A stretch of DNA of 32,000 bases. It comes from Methanopyrus kandleri AV19. GTDB taxonomy: Archaea; JAADCQ01; Methanopyri; Methanopyrales; Methanopyraceae. The notes under the pieces were generated by a model. That model was not told where the DNA came from. It ran no database searches and worked only from the letters and a program-made list of their open reading frames with translations. The translations under genes were made by a program, and so were the position numbers. This document shows, piece by piece, positions 1 to 32,000 of this stretch (positions are counted from its first letter, which is position 1; every line of letters begins with the position of its first letter). The stretch lies in the NCBI RefSeq assembly GCF_000007185.1, contig NC_003551.1, positions 799,646 through 831,645 on the forward strand, given 5' to 3'.

Positions 1-517
1 TAGCCCCCGTACATACGGCCTTACCGGAGTAGAACAATAGCATCGCCACCTTGGGTTCCCTCAGTCTCAGTACCAGCCCTGGAAACTGCTCCGGTTCGTA
101 CTCGATCCCTTCGACGTCTTCGTCTCCCACCAAGACCTCCGCGATCGTGTCCAGGTCCAGTGGTACGTGGAAGTCGATCGACGCTACGATGTTCTGGATC
201 TCCACTTCGGGTTCTCCGTGGAACTTCACTCCGCACTTCTTCTCCAGGTCTTCCCTGACCCTCTCGACGCTCTTGTAAATCTGCTCCCGATTCTTGGCAC
301 CGGTACACACCATTTTCCCGGATCTGAAGATCAATACCACAGTACCGATGTCTTCGAGCCTGTATACGAGTCCCGGAAACTGTTCCGGTTCGTACTCCCC
401 TTGGAGTATTACGGAGCACTCGTCCAAGTTCACCTCTCCTTTGAGGTCGACGGATGCTACGATGTTCTGGATCTCCACTTCGGGTTCTGGTACACCCTCC
501 TCACGTTTTTCCGCCAC
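1..517 (-). CDS. tbp: TATA-box binding protein (TBP); 3' end runs off the left window edge
   Basis: Absent from the ORF track because no stop lies in the window. From GTG at 517 the minus strand reads [158 protein letters not shown]. Both TBP direct repeats are present. An in-frame stop at 578-580 bounds the 5' end, and GTG 535 is an alternative start. Confidence 0.92.
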   Translation of the reverse strand, partial: MAEKREEGVPEPEVEIQNIVASVDLKGEVNLDECSVILQGEYEPEQFPGLVYRLEDIGTVVLIFRSGKMVCTGAKNREQIYKSVERVREDLEKKCGVKFHGEPEVEIQNIVASIDFHVPLDLDTIAEVLVGDEDVEGIEYEPEQFPGLVLRLREPKVAMLLFYSGKAVCTGA

Positions 518-1577
518 GTCCGGTTCCCCCCTCACACGGCAGTGCCGGGACGGGTTCCCCCTCCAAGTACCGGAGGCCTAGGAGGCATAGGCCCCTAGCC
601 TCCAACTCTTCACCGGCGAAGATCGAGACGTCTCCCTCCCAAAGCTCCGACACCCTCCGTTTTAAAAGTTCGTTTTTAACACCACCCCCGGAGAGAACCA
701 GCAAGTCCATGTCGTACTGGGCCGCATTGATGACGATGGTCTCTGCCACGAGTTCTACCAAAGTACGGAGCACGTCTTCGGCTGGTGCCCCGGCATCTCG
801 AATGTGGTCTCTCAGAACTCGCTCCTGTTCCGGCGGAACAGGGGCCAAGCTACCTCGCACACGCCCGAAGACGGGCTTCCCGTCGACGTCAACACTTCTC
901 AACTCCCTCCGAAAGTTCTCGTCGACTTCTCCCTCGGCAGCTTTCTTACCACCTTCATCGTATTCCTTCCCCAACAGCTCACGTGCGGCCAAGTCGAGCG
1001 GGAACGTGCCGACACTGACCACAGCATCCCCGAAGTCGGGCCTTCCGTCCCTGATCGGGGTCACTACCGCCATCGCTCCCACGTCCACATGTACGCAGTT
1101 CGGGTACTCCTCCGCGACGCAGTACGGTGCACCCACCGCGTCCCCGTCGGGTGCTCCCCAGGGGTCCCCGTACACGGCCAGCGTCGGTACGCCCGTCTTC
1201 TCGTGGATCATAGGTCCGAGAATTAATCCGAGTTCGTCGACGATAGTCCCCACAACCGCGAGGTCAGGGTTAACGCGTCGCACACGCTCTATGACCCTGG
1301 GGGCTATCTCCTCCCGCAGCGCACGTCGGCTCTCCTCCAGCGTGAACACGCACGAGATCTTGCCGAAAACTCCCTCCTCCCGCGCTACGATCTCCCAATC
1401 CCCATCTTCATTCATAACGCAGTAATCCGTCCCCGTGTTTCCCAGCTGGATCCCCAACACACGCGTCAACGTCGACCCCCCGACCGTCTCCCGATGACGA
1501 TTTAAGAGCACCCGGGCGCCGGCGGTGAATCCGGAAACGGGGGGTACTGGATTATGCCCAAGACCAAGCACTGGCAC
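501..1577 (-). CDS. ASKHA-fold (actin/HSP70/BadF-hydantoinase-like) ATPase-like protein; possibly a methanogen-specific marker-type family
   Basis: 358-aa ORF. It has an N-terminal phosphate-1-like [12 protein letters not shown] and a later [13 protein letters not shown] (adenosine/phosphate-2-like). The true start is probably GTG 1460 or TTG 1469. The ATG at 1577 would overlap rpl22 and cover its TATA-like element. The 3' end overlaps the tbp start by 17 nt. The family assignment is pattern-based only. Confidence 0.65.
1498..1508 (+). promoter_or_regulatory. TATA-like element upstream of the rpl22-rps3-rpl29-sui1 block
   Basis: CGATTTAAGAG is an A/T-rich island in GC-rich sequence, about 46 nt upstream of the rpl22 ATG. 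A G-rich SD-like GGGGGGT lies at 1540-1546. Confidence 0.35.
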
Positions 1578-2033
1578 TACTCAATCCCGCCGGAGGAGCT
1601 GGACGATGAACGGACTGCCAAAGCCTTCATACGAGAGCTGAGGATCTCCCCGAAGCATGCACGGGAGATATGCCGCGCAATCCGCGGGATGCCCCTAGAC
1701 AGGGCCAAAGAGTTCCTACGTCGCGTGATCAGGAAGGAGGAGGCCGTACCGTTCAGGAAGCACAAGAAGAAGGTGCCGCACCGTCGGCAGATACGGCCCG
1801 GATGGGACGCCGGTCGGTTCCCGGAGAAAGCCGCACGGGAGATCCTCCGCGTCCTGGAGCACGCGGAAGCTAACGCCGAGTACAAGGGATTGGACACAGA
1901 CCGCCTGTACATAAAGCACATAGCGGCGCACAAGGGCAGGGTGATTCGAGGTTGGATACCACGTGCCTTCGGTCGCGCAACCCCGTTTAATACTCCGACG
2001 ACTCACATCGAGGTGATTCTGGAGGAACGATGA
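1554..2033 (+). CDS. rpl22: 50S ribosomal protein uL22 (L22)
   Basis: 159 aa. The sequence [28 protein letters not shown]...[14 protein letters not shown]...[20 protein letters not shown]...HIEVIL is the typical archaeal L22/L17e pattern. It sits directly upstream of S3. Confidence 0.95.
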
Positions 2034-2046
2034 GGGGACAGTATCC

Positions 2047-2730
2047 ATGGTTATGTACGGTGAGAACGTGCCCGTGCACAAGAAGTTCGTGCAGTACGGG
2101 ATGCTTAAGACTGAGCTGGATGAGTACCTCGAAGAGGAGCTAGGCCGTGCCGGCTACGGTGGAATGAGGCTACAGCGCGTGCCCAACGCCACCAAGATTA
2201 TCGCCTACGTTGAGAGACCCGCTATCGCGATCGGTCGCCGTGGTCGCAACATTCGGCGGGTGGAAGAGGAGGTCCAGGAGAGGTTTCCTCTCCTAGGTCG
2301 AGTGTCGATCGAGGTGAAGGAGCTACCGAGTCCGGAGTTGAACCCACGCGTGGTGGCCAGGCGCCTAGCCTCGGCACTCGAGCGCGGTATCCACTTCCGC
2401 CGTGCCGCATACGGCGCGCTACGTCGCATCATGAACGCCGGAGCTAAGGGCGCGATGATAATCCTATCCGGTAAGCTCATCGGTGCTCGTGCCAGGACGG
2501 AGAAGTTCATGGAGGGAGCCGTGAAGTATTGCGGCGAGCCAGGTGACGAGTACATGATCGAAGGCTACGTACAGGCAGTGACTAAGCCCGGTGCCATCGG
2601 TGTGACGGTCCGCATCATGCCGCCCGATGTCGAACTGCCGGACGAGCTGGAGATCAGGCCACCGGAGGAGGTCGAGGACGAGCTGAAGGAACTCATCGGT
2701 AAGTCAGAGGACGAGGCCGAGGGGGCGTAA
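2047..2730 (+). CDS. rps3: 30S ribosomal protein uS3 (S3)
   Basis: 227 aa. KKFVQYGMLKTELDEYLEEELGRAGYGG..., a KH-type RPAIAIGRRGRNIRRVEEE, and the S3 C-terminal domain RRLASALERGIHFRRA. It has an acidic C-terminal tail. Confidence 0.95.
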   Translation: MVMYGENVPVHKKFVQYGMLKTELDEYLEEELGRAGYGGMRLQRVPNATKIIAYVERPAIAIGRRGRNIRRVEEEVQERFPLLGRVSIEVKELPSPELNPRVVARRLASALERGIHFRRAAYGALRRIMNAGAKGAMIILSGKLIGARARTEKFMEGAVKYCGEPGDEYMIEGYVQAVTKPGAIGVTVRIMPPDVELPDELEIRPPEEVEDELKELIGKSEDEAEGA

Positions 2731-2967
2731 GTGTTGGGTAAGTTCAAGCTAAGACCGGACGAGATCAGGGAAATGACGCCCGAGGAGCGACGGGAGAAAC
2801 TCAAAGAGCTCAAGGCGGAGCTACTTCGAGAGATGACTTCGAAATCGATCTCAGGGGTCCCGGACAATCCTGGCAGGGTAAAAGAAATAAAGAAGAACAT
2901 CGCAAGGATATTGACGACAGAAAGAGAAGAAGAGCTGCGTAAGATCCGTGAGACGGAAAAGGGTTAG
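2731..2967 (+). CDS. rpl29: 50S ribosomal protein uL29 (L29)
   Basis: 78 aa. The GTG start directly abuts the S3 TAA stop. LRPDEIREMTPEERREKLKELKAELLRE...NPGRVKEIKKNIARILT is the L29 signature helix-hairpin. Confidence 0.9.
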   Translation: MLGKFKLRPDEIREMTPEERREKLKELKAELLREMTSKSISGVPDNPGRVKEIKKNIARILTTEREEELRKIRETEKG

Positions 2968-2986
2968 AGGGGAACTCGGAGTAGAG

Positions 2987-3307
2987 ATGCAGGAAGACGA
3001 CATCTGCCCGGTTTGCGGTCTTCCCAAGGAACTTTGCGTATGTGAGGAAGTTTCCAAGGAGACAGTTGAGAAGATCAAAATATACACTGAGCAGGTCCGA
3101 CCAGGTAAGGTAGTGACCATCATAGAGGGCTTAGACGACGCCGGTATCGACTTGCAAGAACTAGCCAGCAAGCTCAAGCGTGAGTGTGCCTGCGGGGGTA
3201 CGGCCAAGGAGGGTAAGATAATCCTACAAGGAGACCACCGTAACAAGGTCCGAGAGTTCTTGATTAAGAAGGAAGGCTTCTCAGAAGACGCCATCGAGGT
3301 CACGTGA
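2987..3307 (+). CDS. Translation initiation factor SUI1 (aIF1/eIF1 family)
   Basis: The ORF opens at 2948, but ATG 2987 (MQEDDICPVCGLPKELCVCEE...) avoids overlap with L29. It has an N-terminal CxxC...CxC zinc knuckle and the SUI1 core KIKIYTEQVRPGKVVTIIEGL...LASKLKRECACGGTAKEGKIILQGDHRNKVREFL. Confidence 0.9.
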   Translation: MQEDDICPVCGLPKELCVCEEVSKETVEKIKIYTEQVRPGKVVTIIEGLDDAGIDLQELASKLKRECACGGTAKEGKIILQGDHRNKVREFLIKKEGFSEDAIEVT

Positions 3308-4004
3308 TCCCCATCAAAAACACCCTTCTGCCCGATATCTCCTCGGGGAACGCCACTCCTACATGGACTTGGTACCCGTGTTCTTCCAGAAACTTCCCCC
3401 TCATTCTACACACTTCAAGCTGGTATTCGACAGAACTTTCCGCCCTCTTGAGCACCTCACGGACTCTTTCTATACCCTCATCTACGCCGAGTTCCTCCAC
3501 GATCACGCGGGGGCTGGCCCTACCGTAGCAGCAAGGTACAACGAGTACGAAATGTGCGTCCGAGTTCACGGCCAGCTTGAGGAGCCTATCCGTGAGCGTA
3601 CCGCACAGGTGTAATCCCACGATGACATCGGGGTCGTCCGGGAGACCATACTTCGCCGTCTCGTGAAGGTCGTTGACTTCGAATTCCAAGTTGTCGAGTC
3701 CCACTGATTCAACGTAGCGCTCGAGCTCCGTCCAAGTCTCGAACTCCTTGATGTCGAACCCGAGCACGTCACAGGACGGCGAAGAAACCGCCAGCGCCGT
3801 CGTCAGTGTCCCGCGGCCGCACCCGCAGTCTACTACCGTGTCCCCTGGTTTTAGCCTTGAGCATAGTAGCGTTAGTATAGTCTCAACTTGCTTCTTCTTC
3901 CTCCATGCGTCCCGACCGGACCTCGGAAACGCACACCTCGGTAAATACAGACAGCTCATACCGGAGGGGGTTCGATACCTTAACTCCAAGTCCCCTTCCC
4001 CCAC
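3300..4004 (-). CDS. Class I SAM-dependent methyltransferase (specificity unknown)
   Basis: 234 aa. Motif I is GDTVVDCGCGRGTLT, with post-I acidic LGFDI and later VIVGLHLCGTLTD. The only usable starts are ATG 4004 or ATG 3959. Both overlap the divergent rpp29 start at 3905. Confidence 0.8.
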   Translation of the reverse strand: MGEGDLELRYRTPSGMSCLYLPRCAFPRSGRDAWRKKKQVETILTLLCSRLKPGDTVVDCGCGRGTLTTALAVSSPSCDVLGFDIKEFETWTELERYVESVGLDNLEFEVNDLHETAKYGLPDDPDVIVGLHLCGTLTDRLLKLAVNSDAHFVLVVPCCYGRASPRVIVEELGVDEGIERVREVLKRAESSVEYQLEVCRMRGKFLEEHGYQVHVGVAFPEEISGRRVFLMGIT

Positions 4005-4231
4005 CCCCCGACCCTGAGGAACTAGTCGGTAAGAAGTTCAGAGTCGTGAGAGCGAACTCCCGGACCTACTTGGGGATATCCGGTCGCGTGGTCGGCTTCA
4101 CTAAGAACTGCTTGGTCTACGATGACGGTGGTGGTGATCAGAAGATACTCCCTCTCCGCCACATCGTGATGGAAGTGGAAGGGTTGCGCGTGGATGGCCG
4201 TACGTTACTCCGGCTCCTTCAAGAGCTTTAA
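3905..4231 (+). CDS. rnp1: RNase P protein component 1 (Rpp29/Pop4 family)
   Basis: The C-terminal 70 aa read ELVGKKFRVVRANSRTYLGISGRVVGFTKNCLVYDDGGGDQKILPLRHIVMEVEGLRVDGRTL. This matches the Rpp29 Sm-like barrel pattern (ELiG..vrVv.s....vGi.G.Vv.ET.N.Lvi....k..P). No ATG, GTG or TTG lies in frame between 3905 and the conserved core. Confidence 0.75.
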   Translation: MRPDRTSETHTSVNTDSSYRRGFDTLTPSPLPPPPDPEELVGKKFRVVRANSRTYLGISGRVVGFTKNCLVYDDGGGDQKILPLRHIVMEVEGLRVDGRTLLRLLQEL

Positions 4232-4942
4232 CAGTTCAATCGGTACTGGGATCACTATGGTGACGTTCTCTTCCGCTGAGACCTCGGAGAGCGTCTGAAG
4301 GGTCCTCAGTAAGCCTGGGTTCACTCCTAAGACCTCCGATGCCTTCCGTAGATCCTGTGCGGCCTGTTTCTCCGCTTCCGCTTGGATCACCCTAGCTCGA
4401 CGATCCCGTTCAGCTTCCGCCTGTCGGGCTATCGCCCGTCTCATCTCTTCGGGCAATATTACGTCGCGGATTTCGACACCGGTGACGTGGATTCCCCATC
4501 CCTCCGTCTTCTCGTCTATGATCTCCCGAATACGCTCGCTCAGCTCCTCCCGCTTCGCTAGAATATCGTCCAAGTCGACCTCACCGAGCACCGATCTCAG
4601 TGTGGTTTGCGCCAGGTTGAACACGGCCTCTTCATAATCCTCGACGTTTAGCACGGCGGAGACGGGATCCACTACCCGGTAGTATATGACGGCGTCGACT
4701 TTAATCGGTACGTTATCCTTGGTGATGACTTCCTGAGCCGGTATGTTCTGAGTAACGACCCGAAGATCCACCTTGATCATCTTGTCGATGAACGGGACGA
4801 TGAAGTTGAGACCGGGTTCCCTAGTTCCAATGTACCGTCCAAGTCGTAGGAGTACGCCTCGCTCGTATTGATTCACTATCCGAACCGAGGCCGCCAGCAC
4901 GAGGAGGGCCAGTACTCCTCCGACCACTAGCGGTATGATCAA
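4205..4942 (-). CDS. SPFH/band-7 protein (stomatin/prohibitin homologue)
   Basis: 245 aa. An N-terminal TM helix is followed by VRIVNQYERGVLLRLGRY...PGLNFIVPFIDK...VDLR...DAVIYYRV.DP, then the coiled EAERDRRARVIQAEAEKQAA segment. Confidence 0.9.
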   Translation of the reverse strand: MIIPLVVGGVLALLVLAASVRIVNQYERGVLLRLGRYIGTREPGLNFIVPFIDKMIKVDLRVVTQNIPAQEVITKDNVPIKVDAVIYYRVVDPVSAVLNVEDYEEAVFNLAQTTLRSVLGEVDLDDILAKREELSERIREIIDEKTEGWGIHVTGVEIRDVILPEEMRRAIARQAEAERDRRARVIQAEAEKQAAQDLRKASEVLGVNPGLLRTLQTLSEVSAEENVTIVIPVPIELLKLLKEPE

Positions 4943-5367
4943 CGCCGCTCCCCGGTTTTCCTCCGCTTAACTACGAGTTTATTACCTTTTACATCCAGTA
5001 CGACCACCCGCTCCCCTCGCCGTAACCGGGTCTTAGAGACGGCTCTCCACGGTTCTCCACGTACTTTCACCAATAGCGGGTCTTCCCGGATTACGATGCC
5101 TTCCTCCCCTTTAAGCTCCCCGACGCTCTTCAGAAGAACGTCGCTGCTTTCTTCCGTTCGTCTCAGAACCGCCGCCACCTGCATGAGGAGGACGAACGCG
5201 CCGGGCGGAAGTGTGGCAATCAGATATTTCGTTCCCATCAGGTACGCTCCGACCCACGCGCATACTACCCCTATCATGGCCACTATACCAGTGTTAAGTA
5301 CGCAATCTAAAACTATCAGCCCCACGCCCGCAAGGAGGAGACAGAGCTCTTGAGACAAGGTGTCCAC
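4939..5367 (-). CDS. NfeD-like membrane protein (stomatin operon partner)
   Basis: 142 aa. Three predicted TM helices are followed by a C-terminal OB-like LKGEEGIVIREDPLLVKVRGEPWRAVS...GERVVVLDVKGNKLVV. Its stop overlaps the stomatin start by 4 nt, the classic nfeD-stomatin pairing. Confidence 0.8.
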   Translation of the reverse strand: MDTLSQELCLLLAGVGLIVLDCVLNTGIVAMIGVVCAWVGAYLMGTKYLIATLPPGAFVLLMQVAAVLRRTEESSDVLLKSVGELKGEEGIVIREDPLLVKVRGEPWRAVSKTRLRRGERVVVLDVKGNKLVVKRRKTGERR

Positions 5368-5392
5368 CCCCTAGAACTATCCCTCCGGTTAT

Positions 5393-6721
5393 GTGATATT
5401 CGAGCGGGGGAGCCACGTGGACGTAGTGATCGGTGCGGGACCTGCCGGCCGCACTTACGCAATGATCCTCGCCGAAGCTGGACACGAAGTGCTGCTACTT
5501 GATAGAAATGGAAAGGAAGGAACCGGTGGCAAATGCCTGAACGAGGCGTGTGTCGTGCTCGGTGCGCTGATCGAGGCCGCTAGACTCGTCGTGTGGGCGA
5601 AGCTCGGTATTCCGGGAGTGGAGCTGGACGTCGGGGACATCAACTTCAGACGTCTAACGCGGTCCGTAAGGAAAGTCGTAGAGACCATACGACAACGATT
5701 GATCAAAGAGACCGAGAGAGCCGGTGTTGAGATTCTGCGGGCTGAGGCGGTGAAGGTAGACGAGTCGCTCAACGTCTACACCAAAGATGGTGATGTTCTC
5801 GAGGCCGATAGAGTGCTGATAGCCACCGGTTCCCGACCGGCGATTCCCGAGGTGGAGGGGGTGGATTCGGACGCCGTGTTTACTTTTCGGGAAATTTTGG
5901 AAATGGAAGTGCCCTCAGAGCTCTGCGTCGTCGGTGGAGGTCCGACGGCCCTTGAGTCCGCTTTTGCTTTCGCGGCTCTCGGGTCCGAAGTAGTTCTGGC
6001 GTACAGGTCTAGAATACTACCGAATGCTCCGGAGGAAGTCCGTCGCGAGATCCTTAAGGATTTGGAGCTCGTGGGTGTCAACGCCGTCCGTGCGGGAGAA
6101 CTACGGGCGATTCGGGAGACTTCCAGCGGTGTGGAATGTAGGTTTGAGCGCGGAGCTACCGTGGCGGACGCAGTTTTACTAGCCACTGGCCTCGAACCTA
6201 ACTCCGATATTGCCGCTAACTCCGGACTCCCCTTACGGAAGGACGGGTCCGTCGTGGTGGATGATGGGATGAGAACACCGCGTGATGGAGTTTACGCTGC
6301 AGGCGACGTGACAGGACCTCCCTATCTGACTCCCGTCGCTCGGTACGAGGGAACGGTGGCCGCACTGAACGCGTTGGGCAAGAACGTCCGACGGGGGAAT
6401 CCGCCGGCTCCTCGCGTGATCAGACTCTTCCGAGACTTCGGCCGACTGGAACTGAGGGGGATCGACTGGGAAGGCTCACTCCCTACACCGGTAGGTGGAC
6501 CCGCGTTCTGGATGCTTCATCATGGTATCAAGGGTAAGATGGTGTGCAGGAAGCGCGGAGTTACTACCGAGGCGTTCATCGTGGCGCCCAGAATCGCACC
6601 GATGCTCCCGTACCCACGCTGTGTGGAACCTGACTGGCGGCTGATCGAGGTGCATCCTACCCCGGACCCTGTGATCGGCCTGCTCAAGCAGCTGGGGCTC
6701 CGCAGGACGCTTGGTGAGTGA
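5393..6721 (+). CDS. Class I FAD-dependent pyridine nucleotide-disulfide oxidoreductase (dihydrolipoamide dehydrogenase / mercuric reductase-like)
   Basis: 442 aa. FAD motif VVIGAGPAGRTYA, a redox-disulfide-like GGKCLNEACV (CxxxxC), NAD motif VVGGGPTALESA, second FAD motif VYAAGDVTG, and a C-terminal HPT motif (EVHPTPDP). The start is GTG, and GTG 5417 is an alternative. Confidence 0.85.
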   Translation: MIFERGSHVDVVIGAGPAGRTYAMILAEAGHEVLLLDRNGKEGTGGKCLNEACVVLGALIEAARLVVWAKLGIPGVELDVGDINFRRLTRSVRKVVETIRQRLIKETERAGVEILRAEAVKVDESLNVYTKDGDVLEADRVLIATGSRPAIPEVEGVDSDAVFTFREILEMEVPSELCVVGGGPTALESAFAFAALGSEVVLAYRSRILPNAPEEVRREILKDLELVGVNAVRAGELRAIRETSSGVECRFERGATVADAVLLATGLEPNSDIAANSGLPLRKDGSVVVDDGMRTPRDGVYAAGDVTGPPYLTPVARYEGTVAALNALGKNVRRGNPPAPRVIRLFRDFGRLELRGIDWEGSLPTPVGGPAFWMLHHGIKGKMVCRKRGVTTEAFIVAPRIAPMLPYPRCVEPDWRLIEVHPTPDPVIGLLKQLGLRRTLGE

Positions 6722-6722
6722 A

Positions 6723-8729
6723 TCATCTGATCCGCTCTCCGGGCTCCACTTCCCTCTTACTCTCGTCGATAGTCAACAATGCGGGTTCGTCCCCAACGGC
6801 CAGGATCATCGCTTCCGACCGTACGCCGAACATCTCTTTGGGTTGGATGTTGGCTAGTACAACCACCTTACGTCCGACGAGCTCCTCTGGCTCATACGTA
6901 GGATACAGTCCGGCTACTGCTGTTACGGTACGATCTCCGATATCGATCCGGAGCTTGATGAGTCGATCAGAGCCCTCGACACGTTCCGCTTCTTTGATCT
7001 TGCCTACCCGCAGGTCTAATCGATTGAATTCCTCGAGCGATACGTACTCGTCGTCCTGCCCTTCGGACTCTCCTGATTCTTCCGGCAGTAACGCCTTAGC
7101 TTTCTCAAGGTCCTCCTCCGTTACCTTCGGGAAAATGGGCTCGGGCTCCGGTATCTCCTTAGTCTCTACGTCCTCCAAGGCTTCTTCCCAATCGACGTCA
7201 TGTACGGAGTCTTCGTAACCAAGACTCTGCCAAATCTTCTCCGCACTATCCGGAAGGAACGGGGCTAACATTACAGCTAGCGCTTTCACAATTCTAGCGC
7301 ACCCACGTAGAACTTCGGCACAACGCTCTGGATCTTCATCCTTAAGTTTCCACGGCTCGTGTTCTTGGAAGTACTCATTCCCAAACTTAGATAGACGTAA
7401 TACCTCTGTGAGCGCCTCCCTGAATCGGAACTTCTCCAGATGTTCCGTCACACGCTGGTGAGTTTCTTTTATCTTATCGACTATCTCCTGGTCAGTCTCG
7501 GCTTCGGGAACGTTTCCGTCTAAGAATCTATAAATAAACGATAGCGTGCGATACACAAAGTTACCTAAGTTAGCCACTAATTCGTTGTTCACACGGTCCC
7601 GGAAGTCTCCCCACGAGAAATCCGCATCCCTGGTGAGCGGGCTCACCACTATGAGGTAGTATCGTAGCAGATCCGCAGGGAACAGCTTGGTGAAGTCTTT
7701 GACCCACACTACCCAACCACGACTTGTACTCATCTTTTCTCCTTCTAAGGTCAAATACTCGCCAGCCACGATAGTGTATGGGAGAGTCGCTCCGACGCCC
7801 ATGAGCATGGCCGGCCAGAACAGGGCGTGATGGACTATTATGTCCTTACCGATGAAGTGAACTATTTTCGTATCTTCACTAAACCAGTAGTCTTTCCAGT
7901 CTTGACCTACCCTATCACAGTATTGTTTCGTGAACGTTACGTATCCTATAGGAGCATCGAACCAAACATAAAACACCTTATCTTCGTATCCTTCCAGGGG
8001 AACGGGTACTCCCCAGTCTAGATCACGCACTATATCCCAATCCTTGAGTCCTTCACGAACCCATTGGATGGCATAATTACGCACGTTCTTAGGCAGATTG
8101 TCGTTGGACTCTAACCACTTCTTCAGATCTTCTTCGAATTCGCTAAGCTTGAAGAACAGGTGCATAGTGCGCCGGACCTCTGGCTTCGATCCACAGATGA
8201 CACACCTCGGCTCTTCGAGTTGTACGGGCTCCAGGTAGCGACCGCAGGCCTCGCAATGGTCGCCTCGGGCACCTTCAGCACCGCAGTAGGGGCATACTCC
8301 TTCGACGTACCTGTCCGGAAGGGGCCTTTCGCACTCAGGACAGTAGAGTTGTTCGACCTCCCTCTCCTCTATGTACCCCGCTTCGTACAACCTCTTGAAA
8401 AACCATTGTGTCATATCCACGTGGTCAGGATTGAACTCGCGGCAGGTGCATGAGAACTCGTCGAAGTGGATGTTCAATCGCTCTAAGTCCTCTTTGATCA
8501 TCTCGTGGTATTTTTCCACGATCTCCTCGGGATCCTTCCCCTCGAGCTCGGCCTGTAGCGCTATCGGGACCCCGTGGTTGTCAGTCCCGCCGATATGTAT
8601 AGCGTCGATACCACGCATCTTGAGGAACCTCGTGTACACATCGGCGGGGAGGTACGTGCTCCTAACGTGGCCGATGTGGAGTGGGCCGTTGGTGTACGCC
8701 AAGGCCGTAGTTACGAGTACCTTCCCCAA
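6723..8729 (-). CDS. metG: Methionyl-tRNA synthetase with C-terminal tRNA-binding (Trbp111/EMAP-like) domain
   Basis: 668 aa. HIGH motif (PLHIGHVRS), KMSKS motif (KMSTSRG), the Cys-rich connective-peptide knuckles CPECERP...CPYCGA...CEACGRYL...CVICGSKP, and a C-terminal LDLRVGKIKEAERVEGSDRLIKLRIDIG OB domain. The start is TTG. Confidence 0.97.
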   Translation of the reverse strand: MGKVLVTTALAYTNGPLHIGHVRSTYLPADVYTRFLKMRGIDAIHIGGTDNHGVPIALQAELEGKDPEEIVEKYHEMIKEDLERLNIHFDEFSCTCREFNPDHVDMTQWFFKRLYEAGYIEEREVEQLYCPECERPLPDRYVEGVCPYCGAEGARGDHCEACGRYLEPVQLEEPRCVICGSKPEVRRTMHLFFKLSEFEEDLKKWLESNDNLPKNVRNYAIQWVREGLKDWDIVRDLDWGVPVPLEGYEDKVFYVWFDAPIGYVTFTKQYCDRVGQDWKDYWFSEDTKIVHFIGKDIIVHHALFWPAMLMGVGATLPYTIVAGEYLTLEGEKMSTSRGWVVWVKDFTKLFPADLLRYYLIVVSPLTRDADFSWGDFRDRVNNELVANLGNFVYRTLSFIYRFLDGNVPEAETDQEIVDKIKETHQRVTEHLEKFRFREALTEVLRLSKFGNEYFQEHEPWKLKDEDPERCAEVLRGCARIVKALAVMLAPFLPDSAEKIWQSLGYEDSVHDVDWEEALEDVETKEIPEPEPIFPKVTEEDLEKAKALLPEESGESEGQDDEYVSLEEFNRLDLRVGKIKEAERVEGSDRLIKLRIDIGDRTVTAVAGLYPTYEPEELVGRKVVVLANIQPKEMFGVRSEAMILAVGDEPALLTIDESKREVEPGERIR

Positions 8730-8735
8730 TACCGG

Positions 8736-10103
8736 CTACCCCCAAATGCACCTGGCTACGTCCGTGAACGTCACTATCCGGGACACGACCACCCCGTGGC
8801 GCCTCAGCTGCTTCACCATAGAAGGTACGAGATTCACCTCACGATCGACCTCGGCTCCCAGTTCGACCCGGTAGACGCTCCCCATCTTTTTGACGCCGAG
8901 AACTCCCACCACACCGTCAGTCGACTTCAGGGCTTCGGTTAAGTCGCGGGGGGAACCGTACAGGACTCGCAGCTCCAGGATGTACCCGCGAATTTTGCGG
9001 ACCCTCGCTTTGGGAACCTGGAGTTTGACACCGCGCTTCGTTTTCACACAGGCCGTTACGCGGCCGTCGGTGACGCGGATAGAAACCGCTTCCACTCCTG
9101 GAATTCGCGACAGTTCGGCGCGTACCTCCGCGGGGTCCCCGTTCGACACGTCGACCCGGTAGTAATCGTGCTCCGATGCCAGCCCTAGTGTGGAGCGCAG
9201 CGGTTCCGCTACGGGGAGGTGGGGCACGAGCATGCCGAGTAGGCACAACGATACCGCCAGTGTGCTCCTTCGGGTGATCCTGTCGACCGTGGACGGGAGC
9301 AGAGAGGATAGGAAAGCCGTCCAGAGGTACGTCAACGTATGATACGCCGGTAAGTAGAACAGGACTTGGCGGAACGCGTCCAGACCTCCTAACACCCCGA
9401 GCGAGGCTATCGGTGGGGCGACGGTTCTAATCCTCGAAGCTAGGAGTATCGACAGGCCCACGACGGACGGGTTCGCCAGCGGTCCGCCGTCCAAGCACCC
9501 TAGGCAGAGCAGGGACCCGGCGATCGACAAGACGATGGCCTTCTCGGTCCGGTCGGCTCGTAAAGGTACTATCCACGCCAGTACGACGTAAGCTATCGCC
9601 AGCAGGGCGAGTACTGGGAGTGGTACCCACGGTGGTAGCACGAACGACAGGGGTACGCCGCAGTGGAATTCGATCTTAGGCTCACCGAATATTGCCGAAA
9701 TCAGCGCTCCGAGACACGCTTTCACGGCGTGACAGTGGTAAAAGGAGGACGTCTCTGGACGCTCCGTCAGCGTGACTATACAGGTACCTAAGCCCGGGTT
9801 GAACCCGGCTTCATATATCATCAGTAGCTGGAGCGCCGGAGGCACCGCTAGGATGGCTGCCATCAGCGCGTACGTCACCCACGTATCGATTTTCGGGAGG
9901 GGAATGCGTGAACGGTACGGGAGCACGAGGAAAAGCAGGCCGAGGTGTAGGAGGAGCATAACGTCCTTGGCTTCGGTTGACCCCAATATCATCGGGTAGA
10001 GCGCATCGTGTATCCTCCACTTGATCTCGGAGTCGGAGATCAGAACTACGGCGGCCAGTGTGAAACACACGGCTGATAATAGAATCGGCCCACGGACTCT
10101 CAC
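8736..10103 (-). CDS. Polytopic membrane domain fused to two C-terminal alpha/beta domains (uncharacterised; fused paralogue of the 10774-11625 + 10157-10780 gene pair)
   Basis: 455 aa. About 300 aa are hydrophobic and carry YPMILGSTEAKDVMLLLHLGL, HCHAVKACLG and LGCLDGGPLANP. A soluble tail follows (YYRVDVSNGDPAEVRAELSRIPGV...GSVYRVELGAEV...). It ends 6 nt before the metG start. Confidence 0.7.
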   Translation of the reverse strand: MRVRGPILLSAVCFTLAAVVLISDSEIKWRIHDALYPMILGSTEAKDVMLLLHLGLLFLVLPYRSRIPLPKIDTWVTYALMAAILAVPPALQLLMIYEAGFNPGLGTCIVTLTERPETSSFYHCHAVKACLGALISAIFGEPKIEFHCGVPLSFVLPPWVPLPVLALLAIAYVVLAWIVPLRADRTEKAIVLSIAGSLLCLGCLDGGPLANPSVVGLSILLASRIRTVAPPIASLGVLGGLDAFRQVLFYLPAYHTLTYLWTAFLSSLLPSTVDRITRRSTLAVSLCLLGMLVPHLPVAEPLRSTLGLASEHDYYRVDVSNGDPAEVRAELSRIPGVEAVSIRVTDGRVTACVKTKRGVKLQVPKARVRKIRGYILELRVLYGSPRDLTEALKSTDGVVGVLGVKKMGSVYRVELGAEVDREVNLVPSMVKQLRRHGVVVSRIVTFTDVARCIWG

Positions 10104-10156
10104 CGTCGGTTTGCCCGTCGTCCCGTCTTTCCCTATCGCCTATTAACGTTCCCTGG

Positions 10157-10780
10157 TCATAGAACGTATCCCCACTTCACCGGCGTCACGTTGGCGACCC
10201 CCACAGGCTTCAGACCTGCTAGCTTCAGTGCGCCGGTAACCGAGTAAGCCACCGGGTACTCCTCCTCTAACGAGGCGACCTCGAATACGTACACCGACCC
10301 GCGGCGCTCCACTTTGAATATGGCGAGAATCGTCGGGGCACTCGCCACCTTGCGTGCAGCTACACTTGCCGGGATCTTCGGATCCTCTACGGCGACTTCA
10401 ACCACATAAGCGTTCACGGAGTTCAAGAACACTGCCGGAGCTTTTCCGAGTCCCGCTTTCCTTAACGCCTGACTCAGTTCCTGCGCTATATCGTACTTCG
10501 ACACCGGAGTGGGCGCCTTCACTATGATGTACGCGTCACACGATGAAGGTGCTGTCCTGATCCCTCCCACCCTGATCACGTAAGGACACTTGAGCAGTGC
10601 CCGCTTGACATCCCCTGGCTCCACCGATCCCTTGACGTTCGTGATCGCTACGTGATAACACCCGACTCTGGCTCCCTTTGAAGAGATCGACCACTGGTAA
10701 GTTATCACTCCCATCAACGCACCGATAAAGATCGCCGAGATGAGCAGGACGGCTACGATCTTAGTCCTCAACACTACCAC
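10157..10780 (-). CDS. Signal-anchored protein with two alpha/beta (ferredoxin-like pattern) domains; paralogue of the C-terminal part of 8736-10103
   Basis: The ORF opens at 10828. GTG 10780 and GTG 10774 overlap the TAG stop (10774-10776) of the upstream membrane gene, a translational-coupling geometry. One TM helix is followed by CYHVAITNVKGSVEPGDVKRALLKCPYV...RRGSVYVFEVASLEEE. Confidence 0.65.
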   Translation of the reverse strand: MVVLRTKIVAVLLISAIFIGALMGVITYQWSISSKGARVGCYHVAITNVKGSVEPGDVKRALLKCPYVIRVGGIRTAPSSCDAYIIVKAPTPVSKYDIAQELSQALRKAGLGKAPAVFLNSVNAYVVEVAVEDPKIPASVAARKVASAPTILAIFKVERRGSVYVFEVASLEEEYPVAYSVTGALKLAGLKPVGVANVTPVKWGYVL

Positions 10781-11625
10781 CCCTGTCCCCTGGCGATCGC
10801 GGTCATCAGGAGGAGGGCCACCGCCCATACTACGGAGTTAGGAGCTAACGGGGACGTCAGGTACCAGACCACACGGATCGTCGCCTGAAGGAGCATCGGT
10901 GTCAGGCCGATGAGAACGGCGATGATCACGTATCGTCGTACGGGAAGCGGTCCTAACGCCCACACGATGAGCATCCCTAGTCCGATAACCATCGGTTTAC
11001 ACATGAACCCACCATCTACGGCTCCGAGCACTACGAGAAATCCCGCCCATGATAGCAGTAGCGATTCGGCTGCACTCCCGCGCTCGTGGAACACGGCTAA
11101 TGGTGACAGGATGGCTAAGATCACGTAGGATGCGATTACGGCGGCAGTGAAGATCACGGCGGCCCACGTGGGCATGAACTTGGACAAAACGGATCCATAA
11201 TGGTACTTAGTCGGAATCGGACCTATAACGTAGTTCATGACCTTCCCTACGCACGCCTTGAGGGAGTGGGTGTGAGTCAGCGAGGAGGTCTCACCGACCG
11301 ACGACCCCCCGGACACGACGACCAAAGTGCCAGCTTTCAGGCCGTACGGGGTGTTGTATTGCAGTATCATCTGAGCCAGGTAGGGGCTCGTAAGGATCAG
11401 GAGCGCGAGGCATAATATCAATCTCCCCGAAGCGAGGACCTCGATCCATCGGCTCGGTATCGAAGGGGATGACCAGAGCAATAGGCACATCAGCCCGAGG
11501 TGGGCTAGTAGTATAGCTGGTTTGGCCTCCGTGGATCCCGTTAAAAGTGGGTAGAAAAACTTCCTGAAAATCCCGTCGAGAGGCGTATCGGCCAGAATAA
11601 GGGTGGCAGAGATCGAGAGTAACAC
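10774..11625 (-). CDS. Polytopic membrane protein (uncharacterised; paralogue of the N-terminal part of 8736-10103)
   Basis: 283 aa with about 8 hydrophobic segments. It shares YPLLTGSTEAKPAILLAHLGL, HTHSLKACVG, YHYGSVLSKFMPTW and LGAVDGGFMCKP with the 455-aa protein, in the same order. Confidence 0.7.
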   Translation of the reverse strand: MLLSISATLILADTPLDGIFRKFFYPLLTGSTEAKPAILLAHLGLMCLLLWSSPSIPSRWIEVLASGRLILCLALLILTSPYLAQMILQYNTPYGLKAGTLVVVSGGSSVGETSSLTHTHSLKACVGKVMNYVIGPIPTKYHYGSVLSKFMPTWAAVIFTAAVIASYVILAILSPLAVFHERGSAAESLLLSWAGFLVVLGAVDGGFMCKPMVIGLGMLIVWALGPLPVRRYVIIAVLIGLTPMLLQATIRVVWYLTSPLAPNSVVWAVALLLMTAIARGQGW

Positions 11626-11647
11626 GAGCGATGCAGCGAAGTAGAGA

Positions 11648-12619
11648 TTACCCGACTTCGAGGATCTCTTCGACGATCTCCGCGACGGCGCTTCGCCCCC
11701 TTCTTATGAGCCACTCTCCACGTGGCTTGCGGGCCATCTGGACGGCGTCCTCCGCACCGGAGCTTTCGCTTAAGTACATTACCGGTACGCCGGACTCTTC
11801 GGCGATCCAATGGCTCAGGTGTTTGGGATGCACTTCCGACACCTTCACGGCCTTCTTCGCCACCACACAGGCTTCTATCGTGACCCCGAACCCTCCGGCG
11901 AACACTACCGTATCGGCCAGCATCATTACTCCGGGTAAATCCACGAATTCCCGAACGCACTCGAAGCCCTCTGGAGGGCTTACCCTGAACGGCACCACCA
12001 CAGGATCGTGGTCCTCGAGATCGGAGAGCAGTCGTCGGGCTCCTTCCTCCGTGATGTCGCCACCCAAACATACCAGTACGCGACCTTCGTACTCTTCCGG
12101 TACGGGTCCCGGAATACGACCGGATAGGTGGCGGTCCGCTAGGTACTGGGCCAACGGTGCCCCGGAAACCACCTTAGTCTCAACTCCCACCCGTCGTTTG
12201 AGTACCTCCGCCCACTTCTCCGAGAACGGCACCAGCACACGCGTCGCCCATCGGACGGCTTCCACGGGGTTGTACACGTCCATCTCTAAGTGTACGGAGG
12301 GGATCCCTAGCATCCGAGATGCTATCAGAGACTTCCTGGCGTCCCCGGTGTTACCGGATGAAAGTACCACGGAAGCACGCTCCGACGCCAAAGCCCGTAC
12401 CGTCCGTATTAAGTCAACGGAGAACCCTACGTACCCAAGTAATCCTTGTCTCCGTCGGGGCTTTCCTAACTGCTTCGTCTCGATACCTTCCCATTTCAGT
12501 ATCTCGACTCCACGCCCGTGTCCGTATACTGTTACTTCCCACCCTTCCTCCAGGAGTCGCTCCCACACCGGGAGGAGGTTCTTGGCCGGGGACGGTTCTA
12601 CGAGACTGAAAGCTTTCAT
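11648..12619 (-). CDS. GT-B-fold protein (MurG / UDP-GlcNAc 2-epimerase-like, DUF354-type pattern)
   Basis: The ORF opens at 12667. ATG 12619 (MKAFSLVEPSPAKNLLPVWERLLEEGWEV...) lies 4 nt after the hisB stop. It shows a two-Rossmann-lobe pattern: ...VVLSSGNTGDARKSLIASRMLGIPSVHLE... and ...VLVCLGGD...ADTVVFAGGFGVTIEA. The assignment is pattern-level only. Confidence 0.6.
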   Translation of the reverse strand: MKAFSLVEPSPAKNLLPVWERLLEEGWEVTVYGHGRGVEILKWEGIETKQLGKPRRRQGLLGYVGFSVDLIRTVRALASERASVVLSSGNTGDARKSLIASRMLGIPSVHLEMDVYNPVEAVRWATRVLVPFSEKWAEVLKRRVGVETKVVSGAPLAQYLADRHLSGRIPGPVPEEYEGRVLVCLGGDITEEGARRLLSDLEDHDPVVVPFRVSPPEGFECVREFVDLPGVMMLADTVVFAGGFGVTIEACVVAKKAVKVSEVHPKHLSHWIAEESGVPVMYLSESSGAEDAVQMARKPRGEWLIRRGRSAVAEIVEEILEVG

Positions 12620-12623
12620 CCGC

Positions 12624-13229
12624 TCACCCGCGTCGGAGCGTTCCCTTAGTGGATGGCACTCCGTCACCGACGATTTCCTTCGCTGCGCCGAGTGCGCGGC
12701 CTACGGCCTTAAACATGGCTTCGATGGCGTGATGGTCGTTGTCCCACCACCGTACCACCACATGCATGGTTACGCCGGCGTGGTCGCAGAAGCTTTTCCA
12801 GAAGTGCGAGACGTTCTCCGTGGATAATGGAGGAGAACCGATTCTATTGCGTCGGGGTCGGTACCCCTTTAAGACGAAGTAAGGCCTTCCGGAGATATCT
12901 ACAGCACATTCTACTAGCGCTTCATCCATAGGTACCAGTGCCCATGCGATCCGTCGGATACCCTCGCGATCTCCGAGTGCTTCGTTCAAGGCTTTACCCA
13001 GGCATATACCGACGTCCTCGACGGTGTGATGATCGTCGACCTCTAGGTCGCCTCGGGCTTTGATCTCAACATCTATACGTCCGTGAAAGGCGAACTGGTG
13101 CAGGAGGTGGTCGAAAAACGGAAGACCGGTGTCGACCTTAGCGCGACCGGATCCGTCTAGGTTCACGCTCACCTCAACTTCCGTTTCCTTCGTCGTACGC
13201 TTGACATCCGCCGTCCGCACCGAGTTCAC
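12624..13229 (-). CDS. hisB: Imidazoleglycerol-phosphate dehydratase
   Basis: RTTKETEVEVSVNLDGSG...VDTGLPFFDHLLHQFAFHGRIDVEIKARGDLEVDDHHTVEDVGICLG...DNDHHAIEAMFKAVGRAL carries both HisB metal-binding histidine motifs. The ORF opens at 13322. GTG 13229 or GTG 13220 gives the usual length of about 200 aa and removes the overlap with the divergent 13294 gene. Confidence 0.93.
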   Translation of the reverse strand: MNSVRTADVKRTTKETEVEVSVNLDGSGRAKVDTGLPFFDHLLHQFAFHGRIDVEIKARGDLEVDDHHTVEDVGICLGKALNEALGDREGIRRIAWALVPMDEALVECAVDISGRPYFVLKGYRPRRNRIGSPPLSTENVSHFWKSFCDHAGVTMHVVVRWWDNDHHAIEAMFKAVGRALGAAKEIVGDGVPSTKGTLRRG

Positions 13230-13293
13230 CCCATCGCAAACGTCGGTTGGTGGCGGTAAATAGCACGGACGTGCGGCCCGATCTAGGGTCCCC

Positions 13294-13638
13294 ATGGAGA
13301 GGACGGTTTCCATCGTCTGCATCGTCCTAGGTGCCGCGTTACTTTGGATGTCTTCCGGTGCTTCTCATCAGGTGGTCGGGGCGAGAGAGTTGCAGTCGAC
13401 CGATGACGGAACATTAGTAAGGGTCAAAGGCGAGGTGCTGCAGGTGAACGTAGTGAGCGACGGCGCGGAAGTTGTCGTTCTAGACGCGGGGGACGGGACG
13501 GTGACCGTGTTCCTCAGTAGGGAAGCCGCAAGTACTTTGGCCCCGACTCCTGGGGAATCGCTGGAAGTGGTAGGAAGAGTTGAAGAGTATCGAGGGCGGA
13601 AGGAAGTCCGTGTGGATTCGCCGGTACGTGCCCGCTAA
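13294..13638 (+). CDS. Signal-anchored OB-fold protein (tRNA_anti/nucleic-acid-binding OB pattern)
   Basis: 114 aa. An N-terminal hydrophobic helix (IVCIVLGAALLWM) is followed by LVRVKGEVLQVNVVSDGAEVVVLDAGDGTVTVFL...GESLEVVGRVEEYRGRKEVRV, a typical five-strand OB layout. Confidence 0.55.
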   Translation: MERTVSIVCIVLGAALLWMSSGASHQVVGARELQSTDDGTLVRVKGEVLQVNVVSDGAEVVVLDAGDGTVTVFLSREAASTLAPTPGESLEVVGRVEEYRGRKEVRVDSPVRAR

Positions 13639-14425
13639 GGCTCTCATCGTCGTGATCATCACGACGTTAACGGTCCCGTATTTCGTGTTCTACGGTAAGC
13701 CGCGCGGTCCCGGGTACCCTACGGAGCTGTACGGATACCGGATCGTACTGGAAGATCCGGCGCTCGCGGTAGTGGACGTGGAACCCAGACGGACCCTGCT
13801 GTTCAGACACACGCTTACGGTGTCCGATGAAGGTTGGTCCGTACATCCTGTCTTCGATATACCTCCCCTGATATTCGTGCGCGCGGAGCGCATGGATACT
13901 CTTGAAACGGTTAAGAGGAACTTGTGGGCGGTTGTACTACAGGAGGGAGCTGGACGGGTGTTCATGCCCGACGAGTTCGTTGAGGGTGGCGTTCCGGGAC
14001 TCATCACAGGCATCGCCGGCCAGGCTTGGGCCTGGAAACATCTGAAATGGGCCAGAGAGTTCGGAGTTATTCACGGGCTACGTCGGTACGCTAAGGAGGT
14101 CGGACCCGAGCGCATTTCCACTGCCATCTTAGAGGAGTATAGGAGAGCACCGTGGCGGGCGATCCTAGATTTCTGTGACATGATGAAGAACAGTGACGTA
14201 GGGAGGTTCCTGCGCTCACGTGGGCTTTCCTTCCGGGATTTCCTCACCAGTAAAGATCCGAAACTAGTAGCGGAGGTCCTAGTCGTGTTGGACCTGGGAA
14301 GGCTCGACGAGCGAGTAGTCGATGAAAGAATACGGTACGTGTTGGATGCGAGGGCTTACCCCATCCCCGAGTCGGAAGAAAAGATCGTGGATAAGGCGGC
14401 GCGTGAGCTGCTTCGTCATGGATGA
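13580..14425 (+). CDS. Hypothetical membrane-anchored protein
   Basis: 281-aa ORF with one N-terminal TM helix (ALIVVIITTLTVPYFVF) and no motif I recognise. The start is uncertain: GTG 13610 or GTG 13628 would shorten the overlap with the preceding OB-fold gene. The 3' end overlaps the convergent tfb by 10 nt. Confidence 0.5.
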   Translation: MKSIEGGRKSVWIRRYVPAKALIVVIITTLTVPYFVFYGKPRGPGYPTELYGYRIVLEDPALAVVDVEPRRTLLFRHTLTVSDEGWSVHPVFDIPPLIFVRAERMDTLETVKRNLWAVVLQEGAGRVFMPDEFVEGGVPGLITGIAGQAWAWKHLKWAREFGVIHGLRRYAKEVGPERISTAILEEYRRAPWRAILDFCDMMKNSDVGRFLRSRGLSFRDFLTSKDPKLVAEVLVVLDLGRLDERVVDERIRYVLDARAYPIPESEEKIVDKAARELLRHG

Positions 14426-15339
14426 AGCTCGATCCCGAGGGCTTCACAGATCTCCTTGTACCGGTTTCGGATCGTAACTTCCGTAACTCGAGCAACCTCC
14501 GCAATCTCCTTCTGAGTACGTCTCTCTCCCTCGAGGATGGACGCGATGTATAATGCGGCCGCGGCTACGCCGGCTGGCCCCTTACCCACGGTGATGCCTT
14601 TCTCCTTGGCCTTTTCGATGATCTCTTGAGCCTTAGCCTGGACGTTTTCGGAGACCCCTAACTTCGAGGCGAACCTGGGTAGGTGATCGGAGGGTTCAGT
14701 CGGTTTCTGCTTCAGGTTCAGCCGACGTTGCAGTACTCGATAAGCCCGGAGTATCTCGTTCTCATCCGAGACTCCGAGCGCCTCCGCGATCTCGCGGGCA
14801 GTCCGGGGCACGCGAGCTTCTTTACACGCGGCGAATACCGCCGCTCCCAAAACGCTCTCTATGCCGCGGCCACGCACGATCCCTTCTTTGTACGCCTTCC
14901 TGTATATCGAGGCGGCGAGTTCCCTGACCGACTCGGGTAACTGAAGCTTGGACGCGAGATTCTCCAGCTCCAGGAACGCCTGGAAAAAGTTCCTTTCCCG
15001 ACTTCCCGATACTTTGATACGTGCATCCCAGGTGCGAATGCGCCGCATCCGGGGGTTCTTTTTCCCACCGGAGTCGCGCAACTCCCGGTCTATAATCGTG
15101 GAGATGCCCTTATCCGGCAACCTCAGCTTGACGGGCTCTCCAGTTCGAGACCTCCGTTGTCTCTGGTCCGGGTTAAAGTGCCGCCACTCAGGGCCGGGAT
15201 CTATCACCGGGTCTTCCGTGACCAGTCCGCAATTCGCGCAGACGTACTCACCCCGCTCCTCATCGAAAACAATCTCTGCGGAACCACACGCCGGACATTC
15301 CTCCGTGAACTTCCCGGTGTTCCTTTCAGAAGCAGCCAT
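14416..15339 (-). CDS. tfb: Transcription initiation factor IIB (TFB)
   Basis: 307 aa. Zn-ribbon CPACGSAEIVFDEERGEYVCANCGLV, B-finger/linker DPGPEWRHF, two cyclin-fold repeats, and a C-terminal HTH (EIAEVARVTEVTIRNRYKEI). Confidence 0.96.
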   Translation of the reverse strand: MAASERNTGKFTEECPACGSAEIVFDEERGEYVCANCGLVTEDPVIDPGPEWRHFNPDQRQRRSRTGEPVKLRLPDKGISTIIDRELRDSGGKKNPRMRRIRTWDARIKVSGSRERNFFQAFLELENLASKLQLPESVRELAASIYRKAYKEGIVRGRGIESVLGAAVFAACKEARVPRTAREIAEALGVSDENEILRAYRVLQRRLNLKQKPTEPSDHLPRFASKLGVSENVQAKAQEIIEKAKEKGITVGKGPAGVAAAALYIASILEGERRTQKEIAEVARVTEVTIRNRYKEICEALGIELHP

Positions 15340-15354
15340 TCTCGATACACCCCA

Positions 15355-15639
15355 TCATCTGCGGCGGCGGGGCCGACCCCGCCGCCTGCGAGGAGGACGC
15401 CTTCGCCGTCGTCTGGGTGGTATGAAGAGCTCCTTCCCGACGAACCTCTCGAGGTGGTGGCGGGACTTATCTCGGATGGCCACGTAGGGCTTATCCGCGG
15501 GCCCAAAAACGTCCACAATAACACCTACACGCTCACGACGGCGAGTTACAACGGGCGCCCCTAACGGCGGTACGTGATCGGCCCTTGCGATCAGATTTCC
15601 CCGGGGCGTAACGTGGAGGGCGCGCCCCAGCCTGCGCAT
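15355..15639 (-). CDS. gar1: H/ACA RNP protein Gar1
   Basis: 94 aa. MRRLGRALHVTPRGNLIARADHVPPLGAPVV...RVGVIVDVFGPADKPYVAIR matches archaeal Gar1 (LG.v.H....g.li.r...vP.l...Vv...vG.v.DvFGPv..PYv.i). It ends 15 nt upstream of tfb, the usual gar1-tfb linkage. The C-terminal tail is Arg-rich. Confidence 0.9.
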   Translation of the reverse strand: MRRLGRALHVTPRGNLIARADHVPPLGAPVVTRRRERVGVIVDVFGPADKPYVAIRDKSRHHLERFVGKELFIPPRRRRRRPPRRRRGRPRRRR

Positions 15640-15676
15640 GACGACACCGCCTGTGTGTCATTGTTCAACTCGAAGG

Positions 15677-15689
15677 TTTTATTGTTTTT
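15677..15689 (-). promoter_or_regulatory. A/T-rich TATA-like element upstream of gar1-tfb
   Basis: The minus strand reads AAAAACAATAAAA, 38-50 nt upstream of the gar1 ATG (15639). It is the only A/T-rich stretch in the 77-nt gap. Confidence 0.3.
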
Positions 15690-15716
15690 GGCACTCTAGA
15701 GCCCACGACTCAGACT

Positions 15717-16190
15717 TCACCTGTTGGCACATTCCGAGCACACATCGAGTTTCTTGTTGCTCTTGAACTTCTTCCCACACACCTTACACGTACACTCGTA
15801 CAGCTTTGCTCGCTTACCCTCGAGCTCGGCTTCCCTCTTGATCCGGCATGTCCTCTCCAGCTCTCGACGGAGGTAGAACCAGGTATCACCGAACACATCC
15901 CTGCCACGCATTACTACTCTCCTGGCGACCTCGAGTCCATCGCCGTCTCCATGCATAGCACGTACCATGGCACTCAAGAACTGGCGCTCTCGGTACCTGT
16001 AAAGGTCTATAGCGTCGTTGGGGCAGACGCGCACGCACTCATCGCAAGCGTCGCAGGCCTCCAGGTCCGCGATGACCACCTCTTCGCCCTTGATTTTCAA
16101 CACTCCTCTCTCACAAACTTCCACACAGAGCGCACAGGAGGCTCCCTCACATCTGGTCCGGTCGATCTCGATCCGACGGACTACCTGCAC
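15717..16190 (-). CDS. 4Fe-4S dicluster (ferredoxin-type) domain protein with C-terminal Cys4 zinc-ribbon
   Basis: The ORF opens at 16298. GTG 16190, preceded by GGGGGA, gives VQVVRRIEIDRTRCEGASCALCVEVCERG...CDACDECVRVCPNDAI (two cluster motifs). A roughly 70-aa linker follows, then CTCKVCGKKFKSNKKLDVCSEC. Confidence 0.7.
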   Translation of the reverse strand: MQVVRRIEIDRTRCEGASCALCVEVCERGVLKIKGEEVVIADLEACDACDECVRVCPNDAIDLYRYRERQFLSAMVRAMHGDGDGLEVARRVVMRGRDVFGDTWFYLRRELERTCRIKREAELEGKRAKLYECTCKVCGKKFKSNKKLDVCSECANR

Positions 16191-16216
16191 CGAGGCTCCC
16201 CCGGGGAGGATCGGAG

Positions 16217-16609
16217 TTGGACGTACGGGTTCGAGAGGATGACGGCGACGTGATCTTAGAGTTCTATGCGGAGGATGGCAAGTCGGTCGAAGTTTCAACG
16301 CGTGCGTTCTACACGGCAGTATACCTGAACCGTCAGGACCCTATCGAGAAAACGAAGGAGTTGTTCATTAAGGTCTCGAGGATCCTCGGCGAGGAGCAAC
16401 CCGAGATCTCGGTGCGGCGAGAGGAGGACCCTTCGGGTCACATCCTGAACCCGTGGGTGGCTAACTCGGAGGGTGCTGACGACGTATGGCCGCTGGTGTT
16501 CGAGGTGAGATCGAAGGACGGAGTGGCACGGGAGTTCACGTTACTTGTTCCCGTGAGGTTAGAGCGTCGACGACTCAGGGAGATACTTTTAAAAGTTTTC
16601 AGATCTTGA
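16217..16609 (+). CDS. Hypothetical small acidic protein
   Basis: 130 aa. The TTG start is preceded by GGGGAGGA. The composition looks coding (Glu/Val/Arg-rich like its neighbours). No recognised motif. Confidence 0.45.
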   Translation: MDVRVREDDGDVILEFYAEDGKSVEVSTRAFYTAVYLNRQDPIEKTKELFIKVSRILGEEQPEISVRREEDPSGHILNPWVANSEGADDVWPLVFEVRSKDGVAREFTLLVPVRLERRRLREILLKVFRS

Positions 16610-16639
16610 TCGTCGGGTTTCCACGGAGGTGATATCATC

Positions 16640-17575
16640 TTGTACCCGAGAGGAAGGGAGGCTACCCTCGCGGCCGTCTTGCATACCATACTGCGGGACC
16701 GTCCCTCGACACAGAAAGAGATCGCAGAGAAGGTTGGCGTTTCCCGACGATACGTGACGGAACTCCTAAGGCCGCTCATCGAGGAGGGCGCCGTTCGAAG
16801 GACGTATACCGTCGACATGTCGAAGCTCAGACGCCATTTCCCCGAATTATTCGAGGAGCTTGGAAACTTCCTGTACGAAGATGTGGAGATGCACTTAGAG
16901 GGCGTCCGACCTTACTTCAAACGCATGACCGACCTGACCCTCGAGCAGATCGAGACGGCTCTTATCGCGGTCGAGGAGAACCCGGAACAGGCCCCCAAAG
17001 TTATCGAGATGGACGAGGAAGTGAACCGGTTGGACGAGGAAATACGTCTCTACGTCCGGACGCTTCCAGTCCTCCATCCTTGTGAAGAAGCCGGCAAGGT
17101 GGCGACCCTACTGCTGGAGATCTCGCACTGCATCGAGCGGATAGGGGACTACGCGTGCAACATCGCGGAGGTGGCGGAAACACTCGGGACACTGTCCGAC
17201 CTGCAATGCTGGAGGGAAGTGCGGGAGGCCGCCCTGGAAGCCCGTAGCATGGTGAAAACCGCCTACAGCATTTTCCTCGGTCGGGTGAAGGAGGAGGACC
17301 TGCGCCATGAAGCCGAAAAGGTGTACTGCGCCGAAGATCGTGTCCACAAAAACATAATTAGGGCGTGTGAGAAGGCCGTCGAGGAAACGAAAGAGTTTCC
17401 TGAAAAGGCCGACCGACTGTTCGGTCTCTCTCGGATCACGAAGGACATCGAGCGTATCGCGGATAAGGCTGTAGACGTTGTAGATTTCACGCGCGAGCTC
17501 GTAGAGGGTAGGCCCCGGGATCTCACACCTGAGCAGGAGATGAGGAGCACCCTACCCGCTGACGGCACTCATTAG
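16640..17575 (+). CDS. Winged-HTH + PhoU-domain regulator (phosphate uptake regulator-like)
   Basis: 311 aa. N-terminal wHTH (STQKEIAEKVGVSRRYVTELLRPLIEEGAV) and two PhoU-type repeats ending in the conserved E/D-R-I-G/A-D motifs (HCIERIGDYACNIAE and KDIERIADKAVDV). The TTG start is preceded by GGAGGTGA. Confidence 0.75.
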   Translation: MYPRGREATLAAVLHTILRDRPSTQKEIAEKVGVSRRYVTELLRPLIEEGAVRRTYTVDMSKLRRHFPELFEELGNFLYEDVEMHLEGVRPYFKRMTDLTLEQIETALIAVEENPEQAPKVIEMDEEVNRLDEEIRLYVRTLPVLHPCEEAGKVATLLLEISHCIERIGDYACNIAEVAETLGTLSDLQCWREVREAALEARSMVKTAYSIFLGRVKEEDLRHEAEKVYCAEDRVHKNIIRACEKAVEETKEFPEKADRLFGLSRITKDIERIADKAVDVVDFTRELVEGRPRDLTPEQEMRSTLPADGTH

Positions 17576-17586
17576 GGGGGTGCCGG

Positions 17587-18303
17587 TTGTACTACATCGG
17601 GCTCGGTGGCTTCGGCTGTCGGTTCTCCACTCACGCCTCAAACGCAGGCCTCGAGGTGATCCTCTGCGCGGGATCCAGAGGAGACCTACTGCGGGTGTCG
17701 GAAGGCGAGAAAATCGAGGTGGCCAGCGGTATCGGGTTCAGTCGGGACTGGCGTAAGGCTTCCGAGGAGCTGCAAGAGCAAGCGGAGACTATCCGTGAGA
17801 CGTTAGAAAGGGTGGGCGCCGAGGAACCCACGGTCCTCGCTTTCGGTCTCGGTGGAGCCGTCGGATACGCTTTAGCGCAGCAGATTCTGAAGGAGCCTCC
17901 GGTGCCTTTCATCGTACTGACCACGGTTCCGGGAGAATCGGAGGATCCTCAGGTGCGTCGCAACGCTGCTGAACAGGTGAAGAGCGTCCTGGGAGTGTCC
18001 ATCAAGCTTCCCGTCCTCTGGGTGGACAACGCGTTAGGTGGGTATGAACGGGTTAACAGGGTACTCGAGAGGACACTCCTCGACCTCCGAGACTTCCTGG
18101 GCGTGCCCGTGGAGGAGCTCCCGAACTTGGCCGGTAACTACGCGTTGTCACCTTCGATATCCGGAGAGAAGGTGACCGGGGACGTCGTCAAGACATCGGC
18201 GGATGAGGTCAGGAAGCTGGTGAAGAGTAGGGAGCCAGAGGAACACGTGGTTCGACGCGAGCGCCGTGGGCCTGACCCGGAGTCGCTGAGAGAATTGTTC
18301 TAA
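17587..18303 (+). CDS. Divergent, truncated FtsZ/tubulin-like GTPase-domain protein (degenerate signature motif)
   Basis: 238 aa, collinear with the FtsZ N-terminal domain. YIGLGGFGCRF aligns with T1 GxGGxGxN. ASGIGFSRDWRKASEE aligns with T3 G.GAGG.P..G..AAEE. VLAFGLGGAVGYALAQ aligns with the T4 signature GLGGGTG(S/T)G. VLTTVPGESEDPQVRRNAAE aligns with T5 vvT.PF.fEG..R...A. LWVDNAL aligns with T6 ipN..L. No T7 loop or C-terminal domain is present. This is pattern-level inference. Confidence 0.55.
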   Translation: MYYIGLGGFGCRFSTHASNAGLEVILCAGSRGDLLRVSEGEKIEVASGIGFSRDWRKASEELQEQAETIRETLERVGAEEPTVLAFGLGGAVGYALAQQILKEPPVPFIVLTTVPGESEDPQVRRNAAEQVKSVLGVSIKLPVLWVDNALGGYERVNRVLERTLLDLRDFLGVPVEELPNLAGNYALSPSISGEKVTGDVVKTSADEVRKLVKSREPEEHVVRRERRGPDPESLRELF

Positions 18304-18315
18304 GGGGGAACCGCT

Positions 18316-18552
18316 ATGGCGAGGAAAGCTAGAGTGACGCTCACACTCTCCGAGGACGCCTTGGCCCGGGTCCTAGCGACCAAAGACGCCCTCGAGGGAG
18401 ACAGTATCTCGGCTACCGTCGGTAAGTTGGTGAAGTTCGGGTTCGCGTACCTCAGGGAGAAGTTCCCCGAACTGTTCGAGGGTATAAATCTCGAGGAGTA
18501 CCGTGAGAAGGCGCGTGAGCGCTGGTTCGATTCCGGATCCTCTCGGTCATAG
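18316..18552 (+). CDS. Ribbon-helix-helix (CopG/Arc-like) small DNA-binding protein
   Basis: 78 aa. The N-terminal basic beta-strand RKARVTLTLSEDAL is followed by two helices (ARVLATKDALEGDSISATVGKLVKFG), matching the RHH layout. It lies 12 nt after the FtsZ-like gene. Confidence 0.6.
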   Translation: MARKARVTLTLSEDALARVLATKDALEGDSISATVGKLVKFGFAYLREKFPELFEGINLEEYREKARERWFDSGSSRS

Positions 18553-18560
18553 TTTTTAAA
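18553..18560 (+). promoter_or_regulatory. TTTTTAAA element: TATA box for argJ and/or oligo-T terminator of the upstream operon
   Basis: It lies immediately after the RHH gene TAG stop and 32 nt upstream of the argJ TTG, which implies a very short leader. Confidence 0.45.
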
Positions 18561-18591
18561 CTCGGGTCAGGGGCCCCTCCAGGGAACCGCG

Positions 18592-19755
18592 TTGCGGGCA
18601 CCTGAAGGCTTCCTTCTAGGTGGCATCAAACGCGAAGGTATAGGAGTCGGGTTGATCTTCTCGGAGCGTCGATGTGCCGTGGCGGGCACTTTCACCGAGA
18701 ACACCCTCCGCGCCGCTCCGGTGGAGCACTCCGAGGAAGTGTGCGATCGAGGTGTCGCCCGCGGAGTGATAGTGAACAGTGGTCACGCCAACGCGATGAC
18801 GGGTGAGGAGGGGTATCAGGACGTACTGCGCACGGCGGAAGCGATCGCTGAGCTAATGGGGGCTCCGGAGGACGAGATAGTGGTGTGTTCTACGGGCGTG
18901 ATCGGTGAGCGTCCTCCTGTCGACAAGATCGTGAGGTACGCGCGCGAAGTTTGGGAGGATATAGGACCCACCGAACGGCACGTTCGGGAGTTTAGTCGGG
19001 CTATCATGACCACCGATACCGAGGAGAAAATAGCTTTGTACGAAGGCGATGGCTGGTCACTTCTCGGAATCGCGAAGGGTGCGGGTATGATACATCCGAA
19101 CATGTCCACTATGCTCGCGTTCTTGCTCACCGATGTAGGAGCGAAACCGAAAGAGCTTCAGATGTGGCTACGCGATGTCGTGAACGACACGTTCAACATG
19201 ATAACGGTAGATGGGGATGAAAGCACTAACGATTCCGTGGTGCTGCTGGCGAACGGCAGCTCGAACCTCAAAGTCGGCAGCGATGTTACCATCACGGAGT
19301 TCCAGCGCGCCCTGGAAGAGGTCTGTACGGAGCTCGCTGAGAAGATCGTACGAGACGGTGAAGGAGCGACGAAGCTCATGATAGTGTGTGTACACGGTGC
19401 GAGTAATGAAGTAGAAGCTCGGCGTGCGGCCCGTGCGATAGCGTCCTCAAACCTGGTGAAGGCGGCGCTGTTCGGCGAGAATCCGAACTGGGGCCGGATC
19501 GGAGCCGCTGTCGGGGCCGCACGCGTCGATGTTGATCCGGACGAGTTACGGATAGCTTTCCGCAGCTCAGAGGGCGAGATAGTGACCTACGAAGGAGGTC
19601 CAGTGGACTTCGACGAAGAGAAGGCTAAGCGCGTTCTCTCCGCGAGTGAAGTCGAGATTGTGGTGGACTTAGGCGTAGGTGACGCGTCCGCCCGCGCGTG
19701 GGGGTGCGACTTAACGTACGAGTACGTACGGATCAACGCGGAGTACAGGACTTGA
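18592..19755 (+). CDS. argJ: Bifunctional glutamate N-acetyltransferase / amino-acid acetyltransferase (ornithine acetyltransferase ArgJ)
   Basis: 387 aa. It contains the ArgJ autoprocessing site context GAGMIHPNMSTMLAFLLTDV, plus TVDGDESTNDSV and FGENPNWGRI. The start is TTG. Confidence 0.95.
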   Translation: MRAPEGFLLGGIKREGIGVGLIFSERRCAVAGTFTENTLRAAPVEHSEEVCDRGVARGVIVNSGHANAMTGEEGYQDVLRTAEAIAELMGAPEDEIVVCSTGVIGERPPVDKIVRYAREVWEDIGPTERHVREFSRAIMTTDTEEKIALYEGDGWSLLGIAKGAGMIHPNMSTMLAFLLTDVGAKPKELQMWLRDVVNDTFNMITVDGDESTNDSVVLLANGSSNLKVGSDVTITEFQRALEEVCTELAEKIVRDGEGATKLMIVCVHGASNEVEARRAARAIASSNLVKAALFGENPNWGRIGAAVGAARVDVDPDELRIAFRSSEGEIVTYEGGPVDFDEEKAKRVLSASEVEIVVDLGVGDASARAWGCDLTYEYVRINAEYRT

Positions 19756-19912
19756 CCCTCCCCGCCTTAAAGGATGATTCGGGGCGTCGGCCCTCTGTTC
19801 AGTCACATCTTTCACTGGGCGGGCAGTCGAGCCGTTCAGAATGCATTTCGGGAGCAAATAGCGGGTGGGTTCGGGGCGATTTCTACGGATCGCCGATCGC
19901 CCGTGGTAACCC

Positions 19913-19923
19913 AAGAATAAAAA
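19913..19923 (+). promoter_or_regulatory. TATA-like element upstream of the LOR/SDH gene
   Basis: AAGAATAAAAA ends 20 nt before TTG 19943. A transcription start about 25 nt downstream would favour GTG 19964 as the real start, with GGAGGATGAGG as the SD. Confidence 0.35.
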
Positions 19924-19942
19924 CTCTCCCATCCTTTCAACC

Positions 19943-21217
19943 TTGGAGGATGAGGCTAGCAGCGTGAGGGGGCCTCACTTGACCGACAGGGAGGAAGTGG
20001 TAGAACTCCGCGGTCATATTATCGACTCACTCATTTTCTCCCGGGTACTGGACACTATCATGGAGATGGGCGGAGATTTTGAAATATTGGAATTCAAGGT
20101 AGGGAAGCGTAAAACGGACCCTAGTTTCGCGAAGATCCTCGTCAAGGGGAAGGATCCTGAGCATCTTAGAGAGATAGTCTCCGAACTACGCAAGTACGGG
20201 GCGGTCCCCGTTCACACGCAGGAAGTCCGACTGGAGCCGGCTCCGGCGGACGGCGTCTGTCCCCGGGGCTTCTACACAACTACGAACCACCGAACGTTCG
20301 TACTTTTCGACGGCGAGTGGATCGAGGTCGAGGACATAGAGATGGACTGCGCGATCGTGGTTTACCCGGAGGAACGCAGGGCAGTGGCTAAACCCATCCG
20401 AGAGGTTCGTGAGGGAGAGTTGGTGGTAGTGGGAGACAGAGGAGTGCGCGTGAAGCCCCCCGAGAGACCCCGCGGTAGGACTGGAATCTTCGGCTTCATG
20501 GAGAGCGAAGTCTCACCTGAAAAGCCCACACCAACGCTGATCCGAAGAATAGCTGAAGAACTAGAGTGGCACCGAAAGAACGGTAAAATCGTGGTAGTCG
20601 TTGGCCCTGCCGTGATTCACGCTGGAGCCCGTGATGATCTGGCATGGATGATCAGAGAGGGGTACGTAGACGTACTCTTCGCGGGTAATGCCGTGGCTAC
20701 GCACGACGTTGAAGCTAGTTTATTCGGGACGTCACTCGGTGTGGATTTGGAGACGGGTGAGCCAGTAAAAGGAGGACACAGCCACCACCTTTACGCCATC
20801 AACGAGATCCGGCGAGTGGGCGGGTTACGCGAAGCCGTCGAGAAAGGAATCCTGAAAGATGGGATAATGTACGAGTGCATCGTCAACGATGTTCCGTACG
20901 TGTTGGCAGGCTCGATACGTGATGATGGTCCTATCCCGGACGTAATCACCGACGTCATGGAAGCCCAAGCGGAGATGCGACGTCATCTCAAGGGGGCCAC
21001 CCTAGTGCTGATGATGGCGACGATGCTTCACTCGATCGCCACCGGCAACCTCTTGCCTTCCTGGGTCAAGACTATCTGCGTAGATATCAACCCGGCGGTA
21101 GTTACGAAGTTGATGGATCGAGGGACCGCCCAGGCTCTGGGAATAGTGTCCGACGTCGGTGTATTCCTACCGGAACTCGTGAAGGAGCTCAAGAGGGTCC
21201 GCGACGACGAGGCTTAG
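19943..21217 (+). CDS. LOR/SDH-domain protein of the conserved archaeal family (archaeal-type ornithine cyclodeaminase-like)
   Basis: 424 aa. A small N-terminal ACT-like domain (ELRGHIIDSLIFSRVLDTIMEMGGDFEILEFKVG) and a C-terminal Rossmann-like domain (VVVVGPAVIHAGARDD...LFAGNAVATHD...GGHSHHL...VLAGSIRDDGPIPDV). The start may be GTG 19964 rather than TTG 19943. Confidence 0.78.
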   Translation: MEDEASSVRGPHLTDREEVVELRGHIIDSLIFSRVLDTIMEMGGDFEILEFKVGKRKTDPSFAKILVKGKDPEHLREIVSELRKYGAVPVHTQEVRLEPAPADGVCPRGFYTTTNHRTFVLFDGEWIEVEDIEMDCAIVVYPEERRAVAKPIREVREGELVVVGDRGVRVKPPERPRGRTGIFGFMESEVSPEKPTPTLIRRIAEELEWHRKNGKIVVVVGPAVIHAGARDDLAWMIREGYVDVLFAGNAVATHDVEASLFGTSLGVDLETGEPVKGGHSHHLYAINEIRRVGGLREAVEKGILKDGIMYECIVNDVPYVLAGSIRDDGPIPDVITDVMEAQAEMRRHLKGATLVLMMATMLHSIATGNLLPSWVKTICVDINPAVVTKLMDRGTAQALGIVSDVGVFLPELVKELKRVRDDEA

Positions 21218-21413
21218 TCCACTCTTCCACCCTGCGCTCGATGAGTTCTTCCATCACCTTTTTAGCCTCTTCCAGCGCATCCTTCGTCCCCCTGAAGGCT
21301 AGGACCGTTGTCTTCGTCCCGCCCCGTTCAATCTCCCGTTGCACGACTTTTACGTCGCACCTTCGTTCCACCTCGGCGATCACGTCCGCGGGGACGCCCA
21401 GTGGTATTATCAT
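21189..21413 (-). CDS. Small hypothetical alpha/beta protein (KH-like pattern)
   Basis: The ORF opens at 21560, but its N-terminal 49 codons look non-coding and would overlap the divergent 2PGK gene. ATG 21413 gives MIIPLGVPADVIAEVERRCDVKVVQREIERGGTKTTVLAFRGTKDALEEAKKVMEELIERR. GTG 21452 and GTG 21443 are alternative starts. Confidence 0.45.
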   Translation of the reverse strand: MIIPLGVPADVIAEVERRCDVKVVQREIERGGTKTTVLAFRGTKDALEEAKKVMEELIERRVEEWTKPRRRGPS

Positions 21414-21471
21414 ATCATACTTCTTGGTATCTCGTTCGGACACCTTCGACACCCCCAGAGGGGGATGACCG

Positions 21472-22455
21472 TTGTCGGAAAAAAGTAGCCGGAAGGAGCG
21501 AGATGAGAAGACGGAGAAAGAGACCGCCAGACAGGGAAAGCACCGCCGCATCAGGGTCAAGTCTAGGCACTACGAAATGCCGTTTTCCCGAGGCGTTCTC
21601 GCCAGATCCCTCACAGCGATCGGCGTCGAGCCTCACAAAGCGTACGAGATTGCACTCAAGATCAAAGAAGAGCTGCAAGATGAAGGTATAGAGGAAATTA
21701 GCACTGATGAATTGGCGGATATAATCCGGACTAAACTTGAGGAAATCGATGAGACACTAGCGGAACGATATGAGCTATGGAGGAGGATTAAGAAGCGCGA
21801 GGAGCCGATAATAGTCTTAATTGGAGGAGCTTCTGGTGTCGGTACATCTACGATAGCCTCTGAGGTAGGACACAGGCTCGGTATTACGAACGTCATCGGT
21901 ACCGACGCTATTAGAGAAGTAATGCGCAGAGTTTTAGCCGAGGAGTTGTATCCGACTCTCTATGAGTCTTCGTACACAGCTTGGAAGCGATTGCGCTATG
22001 AACCCGCCGAAGACCCTGTGATTACTGGGTTTCTTGACCACTCTGAACCAGTGGTGGTCGGTATTGAGGGAGTTGTGAATCGATCGATCAATGAAGGTAT
22101 CCACGTGATCGTAGAGGGCGTTCATATCGTTCCACGATTGATTAAGAAGGAGATTCTCAACTACCCAAACGTGTTCGTGTTCATGCTCGCTGTAGAGGAC
22201 GAAGAGGCGCATAAGTGGCGCTTCTACGCCAGGTCCAGGGATACCAAACTCTCACGACCCGCCGAGCGGTACTTGAAGTACTTCGAGGAGATCCGTAGAA
22301 TCCACGACTTCCTCGTGGAGGACGCCGAAGAACACGATATCCCGGTGATCAACAACGAACATATCGATGAAACGGTGGACCAGATCGTGAGCTACATATC
22401 CTCTAAACTCCTGAAGGGTGAGAGAGAGCTATCCAAGAGCGTCTCCTGGTGGTGA
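21472..22455 (+). CDS. pgk2: 2-phosphoglycerate kinase
   Basis: 327 aa. EMPFSRGVLARSLTAIGVEPHKAYEIALKIKEEL (ATP-cone-like N-terminal domain) and P-loop IIVLIGGASGVGTSTIASEV...TDAIREVMR. TTG is the only in-frame start upstream of the conserved N-terminus and is preceded by GGGGGAT. This is the cyclic-2,3-diphosphoglycerate pathway enzyme of thermophilic methanogens. Confidence 0.85.
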   Translation: MSEKSSRKERDEKTEKETARQGKHRRIRVKSRHYEMPFSRGVLARSLTAIGVEPHKAYEIALKIKEELQDEGIEEISTDELADIIRTKLEEIDETLAERYELWRRIKKREEPIIVLIGGASGVGTSTIASEVGHRLGITNVIGTDAIREVMRRVLAEELYPTLYESSYTAWKRLRYEPAEDPVITGFLDHSEPVVVGIEGVVNRSINEGIHVIVEGVHIVPRLIKKEILNYPNVFVFMLAVEDEEAHKWRFYARSRDTKLSRPAERYLKYFEEIRRIHDFLVEDAEEHDIPVINNEHIDETVDQIVSYISSKLLKGERELSKSVSWW

Positions 22456-22461
22456 TGTATC

Positions 22462-22878
22462 TTGACGTTCCGCGAGAAGTTACGCGGTTGTAAGGTCGAG
22501 GAACTGATGACCAAAGACCCTATCACCGCGTCTCCTCAAGTTGGAGTGATAGAAGCGTTCGAGATCATGCTCAAGCATGATGTTGGAGCACTGCCGGTAG
22601 TGGACGATGAGGGGAGACTTATAGGGCTCGTAACCCGAACCGACCTCGGGCGCGCACTACTCGAAGACGAGTACGAGCCCGGAACCACCGTCGAAGAGGT
22701 GATGGAAAGGGACGTGGTAGTAGTTCACCCGGATGACACCTTACTCGAGGCCTTGAAACGCATGACCTCCGCCCCTGAGGGTATCTATAACCAGCTTCCC
22801 GTAGTCGACGATGAAGAGAAGCTGGTGGGAATACTGACGGACGGGGACATCCTTCGGTGGATAGCGAAGAAACTGTGA
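22462..22878 (+). CDS. CBS-domain pair protein
   Basis: 138 aa with two CBS repeats (VEELMTKDPITA...GALPVVDDEGRLIGLVTRTDL and VEEVMERDVVVV...QLPVVDDEEKLVGILTDGDIL). Confidence 0.9.
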   Translation: MTFREKLRGCKVEELMTKDPITASPQVGVIEAFEIMLKHDVGALPVVDDEGRLIGLVTRTDLGRALLEDEYEPGTTVEEVMERDVVVVHPDDTLLEALKRMTSAPEGIYNQLPVVDDEEKLVGILTDGDILRWIAKKL

Positions 22879-23105
22879 GGGTCAGAGCGCGGGAAGCGCC
22901 GGAGGAATTACTTTCGCTGTTACGTAAGCTCGGGCTCTCAATCGCCCGGACCAAGAGCGGCTACGAGGTTAGGGGCCCCAAATCTCGGTTTCTGAGGGCC
23001 CTTCAACATATACCGCCCAAGATGGCTATTCTGGCCCGCGAGACCGTCGAAGAATTAAGACGGGCAGTCGGGGTGGAAAGGCCCAGGTTATCCTATCGCC
23101 GTTAG
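22875..23105 (+). CDS. Small hypothetical basic protein, translationally coupled to the CBS gene
   Basis: The ORF opens at 22857. GTG 22875 overlaps the CBS TGA stop in a GTGA arrangement. The product is 76 aa (VRVRAREAPEELLSLLRKLGLSIARTKSGYEVRGPKSRF...). No motif recognised. Confidence 0.4.
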   Translation: MRVRAREAPEELLSLLRKLGLSIARTKSGYEVRGPKSRFLRALQHIPPKMAILARETVEELRRAVGVERPRLSYRR

Positions 23106-23986
23106 AACACTATGTACTTGCCACGCAGTATATCTCGGTCTACCACGTATATGCGCTGCTTACCGCCTGAGTTTGATATCCATAGTGCCAAGGTTAAATG
23201 TTTAGATTTTGCATGTTCTGGTAATACCAGCACCATGGCCATTCTATCTCCGAAGTTTACGGTTCGATCGCCAACTTTCTCCTTCCCGGGTCCTAGAAGG
23301 GTTAGCTTTGCGGTTCCTAGTCGGGCAATCAACTGCTCGATTACGAGGCAACCTCTGGCACCCGTGGAGTGTAAGGCGCGCTCGATGCGTTCTTCTATGA
23401 GCGTATGTTTGCCATCACTTACGTTGCACAGTACCTCTCCGACAACTGCGTTGTAACGCACTTTCAGCTTCGGTCCATCCATCAACCGATTACCAAGCTC
23501 ACGGCGTATCGCCCGCTTGATGGCGTTAACGTCGGGCTTTCCGTCGTACGATGCTTGGAACACGAACTTGGACCCTTTAATCACGGTACCCCTGGCGTCC
23601 AGTACCTTATCCTTCAACCGCTCCTCGATTCGTTTTTTCACGTCTTCCGGGTCCGCAGTCAACGGGACTAGAGCGTCCACGACGAAGACCGTGTATCCCT
23701 TGATCTTGACTTTCCTGACGTCTACGTTCTCCACACCACCCGCACTGCTTACGGCACTCTTCACGTCGGATGTCTTAACACCGGGCTTGGGCACGGCTAG
23801 GTATCGGACGACCGACACCTGGTAATCCTTCACTATGCTCGCATCGACCGTCCCTTCGGCCGCCGCTACGGCACTCTGTCCCCCCATCATGAAGGAGGGA
23901 ATCGCGGATAGCACCATCATGGCTGCGAGAAAGATTATTCCGGCGGTGACGATGGATTTTCGGTGTCTTCGAATCCAGCCGAACAA
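23102..23986 (-). CDS. Signal-anchored protein with repeated alpha/beta domains (uncharacterised)
   Basis: 294 aa. An N-terminal TM helix (IVTAGIIFLAAMMVLSAIPSF) is followed by YQVSVVRYLAVPKPGVKTSDVKSAVSSAGGVENVDVRKVKIKGYTVFVVDALVPLTADPEDVKKRIEERL. This has the same beta-alpha-beta-beta-alpha pattern as the first domain of the 10157-10780 protein. It starts 3 nt after the CYTH gene stop. Confidence 0.55.
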   Translation of the reverse strand: MFGWIRRHRKSIVTAGIIFLAAMMVLSAIPSFMMGGQSAVAAAEGTVDASIVKDYQVSVVRYLAVPKPGVKTSDVKSAVSSAGGVENVDVRKVKIKGYTVFVVDALVPLTADPEDVKKRIEERLKDKVLDARGTVIKGSKFVFQASYDGKPDVNAIKRAIRRELGNRLMDGPKLKVRYNAVVGEVLCNVSDGKHTLIEERIERALHSTGARGCLVIEQLIARLGTAKLTLLGPGKEKVGDRTVNFGDRMAMVLVLPEHAKSKHLTLALWISNSGGKQRIYVVDRDILRGKYIVF

Positions 23987-23989
23987 CGA

Positions 23990-24535
23990 TCACTCCCCCT
24001 GGTCGAGCAGCATCTCCAAGTACGAGTGACGTACTCGCTTACCCTCGACTCTCAGCTCCTCCAAGATACTTACCAGCAGCTTCTCTTTCTCATCGACCTC
24101 CGACTCATCGTCCGCCTTACACTCCAGCTCGAGAAACGTGCCGAGACCCTCCACCTCATCCAGCGCCGCTACAACTTTTTCTCCGTTCACTTCGAGCGTG
24201 TAGACCGTCCTAAGCTTCTTTACTTCCGCGTGCTCTAGCGGCTCGAACCCTAGGTGGCGCAGGATGGCGTCGGTTGTCTCGAAATCGTCGACTACCACTT
24301 CTAACTCCACCCGTGACTTCTCGCGCCCTACCTTCGGTCCCTTGTAAGTTAGTGCGACTTTATCGTCGGAGCAGCGCAGTCGAAGTGCTTCGTCCGTCTC
24401 CGCGAAGTCACGGCAAGGATGCTGGTAATACAGGTCCCGCTGTCGGACGGTCCTTACCTTCTCTCCGAGCTCCTCCAAGCGCTTCCGCACGTCTTCGGGG
24501 TTCTTCAGCTTGACCTTAACCTCTACCTCGTACAC
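23990..24535 (-). CDS. CYTH-domain protein (class IV adenylate cyclase / triphosphate tunnel metalloenzyme family)
   Basis: 181 aa. The N-terminal ExExK motif (MYEVEVKVKL) is followed by LRLR...LTYKG...R.E.E and GTFLELE strands typical of the CYTH tunnel. Confidence 0.85.
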   Translation of the reverse strand: MYEVEVKVKLKNPEDVRKRLEELGEKVRTVRQRDLYYQHPCRDFAETDEALRLRCSDDKVALTYKGPKVGREKSRVELEVVVDDFETTDAILRHLGFEPLEHAEVKKLRTVYTLEVNGEKVVAALDEVEGLGTFLELECKADDESEVDEKEKLLVSILEELRVEGKRVRHSYLEMLLDQGE

Positions 24536-24541
24536 ACCGGA

Positions 24542-25719
24542 TCACCTCCTCTTCAGTTCGATGACTACCTCGGGTTTCAAGAGCTGATACCCCAGGATCG
24601 CTCCCAAAGCGGCCGGGACGGCGCAGTCGATGCCGAACAGCTCGATGACCAGCACAGCGGACGAGATCGGAGCGTTGAACGTCGCAGCCAAGAACGCAGC
24701 GATAGCCGTCGCGGTTCCGGCCGGAGCGGACGGGCCCAACGTTTGACCCAGAAAAGACCCAAAAACGCGCCCACGCACACTGTCGGTGAAACCAAGCCCG
24801 CGGGTGTTTCACTACCGACTGTTAGCGCGGTGGCTACCATTTTGCCCAGGAACGATAGTAGCGCTTCTTCGGCTCCGATGCGGCCTAAGGCGGCCTTCGA
24901 GGCGTAGTCCAACCCCAATCCTACGGCTGTCGGAATAGCGATGCCTACCGACGCTACCCCGAGTCCTGCTAGGAGAGAACGTACGGGTTGACTAGGTACG
25001 GATTCGACGAACAGACGACGGGCTTCCTTGACGCACCGGCTGTACACGTATGCGAGTAACGTCGCCACTACGGCGATCACCAGGAGTTCCGGCAGGTGCT
25101 GTGGGCTGTAGTGATAAGGGGCGTTCCTCACGAGCAAGTAGCGCTTTCCTAAGGTCGAAACGTACACGGAGTATCCGGCAAGACTGGCTATCGTGCTGGG
25201 AAAAAGTACGACGTAGCGGGACCTCACGCGAAGGACCTCGATGGCGAACAGGGCCGCCGCCAGCGGTGCGCACAGAACCCCGGCCACGCCTCCCGAAATT
25301 ACCCCCAGCACGGCCCATTTTCTTTCCATCTCCGACATTCCCAGCTTCGAAGCTACGTAGCCCCCTACGGACGCGCACGCCTGGGCACAAGGTCCTACTT
25401 GACCGCCACTACCTCCCCCGCCGATGACGAGACCCGCGAGTACCAACTTCGCCATCCCTCTGATGGGATTCGCGGGCTCGTTTGGGAACCCCCGGACGAT
25501 GATCTCCATCCCGGTCCCTCGGAGCTCGGGATGTAGTGCCGCTAGGCTGCCGGCCAGCAGCATGAACGCCGGGATAACTAACGGCTCGTTCCCGACGGCC
25601 TTCTCCACCGTGCTTATAATTGAGGAGATGGCGACAGCACACGCTCCGCCGACAACGCCCAACGCCGCGGCCAAAACCGTCCACCGGGCGACGTGAATCA
25701 ACGCCCCCGTCGACGGCAA
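24542..25719 (-). pseudogene. ClC-family chloride channel/transporter gene interrupted by a frameshift at an A5/T5 run (24761-24765)
   Basis: Track ORF 24577-25986 carries the ClC helices (GTGMEI; GGGGSGGQVGPCAQACASVGG corresponding to the GxEGP region; GSETPAGLVSPTVCVGAFLG), then turns into Arg/Ser-rich text. The homologous continuation SFLGQTLGPSAPAGTATAIAAFLAATFNAPISSAVLVIELFG is in the other frame (ORF 24542-24778). The likely start is TTG 25719, preceded by GGAGGTGGA; codons upstream of it are Arg/Pro-rich and antisense to the cupin gene. Confidence 0.75.
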
Positions 25720-25745
25720 CTCTCCACCTCCGGGGGTTCTCGGCG

Positions 25746-26066
25746 GTGTGGACCCTGACGGTAAGTGCTGAGGGGGAACGCGGACCGTGCGGACGCGTGC
25801 GAGAGTTGTACTCAAATGACAAGGTCTCCGTGGCAGAAGTGAGTGTTCGGGGTGAAGGCGAAGAGCATTACCACCGACGCACGTTCGAGGTGTACTACGT
25901 GATCGACGGTCGTGGAAAAGTGGTGCTGAACGGTCGTCCCGTCGACGTGGGACCGGGGGACGTCGTCGCCATCGAACCGGGGACAAGGCATAAGGTGATC
26001 GGCAACCTGAGGATGCTGGTGGTGTGCATCCCCCCGTTCGACCCGGAGGATGTGTACCGGGTATGA
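25746..26066 (+). CDS. Small cupin-domain protein
   Basis: The ORF opens at 25620, where it is Arg/Pro/Thr-rich and antisense to ClC. The cupin core is VSVAEVSVRGEGEEHYHRRTFEVYYVIDGRGKVVLNGRPVDVGPGDVVAIEPGTRHKV. The start is GTG 25746 or GTG 25797. Confidence 0.7.
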   Translation: MWTLTVSAEGERGPCGRVRELYSNDKVSVAEVSVRGEGEEHYHRRTFEVYYVIDGRGKVVLNGRPVDVGPGDVVAIEPGTRHKVIGNLRMLVVCIPPFDPEDVYRV

Positions 26067-26121
26067 TGAGCTAAGCCTACGCCGACCTAGTGGGGAGTGA
26101 GGATACGGGTGAGCTGCCTGA
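26063..26121 (+). ncRNA. Candidate C/D-box sRNA (weak)
   Basis: C box AUGAUGA at 26063-26069, overlapping the cupin stop. A 12-nt spacer leads to D'-like CCGA at 26082-26085. C'-like GUGAGGA lies at 26097-26103. A 14-nt spacer leads to D box CUGA at 26118-26121. The internal boxes are degenerate and the second spacer is long. Confidence 0.25.
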
Positions 26122-26410
26122 CCCACCCCGCGTGTTTATCGAACTGAGGTTAAGAGTTCCCGAAGAGGTACTATCGGCCCTGGATCCGGATTCCGATAAG
26201 TGTTGCGACAGAAGTGGGGACGTTGTCGAGGTATTCGTCGAAGGGTTCGGGGCGGCGAAATACGCCGTCGAGGACGTTCTGCGGTGCGTAAAAGTGGGCA
26301 CCGACACGCTCGAAACCGTCAGGGGGAGCGAGAGTGCAGCCACTGACGAGGAGGAACAAGGACGAGCATCCCGCGGTTCTCGACCCGGATCGAACGATCG
26401 TCCTAGGTGA
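26090..26410 (+). CDS. Small hypothetical acidic protein (first gene of the 26090-29032 operon); possible CitD/MdcC-like carrier protein
   Basis: 106-aa ORF, or 92 aa from GTG 26132. It contains DRSGDVVEVFVEGFGAAKYAVEDVLRCV, reminiscent of the prosthetic-group Ser context of citrate-lyase and malonate-decarboxylase ACPs. It would lack one strand relative to CitD, so function confidence is low. Confidence 0.4.
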   Translation: MGSEDTGELPDPPRVFIELRLRVPEEVLSALDPDSDKCCDRSGDVVEVFVEGFGAAKYAVEDVLRCVKVGTDTLETVRGSESAATDEEEQGRASRGSRPGSNDRPR

Positions 26411-26411
26411 C

Positions 26412-27050
26412 GTGACGGTGTCCCGAGACGCGGTGATAGGACCGGAGGTCAGACTGGGACCGGACGCCGTCGTACGAGGCGCTGTGATATCCGGACGTTG
26501 TGTCGTCTACAATTGTGAGCTCGGACGTTGTGCCGTAGGTCCTAAAACCACGGTCACGGGTGATGTTGGGGACGGAGTTACCATCCACTCGGGTACGATT
26601 CTAGGGCAGCTCCGTGTGAGCGGGGAGATCGAACCACCCGAGGTAGGTGAGGGGGCCTTCTTGGGACCTGGGGTTTCCGTTCTTCCGGGGACGGTCATAG
26701 GTCCGGAGTCCGTCGTGATGCCCGATAGTGTGGTGACCGAGCGCGTACCGCGTCGCGGAGTCGTCAGCGGAAATCCGGCGATGCCCACGGGGATGGTCGT
26801 CGACGCGGAGACGTTGATCCTGGAGTTCGATGGAAAGCGGCTGTTACTCGAAGGGAAACGGGGAACCGCCTTCGACGTCAGGCTGAGCGACGGCGAACTC
26901 GAAATCACCGAAGAGAGCCCCGATAACTTCGGAGCCGTGCTTGAGAAGGACGTAGTGAAGGTGGTTCGCATGGGACACGCGATACCCTTGCCCGCTGAGC
27001 GACCTTTCTCCATCCCCCTGCACGTACTGGAGGTACGAACGAAGGGGTAA
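26412..27050 (+). CDS. Left-handed beta-helix (hexapeptide-repeat) protein, acyltransferase-like, with an extra C-terminal domain of about 80 aa
   Basis: The ORF opens at 26334. GTG 26412 lies 1 nt after the preceding stop. It has successive [LIV]-G-x4 turns: AVIGPEVRLGPDAVVRGAVISGRCVVYNCELGRCAVGPKTTVTGDVGDGVTIHSGTILG...AFLGPGVSVLPGTVIGPESVVMPDSVV...GVVSGNPA. Confidence 0.7.
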   Translation: MTVSRDAVIGPEVRLGPDAVVRGAVISGRCVVYNCELGRCAVGPKTTVTGDVGDGVTIHSGTILGQLRVSGEIEPPEVGEGAFLGPGVSVLPGTVIGPESVVMPDSVVTERVPRRGVVSGNPAMPTGMVVDAETLILEFDGKRLLLEGKRGTAFDVRLSDGELEITEESPDNFGAVLEKDVVKVVRMGHAIPLPAERPFSIPLHVLEVRTKG

Positions 27051-27057
27051 GTGGGCG

Positions 27058-27660
27058 GTGCCGGTCCGCGAGTCACTACTGATAGACACCGATGTGCGCC
27101 GCTCGCTAGTGCTCGGGTCCGTATTGGAGATGTGCGAGGTGGAAAGAGCAGCCGTGTTGGGTACTGTTGCCCAGGGTAAGCGGTTCGAACACGGTGTTTT
27201 CGTGGCCGGGAAGCGGGTACCAGGCGAGGTAATCACGGTAGAGGTGGAAGTCTCAAGGGAAGTCGTACGCTCGGGATCGATGGAAATCGACCTCGATCCC
27301 GCGGATCCGGATCTGGTGGCGGTGGTTGCGGATGTGAGGGCTACTGGACTCATCGCGAACCTCACCGGCTTACGACCGGAGCGCCGAGGATTCCACGCCC
27401 TGTTCGCTTTCTCGGGTGAGTTACCCGCTCGAGTACGGAAGAGGGTGGTAAGCAACCTGGACGTGTTCAGAGAATGTTGTCCGTGTGCCCTATTGGAGAT
27501 CGGTGACGTGAAGCTGAGGTTTCTAGGAGGTCGACAGGTGTTCGATGAAAGGTCCAGACTGTCGTATACGGACGTCCTCGCCGTCAGGGACGGGAAGCCG
27601 ATAGCATCTGCATGGAGGCCGGCGTCCAGAAGCGTCATCTCTAAGTTGGGGGCCAGGTGA
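27058..27660 (+). CDS. Hypothetical protein (operon member, no recognised motif)
   Basis: 200 aa with a GTG start 7 nt after the LbH stop. Composition is coding-like. The antisense track ORFs here are Ser/Thr-rich shadows. Confidence 0.5.
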   Translation: MPVRESLLIDTDVRRSLVLGSVLEMCEVERAAVLGTVAQGKRFEHGVFVAGKRVPGEVITVEVEVSREVVRSGSMEIDLDPADPDLVAVVADVRATGLIANLTGLRPERRGFHALFAFSGELPARVRKRVVSNLDVFRECCPCALLEIGDVKLRFLGGRQVFDERSRLSYTDVLAVRDGKPIASAWRPASRSVISKLGAR

Positions 27661-27666
27661 GGGACC

Positions 27667-28593
27667 GTGGTGGGGACAGTCAGAGAGCTTCCGACGCTGT
27701 TTTGCGAGTCGGTCGCACTGGAGGTACTCTCCGGGCCGAAACCAGGGTTGGTGGATCCCATCTCTCCTAGCTCCCACGAGGACATGGGGCCCCGTGAGTT
27801 CCTCGCGTGCCTTCCGGAGCTTCGAAGGTGTCTCGAGGAGGCCCTAGAGCTGGGGATAGACGGTGAACCCGTAGACGAGTTGATCCGGTCCCTTCCCGCG
27901 TGGAACGTGGACGTGATAACAGCTTCTGGCGGACCTAACTCCGTGCGTGGGATAGTGTTCCTCGGGTCAGTGTACTGCTACTCGGCTGGGCTCGAAAACG
28001 ACCCGTTCCCGTTCGGCCGCATCCGCGTCGTCGGGAGAAGGTGTACGGAGGCCCTCTGGAACCGGTCGGAAACCAAGTGCGGGCGAATCCGGATCAAGGA
28101 GCGATTGGCCGGTGTCTTCGGCGAGGTGGCCTCCGGAATGGCTACGGCTCGGGGGGTATCCTTGCCGGTCCTACGGGCCACGCTGCGGGCGGGAAGGCCC
28201 CTCGAAGAGGCCGTGATACACTCGGTACTGGCCTGCATGTCAACGTTAGAAGACGCCGGGATCCCCCGGAAACTGCGTAATTGGGTGAAACGAAGGGCGT
28301 CGGAAGTTCTACGCGCTGGAGGCCCGTTCACCGAACGGGGTCGCGCGGAGCTGCACAAATTCGTGCACGAGTGCGCCGAACGTGGGGTGAGTCCCGGTGC
28401 CTCGGCCGACGTCACGGTCGTTGGACTCGTCCTCCTACTTGCGAGGTGGGGGAGGGACATCGTATCCCCGTATCGTGATCCTCCGCGGAGGTGGAGTGGC
28501 GGAGCTGTTGAACGGAACTCTCAGGCTTCTGATACGGTCGGACGGAACCCGGGCGGTCGCGTCCGCGGGAGACGAGAAGTTCTTAAAGGCTGA
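27667..28593 (+). CDS. CitG/MdcB-like ATP:dephospho-CoA triphosphoribosyl transferase family protein
   Basis: 308 aa. The family motifs occur in order: LSGPKPGLVDP, SSHEDM, GGPNSVRGIVFLG (compare NTHKGxIF), LAGVFGEVASG (compare GARGE), and GVSPGASADVTVVGL (compare SPGGSADLL). The last 45 aa or so, after LLLARWG, are Arg/Gly-rich run-on that overlaps the next gene. Confidence 0.75.
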   Translation: MVGTVRELPTLFCESVALEVLSGPKPGLVDPISPSSHEDMGPREFLACLPELRRCLEEALELGIDGEPVDELIRSLPAWNVDVITASGGPNSVRGIVFLGSVYCYSAGLENDPFPFGRIRVVGRRCTEALWNRSETKCGRIRIKERLAGVFGEVASGMATARGVSLPVLRATLRAGRPLEEAVIHSVLACMSTLEDAGIPRKLRNWVKRRASEVLRAGGPFTERGRAELHKFVHECAERGVSPGASADVTVVGLVLLLARWGRDIVSPYRDPPRRWSGGAVERNSQASDTVGRNPGGRVRGRREVLKG

Positions 28594-29032
28594 CGAAGCT
28601 GAGGTCCGCAGGGAGTTAACACCCTTCGAAGCTTACCGGAAGATATGCAAGAAACTGGACGCGTCTGTTGTCGAGCCACCCGAAGATGTAGGACATCCCG
28701 TCGATCCTGAGGTGGGATATCGGGTCCTGGAACTCTTGGAGAGCCTGTGGGACTCGGGGTTCAGGCGCTTGGGTGTCTTGGGGACCGTCGGGTGCGGTGC
28801 GCCCCTCCACGACATCGAGGTCGGGAATCCGGTCGGGTGGACTAGCGTTCGGGTCTCGAACCCAGGCTCAGATCTCGACCTCGTGGCCCCCCACCGAGAT
28901 TACTTATTGGAGATGTCACTGTCTGGTTTCGAAACTGTAAAGCGTTTCGCGGACCGTGTGATAATGTCTCCCGCGGCATTCACTGGGTTTACAGTTCCCA
29001 GAGTCGAAGTCCGGTTACCCAGGGGGTGTTAA
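28475..29032 (+). CDS. Putative pol-beta-type nucleotidyltransferase, MdcG/CitX-like (phosphoribosyl-dephospho-CoA transferase-like)
   Basis: The ORF opens at 28397, and GTG 28475 follows [29 protein letters not shown]...[14 protein letters not shown] resembles the MdcG pattern G-V-T-G-S-x-G ... SDLDLL. This is a pattern-level inference. Confidence 0.5.
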
Positions 29033-29033
29033 C

Positions 29034-30503
29034 TTGACGGAAAAACTTGACAGTGTGTTACCCAAAACCTCACAAGGTTCGAACTTGAACGATCTGAAGA
29101 ACCTCCGCGATGCGCTGGATAAGTTTTCCGAGATCGAGCCGGATCTGGACGTCGAGTCGCTGAAAGCTACGCTGGACGATCTGATCACGCTCATGGAAGA
29201 AACAGGCGTGAAAGACGTGAGGGATCTCTGCGAGAAGTTTCTGGACTTCAAGCGTGAAAAGGAGCGGTTGGAAGAGCTCCTCAAGGAGTACTTCAAGCGG
29301 TTGGAGGAGTTGGAGCGGAAGCTGCGAGCCCACGAGGAGAAGCTTCGCATCGAGGCCCGTCGTCGTAAGACTCTGGAGAAGGAGTTGGAGATGGAGCGCG
29401 ACGAGAAGGCCGAGCTGCGGGAGGAGCTACGGCGTAAAGAAGTCATGATCGAGAAGCTCCGTAGCGACCTGCAGCGGATGAAGAAGCCCCCGCTCATCGT
29501 GGGTACCGTCGAAGAGATCCTCGACGACGGTCGCGTGATAGTGAAGAGTTCCACGGGTCCGAAGTTCGTCTCGAACGTGAGCCCGACCGTAGACAGAAAC
29601 GAGCTCGAGCCGGGTGCTAACGTGGCCCTCAACCAGCAGAGCATGGCCGTGGTGGACGTGTTACCGTCGGAGAAAGACTCACGTGTACTGGCGATGGAGG
29701 TGGACGAGTCACCCGATGTGTCGTACGACGATATCGGCGGTCTGGACGAGCAGATCCGCGAGATCCGAGAAGTCGTGGAGAAGCCGCTCAAGGAGCCCGA
29801 GCTGTTCGAGAAGGTCGGTGTCGAACCGCCGAAGGGTGTCCTACTGTACGGTCCACCGGGCACCGGTAAGACCCTGCTGGCCAAAGCCGTGGCGAACCAC
29901 GCCGACGCCACCTTCATCCGGCTCGCCGCGCCGGAATTGGTCCAGAAGTTCATCGGCGAAGGTGCTAGACTGGTGCGGGAGCTGTTCGAACTCGCACGCG
30001 AGAAGGCTCCGAGTATTATCTTCATCGACGAGATCGACGCGATCGGTGCCCGGCGAATGCGGGACGCGACGAGCGGAGACCGCGAGGTCCAGCGCACGCT
30101 CACCCAGCTGCTCGCGGAGATGGACGGCTTCGATCCGCTCGACGACATCAAGGTCATCGCGGCCACGAACCGGAAGGACATCCTGGACCCGGCCTTGCTG
30201 CGACCGGGTCGGTTCGACAGGCACATTAAGATCCCGCTACCGGACGAGGAGGGCCGGTACGAGATCTTCAAGATCCACACGCGCGACATGAACTTGGCCG
30301 AGGACGTCGATCTCCAGAAGCTGGCGAAGATCACCGAGGGTGCCTCAGGTGCGGACATCAAGGCCATATGTACCGAGGCTGGTATGATGGCTATACGCGA
30401 GGACCGTGACATTGTCACCATGGATGACTTCCTGAAGGCCGTGGACAGGGTCATGGGTAAGAAGGAAGAAGAGAGCGGAGAGTTCAAGCGCGCGTACCAC
30501 TGA
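29034..30503 (+). CDS. pan: Proteasome-activating nucleotidase (PAN, AAA+ ATPase)
   Basis: Long N-terminal coiled coil, OB domain ([31 protein letters not shown]), Walker [16 protein letters not shown], Walker [10 protein letters not shown], second region of homology, and C-terminal ...FKRAYH. The TTG start lies 1 nt after the upstream stop. ATG 29193 (M54) would give a more typical protein of about 436 aa. Confidence 0.95.
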
Positions 30504-30544
30504 TGCGGACTCCCCGACCTTCCACCAACAATCCCCTCCCCAGG

Positions 30545-30600
30545 ATGACGAGGCGGTTGCTGGCGGACCCGACAGGGATGATGAATAGTGGGCGAGCGGA
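30545..30600 (+). ncRNA. Candidate C/D-box sRNA with non-canonical CGGA D boxes
   Basis: C-like AUGACGA at 30545-30551, an exact 12-nt spacer, and CGGA at 30564-30567. After a 10-nt loop, C' AUGAUGA lies at 30578-30584, followed by an exact 12-nt spacer and CGGA at 30597-30600. It sits in the 84-nt PAN/GNAT intergenic gap and overlaps the GNAT GTG start by 13 nt. Confidence 0.3.
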
Positions 30601-31385
30601 CTGTTGCGCATTACGGTCCTTACGTCGTTAAGGAGATCAGAACGAACCAGGACAACCTGGACGCGATCCGTTCGTTACTGAAGTCCGCCGAGCGCCGTGG
30701 TCCTGGAAACGTGGGAGAAGTGGTTCCTCTCGATGTCTTCGACACGGACCGTGGGCTAGCCTCCGATCGCACCAGGCTGCTGGTGGCTCTACGGGAGGAC
30801 GAGATCGTCGCTTGCGTCGCCGCGGATCCTCGGGAACGCATAGGTTCCGGTCCCAATCCCCACAACGTCTTCGGCCTCGTAGTGTCTCCGGAGGTGCGCG
30901 CCAGGTACCAGTTGGGACACGTCATGATCGCCGCCGCCCTGAAAACGCTCCGGGAAGAAGGTCTGAAGGTCGCACGAACCACTCCAATCAGACGCGCCTT
31001 ACCGTTCTTCACGGGTATCCGCGCCGATCCCACTCATGTGTACCGGGAACTCGAGGTGAGGCTAAGGTGGTATCGTAGGACTGGGAGTGAGGAGTACTTG
31101 GAGCTAACCAGGGTACCGAGAGAGGTCCGTGAAGAGCTGGAGCTACTTCGAATTCGTACGGTGAACGCTCGGAGGGACCCTACACCGTTTCACCGGTTGG
31201 ATCCGGAGAAGCCCGTGCACGTTTTCAGGTCGGGTGTCCGCTCGTTCACCCTCATAGCATCGCTGGGGGACGGGGATCATGGTCGACGTCAGCGTGATAT
31301 TGCCCACGTACAACGAGCGCGAGAACCTTCCAAGGGTGATTCCCAAGATCGAGGAGGTAGTGGAGGAAGAAGGCTGGACCGCTGA
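30588..31385 (+). CDS. GNAT-family acetyltransferase-like protein with C-terminal extension
   Basis: 265 aa. GNAT-like beta1-alpha1 (YVVKEIRTNQDNLDAIRSLL), LLVALREDEIVACVAA, and a motif-A-like LVVSPEVRARYQLGHVMIAAALKTLREEG. The last 35 codons overlap the GT2 gene out of frame and are Arg/Gly-rich. Confidence 0.6.
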   Translation: MGERTVAHYGPYVVKEIRTNQDNLDAIRSLLKSAERRGPGNVGEVVPLDVFDTDRGLASDRTRLLVALREDEIVACVAADPRERIGSGPNPHNVFGLVVSPEVRARYQLGHVMIAAALKTLREEGLKVARTTPIRRALPFFTGIRADPTHVYRELEVRLRWYRRTGSEEYLELTRVPREVREELELLRIRTVNARRDPTPFHRLDPEKPVHVFRSGVRSFTLIASLGDGDHGRRQRDIAHVQRAREPSKGDSQDRGGSGGRRLDR

Positions 31386-32000
31386 GATTCTGGTAGTCGA
31401 CGACAACTCACCCGACGGAACGGCGGAAGTGGCCCGAGAACTTTCCAGACAGTACGGTAACATCAAGGTGATCGTGCGCGAGGAGAAGCCGGGATTAGGT
31501 CTAGCGTACAGGAGAGGGTTCCGCGAGGCTAGGGGCGAGGTGATAGTATGTATGGACGCCGACGGTCAACACCCACCAGAGTGTCTTCCTAACATCGTGA
31601 ATCCGGTACTCGATGGGGAGTGCGACTTCGGATTAGGGTCCAGGTACGTCGAAGGGTCCGTCGTTGAGAACTTCCCGTGGTACCGTAAGCTGAACTCTTG
31701 GGGTGCACGCGTTGTTGCACGCTTGTTCCTCAAACTTCCGTACCGCGATCCGACGAGCGGGTTCCGTGCTATTTCCCGGAAGATACTGACCGAGAGCCGA
31801 CCGTTCGTGTCCGAAGGTTTCGAGATACAGGTCGAGACGCTCGCGAAGGCCCACCACATGGGCTACACCGTGCAGGAGTACCCGTTCTTGTTCCGACCCA
31901 GAGAGCGGGGATCCTCTAACGTGAATATCCGTCAGATACTACGGTACCTCAGAGGAGTGTGGAGGATCAGGAAGGACTTGAAGCAGCGTGGGCTCCTGTA
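31279..32000 (+). CDS. GT2 glycosyltransferase, dolichyl-phosphate mannose/glucose synthase-like; 3' end runs off the right window edge
   Basis: Absent from the ORF track because no stop lies in the window. From ATG 31279 it reads MVDVSVILPTYNERENLPRVIPKIEE...ILVVDDNSPDGTAEVAREL...GLGLAYRRGFREARGEVIVCMDADGQHPP...GSRY...DPTSGFRAISR, with DxD and the DPM1-like motifs. Confidence 0.88.
   Translation, partial: MVDVSVILPTYNERENLPRVIPKIEEVVEEEGWTAEILVVDDNSPDGTAEVARELSRQYGNIKVIVREEKPGLGLAYRRGFREARGEVIVCMDADGQHPPECLPNIVNPVLDGECDFGLGSRYVEGSVVENFPWYRKLNSWGARVVARLFLKLPYRDPTSGFRAISRKILTESRPFVSEGFEIQVETLAKAHHMGYTVQEYPFLFRPRERGSSNVNIRQILRYLRGVWRIRKDLKQRGLL

Follow-up and report, generated by a model that had tools for sequence, protein, structure and literature searches.

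What can a protein do that has kept only half of the tubulin fold? The question is raised by a locus of the archaeon Methanopyrus kandleri AV19, where a stretch of 32,000 nucleotides (NC_003551.1, positions 799,646 to 831,645 of the forward strand; hereafter the window) encodes a 238-aa protein annotated as FtsZ, flanked by an HTH-PhoU regulator and by a 78-aa protein that resembles the ribbon-helix-helix (RHH) DNA-binding proteins. To our knowledge, all characterised filaments of the tubulin family are assembled from two-domain proteins, stacked so that each nucleotide face abuts the T7/C-terminal face of the neighbouring subunit, and in every one of them the C-terminal domain and T7 provide both the lower longitudinal interface and the loop that activates hydrolysis. 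An earlier note, made from the sequence of the window alone, had read the protein as a truncated FtsZ-like GTPase domain and had offered two fates for it: a relic impaired in nucleotide binding, or a minimal cytomotive filament paired with a DNA adaptor. The analysis described here leans towards the second. The two genes look like an undescribed, compact DNA-positioning cassette, a function that we infer from the architecture of both proteins and from the surroundings of their distant relatives.

The locus and the fold of the 238-aa protein

The HTH-PhoU, tubulin-like and RHH-like genes follow one another in this order on the same strand, and a renewed check of the open reading frames reproduced the coordinates of the earlier note as well as its spacings, of 11 nt before the tubulin-like gene and 12 nt after it (Table 1). 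The tubulin-like frame opens with a TTG codon just preceded by a Shine-Dalgarno-like run, GGGGGGTG. The pattern TTT[AT]AA[AT] occurs at only three sites in the 32 kb (660, 16587 and 18554), two of which bracket the three genes. Judged by its sequence, the element TTTTTAAAC that follows the RHH-like gene is likely to mark the end of the three-gene unit and to serve as the promoter of ArgJ. Neither tRNA nor Rfam matches were found in the window. The pair formed by the tubulin-like and RHH-like genes sits on the chromosome in a housekeeping region with synteny preserved across the genus. HTH-PhoU stays beside the pair in a relative of 65% identity (L004) and is missing at all distant loci, its linkage to the pair being confined to the genus Methanopyrus.

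Table 1. Genes, putative signals and protein segments of the locus, in window coordinates
Feature	Position	Strand	Remarks
TATA-like box TTTTAAAAG	16587..16595	+	Putative promoter of all three genes, 52 nt ahead of the HTH-PhoU start
HTH-PhoU regulator gene, 311 aa	16640..17575	+	Pfam PhoU E 2.3e-26, HTH_24 E 5.8e-7
Short tubulin/FtsZ-superfamily protein, 238 aa	17587..18303	+	AAM02076.1 / Q8TX16, annotated "FtsZ"
T1-like glycine loop, G5-L-G-G-F-G10	17599..17616	+	Aligns with FtsZ GVGGGGGN; G7 and G10 family-invariant
T2 equivalent, G29-S30-R-G-D33	17671..17685	+	Aligns with FtsZ N-T-D region; G29, S30 and D33 invariant
T3-like loop, G48-I-G-F-S-R-D-W-R-K-A58	17728..17760	+	G50, R53, D54 and A58 invariant
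T4 signature variant, F86-G-L-G-G-A-V-G-Y-A-L-A97	17842..17877	+	Aligns with GMGGGTGTGA
T5-like segment, T113-V-P-G-E-S-E-D120	17923..17946	+	Aligns with FtsZ P..ESEG region; E117 invariant
Helix H7 (residues 153-171, AF2) and following segment	18043..18147	+	N180 and A182 invariant
C-terminal tail: charged linker of low model confidence, then the motif ...GPDPESLRELF	18226..18300	+	From AF2 and family comparison
78-aa RHH-like protein	18316..18552	+	AAM02077.1; 12 nt downstream of the 238-aa frame
Predicted RHH domain, ~residues 1-41	18316-18438	+	Helical extension after it
T-rich/TATA-like element TTTTTAAAC	18553..18561	+	Directly after the stop codon, 38 nt before ArgJ

A profile search of PDB sequences does not, by itself, give the family its place. 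On its own, the 238-aa protein scores 13.3 bits against Pfam Tubulin (PF00091), below the cut-off of 33, and none of the NCBIfam FtsZ models matched it. Searches of the PDB sequences by phmmer and hmmsearch returned no significant tubulin match, RepX/TubZ reaching E 0.23 with a three-sequence profile, and a profile of eight family sequences ranked a segment of an NmrA-type Rossmann protein (E 0.014) above FtsZ (E 1.1). Comparisons between profiles and between folds give a uniform answer. When the family profile was aligned by hhalign with ten Pfam-verified Tubulin/FtsZ/TubZ proteins, the probability was 98.3% (E 1.2e-14) over residues 2-181 and rose to 99.5% (E 3e-21) in global mode, so that the collinearity with the FtsZ GTPase domain noticed earlier is real rather than fortuitous. 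With an AF2 model (pTM 0.79) as the Foldseek query, the top 50 PDB matches were all TubZ, PhuZ, CetZ or FtsZ at a probability of 1.00, with the segregation tubulins of phages and plasmids, PhuZ and TubZ, in the lead (3zbq, 4xcq, 3v3t, 3r4v), and a fold search of BFVD gave ten phage tubulins at the top and a sharp drop after them. Because the two kinds of comparison agree throughout on tubulin/FtsZ, an ordinary NAD-binding Rossmann enzyme was rejected; the strongest matches, structural as well as profile-based, are to tubulin and FtsZ and not to an unrelated Rossmann family.

The relatives that lie just outside the family point the same way. In an exhaustive search of 1.8 billion proteins, 10 of the 16 distant hmmsearch matches scored above the Pfam Tubulin threshold. 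Among the ten nearest non-family matches, four carry TubZ-type C-terminal domains (P0006, P0013, P0014, P0018) and two carry FtsZ_C (P0015, P0019), even though canonical FtsZ is far commoner overall. Identity to FtsZ is only ~20%. Profile alignment and modelled fold place the 238-aa protein in the tubulin/FtsZ superfamily as a truncated member; they do not justify calling it "cell division protein FtsZ", as RefSeq does. A likeness to FtsZ had been noted already in the genome annotation of 2002.

Conservation within the family falls on the nucleotide-binding loops. Sixteen of the 18 invariant columns lie on T1-T5 or at helix positions just after T3 or T4. The T3 pattern 'RD..KA' recurs in some TubZ-like matches, for example GASKNRDKAKE in P0008. 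In T4, where G87, G90, A91, G93 and A97 are invariant, GGAVGYA stands in place of the tubulin signature GGGTGSG, as the earlier note had stated. Its further suggestion, that nucleotide binding is impaired, does not fit this distribution: GGAVG belongs to a family consensus, G-[LI]-x-G-A-[VT]-G, and is no local decay, and the invariant residues are those of T1-T5.

The second half of a tubulin is largely missing. The remaining two invariant columns, N180 and A182, follow helix H7 in a segment that could, from its sequence, be what is left of T7, and the invariant Asn, N180, may itself be such a remnant. Three registers are possible there by family alignment and hhalign, none of which keeps the canonical NxDxxD motif, and the alignment of the family with tubulins is ambiguous past residue 181. 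No FtsZ_C and no TubZ C-terminal domain (TubZ_C_3, TubZ-like_C) was detected with Pfam, and H7 is followed in the AF2 model by no more than a helix and two short strands, which bears out the reported loss of T7 and of the C-terminal domain. What follows is a tail, modelled with pLDDT below 50 at residues 216-229 and as a short helix at 231-237. A comparable linker with a terminal hydrophobic motif is found in 10 of 11 family members, where other tails end in PWDIF, PWSLL or LDFL; the sole member without it, P0011, is also the sole copy without an RHH partner. The 'GID' peptide, the C-terminal, SepF-binding motif of archaeal FtsZ (PMC8178401), is absent from the tail of the 238-aa protein.

The family, its RHH partner and the upstream repeats

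Word-indexed searching recovered only the Methanopyrus relatives, and it was the exhaustive HMMER search that revealed the family, a small set of 230-256-aa proteins from Methanopyri-like archaea. All Methanopyrus genomes listed have the frame unbroken, with a length of 238-241 aa. The ratio dN/dS is ~0.22 for the 238-aa gene and 0.043 for the RHH gene, the most constrained of the block, at dS > 1. Such purifying selection contradicts the idea of a relic.

The pairing itself is widely kept. Nine of 10 distinct family members have a downstream RHH gene of 75-97 aa, on the same strand and after a gap of 12-24 nt, so that the RHH neighbour seen in the window is indeed conserved in other genomes. 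The two genes are the only ones common to at least five unrelated neighbourhoods, and no third conserved gene, such as one resembling TubY, was found across the neighbourhoods of the distant cassettes. Several copies occur in one MAG. P0011, the copy with no adjacent RHH gene, has its loops intact and shares its MAG with a paralogous RHH.

The distant partners are clear RHH proteins: their joint profile matches CopG (E 0.0016) and also AvtR and Arc, and individual members match Pfam RHH_1, RHH_9 and RHH_3 at ~1e-5. All partners carry a C-terminal extension of 40-50 aa. Taken alone, the sequence of the 78-aa protein of Methanopyrus only weakly suggests the same class, to which the earlier note had assigned it. 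It has no Pfam match, and no PDB match was obtained with its own profile; its single-sequence AF2 model (extended at 1-12, helix at 13-25, a turn, helix at 30-49) is of low confidence, with a pLDDT of 64; and an HMM built from the distant partners only misses it (HMMER E 0.93). It nevertheless ranks first of the 235 open reading frames of the window against the profile of the distant partners, with residues 1-41 in register, although hhalign, with E values of 5e-4 to 1.3e-3, gives probabilities of just 18-32%. Its segment RKARVTLTLSEDALARVLATKDALEGDSISATVGKLV fits the pattern strand-helix-turn(G-x-S/T)-helix, and 8 of 13 residues agree with the CopG beta-strand.

Three distant cassettes carry repeats upstream. 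In L005, an 11-nt unit is repeated 7.4 times, in an array at 3845-3934 that ends at a TATA-like box; in L010, seven of eight copies of [AG]TGACA fall inside the 286-nt upstream gap (L010 3715-4000), in pairs spaced 11 nt; and in L008 there are three copies of TTCCCC. The repeat sequences differ from cassette to cassette, as centromeres do; because the motifs were picked after inspection, the P-values attached to them are optimistic. The Methanopyrus locus has no such array, either in 15500-19000 or in the whole 32 kb.

No family member was found on a known mobile element in IMG/VR, PLSDB, INPHARED, PHROGs or PADLOC (PLSDB and INPHARED by tblastn). Two distant copies lie on contigs of 107-139 kb and are therefore chromosomal. 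The distant neighbourhoods are rich in ORFans, and as none of the neighbouring proteins has a Pfam or PHROG match, the distant cassettes cannot be demonstrated to belong to mobile elements.

A candidate DNA-positioning cassette and its alternatives

The reading that we prefer, to which we give a probability of about 0.4, is that of a minimal NTPase-plus-adaptor cassette in the manner of TubZ or ParMR that has become fixed on the Methanopyrus chromosome. The two genes would form a self-contained unit comparable to those by which plasmids and phages position DNA. The 238-aa protein, a stripped-down nucleotide-binding domain of T1-T5 and H7, would probably bind nucleotide and associate with itself, and the short hydrophobic motif at the end of its flexible, charged linker may serve as a docking peptide. 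The small RHH dimer could use its N-terminal ribbon to bind DNA sites that occur in repeats, in keeping with ParR, an RHH protein that acts on 11-bp iterons, and its helical C-terminal extension would touch the NTPase, most likely at the tail motif. In the distant copies, the iterons phased at ~11 nt just upstream of the NTPase gene would act as operator and centromere at once, a double role modelled on parC (ParR-ParM) and tubC (TubR-TubZ). The Methanopyrus cassette would then be a fixed, chromosomal copy that lost its own promoter and iterons, came to be co-transcribed with HTH-PhoU and was presumably co-opted to position the host chromosome or nucleoid. Precedents exist for two of these elements, as TubZ requires a flexible C-terminal tail (PMC5322520) and type III systems combine TubZ with a centromere-binding protein (PMC7762940).

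With neither a C-terminal domain nor a canonical T7, polymerisation and nucleotide turnover of the 238-aa protein are uncertain. The proposal of a minimal cytomotive filament with a DNA adaptor is the one that we favour, the formation of filaments being its doubtful part. A bolder version of the cassette seems to us rather unlikely: the single-domain NTPase, with a core of ~215 aa, would be the smallest known cytomotive tubulin, forming nucleotide-dependent filaments with no C-terminal domain and coupled to DNA through the RHH adaptor and the iterons. Kept on the Methanopyrus chromosome, such a cassette would combine the partition logic of type III (tubulin) with that of type II/Ib (RHH adaptor), and no tubulin-based system for segregating DNA would have been described in archaea before it.

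The alternative that survives best, although we consider it improbable, is a division module akin to cdrS-ftsZ2, in which the RHH protein regulates division genes and the 238-aa protein, a divergent factor, acts in division or cell shape together with the single FtsZ1 of Methanopyri, possibly as the remnant of FtsZ2 or its replacement. Throughout the Euryarchaeota, ftsZ2 is co-transcribed with the RHH gene cdrS (PMC7439475), an RHH_1 gene is usual in ftsZ2 contexts (PMC9871819), and Methanopyri, like Methanobacteria, are reported with FtsZ1 only (bioRxiv 10.1101/2020.06.04.133736). Such a module would also suit a chromosomal pair with genus-wide synteny, an RHH gene under the strongest constraint and a unit that, judging by the putative promoter, shares its transcription with the regulator HTH-PhoU. 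The order of the genes, however, is inverted, with the RHH gene downstream here and upstream in cdrS-ftsZ2, and the 238-aa protein has none of FtsZ_C, T7 and the 'GID' motif (PMC8178401). Its closest relatives in sequence and fold are more on the side of TubZ and PhuZ than of FtsZ, one MAG has several copies, the pair occupies unrelated, ORFan-rich contexts, and multi-copy, phased direct repeats upstream of the distant cassettes are easier to reconcile with a centromere than with a simple operator.

A protein with only the top, nucleotide face of a tubulin might instead block the end of an FtsZ1 filament, and the RHH protein would then neutralise it and regulate its own gene in the manner of a type II antitoxin. 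FtsZ engineered to have a faulty bottom face caps filaments at sub-stoichiometric ratios, and it is the top face alone that the 238-aa architecture retains. An N-terminal RHH domain with a C-terminal extension is in the style of type II antitoxins, and the module of two genes looks mobile, being found in variable contexts and more than once per genome. PADLOC and the known toxin, antitoxin and defence models, however, match neither protein nor the distant members; a toxin-first order is the rarer arrangement; long acidic linkers that end in a conserved docking motif characterise FtsZ and TubZ, not toxins; and seven to eight phased direct repeats would be atypical as the operator of such a pair. 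P0011, moreover, persists with intact loops beside no RHH gene, even though a paralogous RHH is encoded in the same MAG, and at the low identity of the family to FtsZ, there is no obvious reason to expect docking on the heterologous FtsZ1. We regard this reading as quite improbable. The weakest reading is that an FtsZ paralogue in decay happens to adjoin a small frame with no relation to it, a view which could appeal to the Pfam Tubulin score of 13.3 against 33 bits, the altered signature, the loss of half of the usual protein and a word-indexed spread limited to close Methanopyrus relatives, but which is already contradicted by dN/dS values of 0.22 and 0.043 at dS > 1, by the intact frame in all listed Methanopyrus genomes and by a distant family with the same loops invariant and the same partner in 9 of 10 members.

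Whichever role applies, a conserved and selected family has retained only the nucleotide-binding half of the fold and a docking tail. Its members may represent a new mode of assembly, a natural end-capper or a use of the fold other than in filaments, and each of these would inform the evolution of tubulin and FtsZ and the minimal needs of polymerisation. The segregation machinery of archaea is poorly known, and the cassette, with its RHH pairing and the iterons of some copies, offers a testable candidate for tubulin-based positioning of DNA in this domain. Surveys that give Methanopyri one FtsZ (bioRxiv 10.1101/2020.06.04.133736) omit the 238-aa protein.

Comparison with known segregation and division systems

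The cassette proposed here shares most with the TubZ-TubR-tubC and PhuZ systems, in which an NTPase of the tubulin superfamily with a flexible C-terminal tail works with a small DNA-binding adaptor. TubZ and PhuZ are also the best fold matches of the 238-aa protein, and phased iterons, here with putative binding, adjoin the genes in three distant cassettes only (L005, L010, L008). In contrast to TubZ, the 238-aa protein is ~100 aa shorter, has neither the TubZ C-terminal domain nor the canonical acidic residues of T7, and bears the signature GGAVG in place of GGGTG. An RHH protein, with its gene downstream, takes the place of TubR, a winged-helix protein encoded upstream. No TubY was found, the host lineage is archaeal (Methanopyri), and no known plasmid or virus was found to carry the cassette.

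In the order of its genes, the cassette recalls ParM-ParR-parC and ParA/ParF-ParG, where the NTPase gene precedes that of a small RHH adaptor; the adaptor has an extension, which in the present case would contact the NTPase. The parC site is a set of direct repeats of ~11 nt that overlap the promoter region upstream of parM-parR, and the direct repeats of ~11 nt upstream of the distant cassettes likewise overlap the promoter region. The NTPase differs, as it has a tubulin fold here and is actin-like or of the Walker-A type in ParM, ParA and ParF.

An RHH gene beside a tubulin homologue had been thought unusual on an archaeal chromosome, which in itself it is not: the cdrS-ftsZ2 operon is widespread (PMC7439475, PMC9871819) and provides a direct parallel in which the two genes are co-transcribed from the chromosome (PMC7439475). 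FtsZ2, unlike the truncated 238-aa protein, is full length with T7 and FtsZ_C, and CdrS is a transcription factor that has no counterpart of the C-terminal extension of the RHH partners described here. Methanopyri are, moreover, reported to have no FtsZ2 (bioRxiv 10.1101/2020.06.04.133736).

FtsZl1 and FtsZl2 are likewise highly divergent prokaryotic members of the superfamily, and FtsZl1 also has no canonical C-terminal domain, nor a recognisable T6-H7. FtsZl1 is set apart by its coiled coil, its operons with vWA, OmpA or kinase genes and its match to Pfam Tubulin_2, and FtsZl2 by a C-terminal region of 300 aa and no conserved neighbours (PMC2875224). With 238 aa, no Tubulin_2 match, H7 retained and HTH-PhoU, RHH and ArgJ as neighbours, membership of the 238-aa protein in either group was rejected. 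In extent, it corresponds to the isolated N-terminal GTP-binding domain of FtsZ, which comprises the same T1-T6 and H7 and stops short of T7 and the C-terminal activating domain. Unlike that isolated domain, the 238-aa protein is a natural and conserved protein that stands alone and carries a tail motif of its own.

Superfamily membership and loop anatomy

The 238-aa protein was originally annotated as "FtsZ GTPase involved in cell division" and is called "cell division protein FtsZ" in RefSeq (WP_011019231.1); orthologues of the same length in other Methanopyrus genomes carry the name "hypothetical protein". Calling it FtsZ is not justified, as the protein falls below the thresholds of Pfam and NCBIfam and does not pass the domain tests: on its own it scores E 0.1 with Pfam Tubulin (13.3 bits, cut-off 33), no NCBIfam FtsZ model matches it, and FtsZ_C and TubZ C-terminal domains find no match along it. 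A PDB sequence search gave nothing significant. A word-indexed database search returned relatives only from Methanopyrus (97% and 65% identity). An exhaustive hmmsearch with a three-sequence Methanopyrus profile against 1.84 billion representatives recovered 16 more proteins (E 1e-6 to 1e-3). Ten exceed the Pfam Tubulin threshold; among these, a TubZ-type C-terminal domain, either TubZ_C_3 or TubZ-like_C, is found in four and FtsZ_C in two. The remaining six are short (230-254 aa), have no Pfam match and resemble the query. Aligned by hhalign with ten verified tubulin-family proteins, the short family reaches a probability of 98.3% (E 1.2e-14, residues 2-181), rising to 99.5% (E 3e-21) when 11 family members are compared in global mode. 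The top 50 PDB matches of an AlphaFold2 model (pLDDT 75.7, pTM 0.79) are tubulin-family structures only, comprising PhuZ/TubZ of phage PhiKZ, TubZ of phage c-st, CetZ, Bacillus TubZ and many FtsZ, and in a fold search of viral models phage tubulins fill the top 10, after which scores collapse. The agreement of profile, profile-profile and predicted-fold searches makes membership in the tubulin/FtsZ superfamily, which an earlier note had proposed from the sequence, secure at that level, as opposed to an unrelated Rossmann family. Against PDB sequences the family profile ranks an NmrA-type GxxGxxG Rossmann segment (E 0.014) above FtsZ (E 1.1), but the fold and profile-profile evidence argues against a plain dinucleotide-binding enzyme.

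Nucleotide-loop and neighbouring elements in the tubulin-like family and in FtsZ
Element	Methanopyrus	Distant relatives	Canonical FtsZ
T1	G5-LGGFG	AGGCGC	GVGGGGGN
T2 region	G29-S30…D33	same	N-T-D
T3	G48-IGFSRDWRKA	GSxTGAHRD	GAGxxP
T4	F86-GLGGAVGYALA	G-[LI]-x-G-A-[VT]-G	GGGTG(S/T)G
T5	TVPGE117SED	P.P.EPE	
T6-like	VDNAL (147-150)	not conserved	
Helix H7	153-171		

The family alignment, in which identity to the query is 19-27%, has 18 invariant columns: 16 fall on T1-T5 or on helix positions right after T3/T4, and the other two, N180 and A182, lie past H7. The R-D of T3 is common to TubZ-like matches (for instance GASKNRDKAKE), and two family members retain the T4 Thr. The earlier note had described the GGAVGYA signature as degraded. 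Its sequence does differ from GGGTG(S/T)G, but because the loop residues are invariant across so divergent a family, GGAVG is, on this alignment, a family trait and not local decay. The same note was correct that T7 and the C-terminal domain are missing, insofar as both are absent in their canonical form. Beyond H7, residues 175-213 of the AlphaFold2 model hold no more than a short helix, a pair of short strands and a further helix; a charged stretch of low confidence follows, and residues 231-237 form a terminal helix. Three registers were considered for the T7 motif NxDxxD and none has both acidic residues in Methanopyrus; N180-x-A-x-x-(D) resembles it with the first Asp replaced, and two further registers are possible.

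The RHH partner and the C-terminal tail

Close duplicates aside, genome and metagenome scans combined with contig look-ups yielded 10 distinct family members; their sources are MAGs of Methanopyri and Methanobacteriota and hydrothermal metagenomes, a narrow taxonomic range. The pairing with a ribbon-helix-helix (RHH) gene is kept in other genomes: a gene of 75-97 aa lies 12-24 nt downstream on the same strand in 9 of the 10. Only these two genes recur across different neighbourhoods in an all-against-all comparison of flanking ORFs, and linkage of HTH-PhoU to the pair is confined to Methanopyrus. The exception, database protein P0011 (loci L002 and L016), has no downstream RHH gene, and its MAG also carries a paralogous RHH cassette (L003). 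Its gene starts ~120 nt from a tRNA-Val on the opposite strand; tRNA genes are common integration sites.

The distant partners are clearly RHH proteins by their profile matches, individual members matching RHH_1, RHH_9 and RHH_3 at ~1e-5 and their family profile CopG at 0.0016, as well as AvtR and Arc. A helical C-terminal extension (…DDWEEV…EYLS…) is conserved in all of them. The Methanopyrus 78-aa protein is far more divergent: an HMM from the distant partners did not recover it (E 0.93), its own profile found no RHH in the PDB, and its single-sequence model is poor, although an extended N-terminus is followed by helix, turn and helix, as expected. Its residues 1-41 align by hhalign with the whole RHH domain (E 5e-4 to 1.3e-3), among 235 window ORFs it comes first against the distant-partner RHH profile, 8 of 13 residues agree with the CopG strand, and its gene holds the equivalent cassette position. 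It can thus be regarded, with moderate confidence, as the orthologous RHH partner.

In 10 of 11 members the tubulin-like protein has a low-complexity linker, strongly charged and for the most part acidic, that leads to a terminal hydrophobic motif ((S/T)PWDIF, DPWSLL, DPLDFL, FSRFL or VLDLL; SLRELF in Methanopyrus). The sole different end (…EDWIKRIGV) belongs to the RHH-less P0011, a single case on which the pattern fits a contact between tail and adaptor. An acidic-Trp-acidic motif occurs in both the RHH extension (…LDDDWEEV…) and the tail (…D(S/T)PWDIF), and one possibility is that the two compete for one binding site.

Locus organization and upstream repeats

Coordinates of the genes and elements discussed (L numbers denote loci or contigs with family members)
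Feature	Sequence	Position	Strand	Remark
HTH-PhoU gene	window	16640-17575	+	first of three co-oriented genes
238-aa tubulin-like ORF	window	17587-18303	+	11 nt after HTH-PhoU
78-aa ORF	window	18316-18552	+	12 nt after 238-aa ORF
ArgJ	window	starts 18592		next gene after 78-aa ORF
130-aa ORF	window	16217-16609		upstream of HTH-PhoU
Ferredoxin-like gene	window	15717-16298	-	divergent; overlaps start of 130-aa ORF
TATA-like boxes	window	660, 16587, 18554		
Tubulin-like gene	L001	4968-5765		acidic-Trp-acidic example
RHH gene	L001	5779-6036		acidic-Trp-acidic example
11-nt repeats	L005	3845-3923		
PCNA gene	L006	3168-3926		directly upstream of cassette
Palindromic element	L006	3931-3990, 5019-5088		
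Two ORFs	L006	6083-6385, 6416-6772		
Homologues of these ORFs	L013	3588-4153		other side of cassette
tRNA-Val	L002	4783-4859		opposite to P0011
tRNA-Val	L016	7783-7859		opposite to P0011
Inverted repeat	L001	~6055-6085		
Inverted repeat	L014	~5310-5340		
Inverted repeat	L015	~2805-2835		
Inverted repeat	L002	~4740-4765		upstream of RHH-less copy

The three co-oriented Methanopyrus kandleri ORFs (AAM02075-AAM02077) and their spacing are as first described. Strict TATA-like boxes (TTT[AT]AA[AT]) are very rare, with three sites in 32 kb of 58% GC, and two of them bracket these genes, from which we infer that HTH-PhoU, tubulin-like and RHH genes would form one transcription unit, ArgJ having its own promoter. 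Comparison with L004, which has full synteny and a 65%-identical tubulin-like orthologue, gives dN/dS values of 0.22 (tubulin-like gene) and 0.043 (78-aa gene), both approximate because dS exceeds 1. The small protein is 88% identical in this comparison, against 70% for the neighbouring ArgJ, and the tubulin-like frame is 238-241 aa in all Methanopyrus genomes listed.

The N-terminal HTH of HTH-PhoU has weak matches, both below threshold, to the ParB HTH (PF17762, E 3.4e-4, 21.2 bits, cut-off 22.6) and to TIGR00180 parB_part (E 0.008), probably generic HTH similarity, though notable beside a possible segregation cassette. The 130-aa ORF has no family match; its synteny is kept in L004 and it evolves fast (47% identity, dN/dS 0.26).

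Short repeats lie just upstream of the tubulin-like gene in three unrelated distant cassettes. In L005 (also L012) an 11-nt unit is repeated 7.4 times up to a TATA-like TTTTAATATCC, and CGGGnnGA is enriched in the gap (P ~2e-6); L010 (also L011) has 7 of its 8 [AG]TGACA copies in 286 nt (P ~4e-9), some paired at 11-nt spacing, both P-values being optimistic since the motifs were chosen after inspection. TGACA sites related to those of L010 lie on either side of the cassette in L001, L014 and L015. L008 has three TTCCCC, two at 11-nt spacing. Comparable repeats were sought in the window and none was found.

Other elements accompany distant cassettes. In L006, near-identical copies of a GC-rich palindromic element of ~60 nt (…GGCCGTTT(A/C)GCCCG(C/T)CGGGCGGAGCGCCCGGCGGGCGCGGACCGGA…) bracket the cassette, one directly ahead of the tubulin-like gene and the other just past the RHH gene; the element may be a terminator/REP-like intergenic repeat or mark a boundary of the cassette. 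Apart from the cassette and a PCNA gene (PCNA_N and PCNA_C), this 7-kb contig holds only ORFans, and homologues of two of its ORFs lie across the cassette's other side in L013, an arrangement that suggests modular, possibly mobile, elements. Three related cassettes have a conserved inverted repeat, CGTTA(C/T)GA-N7-9-TAACG(AT), after the RHH gene. In L002 it recurs upstream of the RHH-less copy, and it may be a terminator or a further site for protein binding.

Possible functions of the cassette

The favoured reading, held at a probability of about 0.4, is a minimal NTPase-plus-adaptor DNA-positioning cassette. Its main weakness is mechanistic: without T7 and the C-terminal domain the usual longitudinal interface and activation of hydrolysis are missing. 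Database and neighbourhood searches gave no demonstrable carriage of family members by plasmids or viruses, and two distant copies lie on 107-139-kb contigs, both further points against this reading.

A regulatory or division module like cdrS-ftsZ2 seems unlikely, if still a serious competitor: an RHH-ftsZ2 operon is known (PMC7439475; PMC9871819) and FtsZ2 is reported absent in Methanopyri, but the gene order is reversed, the similarity leans to TubZ, and there are multiple copies and upstream repeats. It is improbable that the protein caps FtsZ1 as a top-face-only subunit with an antitoxin-like RHH partner, a role its architecture fits, given the acidic docking tail, the persistence of one copy without RHH and the absence of matches to TA or defence models. 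A non-functional relic is essentially excluded by the dN/dS of both genes and the intact frame.

Archaeal FtsZ surveys count Methanopyri with FtsZ1 only (bioRxiv 10.1101/2020.06.04.133736), FtsZl1/FtsZl2 are different families (PMC2875224), and no papers citing the accessions of the 238-aa protein were found in the searchable literature. The FtsZ likeness, already in the original annotation, is hence not new; the family, its single-domain architecture with conserved loops, the near-invariant RHH partner, the upstream repeats and the tail motif appear undescribed in that literature. The family is a variant within the tubulin/FtsZ superfamily, and possibly of partition-type cassettes.

Under the DNA-positioning reading, the cassette of Methanopyrus would have been domesticated on the chromosome, losing a promoter and iterons of its own, and would be expressed together with HTH-PhoU. 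The cassette type would be analogous to TubZ-TubR-tubC in the fold and tail of the NTPase, and to ParM-ParR-parC in its gene order, RHH adaptor and phased iterons.

Follow-up and report, generated by a model that had tools for sequence, protein, structure and literature searches.

A CitG-family gene overlapping a Methanopyrales-restricted, possibly MdcG-like gene in Methanopyrus kandleri AV19

Within a 32 kb window of the genome of the thermophilic methanogen Methanopyrus kandleri AV19 (the whole stretch of DNA analyzed here), we found five co-directional ORFs at about 26090-29032, the last two of which, ORF4 and ORF5, form an overlapping gene pair kept in Methanopyrales. We tentatively propose that this pair may encode two enzymes that work as a module, one of CitG/MdcB type and the other of MdcG type. 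The initial annotation had described an orphan operon of CitG-like and MdcG/CitX-like genes with a possible carrier protein; its observations were confirmed in part, and its interpretation is partly supported. The features considered are as follows.

25746..26066, + strand: cupin-domain gene, upstream member of the co-directional string, given for context (Pfam Cupin_2, E=4e-15)
26059..26123, + strand: candidate C/D box sRNA (invariant runs in four lineages; sub-threshold Rfam matches)
26132..26410, + strand: ORF1, small fast-evolving protein (tblastn 36-53% identity, three lineages; codon-position differences 147/141/221)
26334..27050, + strand: ORF2, left-handed beta-helix (hexapeptide-repeat) acyltransferase-like protein (Pfam Hexapep, E=5e-13, 48.5 bits; cut-off 27 bits)
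27058..27660, + strand: ORF3, 200-aa lineage-specific protein (42-56% identity to orthologues; codon-position differences 506/393/728)
27667..28593, + strand: ORF4, homologue of CitG-family ATP-dependent triphosphoribosyl transferases (Pfam PF01874, E=2e-37, residues 11-256)
28475..29032, + strand: ORF5, 185-aa Methanopyrales-restricted protein (conserved start in four lineages; nucleotidyltransferase-like C-terminal part)
29034..30503, + strand: PAN, proteasome-activating nucleotidase, context only (TIGR01242, E=1.7e-186)

The gene string and its conservation

Protein-level orthologues of all five ORFs were present in three diverged Methanopyrales lineages (36-66% identity, tblastn), and comparison among these lineages revealed an excess of substitutions at third codon positions. 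All five are genuine genes. Gene order was syntenic throughout the 6 kb on either side of the ORFs in these relatives. Additionally, PAN begins 1 nt downstream of ORF5, and since the cupin gene and PAN share the tight string in a region that is syntenic as a whole, packing says little about function. Thus, the five ORFs do run in the same direction, as first described, but their packing, which was the sole evidence offered for a five-gene operon, is uninformative as evidence of one functional unit, and an operon cannot be concluded. In the L001 lineage, the cupin gene is annotated as a 106-aa gene.

The longest invariant nucleotide runs among the four lineages in the cupin-to-ORF5 region all fell within the sRNA candidate, which has C (ATGATGA, 26063-26069), D' (CCGA, 26082-26085), C' (GTGAGGA, 26097-26103), and D (CTGA, 26118-26121) boxes. 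Rfam returned six archaeal C/D sRNA families only, all sub-threshold (sR7, E=0.045; sR60, E=0.098), and 26059-26123 is likely a C/D box sRNA lying outside the CitG module. The ORF1 start at 26090 falls inside this conserved element, so the 5′ end of ORF1 was redefined, with GTG 26132 the more likely start. The ORF2 start also moved: its orthologues share an invariant N-terminal PLTRRNKDxHPAV, which places it at 26334 or earlier rather than at 26412, and a start at 26334 gives a 77-nt overlap with the ORF1 tail. Hence, among the junctions given originally, 27050|27058, 27660|27667, and 29032|29034 were right while 26410|26412 was wrong.

A CitG-family enzyme and its overlapping neighbor

ORF4 is a full-length protein in which the conserved motifs of the CitG family are intact and in the order originally reported (GPKPGLVD, HEDM, NSVRGIVFLG, GVFGE, SPGASAD); with the PF01874 match, this supports its placement in that family. 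Its NCBIfam scores were under all CitG/MdcB equivalog cut-offs (TIGR03132 MdcB, 98 bits versus 282; TIGR03125 CitG, 78 versus 272; NF002315, 73 versus 280), and its being closer to the MdcB model than to NF002315 counts against our best explanation. Selective constraint on ORF4 stops near 28480, and the last ~40 codons are an unconstrained read-through tail, with codon-position differences of 88/57/45 in the final 40 codons versus 537/379/799 upstream.

ORF5 begins inside this tail at 28475, where it had first been placed, and GTG or TTG occupies that exact position in all four lineages. The overlap with ORF4 spans 119 nt, and the third-position excess is in the ORF5 frame (70/49/130). Since its start codon is conserved within a tail that lacks coding constraint, ORF5 is a genuine gene. 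Two very large searches each yielded four homologues, one being a spurious repeat protein, and no homologue outside Methanopyrales was detectable among 1.84 billion representative proteins. Residues 1-76 include the invariant motif EPPEDxGHPVDPExGYR, while the C-terminal part contains GV(L/T)GTVGC (residues 100-107), SDLDL (132-136), and an invariant D160; the GSDLDLV layout noted earlier is indeed present.

In an hhalign panel that set four proteins of the locus against 12 families (48 profile-profile comparisons), ORF5 versus MdcG, the latter profile built from 12 sequences, was the single outlier (44-46% probability, P=2.4e-4, Bonferroni about 0.01). The alignment was centered on the catalytic motif, and its extended form stayed colinear from the helix ahead of GVxG, across SDLDL, and on to D160, a residue that aligned near the RLD motif of MdcG. 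Searches of Pfam and HMM libraries with ORF5 returned nothing significant; the best match was PF10620 (MdcG; E=0.22, one orthologue only), and MdcG was the sole Pfam family with any match to an ORF5 orthologue. MdcG was not enriched when an ORF5 HMM was run against 6837 bacterial ORFs, nor did an MdcG HMM single out ORF5 among the window ORFs, and ORF5 had no similarity to CitX (hhalign 0.3%). The motif G[VPYIL]xG[STAG]xG-x(8-35)-SD[LI]D[LIV][LIVW], composed post hoc with both families already in view, had five matches in the 6837 bacterial ORFs, each an MdcG, and ORF5 as its sole match in the window.

Two structure models of ORF5 were of low confidence (overall pLDDT 50-52), with AF2 values by 10-residue block of 66-87 at ~81-100 and ~131-180 and below 50 at 104-108 and 114-132, and with the active-site loop of the models below 50. 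Foldseek searches of the PDB with the modeled C-terminal domain placed mostly Pol-beta-type nucleotidyltransferases in the top list (PAP, ANT(2'')-Ia, PolX, Pol beta, GLD-2, Cid1, and CCA-adding enzyme; probabilities up to 0.90, all E>0.05), and CitX (7dcm) was absent from the best 50 matches. The predicted alpha-beta-alpha-beta-alpha-beta-beta core, G[ST], DxD, and third carboxylate match those of minimal Pol-beta-type nucleotidyltransferases such as ANT(2'')-Ia (PDB 4wqk), and enzymes of this minimal kind had the top probabilities (0.87-0.90), although with non-significant E-values and TM-scores of about 0.3. Unlike Pol-beta-type enzymes, ORF5 lacks an NTP_transf_2 or related Pfam match and has an additional conserved N-terminal region. 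Overall, the MdcG-like role first suggested for ORF5 is plausible but weakly supported, with the profile-profile signal and weak fold match in its favor and no significant Pfam or HMM match.

Bacterial CitG occurs either as a fusion with CitX or next to CitX or MdcG, and the ORF4-ORF5 pair shows the same adjacency as the MdcB-MdcG and CitG-CitX genes of bacterial operons. ORF4 belongs to the MdcB/CitG Pfam family with conserved motifs, and ORF5, adjacent and overlapping, has the MdcG-type GVxGxVG...SDLDL and a third acidic residue. The Methanopyrus locus differs in lacking an acyl carrier protein (MdcC or CitD) and lyase or decarboxylase subunits, in an ORF4 that is under all equivalog cut-offs, and in its host, a hydrogenotrophic methanogen. 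Moreover, ORF5 has no recognizable MdcG N-terminal domain, carries 12 extra residues that separate the two motifs further, is undetectable by MdcG HMMs, and is dissimilar to CitX.

A rather unlikely alternative, in our judgment, is that no module exists. The genes would then simply adjoin one another along an extended co-directional housekeeping string. ORF4 would work by itself, as may be the case for orphan CitG homologues in other methanogens, and ORF5 would be unrelated and specific to the lineage, its G..SDLDL being either a signature common to nucleotidyltransferases or a chance match. SD[LI]DL motifs are found in many nucleotidyltransferase families, the MdcG tests at the HMM level were negative, and the string also includes the cupin gene, the likely C/D box sRNA, and PAN, separated by gaps that are just as small. 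All relatives found keep the entire region syntenic, and the ORF4-ORF5 pair was conserved solely among such genomes, all Methanopyrales; ORF1, ORF2, ORF3, and ORF5 have no recognizable homologues beyond this order. Against this account, the 119-nt overlap with its lineage-conserved start codon is tighter than the other junctions, the only non-random signal in the panel fell on exactly the family expected beside CitG, and the GVxGxVG part is common to ORF5 and one MdcG subfamily, not generic nucleotidyltransferases.

Carrier-protein and fusion readings

The main idea of the initial annotation was an undescribed carrier-protein prosthetic-group system, in which ORF4 would make 2'-(5''-triphosphoribosyl)-3'-dephospho-CoA, ORF5 would transfer this product onto a serine in ORF1, ORF3, or some other protein encoded nearby, and the hexapeptide ORF2 would load or use the thiol. 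We regard this as improbable. It does unite the gene set around CoA, through CitG, the MdcG-like motif, and a beta-helix protein of the acyl-CoA type; a small carrier protein always accompanies the paired enzymes in bacterial systems, and the slight preference of ORF4 for the MdcB and CitG models over NF002315 is in its favor. However, Pfam scans of large ORFs in the 32 kb revealed no subunit of citrate lyase or malonate decarboxylase, and home-made CitC/D/E/F/X and MdcA/C/D/E/G/H profiles reached at best E=0.059 against all 432 six-frame ORFs of the window, which bears out the absence of such genes reported at the outset.

ORF1, proposed as the carrier, has a conserved core at ~26141-26330 with the pattern L.PDSD..C...G.G.aK.A.DDVLRC, whereas coding conservation is absent beyond 26334, and the L004 orthologue stops ahead of this tail. 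The supposed attachment serine in DRSGDVVEV occurs in this genome only, its counterparts in the three orthologues being VRDRTIRI, IRGRTVKI, and VEGNRVTI; the single invariant serine of ORF1, in L.PDSD, is a point for the carrier reading. Pfam gave no match to ORF1, and its profile showed no similarity to CitD (hhalign 0.3%), MdcC (1.4%), or Pcc1. With the proposed serine not conserved and no profile similarity, ORF1 is not supported as a CitD/MdcC-like carrier.

ORF2, whose C-terminal ~85 aa form a beta-rich domain, gave generic and sub-threshold matches only in NCBIfam and had no homologues outside Methanopyrales in our search. ORF3 has an invariant NLDxFRECCPCA and Cys26, a weakly beta-helix-like N-terminal ~60 aa (hhalign versus the ORF2 helix, 17%), and no match in Pfam, NCBIfam, or PADLOC. 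Neither ORF3 nor the ORF2 C-terminal domain resembled the CitD/MdcC profiles, and at the ORF3 position weakly aligned to the MdcC serine the residue varies among the four lineages (Q, H, R, or S). ORF1-ORF3 are conserved lineage-specific proteins tied to ORF4 and ORF5 by general synteny only, and may or may not belong to the module.

Finally, an ORF4-ORF5 fusion through a programmed +1 ribosomal frameshift near 28463-28475 is very improbable. In its favor, all four lineages share the junction sequence TCCCCGTATC[G/T]TGATCCT, even at positions that are synonymous in the ORF4 frame, the ORF5 frame is open with conserved PRI residues immediately upstream of the start codon, no good Shine-Dalgarno motif lies 5-10 nt upstream of 28475, and such a product would mirror the common bacterial CitX-CitG fusions in opposite domain order. 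Against it, the GTG or TTG start is conserved in position, nothing at the junction resembles a known slippery or shift-prone sequence, overlapping coding constraints for SPYRDP and (M)IL can account for the local conservation, and all database protein models keep ORF4 and ORF5 separate.

A possible role in methanopterin side-chain synthesis

In the two-enzyme module that we tentatively favor, ORF4, going by its family membership, would use ATP as ribosyl donor, displace adenine, and build an alpha-linked 5-triphosphoribosyl adduct on a substrate hydroxyl. ORF5, which has three invariant carboxylates and is a putative, divergent member of the Pol-beta-type nucleotidyltransferase fold, would then move the phosphoribosyl adduct to a second hydroxyl with release of pyrophosphate, as MdcG and CitX do; this step is suggested by its motif, the weak profile and fold matches, and the gene overlap. 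The acceptor would be neither a CitD/MdcC-type carrier nor the ORF1 serine. Speculatively, the most likely target is the methanopterin side chain, specifically its ribosyl-phosphate-hydroxyglutarate tail, in which alpha-ribofuranosyl-5-phosphate joins ribitol to 2-hydroxyglutarate via a phosphodiester, exactly the bond pattern expected if an MdcG-type transfer came after a CitG reaction. CitG forms an alpha glycosidic bond through inversion of ATP, a stereochemistry that fits the alpha-ribosyl linkage in methanopterin. Ribosyl transfer in this pathway, which the initial annotation raised as its alternative, is in our view a possible and more attractive role than carrier modification, although restriction of ORF5 to Methanopyrales is odd for a step needed by every methanopterin user.

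CitG homologues elsewhere offer a parallel. We found no established biochemical role in the literature for Orf7, the CitG homologue of a methylotroph tetrahydromethanopterin gene island arranged mch-orf5-orf7-fae (PMC3615186); such an island encodes mch, a glutamate ligase, a triphosphoribosyl-dephospho-CoA synthase, and a Fae-type aldehyde-activating protein (PMC11533326). The neighbors differ, Orf7 lying with mch, an ATP-grasp ligase, and fae, and ORF4 with a beta-helix protein, two orphans, and a nucleotidyltransferase-like gene. An orphan CitG gene likewise occurs in Methanobacterium formicicum (PMC7386643), and Orf7 and the methanogen orphan CitG resemble ORF4, by family and context only, as CitG-family proteins of (dephospho-)tetrahydromethanopterin users outside a citrate lyase context (PMC3615186, PMC11533326, PMC7386643).

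Gene string and gene boundaries

The orphan CitG gene (ORF4) described in the initial annotation is real, and it is a piece of a known puzzle that is common to other methanogens, while the new element is its conserved, overlapping, MdcG-like partner gene (ORF5). The observation made there, an operon of CitG-like, MdcG/CitX-like, and possible carrier-protein (ORF1) genes with a hexapeptide-repeat protein, was in part confirmed and its interpretation in part supported; the orphan CitG gene stood and the carrier did not.

All convincing genes between 25746 and 31385 were on the + strand, in order the cupin gene, ORF1 to ORF5, the proteasome-activating nucleotidase PAN, and one more ORF. We recovered the locus from three diverged Methanopyrales relatives, specifically from a JGI metagenome (contig L002), from two NCBI assemblies (L003 and L004), and from a further NCBI assembly (L005). 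The CitG proteins of these relatives were 66%, 50%, and 51% identical to ORF4 of the window. Additionally, the ORF4 protein had 93% identity to a 'triphosphoribosyl-dephospho-CoA synthase [Methanopyrus sp.]' and the ORF5 protein 97% identity to a Methanopyrus kandleri protein annotated as hypothetical. Because ORF1 to ORF5 are conserved in the relatives and the differences between lineages pile up at third codon positions, all five are protein-coding genes, of which ORF1 and ORF5 had been missed by automatic gene callers on some contigs.

The five ORFs, with tblastn identity to the relatives and differences at codon positions 1/2/3
26132-26410, + strand, ORF1, the proposed carrier: 36-53%; 147/141/221 (core)
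26334-27050, + strand, ORF2, hexapeptide-repeat protein: 53-65%; 465/362/804
27058-27660, + strand, ORF3, between ORF2 and ORF4: 42-56%; 506/393/728
27667-28593, + strand, ORF4, CitG-family protein: 50-66%; 640/443/860
28475-29032, + strand, ORF5, protein with an MdcG-like motif: 52-60%; 365/258/595

Several gene boundaries required revision. The N-terminal sequence PLTRRNKD(E/Q)HPAV of ORF2 was invariant in all lineages and therefore places its start at GTG 26334 or earlier, rather than at 26412 as first assigned, such that ORF2 overlaps the tail of ORF1 by 77 nt. This tail is not conserved as coding sequence, since stop codons interrupt it in the L004 orthologue. For ORF1, GTG 26132 is probably the start in place of 26090, the stretch 26059-26123 resembling a C/D box sRNA. 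The start of ORF5 at 28475 was upheld, with GTG or TTG at the exact position (RI[V/L]IL) in all four lineages. Within the 119-nt overlap of ORF4 and ORF5, the ORF5 frame had a coding pattern (70/49/130 differences at codon positions 1/2/3), whereas the last 40 codons of ORF4 had the opposite pattern (88/57/45), that of an unconstrained tail. The functional CitG protein therefore stops before this tail, and the remainder is tolerated read-through.

Around the ORF5 start codon, at 28465-28482, the sequence TCCCCGTATC[G/T]TGATCCT did not vary among four lineages whose proteins share only about 50% identity. Within it is GTGATCC, which belongs to the extended Shine-Dalgarno complement. This conservation could mark a site of internal initiation or of frameshifting, or could simply follow from dual coding constraint. 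Upstream of the string, CTTATAATT at 25611-25625 was the sole strongly AT-rich element in 25400-28577; it may be a TATA box, serving either the divergent chloride-channel gene or a transcript that begins with the cupin gene and extends through ORF4/ORF5.

The tight packing of ORF1 to ORF5 had been read as a sign of one functional unit, for which packing is no argument here, because the whole region is syntenic (approximately 6 kb on either side of the locus in all relatives found) and PAN follows after a gap of 1 nt. Within the gene string, the ORF4/ORF5 overlap alone is special. The other genes of the window are a mixture of housekeeping type, including those for ribosomal proteins L22 and S3, methionyl-tRNA synthetase, HisB, TFB, ArgJ, a chloride channel, and a CYTH protein, as well as several orphans. 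As first noted, genes for citrate lyase and malonate decarboxylase are absent nearby, and no subunit of either was present in any frame of the 32-kb window. PADLOC defence-system models matched none of the five proteins.

ORF4 and the overlapping ORF5, a possible partner

The assignment of ORF4 to the CitG family was borne out over the full length of the model (PF01874, 129.8 bits against a cut-off of 27 bits, E=2e-37, model positions 3-283 of 284). The CitG/MdcB motif series PKPGLVD, H.D, GG.N..[KR]G, G..GE, and SPG.SAD was likewise present and aligned with bacterial MdcB-like proteins, with VRG for HKG and FGE or LGE for RGE in the alignment, and with KPAAAAD as a variant in the 50%-identity relatives. 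ORF4 fell below every CitG/MdcB NCBIfam equivalog cut-off tested, scoring 98 bits against 282 for TIGR03132 (MdcB), 78 against 272 for TIGR03125 (CitG), 73 against 280 for NF002315, and 54 against 477 for NF007503. Outside Methanopyrales, its best relatives were bacterial CitX-CitG fusions and MdcB-like proteins (24-30% identity), and a word-index search with the protein returned only Methanopyrales and bacterial CitG/CitXG sequences. Scanning contigs for the neighbourhoods of CitG homologues gave at least 80 loci, all bacterial among the matches listed. No CitG gene in an H4MPT island was found on plasmids, the two loci inspected being mdc operons, and no solved structure was found for the CitG family.

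ORF5 had a far narrower distribution. A word-index search returned four proteins, all Methanopyrus-type, and when 1.84 billion representative proteins were scanned with a HMMER profile, only three true relatives and one spurious repeat protein were recovered. The claim that ORF5 is of MdcG type held for the catalytic motif, which is conserved, but not at the level of family models, as no significant match to PF10620 (C-terminal domain) or PF20866 (N-terminal domain) was obtained. Specifically, the window protein matched no Pfam or NCBIfam model, and one orthologue (P0038) reached PF10620 with E=0.22 and 11.9 bits against a cut-off of 26.5 bits.

For profile comparisons we drew on plasmid-borne mdc operons for 12 MdcG and 56 MdcC sequences, and on citrate lyase loci and CitXG fusions for 80 CitX and 47 CitD sequences. 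In hhalign, ORF5 and MdcG aligned with 44-46% probability (P=2.4e-4) over a core of 19-23 columns, the sole pair with P<0.009 in a panel of 48 (four local proteins by 12 families). The core of this alignment was the SDLDL strand, and a relaxed alignment was colinear from the preceding helix and GVxGxVG turn to the invariant D160, near the RLD motif of MdcG. GV(L/T)GTVGC, SD(L/I/V)DL, and D160 were conserved across all ORF5 orthologues, and the LGVTGTVGC...SDLDLI of the L002 orthologue was closely similar to the WGVTGAVGF...SDIDLL of one MdcG subfamily. A motif pattern written post hoc, after both families had been seen, matched five of 6837 control ORFs, all of them MdcG, and only ORF5 in a six-frame translation of the window. 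Plain HMM searches in both directions did not link the two families; against a home-made MdcG HMM, the ORF5 family scored 2-8 bits (13-sequence test set) and ORF5 was outside the top three ORFs of the window. The CitX side of the initial assignment found no footing, with hhalign giving 0.3% against an 80-sequence CitX alignment (PF03802) and the E. coli CitX structure 7dcm not being among the top 50 Foldseek matches of the ORF5 model.

The AF2 models of ORF5 were weak overall (pLDDT 50 and 52). In the second, the C-terminal domain had pLDDT 66-87 by 10-residue block outside approximately residues 101-130, with residues 104-108 and 114-132 below 50, and its elements were ordered helix, strand, (loop), strand, helix, strand, strand. 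Foldseek found no significant match in the PDB; the non-significant top 50 were mostly Pol-beta-type nucleotidyltransferases, among them poly(A) polymerase (probability 0.89), ANT(2'')-Ia (0.90), PolX, Pol beta, GLD-2, Cid1, and CCA-adding enzyme. In our reading, ORF5 very probably has a nucleotidyltransferase-type active site, and a distant relationship to MdcG, by homology or analogy, is plausible. In its N-terminal part (28475-28700), which had no MdcG match, a nearly invariant EPPEDxGHPVDPExGYR just before the nucleotidyltransferase-like domain may be a substrate-binding element.

Possible targets: a carrier protein or the methanopterin side chain

To our knowledge, only three enzyme systems use CitG chemistry, and methanogens and methylotrophs carry CitG homologues without such an enzyme to serve. 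CitG enzymes displace adenine from ATP to form an alpha-linked 5-triphosphoribosyl adduct; in the following MdcG/CitX step a hydroxyl group attacks the alpha-phosphate and pyrophosphate is released. A module of ORF4 and ORF5 would accordingly yield X-O-(alpha-ribosyl)-5-phospho-O-Y. In the classical CitG/CitX and MdcB/MdcG systems dephospho-CoA takes the place of X and a serine of the carrier protein that of Y, and such a carrier was not found at the Methanopyrus locus. ORF1 had been put forward for this part on account of DRSGDVVEV, which resembles the attachment context of CitD and MdcC. The serine is not conserved, as the three orthologues have VRDRT, IRGRT, and VEGNR, the SGD of the (E/A)SG(D/N) context being replaced by DRT, GRT, and GNR. 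Similarity to the two carrier families could not be recovered either, with hhalign values of 0.3% for CitD (47 sequences) and 1.4% for MdcC (56 sequences), and hmmsearch scores of at most 2.2 bits (best E=0.14, 13-sequence test set). The invariant residues of ORF1 are instead L.PDSD..C and G.G..K.A..DVLRC, and the PDSD serine is the sole remaining candidate modification site, on invariance alone. Should ORF4 and ORF5 nonetheless modify a protein, the three known kinds of phosphoribosyl-dephospho-CoA carrier system would gain a fourth, which would also be the first archaeal one. A KEOPS Pcc1-like identity of ORF1, suspected from L.PD...LR, was rejected (hhalign 0.5% against Pcc1 sequences from the PDB).

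For methanopterin, X would correspond to the 5-OH of ribitol and Y to the 2-OH of hydroxyglutarate. The tail has an alpha-ribosyl link and then a 5-phosphodiester to a hydroxyl, the bond pattern that the predicted ORF4 and ORF5 product would share. On this scheme, ORF4 would transfer the 5-triphosphoribosyl group of ATP, inverting it to the alpha anomer, and the aminophenyl-ribitol moiety would accept it at its 5-OH. ORF5, as a divergent MdcG-like nucleotidyltransferase, would then link (S)-2-hydroxyglutarate through its 2-OH to the alpha-phosphate with release of pyrophosphate. We know of no biosynthetic enzyme assigned to the methanopterin tail. Dephospho-H4MPT lacks the phosphate-hydroxyglutarate end, and Methylorubrum would therefore need the first step only. 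As context in favour of the methanopterin reading, Methylorubrum uses dephospho-H4MPT (PMC8153426), CitG homologues (orf7) are included in the H4MPT gene islands of methylotrophs (PMC3615186, PMC11533326), and Methanobacterium formicicum also has an orphan CitG gene (PMC7386643). Against the methanopterin reading, ORF5 was not found in other methanogens among the 1.84 billion representative proteins. In the literature on CitG/COG1767 with methanopterin we found no paper assigning a biochemical role. On balance, we think it rather unlikely, if attractive in its chemistry, that ORF4 and ORF5 catalyse two late steps of methanopterin side-chain assembly as a small-molecule version of CitG/CitX chemistry. 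If ORF5 is indeed a second-step transferase, Methanopyrales would give a compact two-gene handle on the role of orphan CitG genes.

Remaining genes and a candidate C/D box sRNA

ORF2 is a hexapeptide-repeat (LbH) protein with three repeat stretches (PF00132, 48.5 bits against 27, E=5e-13) that reached no specific NCBIfam subfamily. Its C-terminal domain is beta-rich and without a conserved serine, and a family search with that domain gave at most a sub-threshold Ig-like hint; recognisable homologues of ORF2 were found in Methanopyrales only. ORF3 had no Pfam or other family match. Its N-terminal 60 or so residues are weakly beta-helix-like (17% against ORF2), resembling a short beta-helix, and the sequence of its invariant motif NLD(V/L)FRECCPCA, together with Cys26, suggests a metal or Fe-S site.

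Elsewhere in the window, long ORFs (223-455 aa) at 8736-12827, 13580-14425, 17587-18303, and 23102-23986 matched no Pfam family at E<=0.001 and are probably Methanopyrus-specific proteins. A long ORF at 11631-12827 (+) is overlapped by another on the opposite strand at 11648-12667 (-), and either may be the real gene. Additionally, a 358-aa ORF at 501-1577 (-) had a partial match to anhydro-MurNAc kinase (AnmK, E=1e-11), a family unexpected in a methanogen, and is overlapped by a 323-aa + strand ORF without a family match.

The longest invariant nucleotide runs in the 3.3-kb region (14, 8, and 8 nt across four Methanopyrales lineages) were located at 26059-26123 (+), where the boxes have the order ATGATGA (C), 12 nt, CCGA (D'), spacer, GTGAGGA (C'), 14 nt, and CTGA (D), and where the guide regions are invariant in the four lineages. 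Rfam matches were to C/D box families only and below gathering scores (18.8 against 37 bits), among them sR7 (E=0.045) and sR60 (E=0.098). The stretch, placed between the end of the cupin gene and ORF1, is likely an archaeal C/D box sRNA gene. The cupin stop codon falls within box C, and the first guide resembles that of Pyrococcus sR60.
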